Source of the DNA: Escherichia coli
GTDB lineage: Bacteria; Pseudomonadota; Gammaproteobacteria; Enterobacterales; Enterobacteriaceae
DNA length: 64,000 nucleotides
NCBI RefSeq assembly: GCF_003018255.1
Contig: NZ_CP027440.1
Strand: one strand, 5' to 3'
Part shown: positions 1-64,000 of the stretch, one piece after another
Numbering within the stretch: the stretch's first letter is position 1
How the letters are laid out: each line of letters starts with the position of its first letter
Position numbers and translations under genes: made by a program
The notes under the pieces: generated by a model
What the model saw: only the letters and a program-made list of their open reading frames with translations
Databases searched by the model: none
What the model was told of the DNA's origin: nothing

Positions 1-14436: not shown

Positions 14437-16511
14437 TTACCGCCAATTGTCGCCGTCATGCGGATATGTCGGTTATCAGATAGTTCCAGATTCGACAGCA
14501 CCACTAACTGCGGCAGGCTGCGGCGCAGGAAACGAGACAATAATGGTCGCAGCGCGTGGTTCACCAACAATACAGACGGCGCACCCAACATCTCCTGACG
14601 GGATAGCGCTTCCTGAGTTTGCGCCAGCAAACGATCCGCCAGCCCTGGCTCCAGTCCGCCCCCACCCTGCAACGCCTGTAGTAACAAACGTTCCAGCGGC
14701 GTATCAAGGCCAATAACATGGACTTCATCTTTGCCAGGAAACCACTGCTGGGTAATCGCCCGTCCCAACGCCACGCGCACGACGGCGGTTAATTCATGTG
14801 GATCGCTCTGAATGGGCGCATGTTCTGCCAGCGTTTCGAGAATGGTGCGCATATCGCGAATCGGCACTTTTTCATCGAGCAGATTTTGCAGCACTTTATG
14901 CAGTGTGGTGAGCGTGACGACGCCAGGAACGAGATCTTCCGTCAGCTTTGGCATCTCCTGGGCGACGCGATCCAGCAACTGTTGCGCCTCCTGACGACCA
15001 AACAGCTCTGCGGCATGCTGGCTAATGAGGTGGTTAAGATGCGTTGCCACCACCGTGCTGGCCTCAACCACGGTGTACCCCTGAATCTGCGCCTGTTCTT
15101 TAAGCGCACTTTCAATCCAGATAGCATTCAGGCCAAACGCCGGATCGACGGTCGCCTCACCAGGTAACGTCCCGGCAGCGGTACCAGGGTTAATCGCCAA
15201 CCAACGCCCCGGATAAGCATCACCACTGCCTATCTCCACGCCTTTCATCAAAATGCGATAGCGGGCAGGTTGCAGATCCATATTGTCGCGAATGTGCACC
15301 ACCGGCGGCAGAAACCCCATCTCCTGGGCAAATTTCTTGCGAATACTGCGTATACGGCCCAGCAACTCACCATCCTGCTGGAAATCGACCATCGGGATCA
15401 GGCGATAACCCACTTCCATTCCCAGAGAATCTTCCAGTTGTACATCGTTCCACGTTGCTTCGATTACCGAATTATTCTCTGCCATTTTTACCGGTTTTGG
15501 TTCGGCAGGCGCTTTTTGTTCACGTCCGCGGATCCACCAGGCCAGTCCCAGCAATCCGGCAGTGAACAGCAAAAATACCAGGTTCGGCATTCCAGGCACC
15601 AGGCCGAGTAAACCGAGCACGGCGGCGCTTAACAACATAACGCTTGGGTTACTGAAAAGCTGATTCACCATCTGCTCGCCAACATCCTGATCGGTGCTGA
15701 CACGCGTAACGATGACCCCGGCGGCGGTAGAAATCACCAGCGCCGGAATTTGTGCCACAAGACCGTCGCCAATGGTCAATAGCGTATAACTTTCCGCCGC
15801 GTGTCCCATGCTCATGCCATGTTGCAGCACGCCGACCAGCAACCCGCCGACAACGTTAATGACCATGATGAGGATCCCGGCGATGGCATCGCCGCGGACA
15901 AACTTACTTGCCCCGTCCATTGAGCCGTAAAAATCGGCTTCCTGAGTCACTTCGGAGCGGCGTTTTTTCGCCTCATCTTCACCAATCAATCCGGCGTTAA
16001 GGTCGGCGTCAACCGCCATCTGCTTACCCGGCATACCATCGAGAACAAAGCGCGCGCCCACTTCCGCAATACGCCCGGCACCTTTGGTGATAACCATAAA
16101 GTTGATGATCACGAGAATGACGAACACCACGATACCGATAGCGAAATTGCCACCAACGAGGAAGTGACCGAACGCTTCGACCACCTTTCCAGCCGCCGCC
16201 GCGCCGGTATGCCCTTCCATCAAAATGATACGGGTTGAAGCCACATTAAGTGCCAGACGCAACAACGTGGTAAACAACAGAATCGTCGGAAACGCAGCAA
16301 ACTCAAGCGTGCGTTGGGTAAACATCGCCACCAGCAACACCATGATCGACAAGGCAATATTGAAGGTAAACAGCAGGTCGAGTATGAATGCGGGCAGTGG
16401 CAGTACCATCATCGACAAGATCAACAGGATCAAAATCGGTCCGGCAAGGATCTGCCAGTGTGTCGATTTCAGGTTTGCGGGCAGGCGCAGCATCGCGGCC
16501 AGATTACTCAT
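14433..16511 (-). CDS. flhA: Flagellar type III export apparatus protein FlhA
   Basis: ORF 14433-16586; start placed at MSNLAAMLRLPANLKSTHW (about 692 aa); the ORF-track start is an upstream extension running into flhB. Confidence 0.95.
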   Translation of the reverse strand: MSNLAAMLRLPANLKSTHWQILAGPILILLILSMMVLPLPAFILDLLFTFNIALSIMVLLVAMFTQRTLEFAAFPTILLFTTLLRLALNVASTRIILMEGHTGAAAAGKVVEAFGHFLVGGNFAIGIVVFVILVIINFMVITKGAGRIAEVGARFVLDGMPGKQMAVDADLNAGLIGEDEAKKRRSEVTQEADFYGSMDGASKFVRGDAIAGILIMVINVVGGLLVGVLQHGMSMGHAAESYTLLTIGDGLVAQIPALVISTAAGVIVTRVSTDQDVGEQMVNQLFSNPSVMLLSAAVLGLLGLVPGMPNLVFLLFTAGLLGLAWWIRGREQKAPAEPKPVKMAENNSVIEATWNDVQLEDSLGMEVGYRLIPMVDFQQDGELLGRIRSIRKKFAQEMGFLPPVVHIRDNMDLQPARYRILMKGVEIGSGDAYPGRWLAINPGTAAGTLPGEATVDPAFGLNAIWIESALKEQAQIQGYTVVEASTVVATHLNHLISQHAAELFGRQEAQQLLDRVAQEMPKLTEDLVPGVVTLTTLHKVLQNLLDEKVPIRDMRTILETLAEHAPIQSDPHELTAVVRVALGRAITQQWFPGKDEVHVIGLDTPLERLLLQALQGGGGLEPGLADRLLAQTQEALSRQEMLGAPSVLLVNHALRPLLSRFLRRSLPQLVVLSNLELSDNRHIRMTATIGGK

Positions 16512-17652
16512 GGGTCGGTTTCTCGTTAATAAAATCCAGGGCTTCCGGCACCGGAAGATGAGTAGGTTGTACAGGGCGCTGTCCACCAGCCAGACGCCAG
16601 CGTTTCAGTTGCCAGACCCAGGCCAGCACTTCCGCCACCGCGGCGTACAGTTGACCCGGGATTTGTTGACCGATCTCCGCATGTCGATACAGCGCACGCG
16701 CCAGCGGCGGCGCTTCAAGCGTCGGGACGTTATTTTCAGCGCCAATTTCACGAATGCGCAGCGCGACCAGCCCTGCACCTTTAGCGACCACTTTCGGTGC
16801 GCTCATTTTGTTTTCGTCATACTGCAAAGCCACTGAGTAGTGAGTTGGGTTATTGACGATAACGTCCGCTTTCGGCACATCGGCCATCATCCGCCGCCGC
16901 GCCGCAGCTCGCTGCATCTGACGGATTCGCCCTTTGACATGAGGGTCGCCTTCGCTTTGTTTGAACTCATCACGAATATCCTGCCGTGACATACGCAGCT
17001 TTTTCAGGTGGCTGAAGATTTGGAAAAAGACGTCAAATCCCACCATCGGAATGACACCAAGCACCACCAGCAATGCGCACAGCCCTACCAGATCCATCGC
17101 ATTACCCATGGCGGTAATGGGGGACTCCGCCATTAAGCGCATCATTTGCGGCCAGTGGTGCCAGAGATAAAACCCCGTCACACTGCCGACCAGGATGGAT
17201 TTCAAAATCGCTTTAAGCAACTCCGCACCGGTTTGTGCCGAAAACATCCGTTTAATGCCCGGTAGCGGGTTGAGTTTGGAAAACTTCGGCTGCAAGGATT
17301 TGCCGCTAAATACCAGGCCACCCAACATAACCGGAGAAATAAGCGCCACCAGCACCACACCGCTAATCAGCGGCAGCAGCGCCAGCATGGCTTCTCTGAT
17401 CAGCAGAATAATTTGCCCGAGGATCAGATTCGGGTCATTGATAATACTGTGATCAAAATGCAGCCCAGCGGAGAGCATGCCCGACAATCGACGGGCCAGC
17501 GACACACCGCCAAACCAGATAACACACACGCCCACTAACAAAATCAGCAGTGACGTTAATTCACGTGAACGCGGGATTTGCCCCTCTTCCCGCGCTTTTT
17601 CTAGTCGGTGAGGTGTGGGGGCTTCTGTTTTGTCGTCGCTCTCGTCAGACAC
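16504..17652 (-). CDS. flhB: Flagellar type III export apparatus switch protein FlhB
   Basis: 382 aa ORF with the NPTH autocleavage motif (VIVNNPTHYSVAL). Confidence 0.96.
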   Translation of the reverse strand: MSDESDDKTEAPTPHRLEKAREEGQIPRSRELTSLLILLVGVCVIWFGGVSLARRLSGMLSAGLHFDHSIINDPNLILGQIILLIREAMLALLPLISGVVLVALISPVMLGGLVFSGKSLQPKFSKLNPLPGIKRMFSAQTGAELLKAILKSILVGSVTGFYLWHHWPQMMRLMAESPITAMGNAMDLVGLCALLVVLGVIPMVGFDVFFQIFSHLKKLRMSRQDIRDEFKQSEGDPHVKGRIRQMQRAAARRRMMADVPKADVIVNNPTHYSVALQYDENKMSAPKVVAKGAGLVALRIREIGAENNVPTLEAPPLARALYRHAEIGQQIPGQLYAAVAEVLAWVWQLKRWRLAGGQRPVQPTHLPVPEALDFINEKPTHE

Positions 17653-17780
17653 GTCGCCAATCCTGGAAAGAGTATTAAGCGTAAATGATGCCAGAGCGCA
17701 AAGCGTTCAATGGTTTGAGTAAGGGGCAAAACAGGCGGGATTTAGGGCTTTTACTGCCACACATCAAGCATAGTATGCGT

Positions 17781-17835
17781 TTGTCGGATGCGGCGTCATC
17801 GCCTGATATGACGTGGTCACGCCACATCAGGCAAT
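17781..17835. repeat. REP-like palindromic element in the flhB/cheZ intergenic region
   Basis: gtcggatgcggcgtcatcgcctgatatgacgtggtcacgccacatcaggca resembles the REP consensus (gccggatgcggcg...) with internal dyad symmetry. Confidence 0.55.
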
Positions 17836-17840
17836 ACAAA

Positions 17841-18485
17841 TCAAAATCCAAGACTATCCAACAAATCGTCCACCTGATCCTGACTGGCTACCACACCGGC
17901 TTTGCTGGTATCGACCTGAGGTCCATTAAGCAAACTCTGGTTTTCACGTTTTGGACGCGACTCCTGTTCCGGGATGTTTTCCAACAGCACCATCAACAAC
18001 TGGCGTTCGATCTCCTGAATGACATCCATCATCCGCTTAATAACCTGCCCGGTGAGATCCTGAAAATCCTGCGCCATCATGATTTCCAGCAGTTGCGCGT
18101 TAGTAAAGCTGGTATGCGCGGGGACATCTGCCAGAAATTGCCGCGTATCTGTTACCAGTTCTCGGGCGTCGGCAAGGTCAATCGGATCGGCAAACCAGTC
18201 ATCCCAACGTTGGGTTAACGCTTTTGCTGATTTCTCCATTTGATCCTGATGCGGTTGTGACGCCTCAACACTGTTCAGCGCCCGCTCCGCAGCCTGGGCG
18301 GTCATCTGCACAACATAGTACAAACGATCGCGCGCATCGGGGATGGCTTCCGCCGCTTCGGCAATGGCCTGATCCAGCCCCAGTTCCCGCAAACTGTCGC
18401 GCAGCATACGCGTCAGGCTGCCGATGCGCGCAATGATATCGCCAGCTGAATGCTCGTCAGCAGGTTTGATTGATGGTTGCATCAT
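17841..18485 (-). CDS. cheZ: CheY-P phosphatase CheZ
   Basis: ORF 17841-18515; start placed at [16 protein letters not shown] giving 214 aa. Confidence 0.95.
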
Positions 18486-18495
18486 AGTCGCATCC

Positions 18496-19949
<1,454 letters not shown>

Positions 19950-19951
19950 CG

Positions 19952-20812
19952 TTAATCCTTACTTAGCGCATACACCGTCTGACCACGCAGCGTGAAGCGG
20001 CGCTCAAGGTGGCTAAAGTTTTCAGAGTGACCCGCAAACAGCAATCCGTCGGGTTTAAGGAGCGGAACAAAGCGGCGCAAAATCTCCTGCTGGGTAGTTT
20101 GATCGAAGTAGATCATGACGTTACGACAGAAGATCGCATCAAACGGCCCCGGCACGGTGTACTGTTTCGCCAGTAAATTCAGCGGGGCAAAATCAACATA
20201 GTTCGCCAGCTCCTGACGCACGCGTACCAGCCCTTCATGCGGTCCCGTCCCTCGCATGAAATACCGTTGCAGTTGCTGCGGCGTCAGGTTTTTCAACTCT
20301 TCATGGCGATAAATACCGCTTCTGGCTTTTTCCAGCACTTCGGTGTCGATATCGCTGGCAAACACTTTCCAGCGTCCGGGCACGGTGCCCAATGTGTCAG
20401 CCAGCGTCATCGCAATGCTGTACGGCTCTTCGCCGGTCGAAGCCGCCGCGCTCCATACGCGATACTCGCCAGAACGGCGACGTGCGTGATCCGCGAGCAG
20501 AGGAAAATGATGCGCCTCACGGAAAAATGCCGTCAGATTCGTGGTCAGCGAATTGATAAACGCCTGCCACTCACCGCTGTGCAGATTAGATTCCAGCAAG
20601 TTCAGGTAATGACCGAAATCCGTCAGTCCCAGCGAACGCAAACGACGAACCAGTCGGTTGTAAACCATGTCGCGTTTATGGTCGGCCAGGACGATCCCGG
20701 CTCGTTGATAGATCAATTGACTTATCCGCCGAAAATGCGCGTCGGAAAGCGCCAGGCGCTCGGTCATCTGTAACAATAAAGACGTTTGCCCACAGGGCAG
20801 AGATGAAGTCAT
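19952..20812 (-). CDS. cheR: Chemotaxis methyltransferase CheR
   Basis: 286 aa ORF; SAM-dependent methyltransferase in the cheR position. Confidence 0.97.
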
Positions 20813-20830
20813 AGCGCCTTCTCAATCACT

Positions 20831-22432
20831 TCAGGATACCACTGGCGCAATTTGTAACTGCGCCGACTCATGTCGTGCTACTTCATGCTCTTCAAGGGTA
20901 AATACCGCCACGCGCGACGAAAGATGGTCGGCCTGATTCGCCAGTTGTTCTGTTGCCACCGCCGCTTCTTCTACCAGGGAGGCGTTCTGCTGTGTCACCT
21001 GATCCATCTGGCTGACAGCCTGTGCAACCTGCTCAATCCCCCGCCGTTGTTCTTCCGAGGCCGAAGCAATTTCTCCCATAATGTCGTTCACGCGGGTCAC
21101 CGAACTGACAATATCAGTCATGGTCGCGGCGGCGTTATTCACCAGTTTCGAACCCTGCTGGACACGATTGACTGACTCTTCGATCAGCCCTTTGATCTCT
21201 TTTGCTGCCTGGGCGCTACGGCTGGCAAGATTGCGCACTTCACCTGCCACTACCGCAAAACCACGCCCCTGCTCTCCGGCGCGAGCCGCTTCCACTGCCG
21301 CATTCAGGGCCAGAATATTGGTCTGGAAAGCAATGCCGTCGATAACGCTGATAATGTCGCCAATTTTTTGCGAGCTGGTAGCGATCTCCTGCATGGTGTG
21401 AGTCATGGTACTGACCTGAACACCGCCCGCCTGCGCCGTTGTCGCGGCATTTTTTGCCAGTTCCGACGCCTGTCGTGCGTTATCGGCGTTTTGCCCTACC
21501 GTGGCGGTTAATTGCTCCATACTGGCGGCCGTTTGTGCCAGCGATGCCGCCTGCTGTTCGGTGCGACTTGAGAGATCGTTATTGCCTGCGACAATCTCCG
21601 CGATACCAATGTGCATCTCCTGGCTTCCCTTACGCACATCACTTACCGTCCCACGCAAAGCCTGCTGCATGGTCTTCAGGCTGGCAAAAATGGCGGTGAT
21701 CTCATTGCGACCATACACCGCAATCGGACGTGCCAGATTACCCGCAGCAATGCTGTCAAAATGGCTACCGATAATGGCCAGTGGTTGAACAATCATCTTG
21801 CGCGTCCACCACAGCGCACTGCTGATGTAGATCGCCGCAACAATAATCATGCTGATAAACACCAGCGCCGAAATGTGATAGTTACGCTGGCTTTGCGCAC
21901 TGGCACTTTCCAGCACATGGTTGATCTCCAGCTGCCAGGCCTCAAAGTTAACGTCAAACGCATTCTGTGATTCCTGCACCGGCGCAGTGAGGAAATCCGA
22001 AAGTTGATTACTTTCAAGCCAGGTCGCCTGATGTTCGAGATCGTTGTGCCAGCGGGCAAAACTTTTCTCCGTCTCTTTTTGCAACGCCCTGACGTGCTCG
22101 TTGCCCGCAGTCATCGCCATAAAACTTTTAAACAGCGTGGTGGATTGCGTCAGACTGGCGCGCGCCGTCGTCATCAACGTTTTAATGTCATCCGCCGGAT
22201 AGCTAAGCGCCGTCAGAGTGCCCGCTTTGTTCAGCGCGGTACTGGCCTGTAACATTACCGCCCGAGTTTGCGCTAATGCCGCACGTTGCTGATTGCTCTG
22301 CTCGACCTGATTCAGTCGTTGCAAATCGTCGCGAAATGCCCAAAAAGACATGCCGTTACTGCCAATCTGCAAGATCCCGCAGAGAATCAAAATTAAAAAC
22401 AGCGTGGTCGAAATTCGAATACGATTAAACAT
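20831..22432 (-). CDS. tap: Methyl-accepting chemotaxis protein IV (dipeptide/pyrimidine receptor)
   Basis: 533 aa from MFNRIRISTTLFL; two TM segments, HAMP, conserved MCP signalling domain ([26 protein letters not shown]). Confidence 0.95.
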   Translation of the reverse strand: MFNRIRISTTLFLILILCGILQIGSNGMSFWAFRDDLQRLNQVEQSNQQRAALAQTRAVMLQASTALNKAGTLTALSYPADDIKTLMTTARASLTQSTTLFKSFMAMTAGNEHVRALQKETEKSFARWHNDLEHQATWLESNQLSDFLTAPVQESQNAFDVNFEAWQLEINHVLESASAQSQRNYHISALVFISMIIVAAIYISSALWWTRKMIVQPLAIIGSHFDSIAAGNLARPIAVYGRNEITAIFASLKTMQQALRGTVSDVRKGSQEMHIGIAEIVAGNNDLSSRTEQQAASLAQTAASMEQLTATVGQNADNARQASELAKNAATTAQAGGVQVSTMTHTMQEIATSSQKIGDIISVIDGIAFQTNILALNAAVEAARAGEQGRGFAVVAGEVRNLASRSAQAAKEIKGLIEESVNRVQQGSKLVNNAAATMTDIVSSVTRVNDIMGEIASASEEQRRGIEQVAQAVSQMDQVTQQNASLVEEAAVATEQLANQADHLSSRVAVFTLEEHEVARHESAQLQIAPVVS

Positions 22433-22477
22433 CAACGCTCCCCATCAGGCGGCAATGACCGCGTTAGTAAATACTCG

Positions 22478-24139
22478 TCAAAATGTTTCCCAGTTTGGAT
22501 CTTGTTCAGCAATTCGCAGTCGTGGCTGTGCCGGTGGTTGCTCACTGGCAGGACGGGATGGTGTTTGCGGTTTATTGGTGAGTGGGCTGGCTGCCAGACG
22601 GAACGCGGAAACCGCTTGCGTTAAACGACTCGCCTGTTCTTCCAGCGCAGCTGCGGCGGCAGCTGATTCCTGCACCAGCGATGCGTTCTGTTGCGTGACG
22701 CGATCCATTTCCGAAACCGCCAATGCGACTTGATCGATGCCACGGCTCTGTTCATCCGATGCCGATGCAATCTCGCCCATAATGTCAGTCACGCGAGTGA
22801 CAGCATTGACGATATTGTTCATTGTTTCCCCGGCGCTTTCGACCAGCACCGAACCGGTATCAACGCGCGAGACGGAGTCTTCAATGAGGGCTTTGATCTC
22901 TTTTGCCGCCTGGGCGCTGCGACTGGCAAGATTACGCACTTCGCCCGCCACCACGGCAAAACCACGGCCCTGTTCACCCGCTCGTGCGGCTTCAACAGCG
23001 GCATTCAGCGCGAGGATATTAGTCTGGAAGGCAATACCATCGATAACGCTGATAATGTCGGCAATTTTCTTCGAACTATCGGCGATCTCATGCATCGTTT
23101 TCACTACGCCATCCACCACTTTGCCGCCGTGCTGGGCGGTGTCGGAGGCACTTTGCGCCAGTTGCGAGGCCTGGCGGGCGTTATCGGCGTTTTGCTTCAC
23201 TGTCGCGGTGAGCTGCTCCATGCTGGCGGCAGTTTCTTCCAGCGCGGATGCCTGCTGTTCCGTACGGGAGGAAAGATCGGTGTTGCCCGCCGCAATTTCA
23301 CGGGTACCGGCATAGATGGCATCTGAACCTTCACGCACATGAGTGACGGTGTCAGTCAAAGAGCGTTGCATATGTGAAACGCTCTGCGCCAGGTCGCCCA
23401 TTTCACTGCGCCCGTCAATGGTCAGGGTATTCGCCAGGTTACCACCGGCGATTTCGCGAATGTGAGCAATAATTTTTGCCAGCGGTGTAAGCAACATACG
23501 GCGAATGCCGTACCACGCCACCAGCAGAATCAATACCACCACCAGCGCGATAACCGCCAGTTGCCACTGGGCAAATCGGTAATCATCTGCGTTGTCAGTG
23601 ACGATATCGCGATACAGTTTTTCACTGCTGAGGGCGTACTGAGCAAACGCTTCGCCCATTGCATTTTGCATTCCCTGGGTTGGCTGAGCGAAATAAGCTC
23701 CAGTATTGCCATAATCAAGATAATCAATCAGTTCAGTTAACGCTGTGTGATAGTTTTTATATTTTTCATCAATATTACGACTGGTAGCGACCATTTCAGG
23801 TAACGGTGCCATGCTTTTGAATTTTTTATAATGAGTCGCTGCCTGGGCCAATGTTTTCCTGGCGCTATCGAGCAATTCAACTTTGGCATTACTTTGCTGA
23901 TTGGATGAATCCATCATCATCCGCACCGCTGAACGACTCAGGTTAATGCGCGTTTGCAGCATTAAATCCCATGTTGACGTCAGCTCGCCCTGCTGTTCCC
24001 GTAATTGATTGGAAACCACAAAGCTCTTCTGGCTATGGTGAAGGGAAGAAAAAAACAGACTGCCGGAAATAAGCTGTAACAGTGCGAATACCCCCAGCAC
24101 CATTACCAACAGCGTGACTACGCGGATACGGTTAATCAT
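22478..24139 (-). CDS. tar: Methyl-accepting chemotaxis protein II (aspartate/maltose receptor)
   Basis: ORF 22478-24160; start placed at [22 protein letters not shown] (553 aa); C-terminal NWETF pentapeptide that tethers CheR/CheB. Confidence 0.96.
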
Positions 24140-24170
24140 AAGGCACCTTCCTGAAAACAAGTTGATCTCG

Positions 24171-24198
24171 TTATCGGCAAGGAAGGGGGAAACTTTAT
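24171..24198 (-). promoter_or_regulatory. Sigma-28 (FliA) class 3 promoter of the tar-tap-cheRBYZ operon
   Basis: Minus-strand reading gives TAAAGTTT-N11-GCCGATAA, a perfect match to the sigma-28 consensus, about 40 bp upstream of the tar start. Confidence 0.85.
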
Positions 24199-24226
24199 TG
24201 CTGATGCCACCCGCCGCGAAACTGAA

Positions 24227-24255
24227 ATAAAAAACCCGATGCGCAGATCATCGGG
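24227..24255 (-). terminator. Rho-independent terminator downstream of cheW (end of the motAB-cheAW operon)
   Basis: Stem cccgatg (24235-24241) / catcggg (24249-24255); the A-run on the plus strand is a T-run after the stem on the minus strand. Confidence 0.75.
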
Positions 24256-24283
24256 TTCATTGCAATTGAGGAAATCGGGAGAA

Positions 24284-24787
24284 TTACGCCACTTCTGACG
24301 CCGCGCTATCTAACAGCGCCATCTCTTCGCTGTTCAGCAGTTTTTCGATGTTCACCAGAATCAACATACGGTCGCCCAGTGCACCCAGTCCAGTGAGATA
24401 TTCTGTTGAAAGCGTCACGGCAAATTCCGGTGCCGGACGAATTTGCTCCGCCGTCAATGAAAGCACGTCTGAGACGCCGTCAACCACGATGCCGACCACC
24501 CGCTGTCCGAGATTCAGGACGATAACTACCGTGTTGTCGTTATAGTCCACATCCACCTGGCTGAACTTAATTCGTAAGTCCACAATCGGCACAATAACAC
24601 CGCGCAGATTCGTGACGCCTTTGATAAACGCTGGCGTGTTCGCAATCCGTGTTACCTGATCGTAGCCACGGATCTCCTGCACTTTCAGAATATCAATACC
24701 GTACTCTTCATCACCAAGGGTAAATACCAGAAATTCCTGGCCTGACGGCTCGCTGGCCAGCTTTGTTACATTCGTCATACCGGTCAT
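24284..24787 (-). CDS. cheW: Chemotaxis coupling protein CheW
   Basis: 167 aa, [46 protein letters not shown] CheW domain. Confidence 0.98.
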
Positions 24788-24807
24788 ATTGTTACCTTTT
24801 TACTCAT

Positions 24808-27699
<2,892 letters not shown>

Positions 27700-27703
<4 letters not shown>

Positions 27704-28587
27704 GCTTCCTCGGTTGTCGTCTGTTGTTGCGGATTTTTCACCGCACGCACATGCTCTTCCAGTTCAATAAACGACGGACGTTCGCTGGAATAGAGCGTTT
27801 TGCGACCAAACTCAACGGCGATAGGCGGTGCGTAACCGTTCAGATTAGATAGCAGTGTGACTTTGACGCACTGCATCATTTTGCTGGTTTCGGCGCTTTT
27901 CTGACGTAAAACACTCGCTAATGGGGAAATAAATCCGTAAGCCAATAAAATACCGAGGAAAGTCCCCACCATCGCATGTGCGATAAGCGCCCCCAGCTCG
28001 GCGGCAGGACGATCGGCTGAACCTAACGCGTGAACGACCCCCATTACAGCCGCAACAATACCAAACGCCGGAAGTGAGTCCCCGACCAGCGCCAGACTGT
28101 TCGCCGGGACTTCTGCCTCGCTTTCGTGCGTCTCAATCTCTTCATCCATCAGAGCTTCGATTTCGAAGGTGTTCATGTGACCGCTGATAATCAGGCGCAG
28201 ATAATCGACGATAAATTCAAGCATGACGCTATCCGCAAGGATGCGTGGGTAGCTGGCGAAGATCTCGCTCTCACGGGGATTTTCAATATCACGTTCCAGC
28301 GAAAACATCCCCATCTGCCGCGATTTCGCCATCAACCGATAAAGCAGAGCCAGCAGATCCATATACATTGCTTTGGTGTATTTGGAGCGACGAAACAGCA
28401 ACGGCAGCGCCTTCAGCGTGCCTTTAATCGCTTTGCCATTATTGCCGACGATAAACGACCCAATCCCTGCACCGGCAATAATCACCAGTTCAGCGGGTTG
28501 ATAGAGTGCTCCAAGGCTTCCACCGGTCATCAAATAACCGCCGAAAACTGTACCGAGAACAACCAGGTAACCTAATAAGATAAGCAC
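27700..28587 (-). CDS. motA: Flagellar motor stator protein MotA
   Basis: 295 aa, [23 protein letters not shown]; its stop overlaps the motB start. Confidence 0.97.
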
Positions 28588-28655
28588 GACATCATCCTTC
28601 CACTGTTGACCATGACAGGATGTTCAGTCGTCAGGCGTTAACACGCGATAGGGGC

Positions 28656-28688
28656 AAAAAAAAGCAGCGGTACGTCGTTACCGCTGCT
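28656..28688 (-). terminator. Rho-independent terminator downstream of flhC (end of the flhDC operon)
   Basis: Stem agcagcggta (28663-28672) / taccgctgct (28679-28688); the plus-strand A-run 28656-28663 gives a T-run after the stem on the minus strand. Confidence 0.7.
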
Positions 28689-28713
28689 GGAATGTTTCGC
28701 CACACCGTATCAG

Positions 28714-29292
28714 TTAAACAGCCTGTACTCTCTGTTCATCCAGCAGTTGTGGGATAATATCGGCAGGATTCTGGGAAAGTTTACGTCTTTTTACTGCCCG
28801 GGATGGCGGCTGACATAAGCTGCAGGCAAAGCTGCCAACAGGCTGGTGAGCGTGGGTAATAAAATTGCCGCCGCAGCAGTTGCAGCTGGAAAGTTGCAGT
28901 AATCCACTTTCAACAAACCGCACCAATGTCCAGGCACGGGTTAATGCCAGCAGCGGTCCCTCTTCTGCTTGCGGGCACTGTTCAAGGTATAAACGGTAGG
29001 CTTTGATCACCGCATCGACGCCATTACACAAACCGGTTTTCAGTAAAAACTGCCATGCGTTACAGAACATCGAAGCATGAACGTTTTGTTCCCAGGTCAT
29101 AAACCAGTCGGTTGAGAATGGCAGCATGCCTTTCGGCGGTGGGCTTCCGCGCAGTTCTTTATAGAGTTTTATCAGGCGTCCGCGACTTAACTGTGTTTCG
29201 CTTTCCAGCATCTGCAAACGAGCGCCCAGGGTGATCAATTCCATTGCCAGCTGAATATCCCGCGCTTCCTGAACAATGCTTTTTTCACTCAT
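28714..29292 (-). CDS. flhC: Flagellar master regulator subunit FlhC
   Basis: 192 aa, [27 protein letters not shown]; zinc-binding Cys cluster near the C-terminus. Confidence 0.98.
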
Positions 29293-29294
29293 GA

Positions 29295-29645
29295 TCAGGC
29301 CCTTTTCTTGCGCAGCGCTTCTTCAGGCTGATTAACATCATTCAGCAAGCGTGTTGAGAGCATGATGCCGGTATGAATTTGCTGGAGATCGTCAACGCGG
29401 GAATCTTGCGTCAACTGAGTAATCGTCTGGTGACTGTCAAAACGGAAGTGACAAACCAGTTGATTGGTTTCTGCCAGCTTAACCATTTGCGGAAGAGTCA
29501 GTGCCGCTAACGTTGTCGCCATTTCTTCATTTATGCCGAGACGAAACATAGCGGACGCTTTGTCCTGAACAATCAGACGCTGTGCAAGTAGTAAATATGA
29601 CAAGTTGATGTCATAAATGTGTTTCAGCAACTCGGAGGTATGCAT
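29295..29645 (-). CDS. flhD: Flagellar master regulator subunit FlhD
   Basis: ORF 29295-29654; start placed at [22 protein letters not shown] (116 aa). Confidence 0.96.
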
Positions 29646-30425
29646 TATTCCCACCCAGAATAACCAACTTTATTTTTATGCGGTCTCACCGCACCCCGTG
29701 ATGTCGCCGGGAAGCCCCGGTAAAAAATAATTAGCATTAGAATAGTTGCGATAAGCTGCAATAGGCAGAGCCCCTTTGTGGGATTTAATAAGTCCTTACA
29801 AATAGAAGGGGTTCTTTACACTTATCTAAGATTTTTCCTAAATCGACGCAACTTTACTCGTCACTACACGCACATACAACGGAGGGGGGCTGCGATTTTC
29901 AATAATGTGTGATGCAGATCACACAAAACGCTCAATTACTTAACATAAATGTATAAGTCATACTTTTGTTTTGGGTGTATTTCAATCTGTTAAAAAGTTT
30001 TTCGCGACGCTAGCAAGCAAAAATGAAACAGGAATAATAGAAATGGGATGTTGCGCACAGTTAAAATAACTCACCGTAAATAATCATCTGCTATAAATAA
30101 TTGCTTTAATGCAATACCAGATAAGCTATTTTTAAACAGACACTTACTGCACAACAAACTAATTAAATACAAAGAAAGGCAACAATCAACTTAATGTTGA
30201 TAAAATGTTTTACATATATTAACCACTTGTTTAATATGGAGAATCAGTACATTATTTTCTTATAATTACAGTTGAAATCATATGATCACCGAGAGTGATT
30301 GATTAATTGTATTTACTAATAATCACGCTAATATTTACCTGTTTGACTGAGTTGGGATTGCGTCGTTTCTCCATTAGGAGTAAAGCTTTAATGTCACCTG
30401 AAGTTCACAGAATAAGGAACAGGTT
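29646..30425. promoter_or_regulatory. flhDC promoter and long leader region, divergent from uspC
   Basis: About 780 bp AT-rich non-coding region between the divergent flhD and uspC starts; in E. coli it is known to carry the class 1 promoter, a long 5' UTR and many regulator binding sites; individual sites were not mapped here. Confidence 0.7.
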
Positions 30426-30854
30426 ATGAGCTATAGCAATATTCTTGTCGCTGTTGCGGTTACACCGGAAAGTCAGCAACTGCTGGCAAAAGCGGTATCT
30501 ATCGCCAGGCCAGTAAAGGGACACATCAGTTTAATTACTCTCGCTTCCGACCCGGAAATGTACAATCAATTAGCTGCGCCGATGCTTGAAGATTTACGCA
30601 GCGTGATGCAGGAAGAAACGCAAAGCTTTCTTGATAAGTTAATTCAGGATGCGGGGTATCCCGTTGACAAGACGTTTATTGCCTACGGTGAGTTAAGCGA
30701 ACATATTCTGGAAGTTTGTCGCAAATATCATTTCGATTTGGTGATTTGCGGTAATCACAATCACAGTTTCTTTTCGCGAGCATCCTGCTCGGCGAAAAGA
30801 GTGATTGCCTCAAGTGAGGTCGATGTGCTGTTAGTTCCACTTACGGGAGATTAA
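30426..30854 (+). CDS. uspC: Universal stress protein C
   Basis: 142 aa, MSYSNILVAVAVTPESQQLLAKAVSIARP, UspA-family fold. Confidence 0.93.
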   Translation: MSYSNILVAVAVTPESQQLLAKAVSIARPVKGHISLITLASDPEMYNQLAAPMLEDLRSVMQEETQSFLDKLIQDAGYPVDKTFIAYGELSEHILEVCRKYHFDLVICGNHNHSFFSRASCSAKRVIASSEVDVLLVPLTGD

Positions 30855-30860
30855 CCGCTC

Positions 30861-34216
<3,356 letters not shown>

Positions 34217-34227
34217 ACTCTCCTTAC

Positions 34228-35742
34228 TCAGGCAACTGCCTGGCTGACTTTAGGCATCGCAAGGCTCAGTGCCTGACGCTCATCTGCCTGCTCGTGTAAC
34301 AATTCACCGGCGATTTCGCCTTCCCGCATCACCACAATCCGGTCGGCAACGCCGAGGACTTCAGGTAAGTCGCTGGAGGCAAACAGCACCGCCACACCCT
34401 GCGCCGCCAGCGCATAAATTACGTTATATATTTCGTGCTTAGCACCAACATCAATGCCGCGCGTAGGTTCATCCAGCAAAATGACCTTCATCTCTTCCGA
34501 TAACCAGCGGCCCAGAATGGCTTTTTGCTGATTTCCGCCTGAGAGATTCATGATCAGTTGATCAGCGCCCGGCGTTTTGATGTTGAGCGAACGAATGTGG
34601 TGATCGGCATTGTTTTCTTCCCAACCGTTGTTGATTACACAACCGCCGAGCACATGTGTACGTCTGGCACTGATGTTGATATTGTCGCGAACGGAGTGCA
34701 CGGGAATAATGCCTTCCGCTTTGCGATCTTCCGGGCAGAGCATCATGCCTGCGGCAATGGCGTGGCTCGGTTTACGAATATCGATCGGCTGTTGGTCGAT
34801 ATAAACCTGACCGGCGGTGATTTGCGTCCCGCCAAACATGCCTTTCATTAATTCGCTACGCCCTGCCCCGACCAGACCAAACAGACCGACAATTTCACCA
34901 CTGCGAACCGCCAGACTTATTGGCGTACGTACGCCTGGTGCTTTCACAGCATCAAGACGCAGCCGCTCCTCGCCATAACTACGCGGTTGCCAGCCGTAGA
35001 TATCGCCAATGTCTCGCCCGACCATCGCCTGCACCAGTGCGTCGTGGTCAACCTGCTGCATATCGGTAAAGGTTTTGACATAACGCCCATCTTTAAAGAC
35101 GGTGATGGCATCGCTGAGGGCAAATATTTCTTCCATACGGTGAGAAACGTATAAGATCACCCGCCCCTCTTTTCGCAGTTCACGAATAACGCGGAAAAGA
35201 TTGTCGATTTCGCGGGCAGAGAGGGAGCTGGTTGGCTCATCAAAGGCGATAATTTTGGCGTTACGCGCCAGCGCTTTGGCGATTTCAACCATCTGCCACT
35301 GACCAATGGAGAGATATTTCAGCGGCGTGTCCGGGTCAATATCCATACCAAGATGTTTAAGTTGTAAACCCGCCTCATAATTCAGCAATGAGCGATTCAC
35401 AATGCCGCCTTTATGCGGCAGCTGGCCGAGATAGATGTTTTCCGCGACGGTCATTTCCGGCACGAGATGCAGTTCCTGGTAAATAATCGCCACCCCCGCG
35501 TTAAGTGCTGCGGTCGTGTCGGAAAAGGACATTTCCTGCCCATTAATCACTACAGAACCCGTGGTTGGCGCATAGTTGCCGCTGAGGATTTTTAAGAGAG
35601 TTGATTTTCCTGCGCCATTTTCACCCATCAACGCATGAACCTGACCGGCATAGCAATCAAAACTAATATCCGTCAGCGCCTTAACGCCGGGAAACGTTTT
35701 ACCGATGCCGCGAAATGAGAGATACGGGGTAGACTGTTGCAT
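34228..35742 (-). CDS. araG: L-arabinose ABC transporter ATP-binding protein (tandem ABC domains)
   Basis: ORF 34228-35787; start placed at [17 protein letters not shown] (504 aa); two Walker A motifs ([18 protein letters not shown]). Confidence 0.96.
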
Positions 35743-35811
35743 AACGTCTCCGTGAATCACTGGTCGTTCACACCCCCTCTGCATCATGCAGAGGGGAATT
35801 TTTCCGGCAAA

Positions 35812-36801
35812 TTACTTACCGCCTAAACCTTTTTTCTCCAGTTCTTCTTTAAAGTTGTCACGCGTGATCAATACCACGTCGGTAACTTCGGTAAATTTTG
35901 GCGGTTCAACGTCTTTTGCTACCCAGTTGTAAAGCATTTCGCTGGATTTATAGCCATGTACGTCCGGGCTTGGCAGCAGGGAACCGTAGAAGCCGGTTGC
36001 CTGTGCCTTAGACAGTTCGCTCACCGCATCCACACCGTTAATACCGATACCGATGATATCGGCCGCTTTAAAGCCCTGACCTTCCGTCGCGCGTACGCCG
36101 CCAAGTACGGTGCTGTCGTTCATACCGACGATCAGCCAATGTTTAACTTCCGGATGTTGAACCAGCATTGAGTTGGCAGCGTCAAATGCCCCCGGGATGT
36201 CGTTAGATTTGGTAGGTACCTGATAAATTTGTTTTTCCGGGAATCCTGCAGCTTTCAGCGCATCCATAGACCCCGTAGTACGGCGACGAGCCGTATCCAG
36301 TTCGTTGGCGGTAATCGCCATCACCGCGCTTTCTTTGACATCCCAGCCACGTTTCTGCATCTCTTTATACAGTTCCTGGCCCTGACGTTCGCCAATTTTG
36401 GTCGCTGCCATCATCACCAGCGGAACGGTATCCATTGGCTTGCCTTTGGCGTTAACAAACTGGTCATCCACGGCAATGACTTTCATATCGTAGCCACGCG
36501 CTTTCGCCACGATGGCAGAGCCGAGTTTCGGGTCCGGAGTACAAATAACGAAACCTTTTGCGCCACTGGCAGCCAGGCTGTCGATCGCGTTCAATGTTTT
36601 TTCGCCATCCGGCACGGCAATCTTAATAACTTCAAACCCTAAATCCTTCCCAGCTTTATCGGCAAACTTCCATTCGGTCTGGAACCACGGCTCTTCCGGT
36701 TGCTTCACCAGGAAACCGAGCTTCAGGTTCTCCGCCATAGCGGATTGTGACATAACGGCTGCCAGACCAATGGCTGCCAGGGCTTTAGTAAATTTGTGCA
36801 T
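35812..36801 (-). CDS. araF: L-arabinose periplasmic binding protein
   Basis: ORF 35812-36852; start placed at MHKFTKALAAIGLAAVMSQSAMAENLKLGF (329 aa) with signal peptide. Confidence 0.96.
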   Translation of the reverse strand: MHKFTKALAAIGLAAVMSQSAMAENLKLGFLVKQPEEPWFQTEWKFADKAGKDLGFEVIKIAVPDGEKTLNAIDSLAASGAKGFVICTPDPKLGSAIVAKARGYDMKVIAVDDQFVNAKGKPMDTVPLVMMAATKIGERQGQELYKEMQKRGWDVKESAVMAITANELDTARRRTTGSMDALKAAGFPEKQIYQVPTKSNDIPGAFDAANSMLVQHPEVKHWLIVGMNDSTVLGGVRATEGQGFKAADIIGIGINGVDAVSELSKAQATGFYGSLLPSPDVHGYKSSEMLYNWVAKDVEPPKFTEVTDVVLITRDNFKEELEKKGLGGK

Positions 36802-37597
36802 GGTTCTCTCCAGCTTTAGTGTCGTTTTGTGTAGGGCAAAAACGAATGACATTCGTTAAATTAATCGGAAAACAAAGCATTACCTTTTAACTAAAAGATA
36901 AGTGACTGTGTTGACATAGTTTTAGCGAGAAATTAATTCTCCATAGGAGAGCAATATCACATCGCAGAATTACAGTGAGAACGTGCATAAATTTAGCGGG
37001 AAAAGACATAAGGGAAAGCCAATTTGTCAGACAAATTGTCGAATGCACAGCAGATTAATCCATAAGATTAGCCTGGAAATCCTTGTTGTCTTTGGTACCC
37101 ATGCGGGATGTCTTCTTTTTAACCAGTCAATAGGCCGCATTACCTGGCGTTGAGTTTTTGAAATGGTGTAATAACCACAACTCAAAGATGTGGAAAATGC
37201 GCGTCATTCATTTCGCCATTAATTATCACTGTGCTCATTAATTAACAGAACACGTATAATGAGAGCCATCTCGCAAAAATGAAAAAACGTTTTATAAAAT
37301 CATTGCTTCATCATGAATTCAAACCCACCTATTAATATCAACAAGATACAAAAAGCATCATCATTAAAATTCATTGCAGTTACATTGATTTCATCAATGA
37401 AATGTAAAAATATATAAACTTGATGATTTAAGCATTTTCTTATACCCGTTCAGACGTTATTCTTATTTCAGATCATCGTCAGAATTGACTCCACGATCAC
37501 ATTTCGGACCGGCAGAAAGGAATTATTCTGCAAACAGTAATTATGGTGTTTTGATTTATCTTGCACCTTTCCACTTCTGGATATAAGGATATTAGGT

Positions 37598-38101
37598 ATG
37601 GCAACCGCTGGAATGCTTCTCAAACTCAACTCTCAAATGAACCGCGAGTTTTACGCATCCAATCTCTACCTTCACCTGAGTAACTGGTGTTCTGAACAGA
37701 GTCTGAACGGCACCGCCACTTTCCTTCGCGCCCAGGCACAGAGTAATGTGACCCAAATGATGCGCATGTTTAACTTTATGAAGAGTGTCGGCGCTACCCC
37801 AATCGTTAAAGCCATTGATGTTCCCGGTGAAAAACTGAACTCTCTGGAAGAACTGTTCCAAAAAACGATGGAAGAATACGAGCAACGTTCAAGCACGCTG
37901 GCGCAGTTAGCCGATGAAGCGAAAGAACTGAATGATGATTCAACCGTCAATTTCCTGCGCGATCTGGAAAAAGAACAGCAGCATGATGGCCTGTTGCTGC
38001 AAACCATTCTTGATGAAGTGCGCAGTGCGAAACTTGCGGGTATGTGCCCTGTGCAGACCGACCAACATGTTCTGAATGTCGTGTCGCATCAGCTGCATTG
38101 A
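37598..38101 (+). CDS. ftnB: Ferritin-like protein FtnB
   Basis: 167 aa ferritin-fold protein, paralogous to ftnA found 1.3 kb downstream. Confidence 0.9.
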
Positions 38102-38180
38102 TCATACATCGGCGCTAATGCATTGCGCCGATGAAGTTTTTGAGAAACCGCTGCCTCATCTTTTTGAAGCAGCGGTTTTT

Positions 38181-38432
38181 TTAATGGGATTCGCCCTGTG
38201 GGGTAAACTTGAGTTCAATCAGCGCGATGGCTTTTTGGATTGCCCGCATGGTGACCGGGTCTGCGGCGGCGGGATGGTTAGTAAAGTCGATATTCTTCAG
38301 CTGGCTGGACATTTTTTCACGAACTTCAACGGGCGCGATTACATCGAGAACATCCAGAATTTGTTTGATAACCAACTGGCAAGCAACCACATCAGAAACC
38401 AGTTCCTGATCGGCATTCAGCGGCTGGGACAT
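38181..38432 (-). CDS. yecJ: DUF2766-family protein YecJ
   Basis: 83 aa ORF in the conserved ftnB-yecJ-azuC-yecR neighbourhood. Confidence 0.8.
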
Positions 38433-38517
38433 CGTAAACTCCTGATAGCATTTTGAAAGCCGTTATAGTAGCGGCTTCACATCTTCAGCGATAGTCACAT
38501 CCACCGTCATCAGGACA

Positions 38518-38546
38518 CAAAAAAACCTGCCGGAGCAGGTTTTTTG
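38518..38546 (-). terminator. Rho-independent terminator downstream of azuC
   Basis: Stem acctgc (38525-38530) / gcaggt (38535-38540) with A-run before and T-run after; immediately 3' of the azuC stop on the minus strand. Confidence 0.8.
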
Positions 38547-38633
38547 TTATCGGAACATATTGCCTGGCGGTACGTCTTTGAACGTCTTGCAATAGTTATT
38601 GAACATACTTTTCAGGATTTTGCGCAGTTTCAT
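38547..38633 (-). CDS. azuC: Small protein AzuC (28 aa); its mRNA is also the dual-function sRNA AzuCR/IsrB
   Basis: Minus-strand reading ATG(38633-38631)...TAA(38549-38547) translates MKLRKILKSMFNNYCKTFKDVPPGNMFR; absent from the ORF track because it is below the length cutoff. Confidence 0.85.
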   Translation of the reverse strand: MKLRKILKSMFNNYCKTFKDVPPGNMFR

Positions 38634-38895
38634 CGCGGCACTCCAACCATTTGTTATACATGTGTTATTGTCTTTGCGCTTATAATATGACAACCATCAC
38701 AAAAATCAATCTTTATGTGATGTAAATCACATAAATACCCCTTTAATGTTATAAAAATGATAATCAAAAAGCAGCTACCCCATTTCTGACACCTACAGAT
38801 GGCGAGAAATAGCGCCTGCCAGGCGTCTTTTCCGGCCATTGTCGCAGCGCTGTAACGCGTAAAATAGTGCTTTCTTTTACTCTTCTGGCTGGACC

Positions 38896-39219
38896 ATGAG
38901 ACTTCTGATTCTGACTCTTTCATTAATAACGCTGGCGGGGTGTACGGTTACTCGCCAGGCCCATGTGAGCGAAGTTGACGCGGCAACAGGTATTGTACGG
39001 TTGGTTTATGACCAGGCTTTTTTGCAGCATGCCTATACCGATCGTTATGTCAGTCGCGGGATCGCCGATCGCGCATGCCAGCAGGAAGGCTATACCCACG
39101 CTATCCCCTTTGGTCAGCCAGTAGGCAACTGTAGCCTCTTTGCGGGTTCCTTATGTTTGAATACGGAATTCACTTTGTCATATCAGTGCCATCATTCCGC
39201 CTTCCCTGTCTTTCTCTAA
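38896..39219 (+). CDS. yecR: Lipoprotein YecR (flagellar-regulon member)
   Basis: 107 aa with lipobox MRLLILTLSLITLAGC. Confidence 0.88.
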   Translation: MRLLILTLSLITLAGCTVTRQAHVSEVDAATGIVRLVYDQAFLQHAYTDRYVSRGIADRACQQEGYTHAIPFGQPVGNCSLFAGSLCLNTEFTLSYQCHHSAFPVFL

Positions 39220-39390
39220 ATGTTTTAATCAGCGAGGGGGATCTTCGCTGATTAAATAAATAGCGGTAATGCGTTTTATTCCCATTCGTATTTTTAATAA
39301 ATGAAGTTTATATTTTACCTTTTGCAAATAATAAAATAACAAATTATAGTGACGCCACAGCAACAAATATAACCTTTGTGGAGCACTATC

Positions 39391-39888
39391 ATGCTGAAAC
39401 CAGAAATGATTGAAAAACTTAATGAGCAGATGAACCTGGAACTGTACTCTTCACTGCTTTATCAGCAAATGAGCGCCTGGTGCAGCTATCATACCTTCGA
39501 AGGTGCTGCCGCGTTCCTGCGCCGTCACGCCCAGGAAGAGATGACGCATATGCAGCGTCTGTTTGATTATCTGACTGATACCGGCAACTTACCGCGTATT
39601 AATACCGTTGAATCTCCGTTTGCTGAATATTCCTCACTTGATGAATTATTCCAGGAAACCTATAAACACGAACAATTAATCACGCAGAAAATTAACGAAC
39701 TGGCTCATGCTGCAATGACCAATCAGGATTACCCAACATTTAATTTCCTGCAATGGTATGTTTCTGAGCAACATGAAGAAGAGAAACTGTTCAAATCGAT
39801 TATTGATAAATTAAGTCTGGCAGGCAAAAGCGGCGAAGGTTTGTATTTTATCGACAAAGAACTCTCTACCCTCGACACACAAAACTAA
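39391..39888 (+). CDS. ftnA: Ferritin A (iron storage)
   Basis: ORF 39376-39888; start placed at [30 protein letters not shown] (165 aa); ferroxidase-centre Glu/His residues present. Confidence 0.96.
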
Positions 39889-39925
39889 TGTTCTCCGGCG
39901 GCAGGTTTACTGCCGCCGTTTCAAA

Positions 39926-40165
39926 TCAGTGACGGCAAATCTTACTCTGATCGGTCGAAAAACCTTCTTCCGAAGGTATAAATTTGCCTTTTGCTGCCAG
40001 AAACGCCACCAACTCTCCCGCAGTCATCCCTTCTGCCGAGCAGGTGCGAAAACGTGCCTGTTCACCAAAACGCGCTTTAATTGCTGCTTCCAGACTGGCA
40101 TGCGTATATTGCTCGCCTGATTCAATCATCATATTTAACACTTCATGACCGTGAATAGAGTCCAT
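39926..40165 (-). CDS. yecH: DUF2492-family protein YecH
   Basis: 79 aa ORF between ftnA and tyrP, conserved order. Confidence 0.8.
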   Translation of the reverse strand: MDSIHGHEVLNMMIESGEQYTHASLEAAIKARFGEQARFRTCSAEGMTAGELVAFLAAKGKFIPSEEGFSTDQSKICRH

Positions 40166-40246
40166 CGTTCCTCCTCAAAAAAAGCCTAGCGTAGCGATTG
40201 CCGCTTATGAAGACTTTGCGCCAGCGCAGAACTGAACGCTTTTTAT

Positions 40247-40264
40247 TGTACATTTATATTTACA
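40247..40264. promoter_or_regulatory. TyrR box upstream of tyrP
   Basis: TGTACATTTATATTTACA matches the TyrR box consensus TGTAAA-N6-TTTACA; about 90 bp upstream of the tyrP start. Confidence 0.75.
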
Positions 40265-40355
40265 CCATATGTAACGCCGGTTTGACGAATCAGCCGTTAT
40301 GCCTTAACCTGCGCCGCAGATATCACTCATAAAGATCGTCAGGACAGAAGAAAGC

Positions 40356-41567
40356 GTGAAAAACAGAACTCTGGGAAGTGTTTTTATCGTGGCGGGAACC
40401 ACAATTGGCGCAGGCATGCTGGCAATGCCGCTGGCTGCGGCAGGTGTTGGTTTTAGCGTCACGTTAATCTTGTTGATTGGGCTTTGGGCGTTGATGTGCT
40501 ACACGGCGCTATTACTACTGGAGGTGTACCAGCATGTCCCGGCAGATACCGGTCTGGGCACGCTGGCAAAACGCTATCTAGGACGCTACGGTCAGTGGCT
40601 GACGGGCTTCAGTATGATGTTCTTAATGTATGCTCTGACTGCGGCATACATCAGCGGTGCCGGTGAATTGTTGGCCTCCAGCATCAGCGACTGGACAGGT
40701 ATTTCAATGTCGGCAACCGCTGGCGTGCTGTTGTTCACTTTTGTTGCCGGTGGCGTGGTTTGTGTCGGGACATCGCTGGTCGATTTATTTAACCGTTTTC
40801 TGTTCAGCGCCAAAATTATTTTTCTGGTGGTGATGCTGGTATTGCTGCTACCGCATATTCACAAAGTGAATCTTTTAACCCTGCCGTTGCAACAGGGACT
40901 GGCACTGTCTGCAATCCCGGTGATTTTTACGTCGTTTGGTTTTCACGGTAGCGTGCCGAGTATTGTCAGCTATATGGATGGCAACATTCGTAAGCTACGC
41001 TGGGTGTTTATAATCGGTAGTGCGATCCCCCTGGTGGCATATATTTTCTGGCAGCTGGCGACCCTTGGCAGCATTGATTCAACAACCTTTATGGGATTGC
41101 TGGCTAATCATGCCGGATTAAACGGGCTGTTACAGGCGTTACGCGAAATGGTGGCCTCTCCGCATGTTGAGCTGGCAGTGCATTTATTTGCTGATTTAGC
41201 CCTCGCCACGTCCTTCCTCGGCGTAGCGTTAGGCTTATTTGATTATCTGGCAGATTTGTTTCAGCGTTCAAATACCGTTGGTGGACGATTGCAAACTGGT
41301 GCAATTACCTTTCTGCCGCCACTGGCGTTTGCACTGTTTTATCCACGAGGATTTGTGATGGCGCTGGGTTACGCCGGTGTGGCGCTGGCGGTACTGGCAT
41401 TGATTATCCCTTCGCTGTTGACCTGGCAAAGCAGGAAGCACAATCCTCAGGCGGGTTACCGGGTGAAAGGTGGTCGTCCGGCGCTGGTGGTGGTGTTTCT
41501 CTGTGGTATTGCTGTGATTGGCGTGCAATTTTTGATTGCGGCAGGCTTGTTACCAGAAGTGGGGTGA
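40356..41567 (+). CDS. tyrP: Tyrosine-specific transporter
   Basis: 403 aa, GTG start, polytopic membrane protein of the HAAAP family ([30 protein letters not shown]). Confidence 0.95.
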
Positions 41568-41617
41568 TTAGATTCTTATTGGGTGCCAGAATTAACGCTG
41601 ACACCCAATTTGACCTC

Positions 41618-42283
41618 TTAATGCAGGCAGCACTGCTTAAATTTCTTACCACTACCGCACGGACAAGGATCGTTACGCCCCGGTTTCTCTTCTGCTTTGA
41701 TAGGTTGCTGAACAGCTTTTTCCTGCGGATGCGCCATCCAGTATGCATGTAAATCAAGCGCCGCCAGTCGAATAGCATCTACGCTCTCTTCAAACGCTTC
41801 TGGCGACATCTTCTCTACCCGCTCGAAGTTTTCCTCAGTACCGTGCAGCGCAATCGCATCCAGCGCTGGTTTTAACGAATCGGGCAACGTTGACCAGTCA
41901 GAAAGTGCCACGCCCCGCATATAGCCAAAGCACCACTCCTCAACAATCGTCAGCTCGCTGCCATCGACTTCTCGCAAGCCGAATAACGGCTCAAACTGCT
42001 CCGGGAATTCGTTCAGACGCTCTGCGGTATCAGCCATATGTTGAAAAGCCAGGTTCATAAAGCGCGTCATCTCTTTCTCTGACGCCCAGCGCGGCACATA
42101 GTCAGCCCCACCCCACACGGCAACCAGCCACTGTGCCGGTTCAATCTCTTGCGGAGAACTCAACACCGCCGTCAATAAACCGTCCAGCTCCGCCACATCA
42201 AGAATGGCGTGGTCAGTGTTGTATTTGGTCAGAATATCGTCCAGCCATTCCAACTCACTTTCGTTTAACGGTCCCGTTTTCAT
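41618..42283 (-). CDS. yecA: UPF0149 protein with C-terminal SEC-C metal-binding motif
   Basis: 221 aa ending in [17 protein letters not shown] (SEC-C zinc-binding motif). Confidence 0.9.
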
Positions 42284-42411
42284 ACGCTTTTCCTTGTGGA
42301 TCTCAACTCGCCAGCACCTATCTTACATGCCGGTCCGTATCAGAGATACTTTTTGAGTGGCTTTGCCGGTGATTAAAAATTAAGGAGGGTGTAACGACAA
42401 GTTGCAGGCAC

Positions 42412-42435
42412 AAAAAAACCACCCGAAGGTGGTTT
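42412..42435 (-). terminator. Rho-independent terminator of the pgsA-glyW-cysT-leuZ transcription unit
   Basis: Stem aaaccacc (42416-42423) / ggtggttt (42428-42435), loop cgaa; the plus-strand A-run gives a T-run after the stem on the minus strand, 44 nt past the leuZ 3' end. Confidence 0.8.
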
Positions 42436-42478
42436 CACGACACTGCTTATTGCTTTGATTTTATTCTTATCTTTCCCA

Positions 42479-42565
42479 TGGTACCCGGAGCGGGACTTGA
42501 ACCCGCACAGCGCGAACGCCGAGGGATTTTAAATCCCTTGTGTCTACCGATTCCACCATCCGGGC
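42479..42565 (-). tRNA. leuZ: tRNA-Leu (anticodon UAA), including encoded 3' CCA
   Basis: Reverse complement is GCCCGGATGGTGGAATCGGTAGACACAAGGGATTTAAAATCCCTCGGCGTTCGCGCTGTGCGGGTTCAAGTCCCGCTCCGGGTACCA, a type II tRNA with long variable arm. Confidence 0.95.
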
Positions 42566-42577
42566 TCGGGAAGAAAG

Positions 42578-42651
42578 TGGAGGCGCGTTCCGGAGTCGAA
42601 CCGGACTAGACGGATTTGCAATCCGCTACATAACCGCTTTGTTAACGCGCC
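42578..42651 (-). tRNA. cysT: tRNA-Cys (anticodon GCA)
   Basis: Reverse complement is GGCGCGTTAACAAAGCGGTTATGTAGCGGATTGCAAATCCGTCTAGTCCGGTTCGACTCCGGAACGCGCCTCCA. Confidence 0.95.
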
Positions 42652-42705
42652 AAATTCTTCAGGCCTTTCAGCCAGACATCCGCTTGACGCCGATGTCTTT
42701 TAAAC

Positions 42706-42781
<76 letters not shown>

Positions 42782-42932
42782 ATTCATCAAGCAATCAGTT
42801 AATCACTTGATTTTATTATCGTCTGGCAATCAGTGCCGCCGTTCGATGCGTTGCATTCTACTTACCTGGCGCGATGAGTCAACGATATTTTTCACCACTT
42901 TTGATCGTTTGCTGAAAATTGCGCCGAAACGA

Positions 42933-43481
42933 TCACTGATCAAGCAAATCTGCACGCGCAGCGCTCAAATATTGCAACATTGACCACAGAGTCAGTACCG
43001 CAGCCACAAAGAAAAGTGCAATACCGGCGTACTCAACCCAAATGTTCGGACGCCACAGCAGCCAGGCCAGCGCCACCATCTGGGCAGTGGTTTTCACTTT
43101 CCCAATCCAGGAGACAGCCACGCTACTGCGTTTACCCAACTCCGCCATCCATTCGCGTAACGCAGAAATAATAATTTCACGGGCGATCATCGTTGCTGCC
43201 GGTAAGGTCACCCACCAGCTGTGATAATGCTCGGTTACCAGCACCATGGCGATAGCCACGAGAACTTTATCTGCTACAGGGTCAAGGAAAGCACCAAACC
43301 GGGTACTCTGGTTCCAGCGGCGTGCCAGAAAACCATCGAACCAGTCAGTCACCGCCGCGACGCAGAAAATGAGCGCGGCGGCAAACGGCGACCAGGTGAC
43401 AGGCAGATAAAAGACCAATACAAAGAATGGGATAAGGATGACACGGAACAGTGTAAGCAACGTAGGGATATTAAATTGCAT
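42933..43481 (-). CDS. pgsA: CDP-diacylglycerol--glycerol-3-phosphate 3-phosphatidyltransferase
   Basis: 182 aa, [30 protein letters not shown]-alcohol phosphatidyltransferase motif (DGFLARR). Confidence 0.96.
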
Positions 43482-43537
43482 AATGACGGGTAACTATCTG
43501 TTGTCAGTAAGATTACCCCTATGTTGCTACAGAGACA

Positions 43538-45370
43538 TCAATGTTTCAACGACCAGAAGATCTTTTCTGCCAGACCTTGCGAAATACCCGGCACTTTTGC
43601 AATTTCCTCGACGCTGGCGTTACGTAAACCTTGCAAACCGCCCATATATTTCAACAACATTTGCCGACGTTTTGGCCCGACGCCTTCAATGGTTTCCAGG
43701 GAACTGGTATTTTTGACCTTCGCCCGTTTTTTACGGTGCCCGCCAATCGCGTGATCGTGTGATTCATCGCGAATATGCTGGATAACATGCAGTGCGGGAG
43801 AATCTGGCGGCAAACTGAATCCCTCACCTTCCGGCTCAAAGAACAGCGTTTCCAGCCCAGCCTTACGATCTGCTCCTTTGGCAACGCCTAGTAGCAGCGG
43901 ATGATTTTTATCCCATGAGACATCCAGTTCGGCGAAAACATTTTTCGCCTGCGCAAGTTGGCCTTTGCCGCCGTCGATAAGGATCACATCCGGGATCTTA
44001 CTCTCGTCGATGGCTTTACCATAACGCCGACGCAGCACCTGATTCATCGCCGCATAATCATCGCCCGGCGTGATGCCAGTAATGTTATAGCGTCGATACT
44101 CCGCACGCAGCGGGCCGTTAGCATCAAACACCACACAGGAAGCGACGGTTTGTTCCCCCATGGTATGGCTGATGTCAAAGCATTCCATCCGCTTCACTTC
44201 CGGCAATTTCAACACGCTGGCAAGCGCGGTCAGTCGCTGGTGAACGGTAGATTGCTGCGAAAGTTTGCTGGTTAAGGCCGTCGCCGCATTGGTGCGCGCG
44301 AGTTTCAGATAACGCGCCCGATCGCCGCGAGGTTTGGTTTGAACATTAATCTTGCGTCCCGCCAGTTCTGAAAGGGAATCGGCGAGCAGCGTTTTATCGC
44401 TAAGATTAAAATCGAGCAGGATCTCACCCGGTAAGGTGCGCATCTGGCTGCCTTGTAAATAGAACTGACCTACGAAGGTTTCCACCACCTCGCTCAGTTC
44501 CGTACCGCCAGGCACTTTCGGGAAATAGCTGCGGCTGCCGAGCACTTTACCCTGACGAATGAACAATACGTGGACACAAGCCATGCCCGCATCGAACGCC
44601 ACACCAATAACGTCGAGGTCGTCGCCGGTATTGGACACAAACTGTTTTTCGGTGACGCGTCGCACCGCCTGAATTTGGTCGCGAATACGTGCCGCTTCTT
44701 CAAACTCCAGATTCTGGCTGGCAGTTTCCATACGACTAATGAGTTGCGTAAGCACCTGATCATCTTTGCCAGACAAAAACAGGCGCACATACTCGACCTG
44801 CTGAGCGTATTCTTCTTCACTCACCAGTCCTTCAACGCACGGTCCCAGACAGCGCCCTATCTGATATTGCAGACACGGACGCGAGCGATTGCGATAAACA
44901 CTATTTTCGCACTGGCGAATGGGGAATATCTTTTGCAGTAGCGCCAGTGTTTCACGTACGGCATAGCCATTCGGGAACGGGCCGAAATATTCACCTTTAG
45001 CATGCTTCGCACCACGATGCATCGCCAGACGCGGATGGGTATCGCCACTCAGGAAGATAAAGGGATAAGATTTATCATCGCGTAGCAAAACGTTGTAACG
45101 CGGCTGATAGAGTTTGATGTAGTTGTGTTCCAGCAACAGCGCTTCGGTTTCTGTATGAGTAACCGTTACATCAATTTGCTGGATCTGGGCGACCAGCGCT
45201 TCGGTTTTGCGCGAAGCGAGGTTGCTACGGAAATAGCTGGAAAGCCGTTTTTTCAGGTCTTTCGCTTTGCCGACATAGATAACCGTACCACCAGCATCGT
45301 ACATGCGATAAACGCCTGGCTGGCTGGTTACGGTTTTTAAAAACGCTTTTGCGTCAAACTGATCACTCAC
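43538..45370 (-). CDS. uvrC: Excinuclease ABC subunit C
   Basis: 610 aa, N-terminal GIY-YIG domain ([19 protein letters not shown]) and C-terminal helix-hairpin-helix. Confidence 0.97.
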
Positions 45371-46023
45371 TGACTTGATAATGTCTCCGCATTACACAGA
45401 CCATGGCGAATTGCCAGGTGAGTCAGCTCAACATCGCCATGAATGTTTAGTTTACTGAACATACGATAGCGGTAGCTGTTCACCGTTTTCGGACTGAGAT
45501 TGAGCTGTTCTGAGATCTCATTGACCTTCTGGCCCTTGGTGATCATCAGCATAATCTGCAATTCACGTTCAGACAAACTGGCAAATGGGCTTTCTGTTTT
45601 TTCTGGTTCGATCTGGCTTAACGCCATTTGTTGAGCGATGTCAGAAGCAATGTAACGCTGCCCTGAATAGACAGAACGGATCGCACTCACAACTTCCTGC
45701 GGAGCCGCGCCTTTGCTGAGGTAGCCCGCAGCACCGGCCTGCATGACTTTCGCTGGTAAAGGGTTTTCTGTATGGACGGTAAGCATGATGATTTTAACAT
45801 CAGCTGTGGAACGCGCGATTTTACGCGTCGCCTCAAGGCCGCCAATGCCCGGCATACTCATGTCCATTAGCACCACGTCAACGGCATTTGCCCGGCACCA
45901 TTTAACGGCGTCTTCACCGCACGATGCCTCTCCGACGACTTTTATACCCTTTATATCTTCCAGAATGCGTCGTATCCCTGCGCGCACCAGTTCGTGGTCA
46001 TCAACAAGTAGAACGTTGATCAA
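45367..46023 (-). CDS. uvrY: Response regulator UvrY (BarA/UvrY two-component system; LuxR/FixJ-type)
   Basis: 218 aa, receiver ([26 protein letters not shown]) plus LuxR-type HTH; stop overlaps the uvrC start by 4 bp. Confidence 0.97.
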
Positions 46024-46481
46024 AGGAATATCTCCAGAAATAGGGATAACGCTACTGATAGTTAGTCATTCGTATATTAGCGGTTTTTATTGCAACTTTG
46101 AAACGTTAAAAATGGTGGGTATTCGATTTTTCTCTCGTTTTTGTAAATTCGATTGTCCACAGTTATGGTCACGCCCGTCACCAACGGCTTCCGGGATCGT
46201 TTCACTGTAAGCCCTGCGATGAAATGTGACAAAAATTGACTTTATTCAGCAAAAATGAAAATCAGCCCGCTGAATATGTAACATTAATTAACCCGAACAA
46301 TACGGGCAAAAAACATTCATGATAAAAATATTTATTGGTCATTATATTAACGTATTTTATAGCACTGCCGATATCACGCTCAAAAAACAACCACTGCTAT
46401 TTTTAGCAAAGCTTATGGTATACTCCGCCGCCTTAACATTTTTCACCGCAAATTTTCATTGCAACATGACGAGGAAAATAA

Positions 46482-46706
46482 ATGAGTACGCCTGATTTTT
46501 CTACTGCCGAGAATAATCAAGAACTGGCAAATGAAGTCTCCTGCCTGAAAGCGATGCTGACGCTGATGCTGCAGGCGATGGGACAAGCTGACGCGGGCCG
46601 CGTGATGTTAAAGATGGAAAAACAGCTTGCGCTGATCGAAGACGAAACCCAGGCTGCAGTATTTTCCAAAACGGTTAAGCAAATTAAACAAGCCTACCGT
46701 CAGTAA
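46482..46706 (+). CDS. yecF: DUF2594-family protein YecF
   Basis: 74 aa ORF between uvrY and sdiA, conserved position. Confidence 0.8.
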
Positions 46707-46772
46707 TATAAAACCGGCTGAGAGCGTGCCTTTCAGCCGGTTTTTGCATCTGGCACGCAGAAAGAAAAGCGA

Positions 46773-47495
46773 TCAAATTAAGCCAGTAGCGGCCGCGTAA
46801 CAGGCCACCTGGGTCTTATTTGGTGCATTGATTTTTTTCTGCATGTTTTTCTGATGGAAATTGACCGTATTCTCAGAGATTGACAAAATCATCGCTATCT
46901 CTGCTGATGTCTTCCCTTCCGCCGTCCATTTCAGAATTTCTTTTTCGCGCTTGCTGAAATTCATCTCTGGCGTCATCACTATTTCATCATTTAAACGCAT
47001 CAGAGCCATCAGACTTTCGCGCACCAGTAACTGCATTTTTAATTGCAGTTCATCACTAAGAATGGGTATTTCGCGCGCAGTGCAACGGGAAAAGGACAAA
47101 AAGCCCAGCGCCCGGTTTGGCAGCATTAAATACTGAGTGACACCGCGGCGTAAACCATGCGCGCGCGCAGCTTCCCATAACGGCTGTGCTTCGCTGAATA
47201 AGTCATCATTCCACATTAAATGGCCCTGACTAAAGTTTTCAGGGTTCAGTACAGGATCAATTGCGAGAAAGTTTTTTGCCTGATAATAACTAACCCACGC
47301 CTCAGGGTAATTGGTGTAGAAAGCCACTTTAGGTCGCGTGAATGGTACCGGGTGGCGAACACATAACGAATAGTAATCGTACTCCAGCTGCTGAGCCTGA
47401 AGCTCTATTTCATGGTAGACCTCTTCTGCGGCCTCCATCCTCTGAAAACGCAACAGCATCGTGCGACGCCAGCTGAAAAAATCCGTATCCTGCAT
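46773..47495 (-). CDS. sdiA: LuxR-family orphan acyl-homoserine-lactone receptor SdiA
   Basis: ORF 46773-47507; start placed at MQDTDFFSWRRTMLLRFQRM (240 aa); C-terminal LuxR HTH. Confidence 0.95.
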   Translation of the reverse strand: MQDTDFFSWRRTMLLRFQRMEAAEEVYHEIELQAQQLEYDYYSLCVRHPVPFTRPKVAFYTNYPEAWVSYYQAKNFLAIDPVLNPENFSQGHLMWNDDLFSEAQPLWEAARAHGLRRGVTQYLMLPNRALGFLSFSRCTAREIPILSDELQLKMQLLVRESLMALMRLNDEIVMTPEMNFSKREKEILKWTAEGKTSAEIAMILSISENTVNFHQKNMQKKINAPNKTQVACYAAATGLI

Positions 47496-47724
47496 AGTAA
47501 ACCGCAACGCCCCTGAGAGTGAGTATCATTTATAATGATAATTCAAACTATCACATAAATAAGATTTATATATAATTTATATTATTCAGGCAATGAATTA
47601 CTTTTGCAAGCCATCGCATTCTCTTATGTTATTAATGAGTTATGCTGATTTGTTAAGCAGTTTTATCACGTTTGAAGTGGCGCACCGCCCCGACAGGTGA
47701 ATCGTCGGGGCTGATTTTTTCTTA

Positions 47725-48477
47725 TTATTGCAGCAGAAACTTCTCGAGGAACTGGCGGGTGCGAGGCTGCTCGGGATCGGCAAATAACGCTTTTGCGGCC
47801 CCCTGCTCGACTATCCGCCCCTGGTCCATAAAGATCGCCCGGTCCGCAACATCCCGGGCAAAGCTCATTTCGTGCGTCACAATCACCATCGTGCGCTTTT
47901 CCTGCGCCAGCTGGCGGATGGTGTTCAGGACTTCGCCCACCAGCTCTGGATCCAGCGCCGACGTTGGCTCGTCAAACAAAATCACTTCAGGACGCATAGC
48001 CAGCGCTCGCGCAATCGCGACACGCTGCTGTTGACCGCCAGACAAACGACGTGGATAGCTGGTTTCTTTACCTGCCAGCCCAACTTTCGCCAGCAGCTCG
48101 CGAGCGCGCGCCGTGGCCTCTTCTTTCGGTTCGCCTTTGACGATCACCGGCCCTTCAATAATGTTTTCCAGCACCGTACGATGCGGAAACAAATTAAAGT
48201 TCTGGAAGACAAACCCGACGTGCTGACGCAACTGGCGAATCAGCGATTTTTGCTGACTTAATGAACGTGCAGTATCAATGGTGATATCGCCAACGGTGAT
48301 GGTTCCCGCTTCCGGTTGTTCCAGCAGATTTATGCTGCGTAGCAACGTGGTTTTGCCGGAACCACTTGGACCGATAATTGCCACCACTTCGCCAGGCTTC
48401 ACCTCAAGGTCGATACCGTGCAGCACCGTCTGACCGTGGAATTTTTTCACCAGGTTCTTAACTTCAATGGCACTCAT
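47725..48477 (-). CDS. tcyN: L-cystine ABC transporter ATP-binding protein
   Basis: 250 aa, Walker A GPSGSGKTT, ABC signature LSGGQQQR, polar amino-acid ABC family. Confidence 0.95.
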   Translation of the reverse strand: MSAIEVKNLVKKFHGQTVLHGIDLEVKPGEVVAIIGPSGSGKTTLLRSINLLEQPEAGTITVGDITIDTARSLSQQKSLIRQLRQHVGFVFQNFNLFPHRTVLENIIEGPVIVKGEPKEEATARARELLAKVGLAGKETSYPRRLSGGQQQRVAIARALAMRPEVILFDEPTSALDPELVGEVLNTIRQLAQEKRTMVIVTHEMSFARDVADRAIFMDQGRIVEQGAAKALFADPEQPRTRQFLEKFLLQ

Positions 48478-49142
48478 TTTGGTTCTCTCTCCTGGCGATT
48501 AAGTTGATTCTCAAAATGGTTCTGCAACGTCGATAATACTGTCGCCATGATCCAGTAGATGAGCGAAGCCGCCAGGTACATGGTGAACACCTCCAGCGTG
48601 CGCGAGGTAATCAACTGCGCCTGACGGAACAGCTCCGGCACCTGGATTGTCGCGGCCAGCGACGTATCTTTTACCAGGCTGATAAAGCTGTTCGACAGCG
48701 GCGGCAACGCCACACGCGCCGCCTGTGGCAAAATCGCGCGACGCATGGTCTGCCACGGCGTCATACCAATACTGGCAGCAGCTTCCCACTGACCTTTATC
48801 AATAGAAGAAATGGCGGCGCGCAGTGTTTCGGCGGCATAGGCGGCAGTGTTTAGCGACAGACCAATCATTGCTGACGGAATGGGATCTAATTCGATGCCA
48901 AACTGCGGCAGGCCGTAATAGATCATAAACAGTTGTGCGATGAGTGGCGTACCACGAAAAATAGAGATATAAAAACGCGCCAGCCAGCGCACGGGCCAGA
49001 TTGGCGAAAGGCGCATCAGCGCGAGAATAAACCCGAGCAGTAAGCCAAAAAACATGCCGCCGATACTGAGTTGCAGCGTATACCCAGCCCCTTTCAGCAG
49101 GAACGGCAAGGAATCAATAACCAGTTGTATACTTTCTTGCAT
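48474..49142 (-). CDS. tcyL: L-cystine ABC transporter permease
   Basis: 222 aa membrane protein; stop overlaps the tcyN start. Confidence 0.94.
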   Translation of the reverse strand: MQESIQLVIDSLPFLLKGAGYTLQLSIGGMFFGLLLGFILALMRLSPIWPVRWLARFYISIFRGTPLIAQLFMIYYGLPQFGIELDPIPSAMIGLSLNTAAYAAETLRAAISSIDKGQWEAAASIGMTPWQTMRRAILPQAARVALPPLSNSFISLVKDTSLAATIQVPELFRQAQLITSRTLEVFTMYLAASLIYWIMATVLSTLQNHFENQLNRQEREPK

Positions 49143-49156
49143 GAGCGTTTCCGGAG

Positions 49157-51048
<1,892 letters not shown>

Positions 51049-51135
51049 ATTTACCCCGAATGTTGTTATGTCTGTTTGCAGTGTAGAGCCATTGTTTGTA
51101 AACACAAAAACAACTCCGCTACATCTTATTCTTAT

Positions 51136-51687
51136 TTAATATATATCAGAAGCAGGCAGACTGGAGGATTTCTGCACAAGTCCGGTACACGTTTGACGCT
51201 GATAGTGTTGATACTTCCGTAACGCAATGCGGTAATTGTTGGTGCTGGTGGTGGGCAGCCACGGGGCGAGGATTTCATCAAGGAAACCGTCCTGCAGCTG
51301 ATCGAGGGAAATATTTTGCTCGTGTAGATGATTACCCAAACGGCGCAGACGAACGACATATTCACGCACCGTACCTGGGCTCATTTCAGTTTGCTCAAAA
51401 AGAAATTGCTTAAAGCCGATAATATCGAAAAAATCACTCTGCGTTTTGCAATGTAAATCACCGCAAAATCGGCACAATGCCGCCCATGATTTTTGTTCCA
51501 CTTGCCAGCCATTTTCATCAAGCAGCATGTCCAGGCGGGAAATCTCGATTTTATTCACTATTTTGCCGTCGCGAACGAGGGTAATGCGATCGAGTAATTT
51601 ACGGCAATGCGCGCAATGGGTCTGGCTGTGTTTAAAGTCTTTAAGATAGCGGCTTAATGGCCGTCTTTTCAGGTGCTGCACCATCAT
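51136..51687 (-). CDS. fliZ: Regulator FliZ
   Basis: ORF 51136-51723; start placed at MMVQHLKRRPLSRYLKDFKHSQTHCAHCRK (183 aa); co-transcribed with fliA. Confidence 0.94.
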   Translation of the reverse strand: MMVQHLKRRPLSRYLKDFKHSQTHCAHCRKLLDRITLVRDGKIVNKIEISRLDMLLDENGWQVEQKSWAALCRFCGDLHCKTQSDFFDIIGFKQFLFEQTEMSPGTVREYVVRLRRLGNHLHEQNISLDQLQDGFLDEILAPWLPTTSTNNYRIALRKYQHYQRQTCTGLVQKSSSLPASDIY

Positions 51688-51732
51688 TAAGAACTCCTGG
51701 TAGTCAAAATTAAAGTGCGGCATTTACTGACG

Positions 51733-52452
51733 TTATAACTTACCCAGTTTAGTGCGTAACCGTTTAATGGCCTGGCTGTGTAACTGACTGACCCGCGATT
51801 CCCCGACCTCCAGCACCGCGCCAATCTCTTTGAGATTCAGCTCTTCCTGGTAATAGAGGGTTAATACCAGTTTTTCGCGCTCCGGCAACGTTTCGATAGC
51901 TTCCATCACCCGCTGGCGCAGATTACTGTCCAGCAGTTGTTGTAGCGGGTTTTCTCGCTGATGATCATCAGTAACCAGTTCGATGCTATCGCCGTGCTCT
52001 TCGCGCCACTCATCGTAGGAGAAGAGCTGGCTGTTATTGGTGTCGAGCAACATTTGGCGATAGTCGGCAATATCGATCCCTAAACGTTCCGCTACCTCAG
52101 TTTCCGTGGCGTTGCGGCCAAGTTCCTGCTCCAGTTGCCCTATTGCCTGTGCCACTTCACGCGCGTTGCGTCGCACGCTGCGCGGCACCCAGTCACGGCT
52201 GCGAAGTTCATCCAGCATAGCGCCACGGATACGCTGCACTGCGTAAGTTGTAAATGCCGTTCCTTGTAGGGCGTCATAGCGTTCGACGGCATTGAGTAAC
52301 CCAATGCCGCCCGCCTGTAGCAGATCGTCAAGTTCCACGCTCGCGGGCAGTCGAACCTGCAGGCGCAATGCTTCGTGACGCACCAGCGGGACATAACGCT
52401 GCCACAGCGAGTGTTTATCCATTACACCTTCAGCGGTATAGAGTGAATTCAC
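51733..52452 (-). CDS. fliA: Flagellar sigma factor sigma-28 (FliA)
   Basis: 239 aa with sigma-70 family regions 2 to 4. Confidence 0.98.
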   Translation of the reverse strand: MNSLYTAEGVMDKHSLWQRYVPLVRHEALRLQVRLPASVELDDLLQAGGIGLLNAVERYDALQGTAFTTYAVQRIRGAMLDELRSRDWVPRSVRRNAREVAQAIGQLEQELGRNATETEVAERLGIDIADYRQMLLDTNNSQLFSYDEWREEHGDSIELVTDDHQRENPLQQLLDSNLRQRVMEAIETLPEREKLVLTLYYQEELNLKEIGAVLEVGESRVSQLHSQAIKRLRTKLGKL

Positions 52453-52574
52453 GATAAACAGCCCTGCGTTATATGAGTTATCGGCATGATTATCCGTTTC
52501 TGCAGGGTTTTTAATCGGACGATTAGTGGGTGAAATGAGGGGTTATTTGGGGGTTACCGGTAAATTGCGGGCAG

Positions 52575-52597
52575 AAAAAACCCCGCCGTTGGCGGGG
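52575..52597 (-). terminator. Rho-independent terminator downstream of fliC
   Basis: Stem ccccgcc (52581-52587) / ggcgggg (52591-52597); the plus-strand A-run 52575-52580 gives a T-run after the stem on the minus strand. Confidence 0.7.
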
Positions 52598-52628
52598 AAG
52601 CACGTTGCTGACAAATTACCATTCATGT

Positions 52629-52728
<100 letters not shown>

Positions 52729-52770
52729 ATTTGGCGTTGCCGTCAGTCTCAGTTAATCAGGTTACGACGA

Positions 52771-54510
52771 TTAACCCTGCAGCAGAGACAGAACCTGCTG
52801 CGGTACCTGGTTAGCTTTTGCCAGCACGGAGTTACCGGCCTGCTGGATGATCTGCGCTTTCGACATGTTGGACACTTCGGTCGCATAGTCGGCGTCCTGA
52901 ATACGGGACTGCGCTTCGGACAGGTTGGTAGTGGTGTTGTTCAGGTTGGTGACCGCGGAATCCAGACGGTTTTGCACCGCACCGAGGGAGGAGCGGAATT
53001 TGTCGATGGAGCTGATGGCTTCGTCCAGAGCTTTCAGTGGATCGGCGGTGGTTGCAGCTTTAGTTTCAGCGTCAGTAGTAAAATTACCATCCGCTGAAAC
53101 ATAGACTGCTTTACCTGAACCATTGGTCACAGTTCCGTCTTTTTGCAAAAACAGATTGGTTGTATTATCGGTAGTCAGTGAACCATCAGCTTTGGTGTAA
53201 GCGTCTTCAAAAACTGTACCTGTGTATTGTTGTACTATACCTTTACTATCAACTTTAATATCGCCTGCGCTGGTACCAGTAGCTCCAACATCAACTGTGA
53301 ATCCTGTGGACTTAGTTGCCGATTGAAGAGACTCAGCACTCATTCTTGCATTTGCTACAGTGATTGCACCAGAAGTAGTAGCATCAGTACCGCCATCCAG
53401 AGTGAAGGTTGTTTCATCTTCAGTTGTAATTACCGTAGATACGGCACCCGGTGTGCCTGTTGTATGCCAGTTTTTAGTCAGTGCATCAAGAGTGGCTGCT
53501 TTGACAGTCCCAGCATTGTTTTGAGTGAGGTTACCATCTACGTCAATAAATAGTTCTGAACCATCTTTCGCGGTAATTTTACCGTCGCTAGCCAATACAA
53601 CGTCAATTGACGTAGAACCAATTTTAACGTTTAAGTTAGCAGTATCGCCCGCTTTTGGTGTCAGGAAGGATTGTAACTGAGCACTGTTACTATCACCAGA
53701 ATTTGTACCAGCTGCAATAGTTGCACTATATGTAAAATCACCTGTAGCGCTGTTGTATGTATAATCTGTAGCTGTTGGCGATCCAAAACCATTTGCAATT
53801 GTGGCATTAACTTTTGCGTTATTAGCCAAACTCGCAATTACATCTGCAGCTGTAGATGTTTTCAGGCCTGCGCTAACAGTATAGGTAACTGTACCATTAG
53901 CATCAGCAGTACCTGGAGCCAAGAGTTGAGCTGCTGCCAAATCAGATTTAGTCGCTGCAGTATTAGCCACAGCCCCGCCACCATTCACATTAAACCCACT
54001 CAGCCCCAGCGTATCAGAGTCAATTTTCTTCAGATCAATAGTGATAGTCTGGCCGTCATTCGCACCAACCTGAATTTTCATTGAACCGTCTTTCGCCAGT
54101 ACGTTCACGCCGTTGAACTGGGTCTGGCCAGATACGCGGTCAATTTCGTCCAGACGGGATTTGATTTCGTCCTGAATGGAGTCCAGATCCGAATCGGAGT
54201 TAGTCCCGGTAGAAGCCTGAACCGTCAGTTCACGGATACGCTGTAAGTTGTTGTTGATTTCGGACAGCGCGCCTTCGGTGGTCTGTGCAACGGAGATACC
54301 GTCGTTGGCGTTACGTGCAGCTTGAGTCAGACCTTTAATGTTAGAAGTAAAACGGTTAGCAATCGCCTGACCTGCGGCGTCATCCTTCGCGCTGTTAATA
54401 CGCAAGCCAGAAGACAGACGCTCGATAGAACTCGACAGCGCAGACTGGTTCTTGTTGATATTATTTTGAGTGATCAGCGAGAGGCTGTTGGTATTAATGA
54501 CTTGTGCCAT
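52771..54510 (-). CDS. fliC: Flagellin (H antigen); long allele with a divergent central domain
   Basis: 579 aa; N-terminal about 175 aa (MAQVINTNSLSLITQNNINKNQSALSSSIERLSSGLRINSAKDDAAGQAIANRF...) and C-terminal about 90 aa (...LAKANQVPQQVLSLLQG) are the conserved D0/D1 segments; the central part is Thr/Ala/Gly/Asn-rich and unlike K-12. Confidence 0.97.
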   Translation of the reverse strand: MAQVINTNSLSLITQNNINKNQSALSSSIERLSSGLRINSAKDDAAGQAIANRFTSNIKGLTQAARNANDGISVAQTTEGALSEINNNLQRIRELTVQASTGTNSDSDLDSIQDEIKSRLDEIDRVSGQTQFNGVNVLAKDGSMKIQVGANDGQTITIDLKKIDSDTLGLSGFNVNGGGAVANTAATKSDLAAAQLLAPGTADANGTVTYTVSAGLKTSTAADVIASLANNAKVNATIANGFGSPTATDYTYNSATGDFTYSATIAAGTNSGDSNSAQLQSFLTPKAGDTANLNVKIGSTSIDVVLASDGKITAKDGSELFIDVDGNLTQNNAGTVKAATLDALTKNWHTTGTPGAVSTVITTEDETTFTLDGGTDATTSGAITVANARMSAESLQSATKSTGFTVDVGATGTSAGDIKVDSKGIVQQYTGTVFEDAYTKADGSLTTDNTTNLFLQKDGTVTNGSGKAVYVSADGNFTTDAETKAATTADPLKALDEAISSIDKFRSSLGAVQNRLDSAVTNLNNTTTNLSEAQSRIQDADYATEVSNMSKAQIIQQAGNSVLAKANQVPQQVLSLLQG

Positions 54511-54586
54511 GATTCGTTATCCTATATTGCAAGTCGTTGATTACGTATTGGGTTTCCACCCGTCGGCTCAATCGCCGTCAACCCTG

Positions 54587-54613
54587 TTATCGTCTGTCGT
54601 AAAACAACCTTTA
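54587..54613 (-). promoter_or_regulatory. Sigma-28 class 3 promoter of fliC
   Basis: Minus-strand reading gives TAAAGGTT-N11-GACGATAA, a close match to the sigma-28 consensus, about 80 bp upstream of the fliC ATG. Confidence 0.8.
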
Positions 54614-54705
54614 GAATTTTTTTCACAAACAGCCATTTTTTGTTAGTCGCCGAAATACTCTTTTCTCTGCCCCTTATTCCCGCTATTAAAAAAAACAATT
54701 AAACG

Positions 54706-54732
54706 TAAACTTTGCGCAATTCAGGCCGATAA
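54706..54732 (+). promoter_or_regulatory. Sigma-28 class 3 promoter of fliDST
   Basis: TAAACTTT-N11-GCCGATAA on the plus strand, 44 bp upstream of the fliD ATG. Confidence 0.85.
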
Positions 54733-54775
54733 CCCCGGTATTCGTTTTACGTGTCGAAAGATAAAAGGAAATCGC

Positions 54776-56182
54776 ATGGCAAGTATTTCATCGCTGGGAG
54801 TCGGGTCAGGTCTGGATTTAAGTTCAATCCTTGATAGCCTCACCGCCGCGCAAAAAGCGACGCTAACCCCTATTTCAAATCAGCAATCGTCGTTTACCGC
54901 TAAACTTAGCGCCTACGGTACGCTGAAAAGCGCGCTGACGACTTTCCAGACCGCCAATACTGCATTGTCTAAAGCCGATCTTTTTTCCGCCACCAGCACT
55001 ACCAGCAGCACCACCGCGTTCAGTGCCACCACTGCGGGTAACGCCATCGCCGGGAAATACACCATCAGCGTCACCCATCTGGCGCAGGCGCAAACCCTGA
55101 CCACGCGCACCACCAGAGACGATACGAAAACGGCGATCGCCACCAGCGACAGTAAACTCATCATTCAACAAGGCGGCGACAAAGATCCGATTACCATTGA
55201 TATCAGCGCGGCTAACTCATCGTTAAGCGGGATCCGTGATGCTATCAACAACGCAAAAGCGGGCGTAAGCGCAAGCATCATTAACGTGGGTAACGGTGAA
55301 TATCGTCTGTCAGTCACATCAAATGACACCGGCCTTGATAATGCGATGACACTCTCGGTCAGCGGTGATGATGCGCTACAAAGTTTTATGGGCTATGACG
55401 CCAGTGCCAGCAGCAACGGCATGGAGGTCTCGGTCGCCGCCCAGAATGCGCAGCTGACGGTCAACAACGTCGCCATTGAGAACAGCAGCAACACCATCAG
55501 CGACGCGCTGGAAAACATCACCCTGAACCTGAACGATGTCACCACGGGCAACCAGACGCTAACCATCACTCAGGACACCTCCAAAGCGCAAACGGCGATT
55601 AAAGACTGGGTGAATGCCTATAACTCGCTAATAGATACCTTCAGCAGCCTGACCAAATACACCGCCGTAGATGCGGGAGCTGATAGCCAGAGTTCTAGCA
55701 ATGGCGCACTGCTCGGCGACTCCACGTTGCGGACGATTCAGACGCAGTTGAAATCGATGCTGAGTAATACCGTTAGTTCTTCCAACTATAAAACGTTGGC
55801 GCAGATTGGTATCACGACCGATCCCAGCGATGGCAAACTGGAACTGGATGCCGACAAACTCACCGCTGCACTGAAAAAAGATGCCAGCGGCGTAGGTGCA
55901 TTGATTGTTGGCGATGGTAAAAAAACCGGCATCACGACCACCATCGGCAGCAACCTGACCAGTTGGCTTTCGACAACAGGCATTATTAAAGCCGCTACCG
56001 ATGGCGTTAGTAAGACCCTGAATAAGTTAACCAAAGACTACAACGCCGCCAGCGATCGCATTGATGCGCAGGTCGCGCGCTACAAAGAGCAATTTACCCA
56101 ACTGGACGTTTTAATGACCTCGTTAAACAGCACCAGCAGCTACTTAACGCAGCAGTTCGAAAACAACAGTAATTCCAAGTAA
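54776..56182 (+). CDS. fliD: Flagellar filament cap protein FliD
   Basis: 468 aa, MASISSLGVGSGLDLSSILDSLTAAQKATL N-terminus. Confidence 0.97.
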   Translation: MASISSLGVGSGLDLSSILDSLTAAQKATLTPISNQQSSFTAKLSAYGTLKSALTTFQTANTALSKADLFSATSTTSSTTAFSATTAGNAIAGKYTISVTHLAQAQTLTTRTTRDDTKTAIATSDSKLIIQQGGDKDPITIDISAANSSLSGIRDAINNAKAGVSASIINVGNGEYRLSVTSNDTGLDNAMTLSVSGDDALQSFMGYDASASSNGMEVSVAAQNAQLTVNNVAIENSSNTISDALENITLNLNDVTTGNQTLTITQDTSKAQTAIKDWVNAYNSLIDTFSSLTKYTAVDAGADSQSSSNGALLGDSTLRTIQTQLKSMLSNTVSSSNYKTLAQIGITTDPSDGKLELDADKLTAALKKDASGVGALIVGDGKKTGITTTIGSNLTSWLSTTGIIKAATDGVSKTLNKLTKDYNAASDRIDAQVARYKEQFTQLDVLMTSLNSTSSYLTQQFENNSNSK

Positions 56183-56206
56183 TCAATATTCATCGGGAGA
56201 CAGGTC

Positions 56207-56617
56207 ATGTACGCGGCAAAAGGCACCCAGGCCTATGCACAAATTGGCGTCGAAAGCGCCGTAATGAGCGCCAGCCAGCAACAGCTGGTCACCATGCTAT
56301 TTGATGGAGTGCTGAGCGCACTGGTTAGAGCGCGCCTGTTTATGCAGGACAACAATCAGCAAGGCAAAGGCGTCTCTTTGTCAAAAGCGATCAACATCAT
56401 TGAGAACGGGCTGCGGGTGAGTCTTGATGAAGAGAGCAAAGACGAACTAACCCAAAACTTGATTGCTCTTTATAGCTATATGGTCAGGCGCTTGCTGCAA
56501 GCCAATTTACGCAACGATGTCTCCGCAGTCGAAGAAGTGGAAGCATTAATGCGCAATATTGCCGATGCCTGGAAAGAGTCTTTACTCTCCCCTTCTTTGA
56601 TTCAGGACCCAGACTGA
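56207..56617 (+). CDS. fliS: Flagellin-specific export chaperone FliS
   Basis: 136 aa ORF directly after fliD. Confidence 0.97.
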
Positions 56618-56982
56618 TGAACAATGCACCGCATTTGTATTTCGCCTGGCAACAACTCGTCGAAAAAAGTCAGCTCATGTTACGCCTGGCGACAGAAGAA
56701 CAATGGGACGAACTCATCGCCAGCGAAATGGCGTATGTGAATGCGGTGCAGGAGATCGCACACCTGACTGAAGAGGTTGCCCCGTCCACCACGATGCAGG
56801 AGCAGCTCCGCCCGATGCTGCGCCTGATTCTCGACAACGAAAGCAAGGTAAAGCAGTTATTACAGATTCGGATGGATGAACTGGCGAAACTGGTCGGTCA
56901 GTCATCGGTGCAAAAATCGGTGTTAAGTGCCTATGGCGATCAGGGTGGCTTTGTGCTGGCTCCGCAGGATAACCTCTTTTGA
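56617..56982 (+). CDS. fliT: FliD chaperone and anti-FlhDC factor FliT
   Basis: 121 aa; start overlaps the fliS stop. Confidence 0.95.
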
Positions 56983-57059
56983 ATCTTAAAGAGCCAATGG
57001 CTCGCGAATAATCTGATTACGGCTACGCTTCTAATGTTCCCCTTGAATGGAGTCGAAGA

Positions 57060-58547
57060 ATGCGTAATCCCACGCTGTTACAATGTTTTCACTGGTATTA
57101 CCCGGAAGGCGGTAAGCTCTGGCCTGAACTGGCCGAGCGCGCCGACGGTTTTAATGATATTGGTATCAATATGGTCTGGTTGCCGCCCGCCTATAAAGGC
57201 GCATCGGGCGGGTACTCGGTCGGCTACGACTCCTATGATTTATTTGATTTAGGCGAGTTTGATCAGAAAGGCAGCATCCCTACTAAATATGGCGATAAAG
57301 CACAACTGCTGGCCGCCATTGACGCCCTGAAACGTAATGACATTGCGGTGCTGCTGGACGTGGTAGTCAACCACAAAATGGGCGCGGATGAAAAAGAAGC
57401 TATTCGCGTGCAACGTGTAAATGCTGATGACCGTACGCAAATTGACGAAGAAATCATTGAGTGCGAAGGCTGGACGCGTTACACCTTCCCCGCGCGTGCC
57501 GGGCAATACTCGCAGTTTATCTGGGATTTCAAATGTTTTAGCGGTATCGACCATATCGAAAACCCTGATGAAGATGGCATTTTTAAAATTGTTAACGACT
57601 ATACCGGAGAAGGCTGGAACGATCAGGTTGATGATGAACTCGGTAATTTCGATTATCTGATGGGTGAGAATATCGATTTTCGCAATCATGCCGTGACGGA
57701 AGAGATTAAATACTGGGCGCGCTGGGTGATGGAACAAACGCAATGCGACGGCTTTCGTCTTGATGCGGTCAAACATATTCCGGCATGGTTTTATAAAGAG
57801 TGGATCGAACACGTACAGGAAGTTGCGCCAAAGCCGCTGTTTATTGTGGCTGAATACTGGTCGCATGAAGTCGATAAACTGCAAACGTATATTGATCAGG
57901 TGGAAGGCAAAACCATGCTGTTTGATGCGCCGCTGCAGATGAAATTCCATGAAGCATCGCGCATGGGTCGCGACTACGACATGACGCAGATCTTCACTGG
58001 GACGCTGGTGGAAGCCGATCCTTTTCACGCCGTAACCCTCGTTGCCAACCACGACACCCAACCGTTGCAAGCCCTCGAAGCACCGGTCGAACCGTGGTTT
58101 AAACCGCTGGCGTATGCCTTAATTTTGTTGCGGGAAAATGGCGTTCCTTCGGTGTTCTATCCGGACCTCTACGGTGCACATTACGAAGATGTCGGTGGTG
58201 ACGGGCAAACCTATCCGATAGATATGCCAATAATCGAACAGCTTGATGAGTTAATTCTCGCCCGTCAGCGTTTCGCCCACGGTGTACAGACGTTATTTTT
58301 CGACCATCCGAACTGCATTGCCTTTAGCCGCAGTGGCACCGACGAATATCCCGGCTGCGTGGTGGTCATGTCGAACGGGGATGATGGCGAAAAAACCATT
58401 CATCTGGGAGAGAATTACGGCAATAAAACCTGGCGTGATTTTCTGGGGAATCGGCAAGAGAGCGTAGTGACCGACGAAAACGGCGAAGCGACCTTCTTTT
58501 GCAACGGCGGCAGCGTCAGCGTGTGGGTTATCGAAGAGGTGATTTAA
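57060..58547 (+). CDS. amyA: Cytoplasmic alpha-amylase (GH13)
   Basis: 495 aa, no signal peptide, GH13 conserved regions ([14 protein letters not shown]-type segments). Confidence 0.95.
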
Positions 58548-58553
58548 ATTCAT

Positions 58554-58572
58554 CCCCGGCGGCAAGCCGGGG
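58554..58572. terminator. Hairpin between convergent amyA and yedD (probable terminator)
   Basis: Stem ccccggc (58554-58560) / gccgggg (58566-58572), loop ggcaa; the flanking T-run is weak. Confidence 0.55.
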
Positions 58573-58580
58573 AGATTTCA

Positions 58581-58997
58581 TTACGGCAGTGGCGTCGGTA
58601 ACGGCGCTTTATCCAGCGCGGCGGCACACTCTGCCGTCGGGCGATCCACACGCTCCATCGTCATACCATCGTACTCAATGGTGTTACCGTCACGCTCAAC
58701 CTCGTACAGCTCACGTTTCACGGTAACGTTAGTGAGATCATCAGACATCAATGTCAACTTACCCGGCACGGCAATCACCCGCTGCCACTGACGGCAATCC
58801 AGGGTATCGCCCTCTTTAGTGACAATCAGGCTGCCTATCGCTTCCGGACTGACCAGCGCACTTTGCGGCCCTTTGGTCTGCCAGTAGCCCGCCAGCCAGT
58901 CCGGCGCGGGGGTTTTCACGACATTGTTATAGTTTTCGACTTCGGCACAGCCCGCCAGCAACATGAGCGCGCCTGCAATTGCGAGTTTTTTCATCAT
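58581..58997 (-). CDS. yedD: Lipoprotein YedD
   Basis: 138 aa with lipobox MMKKLAIAGALMLLAGC. Confidence 0.88.
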   Translation of the reverse strand: MMKKLAIAGALMLLAGCAEVENYNNVVKTPAPDWLAGYWQTKGPQSALVSPEAIGSLIVTKEGDTLDCRQWQRVIAVPGKLTLMSDDLTNVTVKRELYEVERDGNTIEYDGMTMERVDRPTAECAAALDKAPLPTPLP

Positions 58998-59180
58998 TCG
59001 TCCTGCATGAGAAGAAAAGAGGATTGTGGCATTAAAGCCCTGATGTCGCCAGCCTTTCCAGGTTCAGAGAGAAATTTGATCTAACTATTATTTTTGTGAA
59101 TTATTACCCCGAAAATAAATTTGCTTGATGTATGATTCGCAACTCTTGTTTCAAACCTTCTGAGTTCAGAGGCTACATAC

Positions 59181-60386
59181 ATGTCATGGCAGCAATTCAA
59201 ACACGCCTGGTTGATTAAATTCTGGGCCCCCATCCCTGCGGTCATCGCGGCGGGTATTCTCTCCACTTACTACTTTGGCATCACTGGCACCTTTTGGGCT
59301 GTCACGGGTGAATTTACCCGCTGGGGCGGTCAGCTTCTGCAGCTGTTCGGCGTCCATGCTGAAGAGTGGGGTTATTTTAAAATTATCCATCTGGAAGGAT
59401 CGCCATTAACCCGCATCGACGGCATGATGATCCTCGGTATGTTTGGCGGCTGCTTTGCTGCAGCGCTGTGGGCCAACAATGTCAAACTACGCATGCCACG
59501 CAGCCGTATCCGCATTATGCAGGCCATTATTGGCGGCATTATCGCTGGTTTTGGCGCGCGTCTGGCAATGGGCTGTAACCTGGCGGCGTTCTTTACCGGC
59601 ATTCCTCAGTTCTCGCTGCATGCCTGGTTCTTTGCCATCGCCACTGCCATTGGTTCATGGTTTGGCGCGCGCTTTACCCTGCTGCCCATCTTCCGTATTC
59701 CCGTGAAAATGCAGAAAGTTTCTGCCGCCTCACCGCTGACGCAAAAACCGGATCAGGCGCGGCGTCGTTTTCGTCTCGGGATGCTGGTCTTTTTCGGCAT
59801 GCTGGGCTGGGCGCTGCTCACGGCGATGAACCAACCAAAACTGGGGCTGGCAATGCTGTTTGGCGTCGGCTTTGGTTTACTGATTGAACGTGCGCAAATC
59901 TGCTTTACTTCGGCGTTCCGCGATATGTGGATCACCGGACGTACCCATATGGCGAAAGCAATCATTATCGGTATGGCGGTGAGTGCCATCGGGATCTTCA
60001 GTTACGTACAGTTAGGCGTTGAACCTAAAATCATGTGGGCGGGACCAAATGCGGTAATTGGTGGTTTACTTTTTGGTTTTGGCATCGTGCTGGCAGGCGG
60101 CTGCGAAACCGGCTGGATGTACCGCGCGGTAGAAGGCCAGGTGCACTACTGGTGGGTCGGTCTGGGCAACGTGATCGGCTCAACGATTCTGGCGTATTAC
60201 TGGGATGATTTCGCTCCGGCGCTGGCCACCGACTGGGACAAAATCAACCTGCTGAAAACCTTTGGTCCGATGGGTGGCCTGCTGGTGACATATTTGCTGT
60301 TGTTTGCAGCTCTAATGTTGATTATCGGCTGGGAAAAACGCTTCTTCCGCCGTGCGGCACCGCAGATTGCTAAGGAGATCGCATGA
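59181..60386 (+). CDS. yedE: YeeE/YedE-family inner membrane transporter (proposed selenium/sulfur compound transport)
   Basis: 401 aa polytopic membrane protein with duplicated conserved Cys-containing segments (GGCETGW); operonic with the TusA-like yedF. Confidence 0.88.
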   Translation: MSWQQFKHAWLIKFWAPIPAVIAAGILSTYYFGITGTFWAVTGEFTRWGGQLLQLFGVHAEEWGYFKIIHLEGSPLTRIDGMMILGMFGGCFAAALWANNVKLRMPRSRIRIMQAIIGGIIAGFGARLAMGCNLAAFFTGIPQFSLHAWFFAIATAIGSWFGARFTLLPIFRIPVKMQKVSAASPLTQKPDQARRRFRLGMLVFFGMLGWALLTAMNQPKLGLAMLFGVGFGLLIERAQICFTSAFRDMWITGRTHMAKAIIIGMAVSAIGIFSYVQLGVEPKIMWAGPNAVIGGLLFGFGIVLAGGCETGWMYRAVEGQVHYWWVGLGNVIGSTILAYYWDDFAPALATDWDKINLLKTFGPMGGLLVTYLLLFAALMLIIGWEKRFFRRAAPQIAKEIA

Positions 60387-60616
60387 AAAATATCGTTCCT
60401 GATTACCGTCTTGATATGGTGGGTGAACCCTGCCCTTATCCGGCTGTCGCAACCCTTGAGGCGATGCCGCAGTTAAAAAAAGGGGAGATCCTGGAAGTGG
60501 TGAGCGACTGTCCGCAGTCGATCAATAATATTCCACTGGATGCGCGTAATCACGGCTATACGGTGCTGGATATTCAGCAAGACGGGCCGACCATTCGTTA
60601 TTTAATTCAGAAGTAA
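60383..60616 (+). CDS. yedF: TusA-like sulfurtransferase-fold protein YedF
   Basis: 77 aa with the CPxP motif (GEPCPYP); start overlaps the yedE stop. Confidence 0.9.
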   Translation: MKNIVPDYRLDMVGEPCPYPAVATLEAMPQLKKGEILEVVSDCPQSINNIPLDARNHGYTVLDIQQDGPTIRYLIQK

Positions 60617-60724
60617 TCCCTCATTCCCGCTGTGGCCCACAGCGGGAACATCGTTACCACTCTATCACATAGATTTTACCCGCCCCCTCTCCTATTCTTT
60701 TCAGTGTGCTCTCAGGAGGTTTCT

Positions 60725-61393
60725 ATGTGTGGACGCTTTGCCCAATCCCAAACGCGTGAAGATTACCTCGCGTTTCTCGCGGAAGATATTGAACGCGATA
60801 TTCCCTACGATCCCGAACCTATTGGCAGATACAACGTCGCGCCGGGAACCAAAGTCCTTCTGCTCAGTGAACGTGATGAACACCTTCATCTGGATCCGGT
60901 TTTCTGGGGATATGCTCCCGGATGGTGGGATAAACCGCCGCTGATTAACGCCCGCGTAGAAACTGCCGCAACCAGTCGCATGTTTAAACCGCTCTGGCAA
61001 CACGGTCGGGCAATCTGTTTTGCCGATGGCTGGTTTGAGTGGAAAAAAGAAGGCGACAAAAAACAGCCTTATTTTATCTATCGCGCTGACGGACAACCTG
61101 TTTTTATGGCCGCGATAGGTAGCACACCGTTTGAGCGTGGTGACGAAGCCGAAGGATTTTTGATCGTCACTGCGGCGGCAGATCAAGGTCTGGTAGATAT
61201 TCATGACCGCCGCCCGCTGGTTCTGTCGCCAGAAGCTGTACGGGAATGGATGCGGCAAGAGGTTGGCGGTAAAGAAGCCTCAGAAATTGCTGCCAGTGGC
61301 TGTGTGCCAGCAAACCAGTTCACCTGGCACCCGGTATCGTGCGCGGTGGGTAATGTTAAAAACCAGGGAGCGGCGTTAATTCAACCTGTTTGA
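60725..61393 (+). CDS. yedK: SOS-response associated peptidase (SRAP) YedK; abasic-site DNA-protein crosslinking enzyme
   Basis: Real start MCGRFAQ at 60725, preceded by SD aggaggt at 60714-60720; the ORF-track start at 60632 is an upstream extension; 222 aa. Confidence 0.93.
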   Translation: MCGRFAQSQTREDYLAFLAEDIERDIPYDPEPIGRYNVAPGTKVLLLSERDEHLHLDPVFWGYAPGWWDKPPLINARVETAATSRMFKPLWQHGRAICFADGWFEWKKEGDKKQPYFIYRADGQPVFMAAIGSTPFERGDEAEGFLIVTAAADQGLVDIHDRRPLVLSPEAVREWMRQEVGGKEASEIAASGCVPANQFTWHPVSCAVGNVKNQGAALIQPV

Positions 61394-61503
61394 TAAGCCT
61401 GGAGATTATTGATCAACAATACTGCGTCATAAGAAATCTCTATTAGACAAAGATTTCAGTACCTGTTGGCATATTGCAAAAATAACACCAATACGGAATC
61501 GTC

Positions 61504-61983
61504 ATGTTCACGATTAAAACAGATGATCTCACCCATCCAGCAGTGCAAGCATTAGTGGCTTACCATATTTCCGGCATGCTGCAGCAGTCTCCCCCCGAAA
61601 GTAGTCATGCTTTAGATGTGCAAAAATTACGTAACCCGAAAGTGACATTCTGGTCAGTATGGGAAGGCGAACAACTCGCAGGAATTGGTGCGCTGAAGTT
61701 GCTGGATGATAAACATGGCGAACTGAAATCAATGCGTACCGCGCCAAATTATTTACGTCGGGGTGTCGCCAGTCTGATTTTACGCCACATTTTGCAGGTC
61801 GCCCATGACAGATGCCTTCATCGCCTGAGCTTAGAAACGGGTACACAGGCTGGATTTACGGCCTGCCATCAACTTTATTTGAAACATGGATTCGTTGATT
61901 GCGAACCGTTTGCTGATTATCAACTTGATCCGCACAGTCGATTTTTGTCATTGACGCTATGCGAAAATAATGAATTGCCATGA
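61504..61983 (+). CDS. yedL: GNAT-family N-acetyltransferase YedL
   Basis: 159 aa with acetyl-CoA binding motif (RRGVASLILRHIL). Confidence 0.88.
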   Translation: MFTIKTDDLTHPAVQALVAYHISGMLQQSPPESSHALDVQKLRNPKVTFWSVWEGEQLAGIGALKLLDDKHGELKSMRTAPNYLRRGVASLILRHILQVAHDRCLHRLSLETGTQAGFTACHQLYLKHGFVDCEPFADYQLDPHSRFLSLTLCENNELP

Positions 61984-61990
61984 GCCAGAC

Positions 61991-62032
61991 GCAGCACATT
62001 CTTGCATTCGACGTGCTGCGCCTTTATTTATT
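61991..62032 (+). terminator. Rho-independent terminator downstream of yedL
   Basis: Stem gcagcac (61991-61997) / gtgctgc (62013-62019) followed by a T-rich tract cctttatttatt. Confidence 0.65.
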
Positions 62033-62387
62033 ATCAGCCGCAAATGTCTTGTCCTTAGACGCTCTTTCCACATGCGCCACAAGAAACCTCTATTCCAGTG
62101 ACACAATTATGCCTGATTATTTCCCTAGCCCGGAATATGAATAAAAACATCAAATAAGATGAAATTATCAAAATATTAATGTTGCGTCTGAGGTCGTAAC
62201 AACATCCGACGTGGTGATATGTCAAATGAGACACTCTGATGGTCAAAGGGTTTATCGCGTTTACAGATCGTGGATGGCAGAAAACTTTCAGAATCAGGTT
62301 TCCATTTTAAACCAGAAATTAAGTGAGTTTGTCCCATCCATGCCCCACGCGGTGAGATCGGATGTAATCAACAACAGGTTACAAAAC

Positions 62388-62702
62388 CTACACCTGCATG
62401 CTCATCACTTCCTGATACGCCGCCACCAGCTTATTACGCACCTGAATCCCCATTTGCATTGAAACTGAGGCTTTTTGCATATCGGTCATCACATCGTTTA
62501 ACGCCACGCCGGGTTCACCGAGAGTGAATTTTTCTGCCTGCGTGCGGGCGGCTGTTTGTGTATCGCTTATGCGATCGAGCGCGGCGTGCAGCTGCCCGGC
62601 AAAACTAATGGTCGGTTGTGGCAGTGATTCCTGTGTACGCGCACTCATCGCCGTAGCCTGTAACTGGCTGATAACCCCTTCAATCCCCTGTATCGCTGAC
62701 AT
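62388..62702 (-). CDS. fliE: Flagellar hook-basal body protein FliE
   Basis: ORF 62388-62732; start placed at [22 protein letters not shown] (104 aa). Confidence 0.96.
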
Positions 62703-62916
62703 TTTCATCTCCCGGATAATTTCTGGCAGCAAAGCCTACCAGTAAGTCAATAAGACAAAGGCGCTAAATAGCAACAAAAAAACGGGTTTATTGGCGGATA
62801 GAAAAAAACGAAAGCACAAATAATGGGAGCGTCAATTTTTCGAGTTTGCTGACCCGGGAGTGAGTCTTGTTCCACTTTGCCAATAACGCCGTCCATAATC
62901 AGCCACGAGGTGCGCG

Positions 62917-64000
62917 ATGAATGCGACTGCAGCCCAGACAAAATCTCTTGAGTGGCTTAATCGCCTGCGTGCGAATCCGAAAATTCCATTGATTGTTGCC
63001 GGCTCCGCAGCAGTGGCGGTCATGGTCGCACTGATCCTGTGGGCGAAAGCCCCCGACTACCGCACATTATTCAGCAATCTTTCCGATCAGGATGGTGGCG
63101 CAATTGTCAGCCAACTGACGCAAATGAATATTCCTTACCGCTTCAGCGAAGCCAGCGGCGCTATTGAAGTTCCGGCAGATAAAGTTCACGAACTGCGCCT
63201 GCGCCTGGCGCAACAAGGTTTGCCCAAAGGCGGCGCGGTCGGTTTCGAACTGCTCGATCAGGAAAAGTTTGGTATCAGCCAGTTCAGCGAACAGGTGAAT
63301 TATCAGCGGGCGCTGGAAGGCGAGCTTTCTCGTACCATCGAAACTATCGGCCCGGTAAAAGGGGCGCGCGTACATCTGGCAATGCCGAAACCGTCTTTAT
63401 TCGTCCGTGAACAAAAATCCCCTTCTGCATCGGTGACGGTAAATCTGTTACCCGGCCGCGCACTCGATGAAGGGCAAATTAGCGCCATTGTACATCTGGT
63501 TTCCAGCGCGGTTGCTGGTCTGCCGCCGGGGAACGTCACGCTGGTGGATCAGGGTGGACATCTGTTAACCCAGTCCAATACCAGCGGGCGCGATCTTAAT
63601 GACGCTCAGTTGAAATATGCCAGCGATGTCGAAGGCCGGATTCAGCGGCGTATTGAAGCGATCCTGTCGCCAATTGTTGGTAACGGTAATATTCACGCCC
63701 AGGTCACGGCGCAACTGGACTTCGCCAGTAAAGAACAAACAGAAGAACAGTATCGCCCTAACGGTGATGAATCTCAGGCGGCGCTTCGTTCACGCCAGCT
63801 TAATGAGAGCGAGCAAAGCGGTTCCGGTTATCCAGGCGGCGTACCGGGGGCGTTGTCGAATCAACCGGCACCTGCGAATAACGCGCCAATCAGCACGCCT
63901 CCGGCAAATCAAAATAACCGCCAGCAGCAGGCGAGCACCACCAGCAATAGTGGGCCGCGTAGCACACAGCGTAATGAAACCAGTAACTACGAAGTCGATC
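62917..64000 (+). CDS. fliF: Flagellar MS-ring protein FliF, N-terminal part (continues past the window end)
   Basis: Open frame from ATG 62917 (MNATAAQTKSLEWLNRLRANPKIPLIVAGSAAV...) to the window edge with no stop; not in the ORF track because it lacks a stop; divergent from fliE. Confidence 0.95.
   Translation, partial: MNATAAQTKSLEWLNRLRANPKIPLIVAGSAAVAVMVALILWAKAPDYRTLFSNLSDQDGGAIVSQLTQMNIPYRFSEASGAIEVPADKVHELRLRLAQQGLPKGGAVGFELLDQEKFGISQFSEQVNYQRALEGELSRTIETIGPVKGARVHLAMPKPSLFVREQKSPSASVTVNLLPGRALDEGQISAIVHLVSSAVAGLPPGNVTLVDQGGHLLTQSNTSGRDLNDAQLKYASDVEGRIQRRIEAILSPIVGNGNIHAQVTAQLDFASKEQTEEQYRPNGDESQAALRSRQLNESEQSGSGYPGGVPGALSNQPAPANNAPISTPPANQNNRQQQASTTSNSGPRSTQRNETSNYEVD

Follow-up and report, generated by a model that had tools for sequence, protein, structure and literature searches.

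The tandem chemoreceptor genes tar and tap of Escherichia coli: a shared signalling block, natural Tar-Tap hybrids and the loss of tap

That tar and tap are paralogues able to recombine into hybrids has been part of textbook chemotaxis genetics since the 1980s, and the paralogy of the genes for methyl-accepting chemotaxis proteins (MCPs) belongs to the classical knowledge of the field. In this line, tar-tap deletion hybrids were reportedly obtained in the laboratory, and both Tar-Tap and Tap-Tar chimeras are said to have been engineered. In the laboratory hybrids the homologous 3' regions reportedly recombined to join Tar sensing with Tap signalling, as is also seen here; the hybrids described below, on the other hand, are natural alleles of wild isolates. 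A further receptor gene with the same conserved signalling block is tsr (b4355 in E. coli K-12), which encodes the serine receptor and lies unlinked, about 2.6 Mb away. Finally, tap (together with trg) has reportedly been lost from uropathogenic or phylogroup B2 E. coli, and papers citing this work likewise state the loss of Tap in B2/UPEC strains.

The locus examined here belongs to a window of 64,000 nucleotides, the whole stretch of DNA under analysis, from contig NZ_CP027440.1 of E. coli. Its closest described counterpart is the tar-tap-cheRBYZ ('meche') operon of K-12, with tar (b1886) and tap (b1885), and both share the order cheA-cheW-tar-tap-cheR-cheB-cheY-cheZ. The genes are equal in length in the two strains (553 and 533 aa), the block that tar and tap have in common is 98-99% identical to K-12 at the nucleotide level, and the window carries an allelic variant, whose longest exact run between tar and tap is 21 nt instead of the 24 nt of K-12. 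Compared with the nearest genome, JNE23-011 (99.9% identical), in which tap carries the nonsense mutation Q96*, the tap gene of the window is intact.

The tar-tap locus and its shared block

The window has the standard E. coli arrangement cheW-tar-tap-cheR, with the following features.

20831..22432, minus strand: tap coding sequence, 533 aa, intact (open reading frame and translation, Pfam, annotation in E. coli genomes)
22433..22477, minus strand: tar-tap spacer, the 45 nt between the tar stop codon and the start codon of tap (ATG at 22432)
22478..24139, minus strand: tar coding sequence, 553 aa (open reading frame and translation, Pfam, annotation in E. coli genomes)
24171..24197, minus strand: match to the sigma-28 (FliA) promoter consensus, TAAAGTTT-N11-GCCGATAA, upstream of tar (sequence inspection)

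Across 4.2 kb the DNA is 98.5-99.9% identical to thousands of E. coli chromosomes in which these genes are annotated as tar and tap and their flanking genes as cheR and cheW, and the two proteins are 98-100% identical to their K-12 counterparts. Both the position between cheW and cheR and this near-identity to annotated genes identify them as the E. coli orthologues. Tar is methyl-accepting chemotaxis protein II, the aspartate/maltose receptor, and Tap is methyl-accepting chemotaxis protein IV, the dipeptide/pyrimidine receptor. Both fit the Tar/Tsr type of transmembrane MCP, with an N-terminal four-helix TarH domain for ligand binding (2.3e-41 in Tar, 3e-42 in Tap), a HAMP domain (1.6e-11 and 1.9e-9) and a C-terminal MCPsignal domain (5.1e-63 and 1.8e-56), all scoring above the Pfam cut-offs. 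The pentapeptide NWETF, which tethers CheR and CheB, is the mark that separates the high- from the low-abundance receptor classes; the translations end in ...DPNWETF for Tar, which has it, and in ...QIAPVVS for Tap, which does not.

The two genes are neighbours on the minus strand, 45 nt apart, and homologous over most of their length, with an amino-acid identity that drops from 75.7% within the C-terminal block to 25% across the N-terminal part. They are tandem paralogues, as the earlier note had correctly named them. In the spacer, GGGGAG provides the ribosome-binding site of tap and no hairpin resembles a terminator, so that tar and tap are co-transcribed.

A dot-plot of 20831-24139 against itself revealed just one direct diagonal, offset by 1,701 nt (567 codons) and free of gaps, which spans about 20950 to 21608 on the tap side and from which the following elements were delimited.

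20930..21607, minus strand: shared block as present in tap, codons 276-501 of Tap, with the methylation helices and hairpin tip of the signalling domain (from the gapless diagonal)
22631..23308, minus strand: shared block as present in tar, codons 278-503 of Tar (from the same diagonal)
21339..21359, unstranded: longest exact tar/tap run, 21 nt, matching 23040-23060 (K-12 has 24 nt)
21477..21494, unstranded: second-longest exact run, 18 nt (partner 23178-23195)
21190-21205: third exact run, 16 nt

Along its 678 nt the block is 71.7% identical between the genes (192 mismatches), with local peaks of 80-84% that are found at 21181-21380 and a best 100-nt window of 84%. Outside it, an ungapped comparison at this offset gives only background identity, 0.2-0.4. 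Chance or composition can be ruled out as the source of this similarity: the diagonal is the only one, in frame and 72% identical, where the background is 20-40%. The long near-identical stretches that had been announced from a first reading are therefore a real repeat described too generously, given its overall identity and its longest exact run. The two pairs of strings quoted then do exist, at 21213-21250/22914-22951 and 21325-21367/23026-23068, exactly 1,701 nt apart and 86.8% (5 mismatches in 38) and 90.7% (4 in 43) identical. The dot-plot proposed as a check also contains the extended identity above about 75% that was expected, in 60-nt windows at 21022-21125, 21157-21403 and 21430-21578. 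The ranges given for the repeat, about 20900-21450 against 22700-23250, were some 100 nt out of register.

The repeat comparison also gave a short direct repeat (D3, 26 nt, 81%) and two weak inverted repeats (I1 and I2), all of them apparently due to chance; I2 simply reads a portion of the conserved block on the opposite strand.

Natural Tar-Tap hybrids

A split query was used to count the genomes in which both flanks lie 1,701 bp closer together, and 5,386 complete E. coli genomes gave a match. The exact 1,701-bp deletion was present in three of them, strains ET474, PEC389 and ETEC4088, which represent two independent events: ET474 and PEC389 are identical over 4,283 nt, and ETEC4088 differs from them at 63 positions. 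Each of the three genomes has a single intact gene of 1,608 nt between cheW and cheR, encoding a Tar-Tap hybrid of 535 aa that ends in ...QIAPVVS and not in NWETF. At the informative sites the change from tap-type to tar-type is clean; it falls inside 21339-21359, the 21-nt run, in ET474 and PEC389, and inside 21477-21494, the 18-nt run, in ETEC4088. If crossovers were uniform along the block, the chance of both falling in the two longest runs would be about 0.004, a value that refers to only two events. The proposal that these direct repeats could serve as recombination substrates giving Tar-Tap hybrids is thus borne out in natural genomes.

In a wider collection, the same two hybrid proteins occur as exact sequences on 28 and 71 contigs, about 100 in total, always in the context cheA-cheW-hybrid-cheR-cheB. 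With repeats of just 72% identity and about 100 independent contigs that have these alleles, the deletions are unlikely to be collapses of the assembly. The isolates are wild, from pig, frog and other sources, and the databases label the hybrids simply as 'tar'.

The reciprocal product, a duplication with a tap-tar hybrid gene between tar and tap, was not found among 5,404 genomes with a contiguous synthetic junction of 642 nt as probe, which would miss crossovers lying outside it; the best identity to that junction was 89.3%, the wild-type level. Unequal crossing-over is represented by its deletion product in three genomes, and by no duplication above 89.3% for this 642-nt probe.

For efficient RecA-dependent recombination in E. 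coli, the minimal efficient processing segment of uninterrupted identity is reportedly about 23-27 bp, and mismatch repair would strongly suppress recombination at an overall identity of 72%. The longest exact runs, 21 nt in the window and 24 nt in K-12, are at or below that length, and the natural crossovers nonetheless occurred at runs of 21 and 18 nt. The deletions may have arisen by RecA-dependent homeologous exchange or by RecA-independent slipped misalignment or annealing at short repeats.

We found no report of natural Tar-Tap hybrids in the searchable literature, whose reach does not extend to the key hybrid papers. Our tentative proposal, to which we give somewhat less than an even chance, is that fused Tar-Tap receptors are in natural circulation in two or more independent lineages of E. 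coli, each derived from a 1,701-bp deletion with its crossover in one of the two longest (18-24 nt) runs. As for the signalling phenotype that we infer for them, they would be aspartate/maltose sensors with a Tap-type signalling half devoid of NWETF, in cells left with no dipeptide receptor.

The question of concerted evolution, the loss of tap and the antisense reading frames

The earlier note also invoked gene conversion between the copies, and recurrent conversion could in principle keep them alike, the high-identity stretches being its recent tracts. The two genes are indeed adjacent, in the same orientation and with their repeats 1.7 kb apart, identity climbs locally to 80-84% (21181-21380), and their longest exact run slightly exceeds a null of synonymous permutations (P = 0.049 for the 21 nt of the window, P = 0.015 for the 24 nt of K-12), an indication that synonymous sites are not fully randomised. 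The unlinked pair tar-tsr, however, behaves likewise, so this excess does not point to a conversion specific to the tandem. Against such a process, synonymous divergence between tar and tap is near saturation (pS 0.66, dS about 1.6, with dN 0.18, nucleotide identity 0.717 and amino-acid identity 0.757) and equal to that observed with tsr (tar-tsr pS 0.65, nucleotide identity 0.770; tap-tsr pS 0.66, nucleotide identity 0.705). Moreover, tar is closer to tsr (77%) than to tap and shares with it a longer exact run, 28 nt versus 21 nt. Where the amino acids agree, tar and tap use the same codon in a fraction of 0.494, tar and tsr in 0.497 and tap and tsr in 0.491, values for which codon usage alone predicts about 0.39, and in the 100%-conserved hairpin tip the fraction (0.37-0.47) is no higher than for tar-tsr. 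Because synonymous divergence is close to saturation and tar is nearer to an unlinked gene than to its neighbour, the locus bears no sign of concerted evolution, and since the unlinked tsr has the same conserved block, the tar/tap similarity needs no tandem-specific mechanism. This comparison of synonymous sites, which covered trg besides tsr, is sufficient to settle whether conversion took place. Within the block, the orthologues of the window and K-12 differ by only 1-2%, which indicates that nothing happened between the paralogues on the timescale of E. coli, and among the six to seven tar/tap alleles examined no clustered SNP tracts matching the paralogue were found, although rare short conversion tracts may exist elsewhere in the population. 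Recurrent conversion is thus a very improbable source of the similarity, which is no sign of recent duplication or of ongoing homogenisation. A cluster of three SNPs that separates the tar signalling domain of the window from that of its 99.9% identical nearest genome was considered as a conversion from tap and rejected; of the three, a single SNP agrees with the base in tap, and that agreement is in the other genome.

An equally improbable reading would make the shared block a hot and biologically important recombination substrate behind the widespread loss of tap in E. coli. Tar-Tap fusions exist, and about 20% of the complete genomes (1,059 of 5,426) lack most of tap, a proportion that agrees with the published loss in B2/UPEC strains. 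The lesion that they carry, however, is a deletion of 1,374 bp wholly inside tap, which leaves tar in place together with the first ~45 tap codons as a frameshifted remnant, and whose junction is a microhomology instead of the tar/tap repeat.

20928..20939, unstranded: left copy of the 12-nt microhomology TCGrCCTGATTC at the junction of the 1,374-bp tap deletion (right copy 22302-22313)

All 1,059 genomes have this one junction, which fits one event passed on by inheritance in the B2/ExPEC lineage known from the literature, and the deleted alleles also carry a 1-nt frameshift; the deletion is absent from the window. Elsewhere, tap is damaged by point nonsense mutations, an 81-bp deletion or an IS5 insertion. 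The 1,701-bp tar/tap crossover, with its three genomes and two events, and the lack of a detected reciprocal duplication complete the picture: widespread tap loss is unrelated to the tar/tap repeat. A deletion of tap through the repeats, as had been suggested, therefore holds for the rare fusions and not for the frequent loss. The repeats had also been credited with the long antisense frames of the locus, then called spurious. Another reading would make these frames real overlapping genes conserved in both paralogues.

22691..23326, plus strand: longest antisense frame, 211 aa, opposite the tar signalling domain, judged spurious
22737-23315, 20870-21175 and 21081-21401: further antisense frames

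The length of the first of them, the presence of shorter ones in the same frames in tap and one open stretch of 219 codons from stop to stop in frame 0 of tar, in the upper 4% of synonymous-codon shuffles (mean 140, sd 40; P = 0.04, uncorrected for six tests), would speak for such genes. Of the six frames, however, five lie well inside the shuffle null and this one loses its significance on correction, in tap the homologous frame does not stay open (132 codons, under a null mean of 176), and equally long antisense frames occur in the non-repeated cheR, cheB and cheA. In these frames an antisense stop requires one of the rare sense codons TTA, CTA or TCA. Real antisense genes are hence scarcely credible, even less so than the two readings above; the frames are artefacts of composition, and the repeat does not explain them.

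Origin and meaning of the similarity

We consider it highly probable that this is the standard E. coli cheW-tar-tap-cheR locus, with old tandem paralogues whose similarity in the signalling domain is held by purifying selection and which only rarely undergo in-register 1,701-bp deletions at short exact runs. The two genes encode four-helix-bundle chemoreceptors, and selection on the protein would keep their cytoplasmic signalling domains alike, namely the methylation helices together with the CheA- and CheW-binding hairpin tip, so that the 72% DNA similarity over 678 nt would be a by-product of protein conservation and shared codon preference. Perfect runs of 16-24 nt may then, on rare occasions, support an in-register crossover or slippage with the loss of exactly 1,701 bp. 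The outcome is an in-frame fusion that joins the sensing, transmembrane and HAMP regions and the first methylation helix of Tar to the hairpin tip, second methylation helix and tail of Tap, and that is devoid of the NWETF tether for CheR and CheB.

Altogether, the DNA similarity of tar and tap is what protein conservation alone yields and, with tar closer to the unlinked tsr, there is no concerted evolution to explain. The natural fusions labelled 'tar' represent a minor caveat for annotation, and they illustrate how, between diverged repeats, crossovers come to lie where perfect identity runs longest. If these hybrids are indeed unreported and their adaptation kinetics differ, they would amount to a natural experiment, on a small scale, in the swapping of receptor domains and in recombination that depends on short homologies.

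The tar-tap locus and its direct repeat

In the window the two chemoreceptor genes, tap (dipeptide/pyrimidine receptor) and tar (aspartate/maltose receptor), are found in the order flhE-flhA-flhB-cheZ-cheY-cheB-cheR-tap-tar-cheW-cheA-motB-motA-flhC-flhD, with every gene on the minus strand. Strain JNE23-011 is 99.9% identical to the window here across 4.2 kb; K-12 and the majority of other E. coli stand at about 98.5%. Both Tar and Tap carry TarH ligand-binding, HAMP and MCPsignal domains.

20831-22432, minus strand: tap, 533 aa, C-terminus ...QIAPVVS
22478-24139, minus strand: tar, 553 aa, C-terminus the NWETF pentapeptide (CheR/CheB tether)
24258-24232, minus strand: strong terminator-like hairpin with a T-run, 3' of cheW
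24197-24171, minus strand: perfect sigma-28 (FliA) promoter match, TAAAGTTT-N11-GCCGATAA, upstream of tar and just past the cheW hairpin

The promoter match is the expected start of a tar-tap-cheRBYZ transcript. The 45-nt tar-tap spacer contains a ribosome-binding site and a search for a terminator within it found none, so that both genes are co-transcribed.

The four strings quoted in the earlier note as near-identical between tap and tar are all present, each pair spaced by exactly 1,701 nt and showing 87% and 91% identity; the two coordinate ranges offered with them were misaligned by about 100 nt. When 20831-24139 was plotted against itself, a single direct diagonal appeared at offset 1,701 (567 codons, ungapped) over about 20950-21608. 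The shared signalling-domain block (20930-21607 versus 22631-23308) is 71.7% identical, with 192 mismatches in 678 nt, the top 100-nt windows reach 80-84% (21181-21380), and beyond it the 1,701-nt offset gives 20-40% identity. The longest exact runs are 21, 18 and 16 nt, the first of which extends to 24 nt in K-12. On these diagonal, identity and run figures the repeat is real and far above chance, but to speak of long near-identical stretches overstates it.

The same repeat had been proposed to explain long open frames opposite the signalling domains:

22691-23326 (211 aa), 22737-23315, 20870-21175 and 21081-21401, plus strand: antisense ORFs

When the codons of tar and tap were shuffled synonymously, with protein and codon usage held constant, the longest antisense open stretch averaged 120-180 codons; five of the six observed values were ordinary against this null, and the sixth (tar, 219 codons) had P = 0.04, uncorrected. 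Moreover, similar ORFs occur opposite the non-repeated cheB, cheR and cheA. The repeat accounts for their homologous positions in the two genes but not for their existence, and the ORFs themselves follow from composition and codon bias.

An old duplication without homogenisation

Gene conversion between the tandem copies, also advanced in the earlier note, was weighed against a codon-by-codon alignment of window tar and tap with K-12 tsr (the unlinked serine receptor gene) and trg.

Identity of the shared block between receptor genes
tar-tap: amino acids 75.7%, nucleotides 71.7%, pS 0.66 (dS about 1.6)
tar-tsr (unlinked): amino acids 85.8%, nucleotides 77.0%, pS 0.65
tap-tsr: amino acids 74.3%, nucleotides 70.5%, pS 0.66

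The synonymous divergence of the tandem pair equals that of either gene from tsr, with a tar-tap dN of 0.18, and where the amino acids are identical the codons agree at 49.4% of tar-tap, 49.7% of tar-tsr and 49.1% of tap-tsr positions, against about 39% expected from codon usage alone. Even at the hairpin tip, with its 100% protein identity, the tar-tap same-codon fraction is only 0.37-0.47; orthologous alleles of the window and K-12 diverge by only 1-2%. No paralogue-matching tracts were found among 23 polymorphic block sites in 6-7 tar and tap alleles. In favour of some exchange, the longest tar/tap run lies marginally above a synonymous-permutation null (21 nt, P = 0.049; 24 nt, P = 0.015), so synonymous sites are not fully randomised, but the unlinked tsr pair shows an equal or greater excess, and its longest exact run, 28 nt for tar-tsr, exceeds that of tar-tap. 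Altogether, the sequence comparison argues against gene conversion and points to an old duplication whose signalling half has been kept by purifying selection; lying in tandem has not made the copies more alike.

Recombination-substrate arguments fit tar/tsr (77%, 28-nt run) at least as well as tar/tap; an exchange between tar and tsr would be a large chromosomal rearrangement. The nearest genome to the window, JNE23-011 (NZ_AP045067.1), has five differences in 4.2 kb (99.9%), three of which (22796, 22985 and 23015) cluster in a 220-nt part of the tar signalling domain. Conversion from tap was rejected for this cluster; since the differences do not match the tap paralogue, it probably reflects a small patch of allelic recombination or chance alone.

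Natural Tar-Tap hybrids

Recombination at the repeat, the other proposed consequence, does occur in nature. A crossover detector was built by coupling 300 nt of cheR/tap-tail flank with 300 nt from the tar HAMP/TM2 region; its halves merge at one place only in a genome that lacks the 1,701 bp in between. The deletion was found in three of 5,386 complete E. coli genomes.

1706-3313 in each of the loci L004, L005 and L006 (NZ_CP122629.1, NZ_CP100954.1, NZ_CM168012.1): hybrid genes of strains ETEC4088 (pig, Belgium), ET474 (frog, China) and PEC389 (pig, Korea)

Each locus keeps one intact 1,608-nt gene between cheW and cheR, labelled 'tar', and the 535-aa products (WP_098723133.1 and WP_096259879.1), lacking the NWETF tail, are annotated plainly as 'tar / methyl-accepting chemotaxis protein II'. 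Over 318 sites distinguishing tap from tar, the hybrids switch cleanly from tap-type to tar-type, within 21339-21359 (the 21-nt run) in ET474 and PEC389 and within 21477-21494 (the 18-nt run) in ETEC4088. The former two loci are identical across 4,283 nt and thus represent one event; ETEC4088, with 63 differences from them, represents a second. Under uniform placement in the block, the chance of both crossovers falling in the two longest runs is about 0.004. In a wider collection one protein is found on 28 contigs and the other on 71, always in the context cheA-cheW-hybrid-cheR-cheB: these are real circulating alleles and not assembly artefacts. No reciprocal Tap-Tar duplication product was detected, the best match to a synthetic junction being 89.3%, the wild-type value.

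The deletions are exactly in register and in frame, with exchange points inside the longest identity runs. RecA/RecBCD recombination has a minimal efficient processing segment of about 23-27 bp, and the tar/tap exact runs would lie at or below it. The surrounding 72% identity would also trigger mismatch-repair rejection, so crossovers must be very rare, a rarity that fits two events in thousands of genomes. Either homeologous RecA-dependent exchange or RecA-independent slipped misalignment/annealing may have produced them.

In Tar numbering the crossovers fall at about 360-367 and about 315-321. Each hybrid is Tar from the periplasmic domain through the transmembrane helices and HAMP to the first methylation helix; its hairpin tip, its second methylation helix and its tail, which lacks NWETF, are those of Tap. 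By analogy with low-abundance receptors, and with the tar/tap hybrids reportedly studied by Slocum in 1987 and Weerasuriya in 1998, a fusion of this kind should be a sensor of aspartate and maltose and should adapt poorly unless Tsr assists.

Loss and decay of tap

Loss of tap through the tar/tap repeat had likewise been anticipated, but the common deletion has its own junction within tap, unrelated to tar/tap homology. In a survey of 5,426 complete E. coli genomes, 4,319 carried the full cheR-tap-tar-cheW stretch and 1,059 a 1,374-bp in-frame deletion wholly within tap with one common junction. Its ends are two copies of TCGrCCTGATTC (20928-20939 and 22302-22313), a 12-nt microhomology; RecA-independent slippage or annealing must, as we infer, account for this deletion. 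An A-run close by has also lost 1 nt. The deletion leaves tar untouched beside a short tap 5' remnant, for which the annotation of NZ_CP020545.1 (locus L001, 2007-2158) gives a pseudogene named 'Tar ligand binding domain-containing protein'. The Tap loss already described for phylogroup B2 / uropathogenic (UPEC) strains (Lane 2006, Borziak 2013, as related in passages of PMC3559539 and PMC12623472) is presumably this deletion.

Decay of tap in particular has recurred, along more than one independent path.

In NZ_AP045067.1 (loci L002 and L010) a G-to-A change at window position 22147 creates a stop at Tap Gln96 (Q96*), making tap (L002, 1932-3533) a pseudogene; the tap of the window is intact. 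The tap of NZ_AP027523.1 (L003, 932-2452) has lost 81 bp in frame (about window 21473-21553) and also carries an internal stop. In NZ_CP195143.1 an IS5 is inserted in the tar/tap locus, adjoined by 'methyl-accepting chemotaxis protein' and 'Tar ligand binding domain' fragments; the broken gene is more likely tar, because tap is annotated intact beside these two receptor fragments.

Which genes tar and tap are, their tandem paralogy, conserved 3' halves and hybrid-forming capacity, and tap loss in some E. coli lineages were already known. The modest additions are a quantitative demonstration of no gene conversion, a different junction for the common tap deletion, and two natural Tar-Tap fusion alleles with crossovers at the longest identity runs.

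Follow-up and report, generated by a model that had tools for sequence, protein, structure and literature searches.

An uninterrupted, apparently native flhDC control region in Escherichia coli

The DNA analyzed here (hereafter "the window") is a 64,000-nucleotide stretch of an E. coli genome that includes the flagellar master operon flhDC and the divergently oriented uspC gene. On the minus strand, flhD (29295 to 29645; 116 aa from an ATG at 29645) is followed by flhC (28714 to 29292; 192 aa). Both open reading frames are intact and their products are identical to FlhD and FlhC of strain MG1655, FlhC also being identical to WP_001291603.1 of the nearest genome. On the plus strand, uspC (30426 to 30854; 142 aa, ATG at 30426) encodes a protein identical to WP_000122432.1. 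The genes lie in the standard order flhEAB-cheZYBR-tap-tar-cheWA-motBA-flhCD / uspC-otsAB-araHGF, and order and orientation around flhDC and uspC are the same as in annotated genomes, as befits the class I flagellar control region. The mot, che, fliA, fliZ and fliC genes are intact alongside flhDC; all flagellar and chemotaxis products, as well as FliA and FliZ, are full length. The interval between flhD and uspC (29646-30425) measures exactly 780 bp, with a GC content of 0.35 (0.305 between 29900 and 30400) against 0.506 for the window as a whole; thus, the "about 780 bp of AT-rich sequence" given in a preliminary description of this DNA was accurate.

The flhDp start site, promoter hexamers and protein-binding sites were positioned by homology with K-12 and from the literature, and all assignments below are to be read as predicted. 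Transcription would start at 29844, the equivalent of MG1655 coordinate 1978395 (the AsflhD end), which defines a 198-nt leader in MG1655. One extra base at 29783 brings the putative leader to 199 nt in the window (29646 to 29844, minus strand). With the start at 29844, the TTAA sequence used by IS5 falls at -96 to -99, as published (PMC5100188). Further upstream, an AT-rich zone of about 30% GC (29940 to 30320) coincides with the stretch, from -96 to about -476, in which activating insertions are found in K-12.

The interval was compared with the MG1655 reference locus (NC_000913.3, 1978198-1979752), whose annotation includes IS1H (768 bp, insA5/insB5) in the flhD-uspC gap. The alignment falls into two blocks, which share 8 bases of the window and are separated by the IS1 in MG1655. 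The sole gap corresponds to IS1H plus the 8-bp target duplication CATAAATG, that is, the one clean gap that the preliminary description had anticipated. The MG1655 junctions read ...AACATAAATG|GGTAATGACTCC...GCAGCATCACC|CATAAATGTA..., with CATAAATG flanking IS1H on both sides, whereas the window has a single copy of this target, at 29944 to 29951, and no insert. None of the marks of an IS1-activated allele (a 768-bp IS1 with its terminal inverted repeats, insA/insB and an 8-9 bp duplication) was found in the window. The two loci share flanking genes, promoter layout, position of the CRP site and leader. Removing IS1 and one CATAAATG copy from MG1655 leaves 779 bp, as compared to 780 bp in the window, at 95.5% identity; the 35 differences comprise 34 substitutions and one 1-nt indel. 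With 35 of 780 positions differing, the region is not simply the K-12 sequence minus its IS.

A similar picture emerged from W3110 (NC_007779.1), which has the same background sequence as MG1655 at this locus and an IS5-family transposase gene in the flhD-uspC intergenic region. Here the only gap is an IS5-sized insert of about 1.2 kb at TTAA, with junctions ...ACTTAA|GGAAGGTGCG...CGCACCTTCC|TTAACATAAATG (also TTAACAT...). The equivalent site in the window (TTAA, 29940 to 29943) is empty and single-copy. The IS5 and IS1 targets are each present once and unduplicated, as TTAACATAAATG at 29940, and the duplicated-target strings TTAATTAA and CATAAATGCATAAATG are absent from the window. Accordingly, the window shows neither the approximately 1.2 kb insert at TTAA nor the 4-bp duplication of the IS5-activated alleles of the W3110, RP437 and MC1000 type. 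The statement that MG1655 and W3110 carry IS1 or IS5 at this position is borne out by both records.

Lack of a full-length element leaves room for a more discreet trace: the interval could hide the remains of a decayed IS, a terminal repeat on its own or a miniature element. The repeat search found no IS-terminus-like inverted repeats in the interval; what it did find were inverted repeats of 10-22 nt with 73-91% complementarity, scattered in AT-rich DNA, and these are all that a hidden remnant could claim in its favor. IS1 and IS5 sequences taken from the MG1655 and W3110 records matched the whole 64-kb window at chance level only (best E values 0.14 and 0.22, over 15-18 nt). Open reading frames of 30 aa or more number seven in the interval, the longest having 44 aa, and Pfam gave no transposase-family match for any of them. 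A permissive Rfam scan (E up to 1) of positions 27500-31500 gave no match, AsflhD, MotR and the leader being apparently outside the coverage of the library scanned. Alignment with 18 other E. coli alleles of 775-782 bp showed colinearity base for base and no extra segment. Finally, a 1,560-bp stretch running from flhD to uspC matched 5,422 of 5,426 complete E. coli genomes, at a median of one place per genome (maximum two) and with two plasmid matches only. With its one place per genome and its near absence from plasmids, the interval behaves unlike any IS fragment. Taken together, these data make a hidden remnant exceedingly improbable and uphold the earlier assertion that the region bears no IS1 or IS5 signatures, be they sequence similarity (in the entire 64 kb), terminal inverted repeats or transposase reading frames.

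One could also envisage that the strain does harbor an IS at flhDC and that the element was collapsed or skipped during assembly. IS copies often cause assembly breaks, and cultures mixed for an IS at this locus are documented, as in a mutant stock of the Keio collection (PMC11237407). However, collapse of an IS tends to leave its mark as a contig break or a second copy of the target. No such mark is present here: across the three insertion sites known for this locus, the sequence is seamless and the target occurs once at each, and the arrangement matches the contiguous one of more than 5,200 complete genomes. We regard an assembly artefact as most improbable. It should be kept in mind that a single assembly represents a consensus in which a minority of IS-bearing cells would not appear.

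How often the region is interrupted in the species was estimated with two short queries, since long queries merge pieces separated by less than about 1.3 kb and would bridge an IS. Scoring as contiguous any genome with at least 80% of the query in one place, the 29800-30100 segment was contiguous in 5246 of 5412 genomes and the 30050-30400 segment in 5370 of 5417. Subtracting records from places gives 146 and 40, respectively; hence about 186 genomes among 5,426 (approximately 3.4%) have a split region, a count that possibly misses insertions in 29800-29860, 30050-30100 and 30330-30400. The uninterrupted flhD-uspC arrangement seen in the window is therefore the species norm, shared by approximately 97% of sequenced E. 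coli. The interrupted genomes, among the sampled matches listed, are mostly laboratory strains. These counts, along with the 18 alleles of 775-782 bp, fit the earlier proposal that the window shows the native, uninterrupted state. We conclude that the interval is almost certainly the native flhDC/uspC divergent control region of a non-K-12 E. coli, and none of the data were at odds with an IS-free state. As such, it is an already known and ordinary arrangement.

Two pig isolates illustrate the alternative. In EC19, a 768-bp IS1 occupies the equivalent of the site GTTGCGCAC (-206 to -214; 30050 to 30058), which is empty in the window; the two alignment blocks overlap by 9 bp, corresponding to a 9-bp duplication. 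EC291 has lost its entire control region along with most of flhD (equivalent to approximately 29550-30440), with an IS1A in their place. The window has neither of these events at the same locus. EC19 and EC291 show that, outside the laboratory as well, IS elements target the AT-rich DNA upstream from flhDC.

Besides lacking an IS, the window differs from K-12 in the presumptive promoter itself. The -10 hexamer (29851 to 29856, minus strand) reads TAAAGT, the variable base, 29854, being A in the window and C in MG1655. TACAGT is found in K-12 and most E. coli: the 31-mer containing it occurs in 4595 genomes, against 347 of 5426 (6.4%, a minority) for its TAAAGT counterpart. Together with a start at 29844, this hexamer would make up a weak σ70 promoter. 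A consensus promoter scan of the minus strand failed to pick up flhDp, which is consistent with an activator-dependent promoter but lends it no independent support.

A CRP site, TGTGA-N6-TCACA, is predicted at 29908 to 29923, its center lying at -71.5 relative to a start some 198 nt upstream from the flhD ATG. We take this position to be an established feature of flhDp; Soutourina et al. reportedly placed the CRP site there in 1999. Both half-sites match the consensus in the window, whereas one of them does not in MG1655: a change of base 29908 yields CGTGA/TCACG (TCACG on the flhD strand). Of 5426 genomes, 4469 carry the window-type 31-mer and 413, for the most part laboratory K-12 strains, carry that of K-12. 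Thus, the K-12 reference is the outlier at the CRP site and the perfect palindrome of the window is the species norm. By these counts, the K-12 reference is atypical here on two scores, the IS and the CRP half-site.

Differences from K-12 also concentrate in the leader, where 11 of the 35 are clustered in about 50 nt (29764-29812), so that the two haplotypes are distinct; in all, 11 leader haplotypes were counted among 19 alleles. The variable patch lies within a predicted long hairpin (+19 to +95; 29750 to 29826, minus strand) with AAGGAC near its tip. The predicted architecture is alike in the window and K-12, with the first 104 nt at -22.6 kcal/mol in the window versus -16.1 kcal/mol. In a hand-drawn version of the hairpin scored on 10 haplotypes, 97.2% of the cells were paired, as compared to 35-49% for slid controls. 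Only one double-sided change was seen, and shuffle controls (130-359 of 500) were not significant. RNAalifold, run on 10 leader haplotypes, recovered the outer stem; the inner stem was missed owing to the register shift that indels introduce. As a model, the data are consistent with a conserved hairpin, for which we claim no covariation support. The leader is invariant from +1 to about +30 in 10 out of 10 haplotypes. The window contains AGGA (at +6) as well as AAGGAC (at about +48); a long leader with GGA motifs and a start-proximal sequence are thus conserved. We take the GGA motifs to be putative CsrA sites, and the start-proximal sequence to be RcsAB-box-like.

Could the window derive from a K-12 strain of the IS-free, poorly motile type, such as BW25113 or a non-motile MG1655 stock, in which case its lack of an IS would mark a laboratory lineage? 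The identity of the FlhD and FlhC proteins to those of K-12 would fit such an origin. Yet the 780 bp differ at 35 positions from the IS-stripped MG1655 sequence, the base that marks K-12 at the CRP site is absent, and the fliC allele is H28-like, K-12-type strains being labelled H48. Furthermore, over 25 kb the window is closest, at 99.2-99.5%, to genomes of human clinical and poultry isolates. A K-12 derivative is thus extremely unlikely. With 35 differences, the -10 hexamer and the CRP site among them, the source strain is neither K-12 nor a K-12 laboratory derivative, in line with the preferred reading of a native control region from elsewhere in the species.

The closest IS-free alleles of the interval are those of strain 104 (chicken, CP029164) and JNEC-KY177 (human, AP045173). 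Both are 780 bp long and 99.74% identical to the window over the intergenic region, from which they differ by two bases; they share its -10 allele, CRP site and leader haplotype. Over a broader 25-kb segment (17500-42499), the best match among 5,426 complete E. coli genomes is 99.5%, so that the source genome is not one of them, and only 69 genomes reach at least 99%. Clinical isolates from humans in Japan and the USA rank first, and isolates from pigs and poultry, one of them an APEC O78:H4 strain, come next. The source lineage is thus poorly represented among the complete assemblies.

The fliC gene (52771-54510, minus strand) is intact and encodes a 579 aa, H28-like flagellin, 99.3% identical to that of an O8:H28 strain and 100% identical to those of JNE23-011 and JNE112863. 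Its protein identity to the flagellin of JNEC-KY177, the top match over the 25-kb segment, is only about 60%, whereas the flanks are more than 99% identical. On this comparison, the pattern indicates recombinational replacement of fliC.

What the absence of an IS might mean for expression can be considered in light of work on K-12. In PMC5100188, PMC5493358 and PMC11237407, IS1 or IS5 inserted between -96 and about -476 is described as raising flhDC expression and motility, as stated in the preliminary description; the insertion range is given in PMC5100188 with reference to Barker 2004, Lee & Park 2013 and Fahrner & Berg 2015. TTAA at -96 to -99 is an IS5 hot-spot (PMC5100188). PMC5100188 and PMC5493358 present AT-rich, easily melted DNA as the preferred IS target, and PMC5493358 includes a map of destabilized duplex (SIDD) in the zone upstream from flhDC. 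Activating insertions carry a cost, for example reduced survival of acid shock (PMC11237407). The operon is activated by CRP and repressed by H-NS, LrhA, OmpR, RcsAB, Fur, IHF and MatA; its leader is subject to control by CsrA, McaS, ArcZ, OmrA/B and OxyS, and an antisense RNA, AsflhD, is also described (PMC5493358, PMC11237407, PMC3634460).

Transposed to the window, these findings suggest the following scheme. The control region would be made up of the weak promoter, the consensus CRP site at -71.5, about 480 bp of upstream DNA at approximately 30% GC and the 199-nt leader. Transcription would depend on CRP-cAMP and be kept low by repressors occupying the AT-rich DNA upstream as well as the surroundings of the start site, while the leader would be targeted by CsrA and by several small RNAs. 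In K-12, an IS1 or IS5 landing between -96 and about -476 would lift repression, and motility would rise as a result. The window is in the unswitched state, no such event having taken place in it. The known hot-spots, namely the TTAA at 29940 and the AT-rich DNA extending to about 30320, would be open to activating insertions under soft-agar selection or during storage in stabs.

The preliminary description had considered the uninterrupted state relevant to any motility phenotype of the source strain. This stands insofar as the control region is indeed uninterrupted. Since absence of an IS is the default state, it says little about a strain's motility: in ECOR isolates, spreading tracked PfliC activity and FlgM secretion, not PflhD activity (PMC5289928). 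The IS-free state does not predict the motility of the source strain. For users of this genome, the finding amounts to a flagellar master operon with a wild-type control region, and adds little to the annotation.

The combination of TAAAGT, a consensus CRP site and a more stable predicted hairpin raises the question of whether the basal flhDC level of this lineage may differ, with no IS involved, from that of most E. coli. Support for such a difference is limited to allele counts, and we consider it unlikely. If true, it would point to a route by which point mutations tune motility in wild strains.

Two further features of the uspC side deserve mention. The consensus promoter scan returned three sites on the plus strand, as compared to 2.8 expected by chance. 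The best σ70-like match in the interval (30237-30266, plus strand; TGGAGA-18-TATAAT, 10 of 12 positions) faces uspC and is a candidate promoter for this gene, such sites being as numerous as chance predicts. Separately, the uspC-proximal half of the interval (30050-30400), which is also the most AT-rich, stands out from its surroundings by a much greater diversity. In this segment, identity to the window reaches 99% or more in only 67 genomes and lies between 90 and 95% in 2429; across the flhD-uspC stretch as a whole, almost every genome is at 95% or higher.

Follow-up and report, generated by a model that had tools for sequence, protein, structure and literature searches.

An 18-codon reading frame behind a TATAAT hexamer upstream of ftnB in Escherichia coli is very probably a chance ORF

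The stretch of Escherichia coli DNA analysed here (64,000 nucleotides, hereafter the window) carries, between araF and ftnB, an 18-codon open reading frame (ORF), MKKRFIKSLLHHEFKPTY followed by TAA (37279–37335, plus strand), behind a perfect −10-like hexamer, TATAAT (37255–37260, plus strand). With high confidence we interpret the frame as a chance ORF, confined to E. coli, and the TATAAT as a chance or cryptic hexamer, both located in Escherichia-specific, far-upstream regulatory DNA of ftnB. The chance reading is based on the anatomy of the frame, its chance expectation, the loss of its start codon in the sister species, and its hypervariability without codon periodicity. As a promoter-like element, the hexamer is most likely cryptic and silenced; we infer that it drives no or negligible transcription and that the ORF yields no peptide.

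The locus is arranged as araH-araG-araF on the minus strand (the araF start codon ends at 36801), a 796-bp spacer (36802–37597), ftnB, a ferritin-like gene on the plus strand (37598–38101, with its ATG at 37598), and then yecJ, azuC/azuR and yecR. Over 7 kb, the window is 98.0% identical to K-12 MG1655, and its FtnB protein is identical to K-12 FtnB. The description of the spacer as long and AT-rich holds, with a GC content of 35% over the 796 bp and of 29% over 37200–37420. As a whole, the spacer is 97–99% identical in 5,412 genomes. No RefSeq annotation was found at the 18-codon ORF among the matches listed of 5417 matching genomes and in curated K-12, and no Rfam family matches inside the spacer at E ≤ 1. 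A full-text literature search for the peptide or for the label ‘araF-ftnB’ returned no papers, and MKKRFIK, ftnB and araF gave no match in the supplements of an enterobacterial microproteome survey (PMC11188072), each of which is weak evidence. A small RNA at the ORF was also considered and rejected: there is no Rfam match, no plus-strand terminator was found between 37267 and the ftnB promoter, and the RNA folding of 37267–37420 is unremarkable (z = −0.20). Elsewhere in the locus, the gap between yecJ and azuC/azuR shows a weak Rfam match on the plus strand (38487–38551) to the enterobacterial sRNA STnc370, at 33.4 bits versus a gathering value of 54 (E = 0.057).

All elements reported in the preliminary description are present in the sequence, i.e. 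the TATAAT, a gap of 18 bp, the ATG at 37279–37281, 18 codons and the TAA stop at 37333–37335. The reported lack of an obvious Shine–Dalgarno (SD) sequence was likewise confirmed, with none within the 13 nt 5′ of the ATG; a GAGAG located 14–18 nt upstream of the ATG is too distant to serve as one. A TSS ~7 nt past the TATAAT would give a leader of ~12 nt, and hence an mRNA that has no SD yet is not leaderless. The chance expectation was obtained from 2000 dinucleotide-preserving shuffles of the 796-bp spacer. The shuffled spacer gives an expectation of 11.4 ATG-initiated ORFs of at least 18 codons, compared with 9 observed in the real one, which in all contains 23 ORFs of 12 codons or more, the 18-codon ORF among them. 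TATAAT is expected 1.04 times on either strand, with at least one copy in 62% of the shuffles, and a TATAAT placed 5–41 nt upstream of an ATG-initiated ORF of at least 18 codons appears in 17% of them (P = 0.17). The hexamer, the ORF and their arrangement do not exceed chance.

As a promoter signal, the hexamer stands alone. While it matches the −10 consensus at 6/6 positions, the best −35 at 17-bp spacing is TGCTCA, a poor match (3/6), and the ACG directly 5′ of it means that there is no TGn extended −10. A scan of 36700–37700 for consensus two-hexamer promoters returned 0 promoter-like sites. Among 13 E. coli alleles, 11 keep TATAAT and 2 carry TATACT. The position is partly kept in other Escherichia, reading GAATAAT, CCATAAT, GCACAAT or TATAAT, and is degenerate in three of the six non-coli lineages; ATAATG(A/C)G(A/G)GC is partly retained there, and conservation of the hexamer core is somewhat above that of the sequence directly flanking it. 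With a perfect −10 retained in 11/13 alleles and partly in other Escherichia, weak or conditional initiation, e.g. on loss of H-NS, is conceivable, which counts against the chance reading. In E. coli O157:H16 Res13-Lact-PEA12-26, an IS1A element (1543–2310 of locus L050) is inserted directly 5′ of, and partly within, the TATAAT, with a 9-bp target duplication, GAACACGTA (37248–37256), showing that disruption here is tolerated.

Variation within the species was assessed using 13 aligned E. coli alleles of the 796-bp spacer, in which 79 of the 796 columns are polymorphic. The spacer maximum, 15 polymorphic sites, is reached in the bin 37302–37351, with a hot spot covering the 3′ half of the ORF (37304–37330). 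Within the ORF, 15 of the 54 coding nucleotides vary, split 4/7/4 over the three codon positions, without third-position bias. The 13 alleles encode 10 different peptides, and ordinary E. coli strains differ from one another at 4–5 residues. Both the start codon and the length of 18 codons persist in 12 of the 13 alleles, which counts against the chance reading. In the sampled O157:H7 genomes, codon 8 is changed from TCA to a nonsense TAA, and at least 12 O157-type genomes share this 159-bp allele at 100% identity. The 161-bp segment surrounding the ORF (37215–37375) shows just 90–95% identity to the window in 4,633 genomes. The exact 161-bp allele of the window occurs in no complete E. coli genome, the best full-length match being 96.9% and the sole match of at least 99% being a 42-bp fragment. 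Compared with K-12, 9 of the 13 differences in the spacer fall inside 55 bp (the cluster at 37304–37330 plus 37358–37359). The quasi-palindrome ATGAATT-CA-AATTCAT of the majority (K-12) allele is absent from the window allele (AACCCAC); template switching or a small recombination tract could account for this multi-base difference.

The codon-level conservation expected of an expressed gene is lacking between species as well. A genome scan with FtnB yielded 38 loci from Escherichia, Citrobacter, Salmonella, Leclercia, Lelliottia and others, most of them with araF upstream of ftnB. Beyond Escherichia, the spacer can be aligned only over 286 bp on the araF side (36802–37087) and 200–270 bp on the ftnB side (from ~37326–37394 onward), and the TATAAT and most of the ORF have no alignable counterpart there. 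Within the genus, the ATG at 37279 is gone from all six non-coli lineages in the alignment: CTG stands in its place in E1V33, E. whittamii and SCPM-O-B-8794, CTA in E69, and ATA together with a 1-nt indel in Escherichia sp. MOD1-EC7003, and E. albertii cannot be aligned at this position. The 18-codon frame is intact only in E. coli. Across seven Escherichia lineages, identity to the window at codon positions 1, 2 and 3 is 0.635, 0.603 and 0.611, showing that the ORF has no coding periodicity. The earlier judgement that this is most likely a chance ORF therefore agrees with the shuffles, the start-codon loss and the hypervariability.

In Citrobacter, Salmonella, Lelliottia, Leclercia and Silvania, a 185-aa DJ-1/PfpI-like gene (MKKVAVLLAPGFEEAEA...) lies on the minus strand between araF and ftnB, at about 1890–2590 in each of loci L007–L038 (interrupted in L036). 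Escherichia is without this gene, and the ORF-bearing segment sits at its position. We rejected the segment as a remnant of the gene, as tblastn against the Escherichia spacers returned only noise (E > 1).

Published K-12 datasets, i.e. from another strain than that of the window, were used to look for transcription at the site. K-12 coordinates are those of NC_000913.2 (v2), with window position = v2 − 1947351; the mapping was checked with a listed FNR motif, whose start, 1984679, is the first T of the K-12 motif. In the TSS table of Kim et al. 2012 (PMC3415461), ftnB starts at 1984821 (window 37470; 124 reads; 128-nt 5′ UTR) and araF at 1984410 (window 37059; 3 reads). None of its 3,746 TSSs lies near the predicted 1984617 (window 37266), with no entry prefixed 19845, 19846 or 19847. 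The only σ70 ChIP-seq summit reported in the spacer is at 1984820 (window 37469; Myers et al. 2013, PMC3688515, Tables S1 and S2); there is no separate peak at the TATAAT, where it should be noted that ChIP-seq cannot separate a weak peak from a strong neighbour at 200 bp. Given the missing codon-level conservation and the lack of a TSS or separate σ70 peak in the K-12 data examined, which are of limited depth, the suggestion of an expressed, leaderless or near-leaderless transcript is not supported, and any leader would be ~12 nt long. The H-NS ChIP-chip regions of the same study (PMC3688515, Table S3), 1983947–1985830 under anaerobic conditions (window 36596–38479) and a larger aerobic one at 1982242–1989198 (window 34891–41847), both span the entire araF-ftnB spacer. 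In Salmonella, H-NS is reported to bind and repress ftnB (PMC3212961).

The K-12 spacer also contains a consensus FNR site, TTGAT-TAAT-ATCAA (TTGATTAATATCAA; 37328–37341), centred ~135 bp upstream of the ftnB TSS at a position that overlaps the 18-codon ORF at its final codons and stop. It is catalogued as a predicted site at 1984679 with a score of 15.49 and the label araF/ftnB (PMC3688515, Table S6), has no FNR ChIP-seq peak, is enriched for H-NS, and was termed ‘silent’ in that study, being occluded by H-NS. The stretch had been described as a region of unassigned function, which is not quite right, as in K-12 the DNA is H-NS-bound and holds this catalogued silent site (PMC3688515, Tables S3 and S6). 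In the window the position reads CCTAT-TAAT-ATCAA, with 3 mismatches and the left half-site lost, and an FNR motif scan gave no match at ≤2 mismatches. K-12, REL606 and O157:H7 have TTGAT as the left half, and most of the other strains sampled have TCGAT; CCGAT and TCTAT occur as further variants among the 13 alleles, besides the CCTAT of the window. The right half, ATCAA, is invariant in the 13 E. coli alleles and kept in 8/8 aligned Escherichia sequences. Binding of FNR at the ftnB promoter region in vivo has been reported (PMC2690998) and is discussed in PMC3212961.

Between 37215 and 37345, AT-rich and partly conserved islands (TTAATTATCAC, TCATTAATTAA, ATAATGAGAGC, CATCATCATGA and TTAATATCAA) are separated by variable DNA. 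Conserved blocks alternating with variable spacers, without triplet periodicity, point to protein-binding DNA. At 37260–37275, overlapping the last base of the TATAAT, lies a CRP-like palindrome, TGAGA-N6-TCGCA, with 2 mismatches to TGTGA-N6-TCACA. Its half-sites are better kept than the spacer (TGCGA-N6-TCGCA in E. whittamii, TGAGA-N6-TCACA in E. albertii), and chance alone would give ~0.3 such matches in 796 bp. A Fur box was sought in the spacer and rejected, the best matches having 7/19 mismatches, which agrees with the report that Salmonella ftnB has no recognisable Fur motif (PMC3212961).

From 37393 onward, the CpxR-like box, the promoter and the leader of ftnB are nearly invariant in Escherichia. 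The block ATCAATGAAATGTAAAAATATATAAAC (37393–37419), strongly conserved in all Escherichia, holds a CpxR-box-like repeat, GTAAA-N5-ATAAA (37404–37418, plus strand, 1 mismatch), ~60 bp upstream of the ftnB TSS. This is the probable CpxR site of the ftnB promoter, and ftnB is listed among Cpx-activated genes (PMC9600279). Just 5′ of the block, E. coli has an inverted repeat, CATTGAT-TTC-ATCAATG, whose 3-nt spacing is not that of FNR. The 128-nt 5′ UTR (37470–37597, plus strand) contains four GGA motifs as CsrA sites, consistent with the report of an ftnB leader of matching length in which CsrA binds four GGA motifs (Pourciau et al. 2019, PMC6686035). A 33-codon TTG-initiated frame in this UTR (37485–37586), ending in the SD region, is intact in seven Escherichia lineages. 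It was rejected as a conserved uORF, as indels and an inserted hairpin break the frame in Citrobacter and Salmonella; the frame is intact in Escherichia only because the leader is nearly invariant there, and constraint on the CsrA-bound leader at the nucleotide level explains this best. At the araF end, conservation of the block TAGCAGATTAATCCATAAGATTAGCC (37048–37085) extends well past Escherichia, and the block resembles an AraC half-site, with 4 mismatches to an I1-like pattern. The araF TSS at 37059, the only one mapped for araF by Kim et al. 2012, lies inside this block, suggesting that this weak start is not the arabinose-induced one.

Taken together, our preferred explanation is as follows. 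The AT-rich, Escherichia-specific stretch forms part of the far-upstream regulatory DNA of ftnB; in K-12 it is coated by H-NS, and its consensus FNR site is unoccupied in the wild type. ftnB is transcribed from the promoter ~200 bp further downstream (TSS ~37470), beside the conserved CpxR box. What is conserved in the segment are short AT-rich islands of the kind seen in protein-binding DNA, and not the reading frame.

Three other explanations deserve consideration. The most probable of them, though still tentative, is that regulators of ftnB or araFGH bind the islands, the TATAAT among them, so that the hexamer would be conserved as part of a site and not as a promoter. Candidate sites would be FNR at 37328–41, the CRP-like palindrome at 37260–75 and an ArcA-like TGTTAATTAA on the minus strand at ~37239–48. 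The alternation of conserved blocks with variable DNA speaks for it, as do the score of the K-12 FNR motif (15.49, among the best in the genome), the reported in vivo FNR binding at the ftnB promoter region (PMC2690998) and the better-kept CRP-like half-sites. However, wild-type FNR ChIP-seq shows no occupancy, the left FNR half is polymorphic in E. coli and lost in the window, and a CRP-like match with 2 mismatches has an expectation of ~0.3 by chance in 796 bp.

We consider it unlikely that the TATAAT is a genuine promoter silenced by H-NS, which on derepression would give non-coding read-through into the ftnB control region, as a distal promoter or by interference, the ORF being irrelevant. 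H-NS is known to silence numerous promoter-like sequences where the DNA is AT-rich, and this hexamer would fit such a picture by its perfect consensus −10, its AT-rich upstream DNA, the partly conserved core ATAATGAGAGC in Escherichia, the extended H-NS region over the site and the terminator-free plus strand from 37267 to the ftnB promoter. Yet it has neither a −35 nor a TGn, two of the E. coli alleles carry TATACT, 3/6 other Escherichia lineages have a degenerate form, and no wild-type TSS is reported for it. Very improbable, in our estimate, is a proto-gene, i.e. a young E. coli-specific micro-protein driven by the TATAAT, with a ~12-nt SD-less leader and low or conditional translation (under H-NS relief or anaerobiosis). 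In its favour would be the perfect −10 located 18 bp before the ATG, the A-rich leader without structure that comes next, and the upkeep of ATG and ORF length in 12/13 E. coli alleles. These are outweighed by the 4–5 residues that vary between strains, the nonsense allele of the sampled O157:H7, the lack of codon periodicity and the absence of the start codon from every sister species; moreover, neither a TSS nor a σ70 peak is reported at the site, H-NS covers it in K-12, and the arrangement is within chance expectation. Hardly more probable is a bolder scenario in which the TATAAT fires only on H-NS displacement and the 18-codon frame is then translated as a fast-evolving proto-gene, or in which the variable patch reflects selection on the FNR half-site, with lineages differing in the oxygen control of ftnB/araFGH.

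The chance reading can be placed beside known systems. With spurious or cryptic promoters in H-NS-bound AT-rich DNA, the site shares a GC content of 29–35%, a lone consensus −10 without −35, H-NS over the whole K-12 spacer, and no TSS or σ70 summit reported at the site. It differs from them in that the TATAAT core is kept somewhat better than its flanks, and firing on H-NS removal is conjecture here. Like the validated small protein AzuC (28 aa), encoded 1.2 kb away, the frame is a short intergenic ATG ORF. AzuC, however, is annotated in curated K-12, whereas the 18-codon ORF has no annotation in the RefSeq genomes inspected, has no SD and no conservation beyond E. coli, is hypervariable, and carries a nonsense codon in the sampled O157:H7. 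With respect to the ‘silent’ FNR sites of Myers et al. 2013 (PMC3688515), which nucleoid-associated proteins occlude, the window copy differs by having CCTAT for TTGAT, and it is therefore no longer a consensus FNR site.

In summary, a candidate micro-gene is removed from the list, which in itself matters little. As a by-product, the analysis gives a map of the spacer: a conserved control block on the araF side; a middle part that is H-NS-coated in K-12, Escherichia-specific, and in place of the DJ-1/PfpI-like gene of other enterobacteria; a silent consensus FNR site whose left half differs between E. coli strains; and, at the ftnB end, a conserved CpxR box, the promoter and a CsrA-controlled leader. 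The strain-variable FNR half-site is only a mildly interesting by-product; if anything in the spacer merits an experiment, it would be this half-site and not the ORF.

Follow-up and report, generated by a model that had tools for sequence, protein, structure and literature searches.

AzuCR of Escherichia coli K-12 is a dual-function RNA, which is translated into the small protein AzuC and also acts, as AzuR, through base pairing (Raina et al., 2022; PMC8915982). The RNA was first predicted as IS092/IsrB, its length is given as 164 nt in K-12, and the encoded AzuC of 28 aa has been detected by tagging as well as from ribosome binding (PMC8915982); earlier work on azuC by Hemm et al. (2008, 2010) is taken here as it is cited in PMC8915982. 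In K-12, AzuC binds and activates GlpD (Raina et al., 2022; PMC8915982). AzuR pairs with cadA near the ribosome-binding site and with galE, repressing both, and since the pairing region is located inside the ORF, translation and base pairing interfere mutually (PMC8915982). The RNA is bound by Hfq and ProQ, of which ProQ counts more for stability and repression. Transcription of azuCR is repressed by CRP, and predicted CRP sites are marked upstream of azuCR in the legend to Fig. 1A of that work (PMC8915982). Under anaerobiosis, FnrS represses azuC translation by pairing 25-31 nt upstream of the ORF, a pairing that was proved by compensatory mutations (PMC8915982). The function of AzuC and AzuCR has also been summarized in a review from 2025 (PMC12612679). 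With regard to its distribution, the literature describes azuC as conserved in "a limited number of" or "several" enteric bacteria.

The SgrS/SgrT system of E. coli resembles AzuCR in that an sRNA encodes a small protein active in carbon metabolism, but the coding and base-pairing regions of SgrS are separate whereas those of AzuCR overlap, and the two are unrelated in sequence. VcdRP of Vibrio cholerae and Spot 42/SpfP of E. coli are, like AzuCR, CRP-repressed dual-function RNAs, and VcdP activates a metabolic enzyme as AzuC does (PMC12612679). Their sequences are nevertheless unrelated to that of AzuCR, and their targets differ from those of AzuCR: citrate synthase and PTS mRNAs in the case of VcdRP, and CRP in the case of SpfP.

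Here we describe the azuC locus in a stretch of 64,000 nucleotides from E. coli (assembly GCF_003018255.1, contig NZ_CP027440.1), hereafter called the window, which as a whole is the yebC-fliF region of the E. coli chromosome. The locus shares with K-12 azuC/azuR the same 87-nt coding sequence and terminator, the position between yecR and yecJ, the promoter hexamers and the CRP motifs. It departs from K-12 AzuCR at 38661, which is A and not C (in the FnrS site), and at 38645, which is T and not C (adjoining the Shine-Dalgarno sequence); the upstream CRP site is also changed at two bases of its spacer. The features of the locus, in the direction of transcription, are as follows.

38716-38731, minus strand: upstream CRP-type site TGTGATTTACATCACA, a perfect TGTGA-N6-TCACA beginning 98 nt 5' of the ATG
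38704-38709, minus strand: -35 hexamer TTGATT, from a promoter scan
38686-38701, minus strand: second CRP-type site TGTGATGGTTGTCATA, TGTGA-N6-TCATA, one mismatch to TGTGA-N6-TCACA
38682-38687, minus strand: -10 hexamer TATTAT, from a promoter scan
38517-38675, minus strand: AzuCR (AzuR/IsrB/IS092) transcript, mapped from K-12 ncRNA azuR (b4434)
38658-38664, minus strand: FnrS pairing site, CACATGT, 25-31 nt 5' of the ATG (position from PMC8915982)
38641-38644, minus strand: Shine-Dalgarno sequence GGAG, 7 nt 5' of the ATG
38547-38633, minus strand: azuC coding sequence, 28 codons plus TAA, with the ATG at 38633 and the stop TAA at 38549-38547
38562-38593, minus strand: predicted cadA-pairing region of AzuR, AzuCR nt 83-114 with cadA -14 to +17
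38519-38545, minus strand: intrinsic terminator, A6-CCTGC / TCCG loop / GCAGG-T7

Judged from sequence identity, we put the probability at about 97% that this locus is azuC/azuCR, a self-contained unit of some 160 nt flanked by yecR and yecJ, which would operate by the mechanism known from K-12. The minus strand at 38547-38633 holds an intact ORF of 28 codons followed by TAA, and its translation is MKLRKILKSMFNNYCKTFKDVPPGNMFR; neither a frameshift nor an internal stop is present. The first-pass annotation had named this product AzuC from the letters of the sequence, and the name is confirmed by several independent comparisons. The DNA agrees with K-12 MG1655 azuC (b4663) at 87 of 87 nt (100%, by BLAST mapping and alignment). 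The NCBIfam equivalog model NF033642, 'stress response protein AzuC', matches the peptide with 75.9 bits (cut-off 30, E = 1.3e-21), aligning residues 2-27 to model positions 1-26 of 26, and RefSeq annotates azuC at this very place. The exact peptide, named AzuC (UniProt AZUC_ECOLI), is present in a collection of 15 billion proteins on at least 1,000 contigs. A 501-nt segment around azuC has a match in 5,419 of 5,426 complete E. coli genomes, and azuC is annotated between yecR and yecJ in the RefSeq records among the matches listed. Pfam holds no family for the AzuC peptide.

A 28-codon ORF by itself is not beyond chance. The 4.5 kb between 36500 and 41000 is overlapped by 74 ORFs with a length of 20 aa or more, and the antisense ORFs at the azuC locus were dismissed as chance frames. 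The azuC ORF is significant because it is identical to K-12, matches the NCBIfam AzuC model and is conserved at the protein level across species. This conservation was assessed by scanning species-representative genomes with a loose back-translated pattern, in which K/R, hydrophobic, Y/F, D/E and PP positions were kept and ten codons were left free. The scan returned 66 loci with 17 genus names in their titles, besides several MAGs: Escherichia, Citrobacter, Klebsiella (oxytoca group), Raoultella, Kosakonia, Buttiauxella, Leclercia, Cedecea, Phytobacter, Franconibacter, Siccibacter, Superficieibacter, Silvania, Pseudescherichia, Intestinirhabdus, Dryocola and 'Enterobacter sp.'. It is not exhaustive, given that the standard E. 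coli and E. fergusonii representatives were not returned though the pattern matches the window sequence; the lack of Salmonella, K. pneumoniae and the E. cloacae complex among the matches is thus not readable as absence of the gene.

The homologues are 27 aa long in 60 of the 66 loci and 28 aa long in the remaining 6, and GGAG is found at -4 to -14 from the ATG in every one. When the window is included, the 67 loci carry 65 distinct coding sequences but just 21 distinct peptides. At codons left free by the pattern the third base varies but the encoded residue does not: Thr17 is written as ACG, ACT, ACC or ACA, Val21 as GTA, GTG, GTC or GTT, and Phe18 as TTC or TTT (the codon of Cys15 is TGC throughout the homologues). 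Similarly, Ile6 is always Ile though the pattern admitted L, V, M and F, Asp20 is always Asp though Glu was admitted, and Tyr14 and Phe27 are fixed at positions where F or Y was allowed. Because the coding sequences are many and the peptides few, with synonymous change around invariant amino acids, AzuC is under purifying selection across many enterobacterial genera, and this signature is free of ascertainment imposed by the pattern.

These data bear directly on the idea that the locus in this strain yields a purely non-coding RNA, whose 28-codon frame is a chance ORF within an sRNA. Short ORFs are indeed common in this part of the window, as the count above illustrates, and AzuCR RNA does have a base-pairing function. 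Against this stand the retention of frame, GGAG and ATG in 66 genomes with 17 genus names, the plentiful synonymous changes beside invariant amino acids, and the tagged protein and ribosome binding reported in K-12 (PMC8915982) for a coding sequence identical to the one here; we therefore consider a chance frame extremely improbable and keep to azuC as a protein-coding gene.

It was also claimed in the first-pass annotation that the supplied ORF track misses azuC, and this is true, as the default threshold of 60 aa hides the gene. When the threshold is lowered to 20 aa, the mechanical ORF list gives the azuC frame as an ORF of 48 aa with a TTG start (38547-38693). Might this be the real gene? 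It is the longest ORF of the azuC frame, but the TTG at 38693 lies inside the promoter and upstream of the transcription start at 38675 (as mapped from K-12), it has no Shine-Dalgarno sequence, and the homologues, the NCBIfam model and RefSeq all use the ATG form of 27-28 aa. A 48-aa gene is hardly credible on these grounds, and the TTG ORF at 38547-38693 was rejected as a chance frame in favor of the 28-codon azuC that begins at 38633.

The yecJ gene starts at 38432, on the same strand and 114 nt past the azuC stop, and it is found within 150 nt downstream of azuC on the same strand in 46 of the 66 related loci. azuC is joined with yecJ (DUF2766, function unknown) in a conserved tandem on one strand, which in the window occupies 38181-38633 on the minus strand (related loci L005-L070). 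On the other side, the gap between yecR and azuC holds a further 1-5 kb in most genera other than Escherichia; in the Kosakonia locus L026 it contains an ORF of 474 aa that resembles a multi-pass membrane transporter and another of 223 aa, both identified by eye.

Upstream of the gene, the predicted sigma-70 promoter consists of TTGATT, a 16-nt spacer and TATTAT, agreeing at 9 of 12 positions, and its -35 block is conserved in the related loci. A counterpart of the upstream CRP-type site, with at most two mismatches, lies equally far from the ATG in most of the 66 loci (pattern scan). The second one, at -68 from the ATG, overlaps the promoter spacer and the -10 hexamer, and a site with at most two mismatches occurs at -64 to -73 from the ATG in 66 of 66; such a position, overlapping the core promoter, fits repression. 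The 5' and 3' ends of AzuCR in the window are taken by homology to the K-12 azuR annotation (b4434, 1987843-1988001), to which 159 of 159 nt align by BLAST with two mismatches, both in the 5' UTR. The transcript start so placed, 38675, is an A located 7 nt past the -10 hexamer. The proposal that the azuC mRNA doubles as the sRNA AzuCR is borne out by this overlapping K-12 azuR annotation and by the dual function described in PMC8915982. The ORF and its ribosome-binding site are intact, and so are the promoter, the CRP motifs and the terminator.

The strong terminator that had been reported at 38518-38546 is accurately placed. The TAA is followed by C, A6, CCTGC-TCCG-GCAGG and T7 across 38546-38519, and the RNA folds into a hairpin of 11 pairs with -18 kcal/mol (z = -5.3; none of 200 dinucleotide shuffles was as stable). 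A simple consensus terminator scanner gave no call at this site, probably because A/U pairing lets the stem run on into the T tract, and direct folding detected it. A terminator of the form CCTGC-loop-GCAGG-T6+ is present within 70 nt of the stop in 65 of the 66 related loci. The stem AAAAAACCTGC/GCAGGTTTTTT (columns 153-179 of alignment A2) is near-invariant in sequence across the 17 genus names, with a variable loop and no covariation. As a speculation, such sequence conservation, unusual for a plain terminator, may reflect protein binding, for example by ProQ or Hfq.

Apart from this hairpin, the RNA has little predicted structure in common among genera. The fold of the whole AzuCR is not unusual (z = -1.1), and RNAalifold on 68 transcripts recovered the terminator and a few invariant short pairs only, with a covariation term of -0.51. 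A helix of the Shine-Dalgarno region with the 3' end of the ORF, predicted for E. coli, was set aside as it is not conserved across genera by RNAalifold. Rfam holds no AzuCR/IsrB family, and at the azuC locus no Rfam match passed gathering. Two sub-threshold matches were rejected: rsmX (23.4 bits against a gathering cut-off of 56) is essentially an alignment to the terminator hairpin and hence a terminator look-alike, and the Salmonella sRNA STnc370 (38487-38551, plus strand; 33.4 bits against 54, E = 0.08), opposite azuC, owes its alignment to the reverse reading of the terminator hairpin and is probably a look-alike too.

Since this locus shares its ORF, terminator, promoter hexamers and CRP motifs with K-12, we infer that the K-12 mechanism would apply here; the expression and function of azuC in this particular strain would likewise follow from that identity. 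In this scenario cAMP-CRP would repress the sigma-70 promoter overlapped by the CRP sites, such that AzuCR would be most abundant during growth on glucose. Translation from the GGAG/ATG start would produce the 28-aa amphipathic AzuC. The same RNA, acting as AzuR, would pair through sequence within the ORF with two mRNAs, cadA and galE, and repress both, with ProQ contributing most, so translation of AzuC and base pairing by AzuR would compete. Under anaerobiosis, FnrS would pair 25-31 nt 5' of the ATG and block AzuC synthesis.

The base-pairing arm of this mechanism was examined with K-12 mRNAs as duplex targets, as the cadA and galE genes of the strain itself are located outside the window. 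For cadA, duplexfold predicts a local duplex of -29.8 kcal/mol that covers the ribosome-binding site and start codon of cadA. The whole-length duplex reaches -71.1 kcal/mol against a mean of -47.4 for shuffled sequences, and 0 of 300 shuffles were as good. The predicted site inside the coding sequence agrees with the literature, in which pairing takes place near the cadA ribosome-binding site and overlaps the ORF. For galE, a crude duplex search did not reproduce the pairing site inside the ORF, and the whole-length duplexfold value was no better than for shuffled targets; a local prediction in the 5' UTR was discarded as it does not match the published description. The published cadA and galE pairing sequences are necessarily present in the window because the ORF is identical to K-12.

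The intergenic region between yecJ and yecR differs from K-12 by 12 substitutions in 463 nt, none of which falls in the coding sequence or the terminator. The substitution at 38661 is RNA nt 15 and the fourth base of the FnrS seed site, changing CACCTGT of K-12 into CACATGT (CACCUGU to CACAUGU in the RNA). The AzuCR of the window therefore has no FnrS seed CACCUG(U/C) 25-31 nt upstream of the ATG. By duplexfold, the FnrS 5' end GCAGGUG pairs with AzuCR nt 12-18 in K-12, and the duplex predicted for the cognate site has -11.5 kcal/mol in K-12, -13.9 kcal/mol with the CACCUGC of most genera and -4.9 kcal/mol in the window. Of the 66 species representatives, 53 carry CACCTG at the corresponding position, and therefore the link between FnrS and azuC looks ancient. 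Among 5,426 complete E. coli genomes, 66 contain an exact 46-nt match with the A allele, and of the matches listed many come from poultry or other avian sources. The C-to-A change would be expected to weaken FnrS control of azuC, and we tentatively suggest, as a possibility that we rate well below even, that a minority lineage of E. coli, made up of this strain and those roughly 66 of 5,426 genomes, carries a natural azuC allele insensitive to FnrS.

The other change, at 38645, lies one base 5' of GGAG, where the window has T and both K-12 and strain 104 (the closest complete genome) have C. None of the 5,426 complete E. coli genomes holds an exact 96-nt match spanning this position, and for this reason the T looks private to the strain, or else may have arisen as an error in sequencing. 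In the predicted helix that joins the Shine-Dalgarno region to the 3' end of the ORF, the T replaces a C-G pair by U-G, and the minimum free energy (MFE) moves from -36.0 to -33.9; little weight is given to this effect because the helix is not conserved across genera.

Both changes could be read as signs that the locus is intact while its regulation has diverged, so that no AzuC is made or FnrS repression is lost. The A at 38661 is central in the 7-nt FnrS seed, with the predicted loss in duplex energy given above, and in K-12 disrupted FnrS pairing abolished repression and compensatory mutations restored it (PMC8915982); next to the Shine-Dalgarno sequence, the T at 38645 makes U-G of a predicted C-G pair. 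On the other hand, the Shine-Dalgarno sequence, ATG and ORF are unchanged, the long-range helix is a prediction that other genera do not share, the duplex and fold energies are predictions only, and duplexfold offers FnrS an alternative site over the Shine-Dalgarno region at -10.7 kcal/mol. Diverged regulation is thus possible but doubtful. In any case the change in the FnrS site touches one regulatory input and not the identity of the gene, which we continue to read as azuC/azuCR of the K-12 type.

The first-pass annotation had described AzuC as a small membrane protein. Its net charge is +6, the longest hydrophobic run is 2 residues, and there is no transmembrane stretch. The hydrophobic moment is about 0.6 in the best windows of 18-20 residues; for residues 1-20 it is 0.526, a value attained by 147 of 10,000 shuffles. 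Because of this charge, the high moment and the lack of any hydrophobic run above 2, AzuC is predicted to be a peripheral, amphipathic and membrane-associated protein rather than an integral, membrane-spanning one. AzuC is likewise amphipathic and membrane-associated in K-12 (PMC8915982). Membrane association accordingly holds as part of the earlier description, on the predicted amphipathic helix and PMC8915982, with the refinement that it is peripheral.

It had further been suggested that other intergenic regions of the window may hold similar small genes. For a census, the annotations of K-12 and of strain 104 were transferred onto the window, and the suggestion was found to hold only modestly: the window contains yecU (58 aa) and a number of known sRNAs, but no further annotated coding sequence below 60 aa. 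The small gene and RNAs located in this way or by Rfam are as follows.

46319-46495, plus strand: yecU, 58 aa, 100% identical to K-12, with a 14-nt overlap with the start of yecF
10634-10940, minus strand: MicL, known RNA
28656-28750, minus strand: MotR, known RNA
29624-29844, plus strand: AsflhD, known RNA
42412-42478, minus strand: 3'ETS-leuZ, known RNA, with three tRNAs besides
47584-47720, plus strand: SdsN, known RNA
52575-52765, minus strand: FliX, known RNA
24187-24264, plus strand: C0465, from Rfam
6656-6698, plus strand: ES036, from Rfam

The K-12 genes yecV (14 aa) and yecT were not found in the window, and both are missing in strain 104 too. WP_001302039.1, a 'hypothetical protein' of 38 aa that PGAP places in strain 104 between uvrY and yecU, was rejected, for codon 25 of its counterpart in the window (46165-46281, plus strand) is a stop in the same frame; the entry probably represents no real gene. 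A re-scan of the DNA outside long ORFs, for ATG or GTG starts with 12-59 codons and a required Shine-Dalgarno sequence, gave nine candidates. Two of the candidates lie inside yecH and yedF, and azuC alone has a terminator close behind.

Several side observations were made along the window. Part of FliX, which derives from the fliC 3' UTR, has a second copy with 84% identity near 6621-6730 on the minus strand, coincident with the Rfam ES036 match; as a guess, the two may share a repetitive element. After the stop of argS (13988) there are about 50 nt (13989-14040), followed by an ORF at 14041-14436 on the minus strand that corresponds to flhE by position. Between 29624 and 30400 there is no IS1 upstream of flhD, where K-12 MG1655 carries IS1H. 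The center of fliC (52771-54510, minus strand) is unalignable with K-12, and its two ends match at 90-94%. Past yedF, strain 104 has emrE, ybcL, ybcM and IS remnants, and the window has yedK and yedL like K-12.

The call of azuC/AzuCR in this window is correct but concerns a gene already known and annotated, and the biology of the locus in itself adds nothing new. It serves as a positive control, in which a validated 28-aa gene and its dual-function RNA were recognized from raw sequence, and it illustrates that a threshold of 60 aa on ORFs conceals real genes and that the longest-ORF rule gives them wrong starts. For the species, a minor new item is the minority E. coli lineage with a mutated FnrS seed. 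For the family, what goes beyond the literature is that azuC, the promoter overlapped by CRP sites, the FnrS site and the terminator are conserved together across 17 genus names.

Follow-up and report, generated by a model that had tools for sequence, protein, structure and literature searches.

The fliC gene in the window, by which we mean the whole 64,000-nt stretch of Escherichia coli DNA analysed here, carries an H28 flagellin allele, which sequence comparison places in the classical, non-O145 cluster of this serotype. The conserved ends of the encoded protein enclose a central region that is only ~32% identical to its counterpart in the K-12 flagellin and that appears to have moved between E. 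coli lineages as a cassette. Taken as a whole, an intact fliC with a hypervariable surface-exposed middle of the classical H28 type, introduced by cassette transfer and probably expressed, is very probably the correct account of this locus. No evidence against the H28 flagellin assignment was met in this analysis. The allele itself is already public and common, and the biology of H28 flagellin has been described before.

Architecture and expression of the fliC locus

The fliC coding sequence occupies positions 52771–54510 on the minus strand and encodes 579 residues plus a stop codon, as defined by the open reading frame from its ATG and by its Pfam domains. Flagellin_N (PF00669) covers residues 5–140 (E = 1.5e-46; 158 bits against a cut-off of 26.6) and Flagellin_C (PF00700) covers residues 492–577 (E = 5e-32; 110.5 bits against a cut-off of 23). 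Between them, residues 349–483 match FliC (PF12445), the enterobacterial FliC middle-region family. An ORF of 108 residues lies antisense within the gene (53227–53553, plus strand) and was taken as a chance ORF.

Alignment with the K-12 protein divides the flagellin into three parts. The N-terminal conserved part (residues 1–175; 53986–54510, minus strand), which contains the D0/D1 helices and leads into the spoke, is 93.7% identical to K-12 FliC and 100% identical to the flagellins of both SE11 and O145:H28. The C-terminal conserved part (residues 488–579 and the stop codon; 52771–53049, minus strand) comprises the D1/D0 helices and is 95.7% identical to K-12. Each of them holds the corresponding Pfam domain. 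The central variable H-antigen region (residues 176–487; 53050–53985, minus strand) holds the outer domains and is set apart by its low identity to K-12, its low G+C content and its predicted structure. Here, identity to K-12 falls to 31.8% over 217 alignable positions, with 110 positions gapped. The G+C content is 0.40–0.45 in the centre compared with 0.50–0.56 in the ends, and threonine, alanine, glycine and asparagine make up 50.3% of the 312 central residues (55 T, 48 A, 33 G and 21 N) as opposed to 33.3% of the ends.

These values bear out the original prediction, which had described conserved D0/D1 ends around roughly 310 residues rich in Thr, Ala, Gly and Asn that differ from both K-12 and H7. 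The centre is only 22–24% identical to the H7 outer region in a structural alignment; the H7 flagellin chain (7SN4) has 585 residues. The K-12 length of 498 residues given there was also correct, as fliC of MG1655 measures 1497 nt and encodes 498 residues, which makes the window flagellin 81 residues longer. Identity with the K-12 H48 allele, named beforehand as the finding that would overturn the prediction, is ruled out by the divergent centre and by this difference in length. The K-12 H48 flagellin (b1923; PDB 8CXM for its core) thus shares with the window the locus, D0/D1 ends at 94–96% identity, the promoter region and the 3′ UTR, but it is shorter, its centre is ~32% identical where alignable, and it lacks a GNLTxN motif that is discussed below.

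Within D1, the sequence motif LQRIRELTVQ occupies residues 89–98 (54217–54246, minus strand), a region that we take to be the counterpart of the TLR5-recognition site of Salmonella flagellin. In an alignment of 18 sequences, R91, R93, E94, L95, V97 and Q98 are invariant.

The gene order around fliC (dcyD, tcyJ, fliZ, fliA, fliC and, divergently, fliD, fliS, fliT, amyA) is that of K-12 MG1655. As in that strain, fliC is transcribed away from fliDST and has fliAZ downstream. The fliA gene is intact and adjoins fliC. The consensus of sigma-28 promoters is TAAAGTTT-N11-GCCGATAA. A putative class 3 promoter of fliC that resembles this sigma-28 (FliA) consensus, TAAAGGTT-N11-GACGATAA, lies at 54587–54613 on the minus strand and deviates by one mismatch in each half. 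A second promoter-like site on the plus strand (54706–54732), upstream of the fliD start at 54776, is a candidate for driving the divergent fliDST operon. It matches TAAA-N15-GCCGATAA exactly, a pattern found at two sites in the window where 0.05 would be expected by chance. A scan for sigma-70 promoters performed no better than on shuffled sequence and was disregarded.

Downstream of the coding sequence, the 3′ UTR (52571–52770, minus strand) contains a predicted intrinsic terminator, with a stem at 52597–52581 followed by a T run. Aligned intergenic sequences from K-12, SE11 and O145:H28 show 98% mean column identity here, and this UTR appears as the counterpart of the region that carries the annotation of the small RNA FliX in K-12. 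No Rfam family matched at gathering thresholds across 51000–56000, and the FliX-like nature of the UTR is therefore supported by the K-12 alignment.

The standard fliA–fliC–fliD layout, the sigma-28-type promoter, the terminator and the intact state of the flagellar and chemotaxis ORFs (22 of 22 in the window) together suggest that fliC is probably expressed. The alternative is that fliC is present but silent, in which case the strain would be non-motile (H−) and the allele merely a genotype. There is precedent for this, as many strains of H28 genotype are non-motile in the laboratory, with only 8 of 36 O145:H28 strains found to be motile (PMC4441469). Moreover, tap is a pseudogene in the close relative JNE23-011. 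In the window, however, tap is intact, as are fliC, fliA, fliZ, fliD, fliS, fliT, flhDC, flhBAE, motAB and the che genes, and promoter-like sites for sigma-28 are in place. We thus regard a silent gene as rather unlikely, although it is the strongest of the competing explanations, and retain an intact and probably expressed fliC as the preferred reading.

Assignment to the classical H28 cluster

At the DNA level, the window fliC is 100% identical to that of JNE23-011 and JNE112863, two human isolates from Japan with complete genomes. It is 99.0–99.4% identical to the gene in about 44 other complete genomes, which include BMH-17-0027, SE11 and B7A. Among these are strains of known serotype. Compared with SE11 (O152:H28), identity amounts to 99.0% in DNA over all 1740 nt and 99.7% in protein (577 of 579 residues), with 99.4% protein identity in the central region (residues 176–487). 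Compared with BMH-17-0027 (O8:H28), it amounts to 99.3% in DNA over the full gene. An identity of 97% or more to a reference allele had been proposed as sufficient for assigning an H type, and on this basis the allele is H28.

SE11, a strain of serotype O152:H28 with a fliC of 1740 bp, has been reported to group with the H28 type strain HW30 (O132:H28, AY250010; Beutin et al. 2015, PMC4441469). The window was compared with the H28 type by eye on the published protein alignment, from residue 185 to the C-terminus. Read in this way, the O132:H28 row (N87), which falls into the same cluster as SE11, differs from the window at about five residues (S213G, G355S, D372A, Y429H and V433G; PMC4441469, S1 alignment). 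It thus carries G213, S355, A372, H429 and G433, of which H429 and G433 are also found in the O145 form.

Real-time PCR oligonucleotides designed for generic detection of fliC-H28 (PMC4441469) lend further support to the assignment. Each has a single exact match in the window, with the forward primer at 53503–53522 (minus strand), the probe at 53449–53475 (minus strand) and the reverse primer at 53424–53445 (plus strand). Both primers and the probe are correctly oriented on fliC and yield an in-silico amplicon of 99 bp at 53424–53522 (minus strand).

SE11, B7A and BMH-17-0027 all encode WP_000079707.1 (579 residues, 1740 nt), the common H28 flagellin, with which the window protein shares its length, its locus and 577 of 579 residues. 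The first difference in the protein alignment is D372 (codon at 53395–53397, minus strand), which is alanine in WP_000079707.1. In the published alignment, position 372 is alanine in the O145, O28, O152 and O132 H28 sequences, and aspartate is absent from all five H28 sequences included. The second difference is T413 (codon at 53272–53274, minus strand). This position is asparagine in SE11, B7A and O8:H28, and threonine in the O132:H28 and O145:H28 sequences. The exact window protein is already public as WP_001563518.1 (UniRef A0A1Q4PHS3), is present on 775 contigs and is identical to FliC of JNE23-011; JNE112863 shares the DNA sequence of the gene as well. A literature search found no paper on JNE23-011, JNE112863 or their accessions.

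As D372 and T413 are both amino-acid changes in the surface region, and D372 occurs in none of the five published H28 sequences, the two substitutions could in principle shift the epitope enough to produce a new or untypeable H antigen that merely resembles H28. This is very unlikely. The protein matches serotyped H28 strains at all but two residues, T413 recurs in O132:H28 and O145:H28, and the exact protein is common. Furthermore, O145:H28 strains are still typed as H28 with a centre that is 14% divergent (PMC4441469), which makes it improbable that two substitutions would abolish reactivity. The window flagellin would accordingly be expected to react as H28.

The H28 label also covers a form associated with enterohaemorrhagic strains, the fliC-H28 variant of EHEC O145:H28 and EPEC O28:H28, which has been described as 1743 bp long, ~92% identical to, and set apart from, the classical H28 cluster (PMC4441469). 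If the window carried this variant, the strain would be placed in that pathogenic lineage. The two forms share the H serotype, the generic H28 PCR target, identical conserved ends and a C-terminal half of the centre that is very nearly the same. However, the O145:H28 gene encodes a protein of 580 residues (WP_000079704.1) from 1743 nt, compared with 579 residues from 1740 nt in the window, and the centres share no more than 86.1% of their residues and 86.3% of their nucleotides. They diverge in the first half of the centre, which is H46-like for the O145 form in the published alignment, and the O145 form has its own specific PCR target. Of the three O145-specific oligonucleotides, the two searched (the probe and the 750–781 primer) had no match in the window at up to three mismatches. 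Membership in the O145:H28 lineage can thus be dismissed with near certainty, and the classical H28 cluster remains the assignment that we carry forward.

Fold of the outer region and a possible sheath

In the window flagellin, the D0/D1 ends (residues 1–175 and 488–579) would make up the polymerising helical core of the filament, and the 312-residue middle would fold into β-rich outer domains on its surface, where the H epitopes lie. Core formation is suggested by the ends, which are near-identical to those of flagellins solved within filaments (the H6, H7 and K-12 cores). We infer from this that the window FliC polymerises into a flagellar filament. AlphaFold places helices in the N-terminal part at residues 7–40, 45–99 and 106–129.

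An AlphaFold model of the entire protein (pLDDT 75, low in D0) was uninformative on the domains, with TM-scores of ~0.35 and RMSD values of ~29 Å for the whole chain, so that the outer region was modelled alone. The resulting model of residues 168–494 is rich in β-strands and has a pLDDT of 86.8 and a pTM of 0.74. A Foldseek search against the PDB matched it to only five chains at E ≤ 1e-3, all of them flagellins with large outer regions. These are the flagellins of Azotobacter vinelandii (9n59), EHEC H7 (7sn4, two chains), EPEC H6 (7sn7) and Achromobacter (7sqd), with E-values from 1e-15 to 3e-9, query TM-scores of 0.49–0.57, RMSD values of 7–9 Å and sequence identities of 22–30%. Hinges between the domains keep the TM-scores at a moderate level. 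By this model, the middle region shares its fold class with the outer regions of these four flagellins, which are made up of several domains.

The closest counterparts of known structure come from pathogenic E. coli. The flagellin of EPEC O127:H6 (7SN7/7SQJ, 548 residues) aligns without interruption from end to end (E = 5e-180), and its outer region matches with E = 3e-11, a query TM-score of 0.55 and 30% identity. For EHEC O157:H7 (7SN4), the full-length alignment is likewise continuous (E = 2e-159), and the outer region matches with E = 1.5e-14 and a query TM-score of 0.53 at an identity of only 24%.

In H7, H6 and Achromobacter filaments, an outer-domain sheath arises from pairing of the outer domains (Kreutzberger et al. 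2022, PMC8931119). N319 and N323 of H7 lie in a conserved dimer site in D4, and their mutation disrupts both the sheath and motility (PMC8931119). In an alignment with H7, the segment GNLTQNNAG of the window flagellin (residues 326–334; 53509–53535, minus strand) appears as the counterpart of this D4 dimer-interface motif of sheath-forming flagellins. Its N327 and N331 are matched in H7 by the two asparagines of GNLTTNNAG (‘ddagnlttnnag’). By alignment count these H7 residues fall at 320 and 324, one above the published numbering, so that their equivalence to N319 and N323 is inferred. The Asn-x3-Asn motif of the D4 dimer site is hence conserved in the window FliC as it is in the H6 and H7 sheath formers. 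All H28-like relatives share GNLTQNNAG, which K-12 lacks.

Together, the D4 motif and an outer-region fold like those of H7, H6 and Achromobacter make sheathed H28 filaments plausible, with outer domains that may alternate by 180° and pair via GNLTQNNAG in a manner similar to H7 and H6. To our knowledge, the structure of an H28 filament has never been solved. A more specific proposal, in which the H28 sheath forms through this D4 motif yet packs with a symmetry other than the dimer of H7 or the seamed tetramer of H6, with D372 and T413 perhaps subtly altering the epitopes, is offered tentatively, and we consider it somewhat less probable than its opposite.

Distribution and exchange of the central cassette

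Among 5426 complete E. coli genomes, the H28 centre is present at 99% identity or more in 68, and the 86% form occurs in 27 more. The surrounding 24 kb (window positions 40001–64000), by comparison, were found in 4757 of the same genomes. With positions 1–20000 and 40001–64000 of the window searched, this supports the earlier description of the centre as the most strain-specific sequence. In a protein search with the central domain, the flagellin of Kluyvera cryocrescens had a centre 65% identical to that of the window, among the matches listed. This search returned at least 20 proteins, the H28 proteins not being among the matches listed, and served as a source of sequences for alignment only.

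The genome of DETEC-S792 shows where the variable segment begins and ends. In a blastn comparison, it is 99.69% identical to the window over 40001–53045 and 99.36% identical over 53976–64000. The segment between these blocks (53046–53975, minus strand) has no detectable blastn match in DETEC-S792, whose fliC encodes a different flagellin of 560 residues. This natural swap of an H-antigen cassette puts the limits of the variable part only a few bases away from those originally predicted (53050–53985).

The comparison with SE11 reveals the reverse situation, a shared centre in a divergent background. Over 13.7 kb around fliC, the window and SE11 differ at 243 positions (~1.9%; flank divergence 1.88%). 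For the 936 nt of the centre, the flank divergence predicts 17.6 differences, but only two are found (Poisson P = 4e-6), namely those that give rise to A372 and N413 in SE11. A further 15 differences in fliC are confined to the conserved ends and are all silent at the protein level. A near-identical centre on flanks that are ~1.9% divergent bears the mark of a cassette that has passed from one lineage to another through recombination, its end-points falling in the conserved ends; for H7, such a pattern has already been published and explained in the same way (PMC7018530). The H28 centre would thus be a mobile cassette that homologous recombination in the conserved flanks transfers from one E. 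coli lineage to another. Such transfer would leave the centre nearly identical in unrelated backgrounds and the conserved ends with synonymous differences specific to each background.

These observations qualify the original proposal that the exact allele identifies the lineage. At the nucleotide level, the exact allele recurs only in JNE23-011 and JNE112863 among the complete E. coli genomes and does appear to mark a small group. The H type alone, however, does not identify a lineage, as follows from the SE11 pattern and the DETEC-S792 swap: the H28 centre sits on a divergent background in SE11, and a background as close as that of DETEC-S792 bears another flagellin. Even for JNE23-011, the relationship is confined to part of the window. 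It differs at a single position across a block of 21.5 kb (40773–62320), but is ~1–1.6% divergent at 34–41 kb and beyond 62.3 kb. Moreover, the left 20 kb of the window are closer to 200164 and E04 (99.7%) than to JNE (99.1%), and no complete genome in the collection searched matched the whole window.

Nothing in the H28 result alters existing knowledge of flagellin, and recombination of this kind is the norm in published work on fliC. The allele call is useful for typing, since it points to a genotype of the classical cluster and not to the EHEC O145:H28 form, and the exact allele would tie the window strain to a small set of isolates from humans in Japan, at any rate over the 21.5-kb block. 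DETEC-S792 provides a clean textbook case of H-antigen cassette exchange, a 930-nt swap with sharp ends in a background that is 99.4–99.7% identical. Under the proposed cassette transfer, the central cassette would be of much more recent origin than its host genomes.

Divergence from the closest genome

Comparing the entire window (1-64000) with the corresponding loci of JNE23-011 (L014 and L015), a strain with identical fliC DNA, reveals a mosaic pattern of divergence. Between 40773 and 62320 the two genomes are separated by a single difference, and differences are also few at 16-34 kb. Divergence rises to ~1-1.6% in portions of 1-16 kb, at 34-41 kb and past 62.3 kb. Such alternation suggests that the two genomes are related through recombination blocks and not by a single clonal relationship.

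Divergence restarts at 62321, inside a stretch between yedL and fliE (~62223-62363, plus strand) that corresponds to a 141-nt integrase fragment, annotated in JNE23-011 as a pseudogene lacking both ends. The fragment is a probable remnant left by an ancient mobile element next to the fliE-fliF flagellar cluster.

The aspS-nudB junction and the tar-tap-che operon

A 125-bp segment between aspS and nudB is absent from the window (~935/936) and present in JNE23-011 (L014 813-937) and the other best-matching genomes. Because this segment is missing, nudB of the window has a start (MAYKRP...) directly behind the aspS stop codon; the annotated alternative is a GTG start giving KDKVYKRP.... Other E. 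coli genomes, SK1144 and SA186 among them, contain the short junction without interruption and with 100% identity, indicating that it is a natural polymorphism. A small repeat element, present in some genomes and missing from others, may account for the difference.

An intact 533-aa ORF in the window (20831-22432, minus strand) is tap, the gene for methyl-accepting chemotaxis protein IV. In JNE23-011, the closest genome, the annotation lists tap as a pseudogene whose reading frame is interrupted by a stop at codon 96. A second exact sigma-28 consensus, TAAAGTTT-N11-GCCGATAA (24171-24197, minus strand), lies immediately upstream of tar, which starts at 24139; it is predicted to act as the class 3 promoter expected for the tar-tap-che operon.

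Features within and downstream of fliC

The 3′ UTR of fliC carries two small substitution clusters (52618-52670, minus strand), GGA- for ACAT and GAATGGT for AAAGCGC, neither of which occurs in K-12, SE11 (O152:H28) or the variant O145:H28 form. The terminator loop has one change, A for C. The region around the clusters, in which the sRNA FliX is annotated in K-12, is otherwise invariant. The strand opposite fliC has an ORF of 108 aa within the variable region (53227-53553, plus strand), most likely a chance ORF.

Exchange and apparent mosaicism of the H28 centre

Aligning the window with strain DETEC-S792 (NZ_CP116067.1) leaves 53046-53975 unalignable, a gap that corresponds to the centre of fliC, while the sequences on both sides are 99.4-99.7% identical. 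DETEC-S792 encodes a different flagellin of 560 aa (L005 12770-14452). The position of the gap between such similar flanks indicates a clean natural H-antigen swap.

Within H28 itself, the published flagellin alignment (PMC4441469 S1) includes an O132:H28 row that has H429 and G433, as does the O145 form, and elsewhere follows the SE11/window form. In the O145 form, the first half of the centre is H46-like. The H28 alleles hence appear to be mosaics of one another and of H46-like sequence.

Relatives of the H28-like centre also occur outside Escherichia. A Kluyvera cryocrescens flagellin (P0001) is 65% identical across all 312 aa of the central region, and a Yersinia rochesterensis flagellin (P0012) is 39% identical to it. 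These matches are consistent with the sharing of hypervariable flagellin cassettes among Enterobacterales.

Follow-up and report, generated by a model that had tools for sequence, protein, structure and literature searches.

The fliC–fliD control region described here belongs to a 64,000-nt stretch of Escherichia coli DNA (contig NZ_CP027440.1, assembly GCF_003018255.1), which we analysed as a whole and call the window. The window has the same orientation as the MG1655 chromosome. Its gene order runs from yebC through flhEAB, cheZYBR, tap, tar, cheWA, motBA, flhCD, uspC, otsAB and araHGF to uvrY, sdiA, tcyJ, fliZ, fliA, fliC, fliDST and amyA, and ends with fliE and fliF. Read directly from the sequence, the divergent region between the fliC and fliD start codons occupies positions 54511–54775, which confirms the 265 bp given for it in a preliminary description of this DNA. 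The genes on either side are the following.

52771–54510, minus strand: fliC, intact, encoding a 579-aa flagellin of the FliC/FljB family; start codon at 54510
54776–56182, plus strand: fliD, intact, 468 aa; start codon at 54776
56207–56617, plus strand: fliS, intact
56617–56982, plus strand: fliT, intact

The fliDST operon therefore spans 54776–56982 on the plus strand. The 579-aa flagellin differs from the 498-aa type of K-12 and represents a different H-antigen allele; NCBIfam gave no name for its H type. All flagellar and chemotaxis open reading frames in the window have their K-12 length and contain no internal stop, and the class 3 units among them (fliC, fliDST, tar-tap-cheRBYZ, motAB-cheAW and fliAZ) are intact throughout. 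In the closest database genome, JNE23-011, the fliC–fliD region is 100% identical to that of the window and tap carries an internal stop (L010, 20834–22435). We considered this pseudogene as an objection to the word 'intact' and dropped it, because tap of the window is itself intact (20831–22432, 533 aa). The further units flgKL, flgMN, tsr, aer, trg, ycgR and pdeH lie beyond the window. The earlier statement that the promoters confirm an intact class 3 flagellar regulon is thus borne out for the reading frames of the window and does not extend to the units outside it; as a confirmation it overreaches, because promoter motifs do not prove expression.

The literature quotes the FliA (sigma-28) consensus as TAAAGTTT-n11-GCCGATAA. 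Matches in the fliC–fliD region, together with the other sigma-28 promoters of the window, are listed below.

54613–54606, minus strand: fliC −35 element, TAAAGGTT, 7/8 matches to TAAAGTTT
54594–54587, minus strand: fliC −10 element, GACGATAA, 7/8 matches to GCCGATAA; 76 nt to the fliC ATG
54706–54713, plus strand: fliD −35 element, TAAACTTT, 7/8 matches
54725–54732, plus strand: fliD −10 element, GCCGATAA, 8/8 matches; 43 nt to the fliD ATG
24197–24171, minus strand: tar-tap-cheRBYZ promoter, a perfect TAAAGTTT-N11-GCCGATAA; 31 nt upstream of the tar ATG (24139)
28756–28783, minus strand: promoter of motAB-cheAW (and of MotR) inside flhC, TAAACTTT-N11-GCCGATAT
52477–52504, minus strand: autoregulatory fliA promoter, with a GCCGATAA −10 element and a poor −35 element (TGCAGAAA); identical to the ChIP site of K-12

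The complete fliC site reads TAAAGGTT-N11-GACGATAA (54613–54587, minus) and the complete fliD site TAAACTTT-N11-GCCGATAA (54706–54732, plus). Over the 16 octamer bases, and always with an 11-nt spacer, consensus matches number 16/16 at tar, 15/16 at fliD and 14/16 at fliC, and each of these three sites is correctly oriented a short distance upstream of late flagellar or chemotaxis genes. The claim of two near-consensus divergent FliA promoters therefore holds. The tar site, which had been placed at 24171–24198 with its strand unstated, is indeed a perfect consensus but lies on the minus strand and is one base shorter, ending at 24197. 'Back-to-back' is right for a divergent pair and loose as a term, since the two −35 elements stand 92 bp apart with further conserved control sequence between them. 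The fliC/fliD region shows every class 3 feature that sequence can address.

These motifs are the known K-12 FliA promoters of fliC and fliDST, and as such have already been described. Fitzgerald, Bonocora and Wade 2014 (PMC4183435, Table 2) located FliA by ChIP-seq in motile MG1655, with peak scores given as fold above threshold. The fliC site (TAAAGGTTGTTTTACGACAGACGATAAC in K-12) has the highest score, 110, and fliC RNA drops from 2319 in the wild type to 11 without fliA, a dependence of ∼200-fold (PMC4183435). The tar site (TAAAGTTTCCCCCCTCCTTGCCGATAAC) scores 57, with RNA falling from 251 to 0, and the fliDST site (TAAACTTTGCGCAATTCAGACCGATAAC) scores 43, with a change from 633 to 356 that is not significant (PMC4183435); motA, fliA and a site internal to otsA score 101, 91 and 2, respectively (PMC4183435). 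The window and K-12 share the fliC 28-mer TAAAGGTTGTTTTACGACAGACGATAAC at the same distance from the ATG, and the whole 265-bp region differs from MG1655 at only two positions, C54626 and G54725, both A in K-12. At the fliD site the −35 element, spacer and position are the same, and the single different base changes the −10 element from ACCGATAA in K-12 to GCCGATAA here; G54725 thus gives the window a full-consensus −10. The tar and motA promoters occupy their K-12 positions with identical octamers, and the tar spacer carries one C-to-T change.

Sigma-28 RNA polymerase has been shown to transcribe from, bind and footprint fliCp and tarp in vitro (Shi et al., bioRxiv 10.1101/2020.01.02.893370). 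We rejected control of the fliC/fliD region by CRP because CRP did not bind the fliC/fliD fragment in vitro. By analogy with the identical or near-identical K-12 sequences, the promoters of the window would be expected to behave in vivo as class 3 promoters, except for the weak FliA dependence of fliDST, and we infer that they are active in this particular strain.

Transcription of fliDST also has a second origin. The segment between the two −35 elements contains the following features.

54614–54624: A/T tract GAATTTTTTTC adjoining the fliC −35 element on its upstream side; column conservation 0.7–0.9 in 47 sequences
54638–54660: two blocks conserved across genera, TTTTGTTAGTC (54638–54648) and GAAATACTC (54652–54660), at −59 to −37 of the class 2 start
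54684–54689, plus strand: TATTAA, the −10 hexamer of the fliD class 2 (sigma-70, FlhDC-dependent) promoter, at −13 to −8 of the start; conserved across genera
54697, plus strand: FliA-independent fliD start mapped in K-12, 79 nt upstream of the fliD ATG

The start is entered as TSS 2001817 (NC_000913.2; 2,003,793 in NC_000913.3) in the supplement of Kim et al. 2012, where its 51-nt upstream string equals window positions 54647–54697 exactly; start and TATTAA hexamer are identical to those of K-12. The fliD sigma-28 −35 element follows it at a distance of 9 nt, and the predicted sigma-28 start at 43 nt. ChIP-qPCR in K-12 has placed FlhDC at the fliDST promoter, and deletion of either flhD or flhC lowers fliDST RNA from 633 to 3. 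In fliD fusions, FliA dependence has been described as masked by the strong FlhDC-activated sigma-70 promoters just upstream. The combination of a class 2 FlhDC/sigma-70 promoter with a class 3 sigma-28 promoter is known for fliDST from E. coli K-12 and Salmonella. The operon is therefore a dual class 2 and class 3 unit rather than a purely class 3 one: the class 3 assignment made earlier is right in that a sigma-28 promoter is present, and incomplete in view of the class 2 start at 54697 and the weak effect of fliA in K-12.

The 92 bp between the −35 elements hold the class 2 promoter and, presumably, its FlhDC site. The blocks at 54638–54660 are a candidate FlhD4C2 contact region, and the A/T tract at 54614–54624 may belong to the far end of that FlhDC site or serve as an UP element. 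A scan with the FlhDC box consensus AAYGSN2-3AAATARCG yielded 3-mismatch matches only, and we assign no specific box. The published FlhDC motif is itself described as low-scoring and degenerate. Most of the Enterobacteriaceae loci examined keep the −35 to −35 distance (91–95 bp in 39 of the 53 loci discussed below), and the conserved blocks reach the fliC −35 element. The segment of ∼92 bp could conceivably act as one shared nucleoprotein control unit, in which the FlhD4C2 and sigma-70 RNA polymerase of the fliD class 2 promoter physically cooperate, or else interfere, with sigma-28 RNA polymerase at the fliC and fliD class 3 promoters. We regard this as improbable; if true, it would couple the early-to-late switch of two divergent genes.

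Conservation was assessed at two depths, within E. coli and between genera. A survey of 5426 complete E. coli genomes resolved three alleles of the control region.

Class A, ∼3186 genomes, including the window and MG1655: at least 95% identical to the window
Class B, ∼1315 genomes, including IMT5155, and represented by loci L003, L004 and L006: ∼70% identical to the window
Class C, ∼870 genomes, including ECC-1470 and FORC_028, and represented by loci L007 and L008: intergenic DNA with no detectable blastn match to the window

When the three alleles are aligned, the 32 octamer positions are 100% identical between A and B and 88% identical between A and C and between B and C. Identity is 27–36% in the two 11-nt spacers and 41–64% in the remainder of the intergenic DNA. 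The fliD −35 element is invariant across the three classes, and the fliC promoter of class C, TAAAGTTC-N11-GCCGATAC, is a different and equally good variant in the same place. The fliC–fliD control region of E. coli thus exists as three deeply diverged alleles in which the promoter cores are still kept.

For comparison between genera, loci were anchored on the first 20 nt of fliC, independently of the promoters, with one genome per species (74 loci). A divergent fliD homologue accompanies the flagellin start in 59 loci from other genera, and 53 of these carry both motifs. The octamer lies 66–80 nt from the flagellin ATG in 52 of these 53 loci (94 nt in the remaining one) and 35–43 nt from the fliD ATG. 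In the loci from other genera, the octamer columns hardly vary, while the spacer columns are ∼30–60% conserved; the −35 element is near-invariant in 35 distinct flagellin-directed motifs for fliC and in 40 distinct motifs for fliD. This is the pattern that would be expected of two-block sigma-factor sites under selection. The non-consensus A of the fliC −10 element GACGATAA is kept in most Enterobacteriaceae loci, and this deviation from consensus itself looks to be under selection.

The class C fliC promoter, spacer included, is identical to that of loci of Salmonella enterica arizonae/diarizonae and Citrobacter (L037, L075, L041, L048), and the class B fliC promoter, again with its spacer, to that of Pseudocitrobacter loci (L027, L068). 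The great divergence of the alleles, and the spacer-level match of two of them to other genera, suggest exchange of the whole fliC–promoter–fliD cassette between genera as a unit. Enterobacterial flagellin starts were also found on contigs labelled as a 'Collinsella' metagenome-assembled genome (L064, L065) and 'Staphylococcus lugdunensis' (L080); the promoter motifs of L064 and L065 are identical to those of E. coli class A and class C. Such starts in non-flagellated Gram-positive taxa are probably assembly or binning contamination.

We consider it close to certain that this is the divergent fliC/fliDST regulatory region, with sigma-28 promoters in both directions and an additional FlhD4C2/sigma-70 class 2 promoter for fliDST; the motifs, their geometry and conservation, their identity to FliA-bound K-12 sites and the class 2 start bear on this directly. 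In the mechanism that we propose, FliA-RNA polymerase would recognize TAAAGGTT-N11-GACGATAA on the minus strand, with fliC transcription starting ∼7–8 nt past the octamer, near 54579, and TAAACTTT-N11-GCCGATAA on the plus strand, with fliDST transcription starting near 54740. FlgM keeps FliA inactive until the hook-basal body is complete, so that both sigma-28 promoters would fire late, as class 3 promoters. For fliC the sigma-28 promoter is the sole input. For fliDST the class 2 promoter (start 54697) would provide an early supply of FliD, FliS and FliT, and the sigma-28 promoter a late or back-up input. The importance of this reading beyond annotation is small: in the part of the regulon covered by the window, the strain has the standard late-flagellar promoter set and intact genes.

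The most serious alternative concerns the weight of the two fliDST inputs. The fliD sigma-28 site could be minor or conditional, with fliDST driven essentially by the class 2 start at 54697 and sigma-28 used only in situations such as filament repair or swarming. We hold this to be a real possibility, though not the one that we favour. It agrees with the modest, non-significant loss of K-12 fliDST RNA without fliA, set against its near-complete loss without flhD or flhC, with the lack of FliA dependence in lacZ fusions to the fliD region, and with the fact that the only mapped fliD start we retrieved is the class 2 one. However, FliA occupies the fliD site in vivo with a peak score of 43, and fliA overexpression in an flhD deletion brings fliD expression back to the wild-type level or higher. 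The fliD motif is conserved as strongly as the fliC motif, across alleles and genera, which argues for selection.

The K-12 results on which a minor role would rest also come from a minority allele. The fliD 60-mer of the window occurs identically in 2552 complete genomes and the K-12 version in 360, and the K-12 −10 element ACCGATAA (L001 2322 in MG1655) scores 3 bits below the GCCGATAA of the window. Because this allele is both rarer and weaker, K-12 data may under-represent the FliA contribution to fliDST in most E. coli, and the small contribution measured there under the conditions used may not transfer to them. We retain the dual reading of fliDST, with a sigma-28 promoter in addition to the class 2 promoter.

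A second alternative is that the octamers are conserved mainly for another purpose, as sites of another factor, as part of the FlhDC site or as part of an mRNA leader. FlhDC footprints at class 2 promoters are expected at about −88 to −28, and that of the fliD class 2 promoter would accordingly reach the fliC −35 element. RNA-guided repression offers a further candidate: in Enterobacter, TldR–guide RNA complexes encoded by prophages target the −10 element and spacer of the host fliC promoter through GTTAT, the target-adjacent motif of these repressors, and shut off fliC (bioRxiv 10.1101/2023.11.30.569447). The conserved bases are, however, exactly the sigma-28 recognition positions, at exactly 11-nt spacing and with variable bases between them, and fliC depends on FliA by about two orders of magnitude in K-12. 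We judge the alternative to be very unlikely compared with conservation as sigma-28 sites. A GTTAT motif is present at 54585–54589, where it overlaps the fliC −10 element. The TldR-targeted fliC promoters of Enterobacter (Wiegand et al.) have the same architecture, with GTTAT over the −10; the likeness is one of target sites only.

The possibility of chance matches was evaluated both by consensus and by weight matrix. With up to 3 mismatches, the sigma-28 consensus finds six matches in the window where 0.60 would be expected, and not one shuffled sequence out of 100 contained that many. The six are tar, motA (inside flhC), an otsA-internal match (31990), a yecU-internal match (46348), fliC and fliD. 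By an analytic estimate that assumes equal base frequencies, a match with up to 2 mismatches would arise by chance with a probability of ∼1.4e-4 per 265 bp, both strands included. The matrix was built from 44 published FliA ChIP-seq motifs, all outside the window, and gives 26.9 bits for tar, 22.4 for motA, 20.6 for fliD, 15.9 for the fliA promoter and 12.6 for fliC. Per window, random sequence of the same composition is expected to yield ∼3.3 matches that exceed 12 bits and 0.4 that exceed 15. In this weight-matrix scan, which the preliminary description had proposed as a check, tar and fliD stand out by score alone, and fliC does not, since over the whole window a score such as its own is expected by chance. 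The fliC site is significant because its position and orientation within the 265 bp are correct and its motif is conserved.

Several other matches were recorded in the window. The match inside yecU (46348–46375, plus strand), ∼135 nt upstream of yecF, reads TAACGTATTTTATAGCACTGCCGATATC, with a score of 17.5 bits; MG1655 has the identical sequence, but the 52 published FliA ChIP sites do not include it, so that it is probably an unbound look-alike. A 15.4-bit match in yedE (60321–60348, minus strand) is likewise identical in MG1655 and is not a ChIP site, and a 16.1-bit match between yedL and fliE (62030–62057, minus strand) lies in sequence unlike that of K-12 (57/66 bases matching). The match inside otsA (31990–32017, plus strand, antisense) is the weak intragenic K-12 FliA site of peak score 2, present here unchanged. 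The ChIP-derived matrix thus under-scores the strongest real FliA promoter, that of fliC, and over-scores unbound sites, so that sigma-28 calls need context and conservation besides score. That the fliC and fliD motifs are chance matches in AT-rich intergenic DNA, with transcription starting elsewhere, is effectively refuted: the fliC score and the unbound 15–17-bit matches at 46348 and 60321 would fit such a reading, but the tenfold excess of consensus matches, the correct orientation of both motifs in one 265-bp region, the conservation of octamers and not of spacers, and the binding of FliA to identical sequences in K-12 do not.

The sigma-28 starts were predicted from promoter geometry.

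54578–54583, minus strand: predicted fliC sigma-28 start, best guess G54579 or A54578, giving a 5′UTR of ∼69 nt
54738–54743, plus strand: predicted fliD sigma-28 start, best guess A54740, giving a 5′UTR of ∼36 nt

The corresponding NC_000913.3 positions are ∼2,003,674–2,003,679 for fliC and ∼2,003,834–2,003,839 for fliD. In the sigma-28 RNA polymerase structure the −10 bases are C-13, G-12 and A-11, which places the octamer at −15 to −8. The aer transcript starts 6 bp after its octamer, and starts at flagellar FliA promoters lie 18–22 bp from the motif centre; the predicted ranges follow from these three constraints. The preliminary description had placed the starts 7 to 10 nt downstream of the −10 elements, which is compatible with the ranges given here.

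The Kim et al. 2012 supplement lists no sigma-28 start for fliC, fliD, tar or flgM; in this region it has, besides the class 2 start of fliD, a 'fliC' start that lies antisense within fliD. Its silence on the fliC and fliD sigma-28 starts is uninformative, because the tar and flgM starts are missing as well. Cho 2014 gives expression values only, Ettwiller 2016 has no coordinates matching the two starts, Mendoza-Vargas 2009 has an antisense fliD entry only, and no fliC or fliD sigma-28 start was found in Adams 2021. Searches for the promoter strings in full-text literature returned knockout primers only.

Single-sequence folds place two tandem hairpins at the start of the predicted fliC mRNA.

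54577–54564, minus strand: first hairpin of the predicted fliC leader
54561–54550, minus strand: second hairpin of the predicted fliC leader

Both stems are present in 12 of 14 folded orthologous leaders from different genera, where compensatory changes keep them (for example CGGC/GCCG versus ACGGU/ACCGU, and GGGU/ACCC versus GGGC/GCCC). RNAalifold applied to a MAFFT alignment of the fliC leaders returned almost no structure; single-sequence folds were used because the alignment misaligned the hairpin arms. Rfam gave no family between 50000 and 58000, the leader hairpins included.

Downstream of fliC, at 52581–52597 on the minus strand, the window contains a strong terminator-like hairpin, CCCCGCC-AAC-GGCGGGG, followed by a T-run. 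Its position is that expected for the 3′ end of FliX, an sRNA from the fliC 3′UTR that is annotated in MG1655. In the yedL–fliE interval (window ∼61980–62390, compared with L012 3580–5200), JNE23-011 has only a short integrase remnant, in place of which MG1655 has the yedN pseudogene and intG. Insertion elements interrupt the fliC–fliD locus in two other strains: in 23CRST049 (L005 2584–2710) an IS66-family element replaces the fliD promoter and gene start, and in LP5-1 (L009 3113–4270), where fliZ is a pseudogene as well, IS5 splits fliC.

Follow-up and report, generated by a model that had tools for sequence, protein, structure and literature searches.

Several described systems resemble the yedE-yedF gene pair of Escherichia coli or its leader. 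In Campylobacter jejuni, the genes fdhTU are reported as accessory genes for the biogenesis of a selenium-dependent formate dehydrogenase, and the title of the fdhTU paper (Shaw 2012) itself ties them to the biogenesis of a selenoenzyme. In the YeeE/YeeD (TsuA/TsuB) pair, the small partner YeeD bears a reactive cysteine and is essential for uptake by YeeE. A third pair of protein families, TIGR04112 and TIGR03527, co-occurs with selD (Lin 2015). At the RNA level, the SECIS-like element in the 5′ UTR of selAB is described as a translational repressor bound by SelB (Thanbichler and Bock 2002, as cited in bioRxiv 10.64898/2026.03.03.709296), and the same preprint places the element 3 nt from the Shine-Dalgarno (SD) sequence. 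A 2024 paper states that no organism is known to possess a selenium-specific transporter, and in a 2026 review the same is said of dedicated selenium transporters in prokaryotes. In Methanococcus maripaludis, yedE mRNA was reported to rise by 5.3 log2 on selenium starvation, and the yedE deletion showed no clear selenium phenotype (2024 paper). The E. coli pair itself has been a selenium candidate since 2012–2015.

Here, the pair was examined within a window of 64,000 nucleotides from an E. coli genome (RefSeq assembly GCF_003018255.1, contig NZ_CP027440.1); all coordinates refer to this window, and all features lie on its + strand. The open reading frames of yedE (59181..60386, 401 aa) and yedF (60383..60616, 77 aa) were found exactly where the preliminary description had placed them, and family matches bear out both identities. 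The 4-bp overlap that it had reported was also seen: the stop codon of yedE overlaps the start codon of yedF in the sequence ATGA (60383..60386), and the AAGGAG SD sequence of yedF (60372..60377) lies within the 3′ end of yedE. Among 80 Enterobacteriaceae species, the two genes are adjacent in every one, the ATGA overlap is present in 59, and AAGGA(G/A) is kept at the same position before yedF; 4-bp overlaps also occur in Hafnia, in C. lari, and in two distant metagenomic homologues. Of 5426 complete E. coli genomes, 5377 carry the locus, annotated as yedE/yedF. In all nine distant loci examined, a TusA-type gene adjoins the YedE-type gene (downstream in eight, upstream in one). The pair is a real conserved two-gene unit and not a chance arrangement, and the overlap is predicted to couple the translation of yedF to that of yedE.

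Upstream of yedE, a candidate −10 hexamer, TATGAT (59131..59136), lies in a TAnnAT block conserved in the 80-species upstream alignment. This hexamer would put the transcription start near 59142, while a promoter consensus scan chose another, upstream candidate at 59063-59091. A TTGATC block (59076..59081), which precedes the putative start by some 60 nt and is kept in the subset of leaders adjacent to yedD, is possibly an activator half-site (FNR-like TTGAT). On reading the sequence, its second half-site is poor, and the FNR/CRP sites seen upstream amount to this conserved TTGAT half-site and an unconserved TGTGA. At the other end of the pair, an inverted repeat, CCCGCTGTGG-C-CCACAGCGGG (60626..60646), begins 10 nt past the yedF stop codon; the K-12 copy differs from it by one change, at the centre. 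The repeat was not called by a terminator scan and has no T-tract, and it is likely to form the 3′-end hairpin of the yedEF transcript.

YedE matched the NCBIfam model NF033796 (YedE/FdhT) with 620.3 bits against a cut-off of 350 (residues 10-390 on model positions 2-385 of 387) and the Pfam domain Sulf_transp (PF04143) in two stretches; by these matches, it is an inner-membrane protein of the YedE/FdhT family within the YeeE/YedE superfamily. Compared with K-12, the protein carries one amino acid difference against 28 nucleotide differences. The two conserved cysteine-containing repeats that had been noted earlier correspond to residues 114-159 and 290-334 (35% identity, E 5e-6), and each has a GGxxxGFGxxLAxGC motif, with C132 and C308, respectively. 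C132 (AMGCN; codon 59574..59576) is nearly invariant among homologues and equivalent to C293 of Spirochaeta thermophila YeeE, and C308 (AGGCETGW; codon 60102..60104), nearly invariant or invariant, is equivalent to YeeE C91. A third conserved cysteine, C241, which the preliminary description did not contain, lies in the motif QICFTSAFRD (codon 59901..59903); it is invariant among homologues and equivalent to YeeE C22.

The AlphaFold model of YedE (pLDDT 85.7, pTM 0.85) gave significant fold matches in the PDB to 6LEO, 6LEP, 8K1R, and 8J4C only (probability 1.00, TM 0.43-0.53); by sequence, too, YeeE and YeeE-YeeD are its sole PDB relatives. YedE has its Pfam family, its fold, and three equivalent cysteines in common with TsuA/YeeE (TsuA/TsuB structures 6LEO, 8J4C, and 8K1R), and yedEF, like tsuAB, is a small two-gene operon in which the adjacent TusA-like partner has a CP cysteine. 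The halves of the protein are swapped, YedE 224-333 aligning with YeeE 5-116 and YedE 71-164 with YeeE 233-325, which may be the reason for the modest TM-score. YedE also exceeds YeeE in length by about 50 aa and contains a disordered linker (residues 174-184), and its family has invariant residues that distinguish it from YeeE, E309, H147, and the VTGEFTRWGG block among them. Against the TsuA/YeeE models NF041049 and NF052577, only partial, permuted matches below the cut-offs were obtained (78.4 vs 645 and 120.9 vs 400 bits, respectively). Selenium or thiosulfate-type compounds had been named together as what the pair might handle; selenium is favoured over thiosulfate as the YedE substrate, because the scores lie so far below both TsuA cut-offs.

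YedF matched NF008242 over its full length (156.8 bits, cut-off 79) and the Pfam family TusA (PF01206), and its sequence is identical to that of PDB 1JE3. The CPxP motif ascribed to it is present as E-P-C17-P-Y-P, and the residue encoded at 60431..60433, C17, aligns with the CP motif of YeeD/TsuB. Throughout the 80 species, the protein has 77 aa (80/80), retains EPCPYP (79/80), and shows a mean identity of 96%. It scored below the cut-offs for TusA itself (NF001423, 32.2 vs 78) and for TsuB/YeeD (NF041048, 43.1 vs 147.5), and it is 33% identical to E. coli TsuB. No DNA-binding family was detected in it with the Pfam and NCBIfam profiles.

The same two NCBIfam families contain the C. jejuni proteins: FdhT (Cj1500) scored 542.7 bits on NF033796, and FdhU (Cj1501) scored 133.5 bits on NF008242. 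FdhT is 44% identical to YedE and colinear with it over 398 aa, and the gene order is the same, with the TusA-like gene immediately downstream. FdhT/FdhU are, by family membership, the functional anchor for the E. coli proteins. The TIGR04112/TIGR03527 pair is similar at the level of superfamilies (PF04143, and a SirA/TusA N-terminal domain) and in its proposed selenium role. However, YedE gave no match to TIGR04112 (seleno_YedE, cut-off 200 bits) at E ≤ 0.001, and YedF reached 22.7 bits on TIGR03527 (selenium_YedF, cut-off 110) through the N-terminal domain only; TIGR03527 proteins consist of SirA plus DsrE in about 190 aa, and E. coli YedF is without a DsrE-like domain. Besides fdhU, C. jejuni has a TIGR03527 gene, and its FdhT obtains 33.9 bits on TIGR04112 (cut-off 200). 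The YedE/YedF of Lin 2015 and those of E. coli are therefore distinct families under one name, and papers have moved evidence between non-orthologous proteins; separating the two pairs clears this naming trap. The comparative genomics invoked in the preliminary description thus holds for the proposal of selenium, while the E. coli pair belongs to the FdhT/FdhU families and not to TIGR04112/TIGR03527.

No link to selD by gene neighbourhood was found among the Enterobacteriaceae examined, in which yedEF is flanked by unrelated housekeeping genes (amyA-yedD, or trpA-ompW in Enterobacter). The distant yedE homologues also have housekeeping neighbours, with the exception of C. jejuni, in which the TIGR03527 gene and a selD that contains an in-frame UGA are both located about 5 kb from fdhTU; E. 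coli yedEF is without such selenium neighbours. The selD context that had been proposed as a check is thus absent in the family of E. coli itself and present in C. jejuni. Because the neighbours are otherwise unrelated, gene neighbourhood supports only the pairing of YedE with a TusA-type protein. The selenium link of yedEF would come from the proximity of selD in C. jejuni together with the SECIS-like leader described below.

The determinants of SelB recognition are G23, U24, and the bulged U17 in a 17-nt minihelix. The yedE leader contains a 17-nt hairpin of this kind, CC-U(bulge)-UCUG-[AGUU]-CAGA-GG (59156..59172), whose 3′ arm is the yedE SD sequence (AGAGG) and which ends 8 nt before the ATG; with the TATGAT hexamer as −10, it would occupy about +13 to +30 of the mRNA. 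While the gene pair was known, this hairpin is new. It was identified with a strict descriptor of the fdhF geometry (two Watson-Crick base pairs, a bulged U, four base pairs, and a loop N-G-U-N), which recovers the fdhF SECIS and, in a version with a 5-nt loop, the selAB element; fdnG/fdoG show the same geometry by inspection of the folded sequence. The yedE leader is the single match in the 64-kb window, against 0.33 per window in simulation, and the background was about 5e-6 per nt in 3 Mb of real enterobacterial sequence. The hairpin is identical in K-12. Across 69 distinct leaders from the 80 species, its core is invariant while the flanks vary freely, and the AGUU loop is as invariant as the SD sequence. 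With the 5′ arm invariant as well, the conservation exceeds what an SD sequence by itself would demand. The changes found among the yedE leaders include a double insertion that is compensating and variants with U.G wobble pairs. Because the ribosome-binding site lies within a hairpin shaped like a SelB-bound signal, yedEF is probably tuned to the selenium status of the cell.

Two computational results at the leader were negative. The 61-nt yedE leader did not fold better than its shuffled versions (z = 0.64), and an Rfam search at the leader gave no SECIS match. In the Rfam control, SECIS_2 found fdhF at 87 bits and missed the selAB leader element that is reported to be bound by SelB; since that element is missed too, the Rfam result at yedE is uninformative. 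No TGA occurs at 59142-59144 or nearby in the leader. The hairpin is judged from the sequence not to be a recoding signal, because there is no in-frame UGA about 11 nt on its 5′ side within a coding sequence, and a hidden selenoprotein in an upstream open reading frame was rejected for want of a UGA 5′ of the hairpin. The palindrome could also be read as a DNA operator. This was rejected as the main explanation on two grounds: the stems differ completely between the operons described below while the geometry and the loop stay the same, and a change from C-G to U.G maintains pairing in RNA and not in DNA. For ydjX, the DNA option stays, as one relative carries a perfect ATCAAGCTTGAT palindrome.

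The same motif was found at other start sites. Strict matches occur in the ydjX leader and across the AUG of ynjE, and the yjiM start site has the 5-nt-loop version; the stem sequences are unrelated to one another and to that of yedE. In an independent published transcriptome analysis, the ydjX, ynjE, and yjiM operons fall together with yedEF into a single iModulon, which is uncharacterised and active under anaerobic conditions. Calculated from the background frequency, about 1e-3 strict matches are expected in the four 60-nt start regions, and three were observed. In Citrobacter, Klebsiella, and Atlantibacter, yjiM retains its hairpin although the upstream genes differ there, and the codons of the ynjE hairpin are invariant at synonymous sites. 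Relatives of ydjX at 74-76% identity keep the stem and have the loop AGCU or AGGCU, without GU, and the hairpin is absent from more distant ydjX relatives. Because the iModulon is an mRNA-level signal, a translational operator could account for it only if mRNA stability or polarity were coupled to translation.

Among more distant yedE/fdhT leaders, covarying hairpins with a GU loop were found in six of nine lineages and extend to other orders; the background is about 0.05 per leader. Covarying versions occur in Hafnia, Campylobacter, Wolinella, and Helicobacter, and the loops of Hafnia and Wolinella are GGUC, as in fdhF. Those of Campylobacter, Wolinella, and Helicobacter lack the bulged U and lie upstream of the SD sequence rather than over it. 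No such hairpin was seen in the leaders of Effusibacillus and two high-GC relatives.

The reading that we prefer, with confidence somewhat better than even, is that yedEF is a selenium-acquisition module under SelB feedback. The two proteins would form a self-contained, translationally coupled unit, in which YedE is a channel-like importer of the YeeE type in the inner membrane, with C241, C308, and C132 as its pore cysteines. By analogy with YeeD/TsuB, the cytoplasmic TusA-fold partner YedF would take the incoming chalcogen, which we infer to be selenium, on C17 at the channel exit and hand it on towards SelD. Expression would be set post-transcriptionally through the hairpin that covers the yedE SD sequence: as in selAB, SelB with GTP and Sec-tRNASec would bind the hairpin and block initiation. 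Translation of yedEF would then proceed during a shortage of Sec-tRNASec, or once selenoprotein mRNAs titrate SelB, and with the same control acting at ydjX, ynjE, and yjiM, the four operons would form a SelB regulon. In the searchable literature, no earlier report of a selenium module under SelB-type leader control at yedEF was found, nor were transport, binding, or phenotype data on E. coli yedEF. The caution expressed earlier that the substrate is proposed and not firmly established still applies, as the RefSeq entries of K-12 remain "putative selenium transporter YedE" and "putative sulfurtransferase YedF".

Other readings of the proteins can be weighed against this one. The likeness to YeeE in Pfam family, fold, and three cysteines, the TusA-like partner that both systems possess, and the literature in which other family members import sulfur species would suit a second importer of sulfur compounds (thiosulfate, polysulfide, sulfane sulfur), that is, a TsuA/TsuB paralogue not specific to selenium, with a hairpin unrelated to function. 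The induction of yedF in serum with sulfur-starvation genes (yeeED, cbl, ydjN), alongside members of the CysB regulon, points in the same direction. We consider this reading rather unlikely: the scores of both proteins stay well short of the TsuA and TsuB cut-offs, E. coli already possesses tsuAB, whose tsuA leader has no SECIS-like hairpin by the descriptor, and both the SECIS-like operator with its co-regulated set and the orthologous FdhTU, reported to be tied to a selenium-dependent formate dehydrogenase, point to selenium. The direction of transport is not fixed by the channel-like architecture of YeeE, and in Lin et al. 2015 it is put forward as an "attractive hypothesis" that YedE is a selenium exporter or detoxification channel, YedF buffering reactive selenium; selenate and selenite, as they noted, can enter in bulk by sulfate or other carriers. 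Yet if the hairpin acts like the selAB operator, with the SelB.Sec-tRNASec complex as repressor, abundant selenium would lower the expression of yedEF, whereas an exporter would have to respond in the opposite way. The induction of M. maripaludis yedE by selenium starvation and the link of fdhTU to selenoenzyme biogenesis in the title of Shaw 2012 also speak against export, which appears quite improbable. In Salmonella, a yedF ("vrf") knock-out lowers motility and the expression of SPI-1 and LPS genes and raises that of anaerobic-metabolism genes, effects that were complemented; from this, YedF might chiefly control virulence, motility, and anaerobic genes, with yedE as an unrelated membrane partner. 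However, YedF is a 77-aa TusA fold with a CPxP cysteine and no detected DNA-binding family, its coupling to yedE holds throughout the lineages examined, and such pleiotropy would be expected if selenoenzyme or anaerobic metabolism were disturbed; a primary regulatory role is very improbable indeed. The paper reports pleiotropic phenotypes only, and no publication was found that assigns the pair an unrelated biochemical function, the finding that had been named as refuting its proposed role.

A further alternative accepts selenium for yedEF and concerns the hairpin itself, which might be a plain structure occluding the SD sequence, or the site of another factor, its likeness to SECIS being coincidental. 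The right arm must remain SD-like, which alone constrains the left arm. This alternative would also fit the lack of a thermodynamic signal over shuffles and of an Rfam match, the ydjX relatives that keep the stem and lose the loop GU, and the Campylobacter, Wolinella, and Helicobacter versions that have no bulged U and stand upstream of the SD sequence. Against it stand a loop whose invariance in 80 species equals that of the SD sequence, and Hafnia and Wolinella loops that are those of fdhF. The geometry is identical to that of fdhF and fdnG, the stem is almost identical to that of the selAB element, and the motif recurs with unrelated stems at three more co-regulated start sites. On balance, a coincidental likeness is unlikely, and the SelB-controlled selenium module remains our preferred reading.

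At a chance that we place slightly below even, SelB may serve, beyond its roles in selenocysteine elongation and in the autoregulation of selAB, as the sensor of a small post-transcriptional selenium regulon, acting through minihelices at the start sites of four operons. The regulon would then comprise yedEF (channel and carrier), ydjXYZ-ynjABCD (DedA proteins and an ABC transporter), ynjE (a rhodanese), and yjiLM (a double-cubane reductase and its activase), and the cell could step up selenium acquisition and trafficking whenever it lacks Sec-tRNASec or selenoprotein mRNAs draw SelB away. If so, the hairpins of Hafnia, Campylobacter, Wolinella, and Helicobacter would make SelB control ancient, and the long-sought dedicated machinery of bacterial selenium uptake would have been identified. 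A SelB-type operator on the yedE ribosome-binding site would tie yedEF to the selenocysteine machinery independently of gene neighbourhood, and its presence on three co-regulated operons would explain an orphan transcriptional module of E. coli. The four operons form a concrete set that may explain why single mutants show nothing, and the question of selenium import and its regulation is reduced to a few standard binding, reporter, and uptake experiments.

Finally, the yedE hairpin can be set beside the known elements. The C. jejuni fdhT leader likewise has a GU-loop hairpin; unlike that of yedE, it forms without a bulged U and away from the SD sequence, some 23 nt upstream of the start, and it resembles the SECIS of the organism's own selD in the G-U of the apical loop and is otherwise dissimilar to it. 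With the SECIS elements of fdhF and fdnG/fdoG, the yedE hairpin has an identical 17-nt apical minihelix geometry and a similar predicted stability (−5.7 to −6.0 against −5.9 kcal/mol), and the fdnG loop starts with AGU, as in yedE; those elements lie in coding regions with a UGA, whereas the yedE hairpin lies in the 5′ UTR without one. SelB binding and repression have been reported for the selAB element and are proposed for the yedE hairpin. The loop of the yedE hairpin is the tetraloop AGUU, of the fdhF size, whereas that of selAB is CGUGU, and the yedE hairpin includes the SD sequence itself, whereas the selAB element adjoins it. Both consist of two base pairs, a bulged U, and four base pairs with G-U at loop positions 2-3, and their stems are nearly the same: CCUUCU[C/G]...[G/C]AGAGG.

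The two genes were found where the preliminary description had placed them, namely the yedE ORF at 59181..60386 (plus strand, 401 aa) and the yedF ORF at 60383..60616 (plus strand, 77 aa), and the 4-bp overlap described there is the ATGA common to both at 60383–60386. An AAGGAG Shine-Dalgarno (SD) sequence for yedF is recognized from the sequence within yedE (60372–60377, plus strand). The gene order in this E. coli chromosome is amyA-yedD-yedE-yedF-yedK-yedL-fliE. The locus, annotated as yedE/yedF, is shared by 5377 of the 5426 complete E. coli genomes; the K-12 annotations are 'putative selenium transporter' and 'putative sulfurtransferase', respectively. As compared with K-12, yedE of the window has 28 nucleotide changes causing one amino-acid change, and yedF has 3 causing none; thus, both proteins are under strong purifying selection. 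Across the Enterobacteriaceae species, mean conservation is higher for YedF (96%) than for YedE (89%), and YedF is 77 aa long in all 80 species.

The flanks of the pair were also inspected. Over the 1.9-kb yedD-yedK stretch (58900–60800), only JNE23-011 and JNE112863 among the RefSeq genomes match the window with 100% identity; the remaining 5375 genomes are 95–99% identical. A perfect 10-bp inverted repeat, CCCGCTGTGG / CCACAGCGGG, lies at 60626–60646, begins 10 nt past the yedF stop codon, lacks a T-tract, and recurs in K-12 apart from a single change at its centre; the yedEF transcript may end in this hairpin. About 1.2 kb found between yedL and fliE in K-12 (L183:3717-4931, a fetched locus), including much of the yedN pseudogene, is missing from the window strain (61984–62387). 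In two representatives labelled E. coli (loci L003 and L004), yedE is 99% identical, yedK is undetectable, and the DNA 3′ of yedF has little or no similarity to the window. Since yedK was, in addition, detected near the pair in only 1 of the 80 species, the flank downstream of yedF is variable.

The pair itself is kept together: in all 80 Enterobacteriaceae species, yedF comes directly after yedE, and 59 of these species have the ATGA overlap. It adjoins yedD in 45 species; in Enterobacter cloacae, one of the remaining 35, it follows an apparent trp operon, and the Klebsiella locus is different again. These unrelated, varying neighbours indicate that yedEF is a self-contained cassette. A TusA-family gene also adjoins the yedE-type gene in C. 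jejuni, C. lari, Wolinella, Helicobacter, Hafnia, Effusibacillus, and two high-GC metagenomic lineages. The order is reversed in a 55%-identical metagenomic homologue (L175:946-2509), where a 107-aa TusA-like gene precedes the yedE-like gene. The co-occurrence with selD for which a check had been suggested did not emerge from the genomic context: the surrounding genes are unrelated, and the only selenium signal was that of C. jejuni, with selD ~5 kb away.

Judging from the sequence, the ribosome-binding site of yedE is embedded in a conserved hairpin having the geometry of known SelB sites. In an alignment of the 200 nt 5′ of yedE from the 80 species, the block CCTTCTGAGTTCAGAGG (59156–59172) stands out right 5′ of the ATG; the core, TCTGAGTTCAGAGG, is invariant in 69 distinct leaders, and the bases flanking it, including the 7–9-nt spacer to the ATG, are free to vary. 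As RNA, the block is a hairpin of two CC/GG pairs, a bulged U, four UCUG/CAGA pairs, and an AGUU loop, with the SD sequence AGAGG as the 3′ arm. The variants fit an RNA stem: two Trabulsiella species carry a compensating double insertion (TCTTGA...TCAAGA), the outer C-G is U.G in five species, and the bulged base is altered in two. The same geometry is seen in the apical minihelix of the fdhF SECIS, GG-U-UGCA[GGUC]UGCA-CC (verified on the K-12 sequence), and in the fdnG/fdoG SECIS, GG-U-AGCA[AGUCU]UGCU-CC; the predicted stabilities are similar (yedE −5.9, fdhF −5.7, and fdnG −6.0 kcal/mol). In the 17-nt fdhF minihelix, the SelB determinants are G23 and U24 of the loop and the bulged U17. A recoding SECIS is ruled out at the yedE leader, as no UGA lies 5′ of the hairpin.

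When both strands of the 64-kb window were scanned with a strict descriptor based on fdhF (2 Watson-Crick bp, a bulged T, 4 Watson-Crick bp, and a loop N-G-T-N), it matched exactly once, at the yedE site. In simulated sequences the count is 0.33 per window, and the background outside yedE is ~5e-6 per nt (3.0 Mb of real enterobacterial sequence, both strands). A single match per window is therefore unremarkable alone; what is remarkable is that it falls on a ribosome-binding site and does not vary in 80 species. The 61-nt leader folds no better than its shuffles (z = 0.64), and Rfam gave nothing at the site. The latter negative is uninformative, because Rfam, whose SECIS_2 model detects fdhF with 87 bits, fails on the selAB leader element, a reported SelB-binding site. 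A conserved TAnnAT block (59131–59136) putatively places the transcription start. Upstream of this putative start are a conserved TTGATC block (59076–59081, ~60 nt 5′) and a non-conserved CRP-like half-site, TGTGA (59095–59099, ~40 nt 5′), either of which could be linked to a reported Fnr/ArcA dependence.

This dependence comes from an independent-component analysis of E. coli transcriptomes, in which an uncharacterised iModulon comprises four operons, yedEF, 'ynjXYZABCD' (read here as ydjXYZ-ynjABCD), yjiLM, and ynjE; its activity is higher anaerobically and lower in fnr and arcA mutants. When the K-12 loci were fetched and the strict descriptor was applied to each, putative hairpins of the same type were found at the remaining start sites of the module. 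The ydjX leader carries AU-U-AUCA[AGUU]UGAU-AU (L090:3372-3388), a strict match ending 13 nt before the ATG, directly 5′ of the SD sequence. The strict match of ynjE, GA-U-GAAA[CGUG]UUUC-UC (L090:9467-9483), spans the start codon, with the AUG supplying its bulged U. The yjiM leader has a version with a 5-nt loop, UC-U-CCCG[UGGUA]CGGG-GA (L091:6861-6878, minus strand), that runs into the SD sequence. The K-12 selD and tsuA leaders gave no match to the descriptor. By an arithmetic estimate, ~1e-3 strict matches are expected in the four 60-nt start regions (background 3–5e-6 per nt), and three were found; ~103 kb of real E. coli sequence contains four in all, namely the yedE, ydjX, and ynjE sites and the fdhF SECIS.

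Conservation supports two of the three new sites, those of yjiM and ynjE. At yjiM, the hairpin persists with the loop [UGUUA] in Citrobacter, with [UGUA] in Klebsiella (matching the strict descriptor), and with [UGUAA] and a bulged G in Atlantibacter, in spite of a different upstream gene in each. The ynjE codons ATG AAA CGT GTT TCT CAA are unchanged, even at synonymous positions, in relatives with as little as 83% protein identity and a diverged upstream sequence. For ydjX, conservation is mixed: relatives at 74–76% identity keep the stem with loops AGCU or AGGCU, one being a perfect DNA palindrome, and those at 66–68% identity are without the hairpin. YjiM now counts as a double-cubane reductase, and the link of yjiLM to yedEF parallels Slackia, where YedE/YedF-type genes are associated with a 2-hydroxyglutaryl-CoA-dehydratase-like protein and its activase (Lin et al. 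2015). In K-12, ynjE (1,839,467–1,840,774) closes the ydjXYZ-ynjABCD-ynjE cluster and is ~6 kb away from selD (1,846,965–1,848,008).

The preliminary description had stated that comparative genomics proposed the pair for selenium or thiosulfate-type compounds. A selenium proposal exists, but its 'YedE' and 'YedF' are TIGR04112 and TIGR03527 (Lin et al. 2015), and neither model is matched by the E. coli proteins: YedE gave no match to TIGR04112, and YedF scored 22.7 on TIGR03527 (cut-off 110), whose members are ~190 aa long with an extra DsrE-like domain. Instead, YedE scores 620 bits on NCBIfam NF033796 ('selenium metabolism membrane protein YedE/FdhT'; cut-off 350) and YedF 157 bits on NF008242 (cut-off 79); YedE is far under the cut-offs of two TsuA models (121 vs 400; 78 vs 645), and YedF is under those of the TsuB and TusA models. 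On these curated models, the true counterparts and orthologues are FdhT (543 bits on NF033796; 44% identity to YedE, colinear, 398 aa) and FdhU (133.5 bits on NF008242) of C. jejuni. This species has, besides fdhU, a separate TIGR03527 gene (196 bits; 190 aa; L083:12641-13213, minus strand) that adjoins selD (L083:11609-12631, minus strand), whose codon 17 is an in-frame UGA at the position of Cys17 in E. coli SelD; both lie within ~5 kb of fdhT-fdhU and are separated from them by putP-putA. The fdhTU genes are reported as accessory genes in the biogenesis of selenium-dependent formate dehydrogenase.

Hairpins were also found upstream of yedE/fdhT outside the Enterobacteriaceae: CAG-U-UCCCC[GGUC]GGGGG-CUG in Hafnia (the fdhF loop and a bulged U), CGCCA[GGUC]UGGCG in Wolinella, CAUCA[AGUUU]UGAUG in C. 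jejuni, UGUCA[AGUUU]UGACA in C. lari (compared with C. jejuni, two pairs have changed in a compensatory manner), and GCUUU[CGUGU]AAGGC in Helicobacter jaachi (the selAB loop). The 55%-identical metagenomic homologue has CUCCA[AGUU]UGGAG ~80 nt upstream of its first, TusA-like gene. The loop begins at −32 in Hafnia, both Campylobacter species, and Wolinella. With a loose descriptor (at least 5 bp, a 4–5-nt loop, and GU at loop positions 2–3; background 5.2e-4 per nt, or ~0.05 per 90-nt leader), 6 of 9 independent lineages were positive, and the leaders of Effusibacillus and the two high-GC lineages gave no match. In the Campylobacterota, the hairpins have no bulged U and are located 5′ of the SD sequence; if they act, they differ in detail from the E. 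coli type. The C. jejuni hairpin shares with the selD SECIS of that species a G-U in the apical loop and is otherwise unlike it.

Both protein features noted earlier hold. The Cys-containing repeats of YedE, which Pfam Sulf_transp covers in two stretches, are 114–159 and 290–334 (35% identity, E 5e-6), with C132 and C308 in terminal GC motifs; YedF, the same sequence as PDB 1JE3, adopts the TusA fold, and its C17 sits in the CPxP motif (E-P-C-P-Y-P). A third YedE cysteine, C241 (QICFTSAFRD), is invariant in homologues down to ~26% identity, and C91 is not conserved among them. The only related solved structures are the Spirochaeta thermophila thiosulfate transporter YeeE and its fusion YeeE-YeeD (E ~5e-27). 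YedE aligns with YeeE in permuted order (YedE 224–333 with YeeE 5–116; YedE 71–164 with YeeE 233–325), as it does with E. coli TsuA; therefore, C241, C308, and C132 correspond to YeeE C22, C91, and C293. A PDB fold search with the AlphaFold model (pLDDT 85.7, pTM 0.85; linker 174–184 disordered) returned YeeE structures only (probability 1.00, TM-score 0.43–0.53), and the modest TM-score may be an effect of the swapped halves. Among 1.8 billion representative proteins, YedE relatives occur both colinear and, at ~400 aa, in YeeE-like order; the latter (P0173, P0181, P0186, P0218, and P0225) score 195–241 bits on NF033796 in two stretches. Archaeal genes are reported to be split in two (Lin et al. 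2015). The opposite half order, these relatives, and the split genes together suggest that the permutation arose by gene fission and refusion.

yedEF is thus a conserved, translationally coupled pair: YedE is a YeeE-fold membrane protein in which the three cysteines of YeeE are retained, and YedF has the TusA fold and the CPxP cysteine. In the YeeE/YeeD precedent, uptake requires YeeD, whose conserved cysteine the substrate modifies; by analogy, YedE would conduct a selenium species inward and YedF would take it over on C17. SelB with GTP and Sec-tRNASec would bind the yedE hairpin and block initiation, as at selAB, so that synthesis would rise under selenium limitation. Under anaerobiosis, abundant fdhF and fdnG mRNAs would titrate SelB and use up Sec-tRNASec, which would explain the higher anaerobic activity of the module and its drop in the fnr and arcA mutants. 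As the iModulon is an mRNA signal, a translational operator must act via mRNA stability or polarity. The idea that YedE is an exporter was put forward by Lin et al. (2015); however, repression in selenium-replete cells would fit an importer better, and this logic agrees with the 5.3-log2 induction of the Methanococcus yedE gene by selenium starvation. Weak points are that the Methanococcus deletion has no clear phenotype, that yedF is induced in serum together with sulfur-starvation genes, and that a Salmonella yedF mutant is pleiotropic.

The yedE-yedF pair and its selenium candidacy were already known. A search of the literature outside subscription journals found no SelB regulatory link to yedE, ydjX, yjiM, or ynjE and, the iModulon paper aside, no selenium link to the ynj, ydj, or yji genes. 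If SelB binding is confirmed, the hairpin set would define a selenium regulon. The yedE leader hairpin can be provisionally classed with the SECIS-like operators of the selAB type. The selAB element, which adjoins the SD sequence, is reported to bind SelB with GTP and Sec-tRNASec and to repress selAB (bioRxiv 10.64898/2026.03.03.709296, citing Thanbichler and Bock 2002). Its sequence, CC-U-UCUC[CGUGU]GAGA-GG, has the same geometry as the yedE hairpin, and the two stems differ only at the closing pair.

Follow-up and report, generated by a model that had tools for sequence, protein, structure and literature searches.

In the Escherichia coli DNA analysed here, a stretch of 64,000 nucleotides referred to below as the window, the gene yedK can be read from more than one in-frame start codon, and the locus raises the question of which of them is used and what the DNA ahead of it does. 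A mechanical list of open reading frames gives 60632..61393, a product of 253 aa beginning at a GTG and carrying 31 codons beyond the 222-aa form that begins at ATG 60725. A preliminary description of this DNA had considered the 31-residue extension very unlikely to be real, and this judgement is borne out, as all independent lines of evidence agree on ATG 60725. We regard it as almost certain that yedK is translated from this codon by way of the Shine-Dalgarno (SD) sequence AGGAGGT, with Cys2 exposed, and that positions 60632-60724 are untranslated control DNA. This start is already the one used by public annotation, and in this respect the result is correct, ordinary and known.

Locus layout and origin of the long reading frame

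The features of the locus, all on the plus strand, are the following.

60383..60616 (+): yedF coding sequence; its TAA at 60614-60616 is the in-frame stop bounding the mechanical yedK frame
60624..60648 (+): perfect 12-bp inverted repeat, TTCCCGCTGTGG C CCACAGCGGGAA, with GTG 60632 in its left arm
60632..60724 (+): 31-codon "extension" of the reading-frame list, read here as non-coding intergenic DNA
60666..60707 (+): putative equivalent, by transfer of coordinates, of the site affecting expression in K-12 in Reg-Seq (ATG-59 to ATG-18; PMC7567609)
60692..60698 (+): sigma-S-like -10, CTATTCT (-13C plus TAnnnT), matching the CTATACT of other genera
60704..60709 (+): in-frame GTG 60704 without SD, followed by the codon TGC (60707-60709), which is TGA in ~78% of complete E. 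coli genomes
60714..60720 (+): SD sequence AGGAGGT, -12.0 kcal/mol, with conserved GGAGG; given as AGGAGGU in PMC9841429
60725..60730 (+): true start ATG and Cys2 codon TGT, according to annotation, profile, structures and homologues
60725..61393 (+): yedK coding sequence (222 aa and a stop codon), encoding an abasic-site crosslinking protein of the SRAP family

The coordinates given in the preliminary description were exact: GTG at 60632-60634, AGGAGGT at 60714-60720, and ATG at 60725-60727 followed by TGT GGA CGC TTT (MCGRF). The gene lies between yedF and yedL, as it does in K-12. Because yedF and yedK share one reading frame, the upstream boundary of the long frame is the TAA of yedF, and the listing rule, which takes the first ATG, GTG or TTG after a stop, then begins the frame at GTG 60632. 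That the frame is open up to yedK at all in this strain is due only to the C at 60709, which makes TGC of the codon at 60707-60709 in place of the A of an in-frame TGA; the K-12-type sequence has TGA here. Upstream extensions of this kind are common, being found in 20 of 51 annotated genes over 50 kb of a genome with 99.6% identity and reaching at least 10 aa in 12 of them. The long yedK frame is thus a routine by-product of the listing rule and is unremarkable.

Two other features of the surroundings may be recorded here. In a near-identical genome, tap, encoding methyl-accepting chemotaxis protein IV (window ~20834-22435), contains an internal stop and is annotated as a pseudogene, and between yedL and fliE (window ~62223-62363) there is a short integrase fragment.

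Translation start of yedK

The preliminary description had noted a strong SD sequence before MCGRF and had suggested that the ribosome-binding sites of the two candidate starts be scored. This scoring agrees with it: the duplex with the anti-SD sequence has an energy of -12.0 kcal/mol at ATG 60725, against -1.5 kcal/mol at GTG 60632 and -0.3 kcal/mol at a third in-frame codon, GTG 60704. The value at the ATG is within the top 0.8% of all 6,237 ATG, GTG and TTG triplets in the window and ranks fourth among 51 annotated gene starts, whereas that at GTG 60632 is weaker than 82% of the same 6,237 triplets. AGGAGG and the ATG are separated by 5 nt, and the GGAGG core is conserved at 85-96% per position in 73 non-redundant loci. 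In a published survey, yedK is listed with the SD sequence AGGAGGU and an aligned spacing of 13 (PMC9841429). The SD sequence, 5 nt upstream, directs initiation at ATG 60725.

The RefSeq/PGAP annotation places the start of yedK at the equivalent of window position 60725 in four strains, namely a genome identical over the region, O157:H7 TW14359, Nissle 1917 (which has the open-frame allele) and a laboratory strain; two of these four carry the open TGC allele. All 214 positions of the Pfam SRAP profile (PF02586) are matched, the first of them by Met32 of the long frame, and the extension adds nothing to the match (175.5 bits with it, 176.2 bits without it). The 222-aa form matches the profile with an E-value of 8.7e-52 and 176.2 bits, the curated cut-off being 27.1. 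The YedK chains in the PDB entries 6NUA and 6KBS begin at the cysteine that corresponds to Cys33 of the long frame.

The start of yedK reads ATGTGTG (60725-60731) and contains two out-of-frame GTG triplets, at 60727 and 60729, which open frames of 10 and 71 aa, respectively. The gene is among those described as AUGUG genes, with no predicted ambiguity and an abundance of 0.176 ppm (PMC9841429). Separately, an 8-bp inverted repeat, CACATAGA / TCTATGTG, is found at 60666-60673 and 60722-60729; pairing of its arms could engage the yedK start codon with a stretch lying 48 nt further upstream. The predicted fold includes this pairing, the repeat is kept in all three other E. coli sequences used for comparison, and its upstream arm lies inside the "repressor-like" Reg-Seq site. 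It may nevertheless be due to chance, as ~0.3 such pairs are expected per 200 nt.

Distribution of the upstream extension

An alignment with homologues had been proposed in order to see whether any N-terminal extension is conserved, and none is. The N-terminus is Met-Cys in 118 of the 120 best homologues; of the other two, one is N-terminally truncated and one (P0031) is extended by a leader unrelated to that of the window. When the 253-aa form is used as the query, its coverage does not exceed 89% in any of these 120 homologues, the 222-aa form alone corresponding to 87.7%. At the DNA level, the in-frame stretch upstream of MCGRF is variable in both length and sequence among 80 loci from other species, often with a stop 4-5 codons upstream of MCGRF and usually with no upstream start codon.

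Within E. coli, the codon at 60707-60709 separates the open from the closed alleles. The window has TGC at this place; O157, a laboratory strain and an E. coli-like contig have TGA. We searched complete genomes with 55-mers centred on position 60709, such that every 28-nt seed includes that base. The TGC allele was found in 1,166 complete E. coli genomes and TGA in at least 4,185, the latter as two haplotypes of 3,281 and 904 complete genomes; the TGC class and the two TGA classes are mutually exclusive by construction and together cover 5,351 of the 5,377 genomes having the locus. A fourth 55-mer haplotype (GTG TGA TCT) had an exact match in no genome, and its hits, which overlap the other TGA classes, were left out of the counts. 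In ~78% of complete E. coli genomes, therefore, a TGA interrupts the frame five codons ahead of the ATG, and the long frame is impossible there. Records of the exact 222-aa protein come from at least 1,000 contigs, and the 253-aa form does not occur among ~15 billion called proteins.

The pattern of substitution also differs between the two segments. Between the window and O157, 24 of the 31 differences within yedK fall at third codon positions, while 4 of the 6 differences within the extension, a small number for such a comparison, fall at codon positions 1 or 2; of the remaining two, one is the change between stop and sense.

In every row examined of the haplotype with 904 complete genomes (GTG TGA CCT), yedK is annotated as a C-terminally truncated pseudogene of ~142 codons, and functional YedK may therefore be missing from a sizeable part of E. 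coli. In strain 7/2, the one locus of this haplotype inspected (L086 1544-2799, corresponding approximately to window 60725-61150), yedK adjoins a fragment of a helix-turn-helix gene and an IS200/IS605 transposase.

The N-terminal cysteine and the YedK protein

The preliminary description identified Cys2 as the crosslinking nucleophile, in agreement with published work, in which the alpha-amine of Cys2 is the initial nucleophile and the residue joins a thiazolidine ring (PMC9436759, PMC6821365). In this ring, C1' of the abasic site has two bonds to Cys2, one to its alpha-amino nitrogen and one to its thiol (PMC6821365). Substitution of the cysteine (C2A) brings crosslinking down to background, and the N-terminus of YedK occupies a central position in the DNA-binding groove (PMC6821365), while reaction of the N-terminal cysteine with formaldehyde prevents crosslinking (PMC9436759). 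The loss of Met1 has been verified by mass spectrometry of recombinant YedK; active-site mutants also lose it, and its removal is therefore ascribed to an aminopeptidase and not to autoproteolysis (PMC9436759). An unprocessed extension is thus incompatible with a catalytic Cys2, and for a stronger reason than the "burying" of the residue that had been put forward: any residue before Cys2 would make its amine an amide, so that one of the two reacting groups itself would be lost and the reaction abolished.

K-12 YedK (PDB 6NUA, 6KBS, 2ICU) also has 222 aa and an MCGRF N-terminus, and it is identical to the window protein at 213 of 222 positions, the nine differences being L17F, F116Y, I126V, A172V, I180V, S181G, S200T, R206C and E217A. 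Cys2, Asn75, Glu105 and His160, the last three with roles described in PMC9436759 and PMC6821365, are all at their K-12 positions, and the DNA contacts Arg4, Pro40, Arg77, Trp106, Lys113 and Asn210 are kept. The exception is codon 206 (window 61340-61342), which encodes Cys instead of the Arg of K-12, a residue reported to contact the phosphate backbone of the DNA (PMC6821365). By pattern match among the 120 homologues, residue 206 is Arg in 85 and Cys in 9, with 29 not placed. The gene is E. coli yedK of the SRAP family, having every defining feature that could be tested, with one DNA-contact residue differing (R206C).

Given its 96% identity to K-12 YedK, the window protein would be expected to lose Met1 in vivo and to form a thiazolidine crosslink with abasic single-stranded DNA. 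Methionine aminopeptidase would take off Met1 and leave Cys2 as the extreme N-terminus, and the free alpha-amine and thiol of Cys2 would then close the thiazolidine on the aldehyde of the abasic site in single-stranded DNA. The human protein HMCES, with 29% identity to YedK and a C-terminal extension, belongs to the same fold family and shares the Cys2 thiazolidine chemistry (PMC9436759). Its SRAP domain is detectable by sequence (E 3e-16), and its N-terminus, like that of YedK, is Met-Cys without a leader.

The hairpin after yedF

The 93 nt from 60632 to 60724 belong to the yedF-yedK intergenic region, with a hairpin, a sigma-S-type -10 and the ribosome-binding site. The hairpin (60624-60648) starts 8 nt past the yedF stop and is a perfect 12-bp palindrome; as RNA it has an 11-bp stem with a folding energy of -20.5 kcal/mol (z -4.7 versus shuffled sequences), and GTG 60632 is base-paired in its left arm. 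The only variant of the hairpin seen in E. coli, G/A at 60635, lies in the loop. Franconibacter has a different GC-rich hairpin at the equivalent place, followed by CCCTATACT.

The segment has the GC-rich stem-loop of an intrinsic terminator. It has no U-tract, the stem being followed by CAUCGUUACC, and a terminator scan gave no report of it; it is therefore not filed here as a canonical intrinsic terminator. A Rfam scan of 60300-61600 (E<=1) returned no match, and the hairpin thus belongs to no described RNA family. It is probably the 3'-end or a stabilising hairpin of the yedEF message, with a putative terminator function, and would mark the 3' end of that message. Since there is no U-tract, read-through yedEF transcripts carrying GTG 60632 may exist.

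A candidate stationary-phase promoter

Downstream of the hairpin, CTATTCT (60692-60698) has the T-12, A-11, T-7 and -13C of a sigma-S -10 element, a promoter class in which the -35 is weak or absent. A strict sigma-70 consensus scan did not find a promoter in this place, and the -10 was seen only through cross-species comparison. When information content was computed from loci anchored on the ATG, indels blurred the motif, and re-anchoring on the hexamer resolved it. An exact TATACT is present, 27 to 37 nt ahead of the ATG, in 61 of the 76 other-genus loci that were usable (59 distinct sequences; loci L004-L082), although these loci are phylogenetically related and such counts overstate the number of independent events. 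The hexamer is preceded by C and followed by T in 95% of these loci each, and no conserved -35 appears when the other-genus loci are aligned on it. The distance from TATACT to the ATG falls in all three classes modulo 3 (44, 12 and 5 loci), which fits a promoter element, unlike a coding sequence. Among the 80 loci from other species, yedF is located upstream in only three, two of them from Franconibacter and the third an E. coli-like contig, Franconibacter being the only other genus in which yedF precedes yedK. Most loci with the motif are thus not beside yedF, and the -10 motif therefore travels with the gene.

The published sigma-S -10 consensus is CTATACT, the C being at -13 (PMC5650638, PMC10301672). 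The -13C and TATACT of the 61 related loci, with no conserved -35, resemble sigma-S promoters (CTATACT / KCTAYRCTTAA), while the TATTCT hexamer of E. coli yedK itself departs from the TATACT of this consensus at the R position. The use of the candidate motif by RpoS, to which these likenesses point, may hold for the window. Published expression data are in line with it. In the stationary phase of strain EDL933, yedK is within the top 100 RpoS-dependent genes, with a ratio of wild type to rpoS mutant of 43 in a microarray (PMC2907692). At the transition to stationary phase in O157 Sakai, yedK changed by +2.55 log2, yedE by -2.15 and yedF by -2.78 (PMC2241611); the rise of yedK while yedE and yedF fall argues for its separate transcription. 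In Reg-Seq, yedK had no mapped start site and its origin was set arbitrarily, and a site at ATG-59 to ATG-18 affects its expression (PMC7567609).

At sigma-S-dependent promoters transcription starts 6-8 nt downstream of the -10, and from the position of the candidate -10 that of yedK is predicted to start at ~60704-60707. If this -10 is real, a yedK-specific transcript would begin there and would therefore be without GTG 60632. A sigma-S-type -10 probably drives yedK separately in stationary phase. Control of yedK by the SOS response through LexA is not supported, as the 150 nt ahead of the window's ATG contain no LexA box (CTGT-N8-ACAG, one mismatch allowed); a single weak match was found among the 80 loci.

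We incline, by a narrow margin, to the broader reading that the 93 nt carry a gene-proximal RpoS-type promoter kept with yedK-family genes across unrelated contexts in the Enterobacteriaceae. In enteric bacteria YedK would then be a general-stress, stationary-phase shield for abasic sites, with its gene transcribed apart from yedEF and not an SOS gene.

Alternative starts and products

The long frame could have a meaning of its own if, in strains with the TGC allele, the 253-aa product were a pro-form whose 31-residue leader is cleaved to expose the cysteine, as in N-terminal-nucleophile enzymes; such a protein would be ~3.4 kDa heavier and would yield the leader peptides MAHSGNIVTTLSHR. The frame is indeed open from 60632, with TGC at 60707-60709 in 1,166 complete genomes, an original proposal, cited in PMC6821365, held the family to which YedK belongs to be autoproteolytic, and read-through mRNA past a hairpin without U-tract could carry GTG 60632. 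Nevertheless, this GTG has no SD sequence (-1.5 kcal/mol, worse than 82% of start triplets) and is paired within the 11-bp stem, and the leader, broken by TGA in ~78% of E. coli genomes, is conserved in no other genus examined, as a propeptide should be. No gene caller has ever called the 253-aa form in ~15 billion proteins, and the loss of Met1 in active-site mutants points to an aminopeptidase and away from autoproteolysis (PMC9436759). We consider the pro-form to have practically no chance of being correct.

The same standing is given to initiation at the in-frame GTG 60704, a possibility that we hold to be vanishingly small, even though it would produce MCSQEVS-MCGRF..., in which a 7-residue extension also begins with Met-Cys owing to the Cys codon that comes next in the window's strain. 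The SD duplex at this codon is only -0.3 kcal/mol, the codon that follows is TGA in most E. coli, and GTG 60704 is itself GTA in O157 and in the laboratory strain. It would also be at or upstream of the predicted 5' end of the transcript, and the Pfam profile and the solved structures put the catalytic cysteine at the next Met-Cys. Somewhat less improbable, while still very unlikely, is additional out-of-frame initiation at GUG 60727 or 60729 within the AUGUGUG start, giving short overlapping products besides YedK. The sequence ATGTGTG and the 10-aa and 71-aa frames are present, and initiation of this kind has been described for certain genes of E. coli (PMC9841429); the same study, however, lists yedK with the SD AGGAGGU at an aligned spacing of 13 and predicts no ambiguity for it, and such products would add to the ATG start and not replace it. 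Translation from ATG 60725 is thus the reading that we retain.

Implications for yedK and the SRAP family

These results confirm current annotation practice, in which yedK is taken from its ATG and the long frame is to be ignored. They also illustrate that a "longest ORF" rule can yield a protein that could not work chemically, as SRAP proteins need the free alpha-amine of Cys2. Together, the hairpin, the sigma-S-like -10, the SD sequence and the published expression data suggest that YedK is a stationary-phase protein uncoupled from the selenium genes yedEF, with a candidate sigma-S-type -10 attached to a gene family that is named for the SOS response.

Follow-up and report, generated by a model that had tools for sequence, protein, structure and literature searches.

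The RefSeq record of Escherichia coli K-12 MG1655 gives the gene order yedL, yedN (pseudogene b4495, 1,129 bp, minus strand), intG (pseudogene b1936, plus strand, annotated to 'cryptic prophage PR-G') and fliE, and the gene list in PMC10652928 agrees with this order. E. coli O157:H7 has two intact espR copies, espR3 and espR4, in the same interval, carried on a 1.94-kb tandem unit. E. coli UTAK-1 carries a whole P22-like prophage of 38.6 kb (with int, xis, portal, capsid and tailspike genes) that is bordered on one side by fliE and on the other by an old integrase scar; beyond the scar come an intact leucine-rich-repeat gene of the EspR type and then yedK. The interval is empty in Citrobacter werkmanii and in Citrobacter amalonaticus ku-bf3, where yedF is 60–83 bp from fliE and no integrase DNA is present.

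Here we describe the yedL–fliE interval of another E. coli strain, using a 64-kb stretch of its DNA that we refer to in its entirety as the window. The initial annotation of this stretch placed yedN and intG between yedL and fliE in K-12, an order that the MG1655 record bears out, and proposed that the compact junction seen here lacks both and is the unoccupied form of a locus that takes up foreign DNA in other lineages. The gap is indeed compact and yedN is absent, and the locus is a hotspot for foreign DNA; however, an integrase remnant is present and the site is not the unoccupied form.

Organization of the yedL–fliE gap

In the window yedK (60725–61393) and yedL (61504–61983), both on the plus strand, are followed by a gap and then by fliE (62388–62702, minus strand) and fliF. 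The yedL stop (61983) is separated from the fliE stop (62388) by 404 bp with a GC content of 41.8%, compared to 50.6% for the 64-kb window, in line with the AT-rich gap of about 400 bp originally described. The left border, yedL, is an open reading frame for a GNAT N-acetyltransferase, is annotated as yedL in E. coli JNE120442, and has 96% DNA identity to K-12 yedL; the right border, fliE, is likewise supported by an open reading frame and by the JNE120442 annotation. JNE120442 is 99.7–99.8% identical to the window in this region, and PGAP assigns it an identical gene set together with an 'integrase' pseudogene, marked as partial, where the window has positions 62223–62363, the sole gene that PGAP calls in the gap. 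The longest yedK reading frame begins with a GTG at 60632, 31 codons 5' of the annotated ATG at 60725 (positions 60632–60724 being extra), and the PGAP start in related genomes is the ATG.

The first 50 bp of the gap contain a predicted intrinsic terminator of yedL (61987–62036, plus strand) that is conserved in the alignment with K-12. It consists of a GC-rich hairpin, GCGCAGCAC / GUGCUGCGC, with a U-rich tract after it; the RNA fold has an energy of −14.7 kcal/mol, with the stem at 61987–62023 and then CUUUAUUUAUUAU. A consensus promoter and terminator scan of the gap returned no promoter and also missed the yedL terminator, probably because the loop is too long for the scan. In strain H9Ecoli (L092 1623–1679, approximately window 62002–62058) PGAP places a CDS of 18 codons, named 'cyclic lactone autoinducer peptide', on top of the yedL terminator, and this is probably a spurious call.

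A phage integrase remnant abuts fliE

The right half of the gap is the intG pseudogene of K-12, a remnant of a phage tyrosine integrase. When the translation of the open reading frame at 62211–62462 was compared with phage genomes by tblastn, the best match was to Escherichia phage IdasGreatGrand (83.7% over 49 aa, E 6e-20), followed by Enterobacter phage CobraSix, with the integrases of Stx phages as more distant matches. Conversely, the IdasGreatGrand integrase has a single significant tblastn match in the 64 kb of the window, at 75.9% over 54 aa (E 1.9e-20). The remnant, intG' (62208–62369, plus strand), is a pseudogene fragment corresponding to the last ~54 codons (aa 378–431 of 434) and includes the region of the catalytic tyrosine. 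The matching phage region is the extreme C-terminus of an annotated integrase of 434 aa, encoded by the 3' end of int, and an excisionase gene adjoins this gene. Host DNA captured by a phage is an unlikely source of this similarity, because the matching sequence falls at the 3' end of an int gene that is itself intact.

At the DNA level the similarity to the phage is 86% over 185 bp and extends past the integrase stop to position 62407, within the last six codons of fliE, so that it takes in a phage-derived spacer between the end of the integrase and fliE (62370–62387, plus strand). Alignment by blastn shows that the window has an 11-bp deletion relative to the phage, located between 62371 and 62372, and the lost bases, ACAAGCATAGT, include the TAG stop and the last integrase codons. 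It is through the loss of this stop that the open reading frame at 62211–62462 reads through into fliE antisense. A functional integrase is not encoded here: only aa 378–431 of 434 are represented, stop codons lie upstream, and the native stop is deleted.

Window positions 62190–62468 are colinear with K-12 intG at ~94% identity. They form part of a gapless block (62119–62688, 94.2% identity) that covers intG and fliE of MG1655, and the annotated intG coordinates fall inside this block, which establishes orthology with b1936. The two remnants share their position at the fliE stop, strand, frame and point of N-terminal truncation, as well as the 11-bp deletion and the read-through into fliE. 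They differ in what lies to the left, in that K-12 has the yedN pseudogene 150 bp away from intG, whereas in the window the region downstream of yedL joins at 62122|62123. A Pfam search found no integrase domain in the reading frames of the gap; both Pfam and NCBIfam are silent on the integrase because the fragment is too short for their models, and tblastn against phage genomes was needed to identify it. We also compared the scar with IntD of DLP12, as strain NGF1 carries a DLP12-like emrE-ybcL-ybcM segment at this locus, and rejected it as the origin since no similarity was found.

These data overturn two parts of the initial annotation. The integrase remnant that it reported missing is evident from the colinearity with K-12 intG, the PGAP call and the tblastn matches in both directions (E 6e-20 and 2e-20), and the reading frame at 62211–62462, thought to have no recognisable features, is the frame of an integrase C-terminus. 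A protein match within 62055–62387, which had been named as an outcome that would speak against the original reading, was obtained, although the matched item is a fragmentary pseudogene and does not qualify as a functional gene.

The 3' end of fliE is a phage attachment site

The phage similarity ends in an attachment core (62388–62407) made up of the fliE stop codon and the last six fliE codons, which are common to the phage attP, and 29 nt of the region (62372–62400) are identical to the phage sequence 3' of int. In UTAK-1 the core is present at both attL and attR, and attR also holds the old scar with its 11-bp deletion. The serine codon of the core is TCC (the phage type) at the UTAK-1 attL and AGC (the host type) at attR, and the comparison of attL, attR, attP and the window therefore places strand exchange within TGATG (window 62403–62407). 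This codon, the third from last in fliE (62400–62402), is AGC in the window, in K-12 and in S. arizonae; the UTAK-1 attL and several further Escherichia genomes have TCC there, like attP. The codon present may record the side of the crossover that gave rise to the last fliE codons.

The window resembles the UTAK-1 attL and IdasGreatGrand (PP925829) in that the core is in the 3' end of fliE and the 3' end of int faces it, and its scar is similar to the old scar of UTAK-1. Unlike these phages, it keeps only ~54 of the 434 integrase codons and has no excisionase, prophage body or attR. The core occurs once in the 64-kb window, with no second copy that could represent attR, and the other att arm of the phage has no similarity to any part of the window. 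Thus no attR survives, and the locus contains a scar only and no resident prophage.

This attachment site is still in use in E. coli and Citrobacter. Among the matches listed for the phage int gene, seven E. coli genomes have a full-length integrase abutting fliE, and C. amalonaticus AUH has a full integrase at fliE. The allele in the window would itself be a usable attB for IdasGreatGrand/P22-like phages today, since its core is intact and the UTAK-1 phage integrated beside a scar of this kind. Among the papers covered by our literature search on the intG/fliE attachment site, yedN/yedL and espR3/espR4, none dealt with this att site.

A single indel distinguishes the interval from that of K-12

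The yedL–fliE interval of MG1655 is 1,620 bp in length, so K-12 does not have an equally short junction. Alignment of the window with MG1655, as suggested in the initial annotation for locating the insertion point, gives two blastn matches (60600–62122 and 62119–62688) that overlap by 4 bp and flank a 1,212-bp segment present only in K-12. This segment consists of yedN together with 79 bp 5' of its start and 4 bp past its stop, and within the gap the window and K-12 differ by this one clean indel at 62122|62123 (62119–62126 with its surroundings). The yedN/espR3 cassette is found at this point in K-12, O157:H7, SMS-3-5 and UTAK-1, and the window strain has nothing there. No trace of the cassette was detected elsewhere in the 64-kb window: blastn with the 1,212-bp K-12 segment gave no significant match, and a tblastn search for a remnant of yedN/EspR3, a DUF5503 leucine-rich-repeat effector, gave a best E value of 0.13 at an unrelated position. 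The absence of yedN noted at the outset is therefore correct.

The locus of yedN in K-12 and of espR3-espR4 in O157:H7 is the same interval as in the window, with the same flanks on both sides of the cassette; the window differs from the two-copy O157:H7 arrangement in having no espR at all. The breakpoint is identical in all of the compact alleles examined (the window, NRZ14408, H9Ecoli and O128:H27) and in all of the occupied alleles examined, which indicates that one event separates the two states. Nor is the compact form a product of chance or an assembly artefact, since 1,146 complete E. coli genomes out of 5,426 share the junction: in these a 121-bp probe over 62122|62123 is contiguous and yedN is lacking.

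The espR/yedN alleles are themselves divergent, far more so than the flanking core genes. K-12 yedN (L003 3224–4352) has only 83–84% DNA identity to O157 espR3 and espR4, and the UTAK-1 espR copy is 93–95% identical to the O157 genes.

Diversity of the yedF–fliE interval in E. coli

We observed at least six arrangements of the yedF–fliE interval in E. coli. Form A, that of K-12, is yedL-yedN'-intG', and form B, that of O157:H7, is yedL-espR3-(intG' copy)-('yedL)-espR4-intG'. Form C, yedL-intG', is that of the window. Form D, yedK-intG', is without window positions 61453–62055, which contain yedL, and is represented by O128:H27 and, by the same short junction match, by O26:H11 and O121. Form E, found in NGF1 and APEC E18005, has yedK, a porin gene or an IS, ybcM, ybcL, emrE and an int remnant, and form F, found in UTAK-1, is yedK-espR-intG'.

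Several of these forms have further features of their own. In O157:H7 NE 1169-1 (L005 6253–10167) espR3 and espR4 lie in the 1.94-kb tandem duplication, the copies of which are 95% identical, and the tandem unit also doubles the 3' two-thirds of yedL and the integrase scar. The form E loci are those of NGF1 (L006 3847–8147), which we take to belong to phylogroup B2, and of APEC E18005 (L007 3708–8136), and carry either the porin gene or an IS200/IS605 element with TnpB. Their integrase remnant keeps other codons, with aa 210–277 fused to aa 386–434, and emrE, ybcL and ybcM are genes of prophage DLP12 in K-12.

The frequencies of these forms vary widely. A 351-bp probe that includes the 3' end of yedL was covered in 151 of the 5,426 genomes, which have the form of the window; form C accounts for ~3% of genomes and form D for ~18%. 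The region is wholly absent from ~2,730 of the 5,426 (about half), and the two of these that were examined carry form E.

A repeat search identified a 22-nt imperfect direct repeat flanking yedL, with the left copy at 61423–61444 and the right copy at 62073–62094 (both plus strand; 19/22 identical). In UTAK-1, which has no yedL, the two matches to the window overlap by 23 bp over this repeat, and we read the overlap as what would be one hybrid copy. Form D, by comparison, has a 603-bp deletion (window 61453–62055) and keeps both copies. The junctions of UTAK-1 and form D are different, and hence losses of yedL at this locus have left at least two distinct junctions.

The empty site and the interval in other species

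A scan for FliE with one genome per species returned 80 loci, and among the loci examined the empty arrangement was seen in Citrobacter only. The short sequence between yedF and fliE in C. werkmanii and C. amalonaticus ku-bf3 can form hairpins and appears to us to be REP-like. Salmonella arizonae and diarizonae have ~0.8 kb between yedF and fliE, also without integrase DNA. In every Escherichia sampled (E. albertii, E. whittamii, Escherichia sp. E1V33 and two divergent 'E. coli') integrase-derived DNA starts straight after the fliE stop. The empty Citrobacter junction shares with the window the yedE-yedF and fliE-fliF flanks and the conserved 3' end of fliE, and differs from it in the lack of integrase DNA, yedK, yedL and espR.

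The window does not have the unoccupied form of the site, because integrase-derived DNA abuts the fliE stop and contiguous yedF and fliE are found only in Citrobacter. The original proposal thus fails on the retention of an integrase/attL scar against the fliE stop, although it was right that the interval takes up foreign DNA.

The intervals of E. whittamii, the divergent 'E. coli' and E. albertii (L013, L015, L016 and L026; 10300–13400) contain no yedK between yedF and fliE. Instead they encode a 134-aa protein and secreted, membrane and periplasmic proteins of 133, 204 and 215 aa respectively, and at one of these loci yedL is only 80% identical.

Polarity of the yedN indel

We infer from comparison of the alleles that the compact junction is probably a deletion derivative and not a site that was never filled. 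The 11-bp deletion at the end of intG' serves as a marker for the order of events. The inner int' end of the O157 tandem unit is without it, whereas every fliE-proximal copy has it, those of the compact alleles included. This distribution implies that the espR unit was duplicated before the 11-bp deletion arose, and that the compact alleles would descend from sequence that already carried the deletion. Deletion of the cassette is also favoured by the occurrence of occupied forms in SMS-3-5, O157 and K-12, which we take to be members of phylogroups F, E and A respectively; phylogroup B1, to which we assign O26:H11 and O121 and in which form D is common, presumably nests among these. Two further points favour it: the loss of yedL with two junctions shows that deletion is a mode of change at this locus, and inverted repeats, a target duplication and a transposase are all lacking at the ends of the cassette.

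The alternative is the earlier view, in which the window keeps never-occupied ancestral sequence at 62122|62123 and yedN/espR3 was inserted in other lineages. The cassette edges are tight (4 bp past the stop and 79 bp 5' of the start), gene-sized and common to all occupied alleles, which runs counter to deletion insofar as it suits an inserted unit equally well. Insertion would also agree with the lack of any espR residue in the compact alleles, with the fact that these alleles are common (1,146/5,426) and diverse, and with the extreme divergence of the espR alleles (83–84% between K-12 yedN and O157 espR3/4), which could be imports from outside. It is, however, at odds with the order of events implied by the 11-bp deletion, with the occupied state of SMS-3-5, O157 and K-12 (phylogroups F, E and A, as assumed above) and with the absence of a mobility signature on the cassette, and we regard it as rather unlikely. 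Even if yedN was inserted, the presence of the integrase scar means that the locus is not 'unoccupied'.

Other observations affect the confidence with which deletion of the cassette can be favoured. The compact alleles differ from one another by ~6% across the flanks, such that both states must be old, and the 11-bp marker, which lies 250 bp from the indel, could have become separated from it by recombination. The junction bases are uninformative as to direction, because the microhomology is only 1–4 bp and the NRZ14408 compact allele is one base off precise excision. No outgroup examined has espR at this locus, and the outgroups are of no help on polarity.

Coding potential of the gap

It is highly improbable that the gap encodes a product of its own, be it a small RNA or a small protein from the reading frames at 62211–62462 or 62055–62246, for although both frames exist and 62123–62387 is conserved at ~90–95% among the E. 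coli forms, the first frame is an integrase fragment fused to fliE antisense by stop loss, the second (minus strand) spans the indel point and is consequently disrupted in every occupied genome, four gap reading frames gave nothing significant with Pfam and NCBIfam, and PGAP calls only the partial integrase. The decision in the initial annotation to call neither frame a gene was sound. A search of the gap with Rfam gave only a sub-threshold match to CssrB (20.8 bits relative to a gathering threshold of 76, E 0.11), which lies across the terminator on the opposite strand and is a chance match. On the strand downstream of fliE, predicted folding is not stronger than that of shuffled sequence (z = −0.14). 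The gap has no apparent working gene or RNA, and its roles are most likely passive, as the 3' flanks and putative terminators of the convergent yedL and fliE genes and as an attachment core.

Discussion

The best explanation of the compact junction is that an ancient prophage integrated into the last codons of fliE, and that the 404-bp gap would be its worn-down left end (the attL side). Read from right to left, the locus consists of the att core within fliE, ~180 bp of DNA from the phage with the last ~54 integrase codons (intG), the stop of which was lost to the 11-bp deletion, ~150 bp of AT-rich spacer, and the yedL terminator. The only difference from K-12 is that a single-gene cassette, yedN/espR3, is missing at 62122|62123; this is an orphan type III effector gene, and is a pseudogene in K-12. 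Its absence reflects one old event, seen in about one fifth of E. coli genomes, and this was most likely a deletion by illegitimate recombination. As a whole, this combination of a decayed prophage left end, deletion of yedN and passive roles seems to us quite likely to be correct.

A broader interpretation is that the entire content of the yedF–fliE interval in Escherichia (yedK, yedL, espR3/yedN and, in lineages such as that of NGF1, the alternative set porin-ybcM-ybcL-emrE) is the residue of repeated phage integrations at one fliE attB. Both yedL and yedK, a well-studied DNA-repair gene, would then be domesticated prophage cargo, and single genes would come and go as cassette-like units with short repeats at their ends, of which the 22-nt pair flanking yedL is an example. 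We offer this as a tentative possibility that is perhaps somewhat doubtful.

The features described here are already known, having been annotated in K-12 and by PGAP, and the locus is an ordinary decayed phage-insertion site. The finding has little import beyond annotation, where the 'featureless' reading frame turns out to be the known intG pseudogene, and a short gap alone does not imply an empty site. The yedF–fliE interval is a multi-allelic hotspot, and recognition of it as such is useful for pangenome and prophage annotation and bears on how the presence or absence of espR3 and espR4 is read in typing studies.
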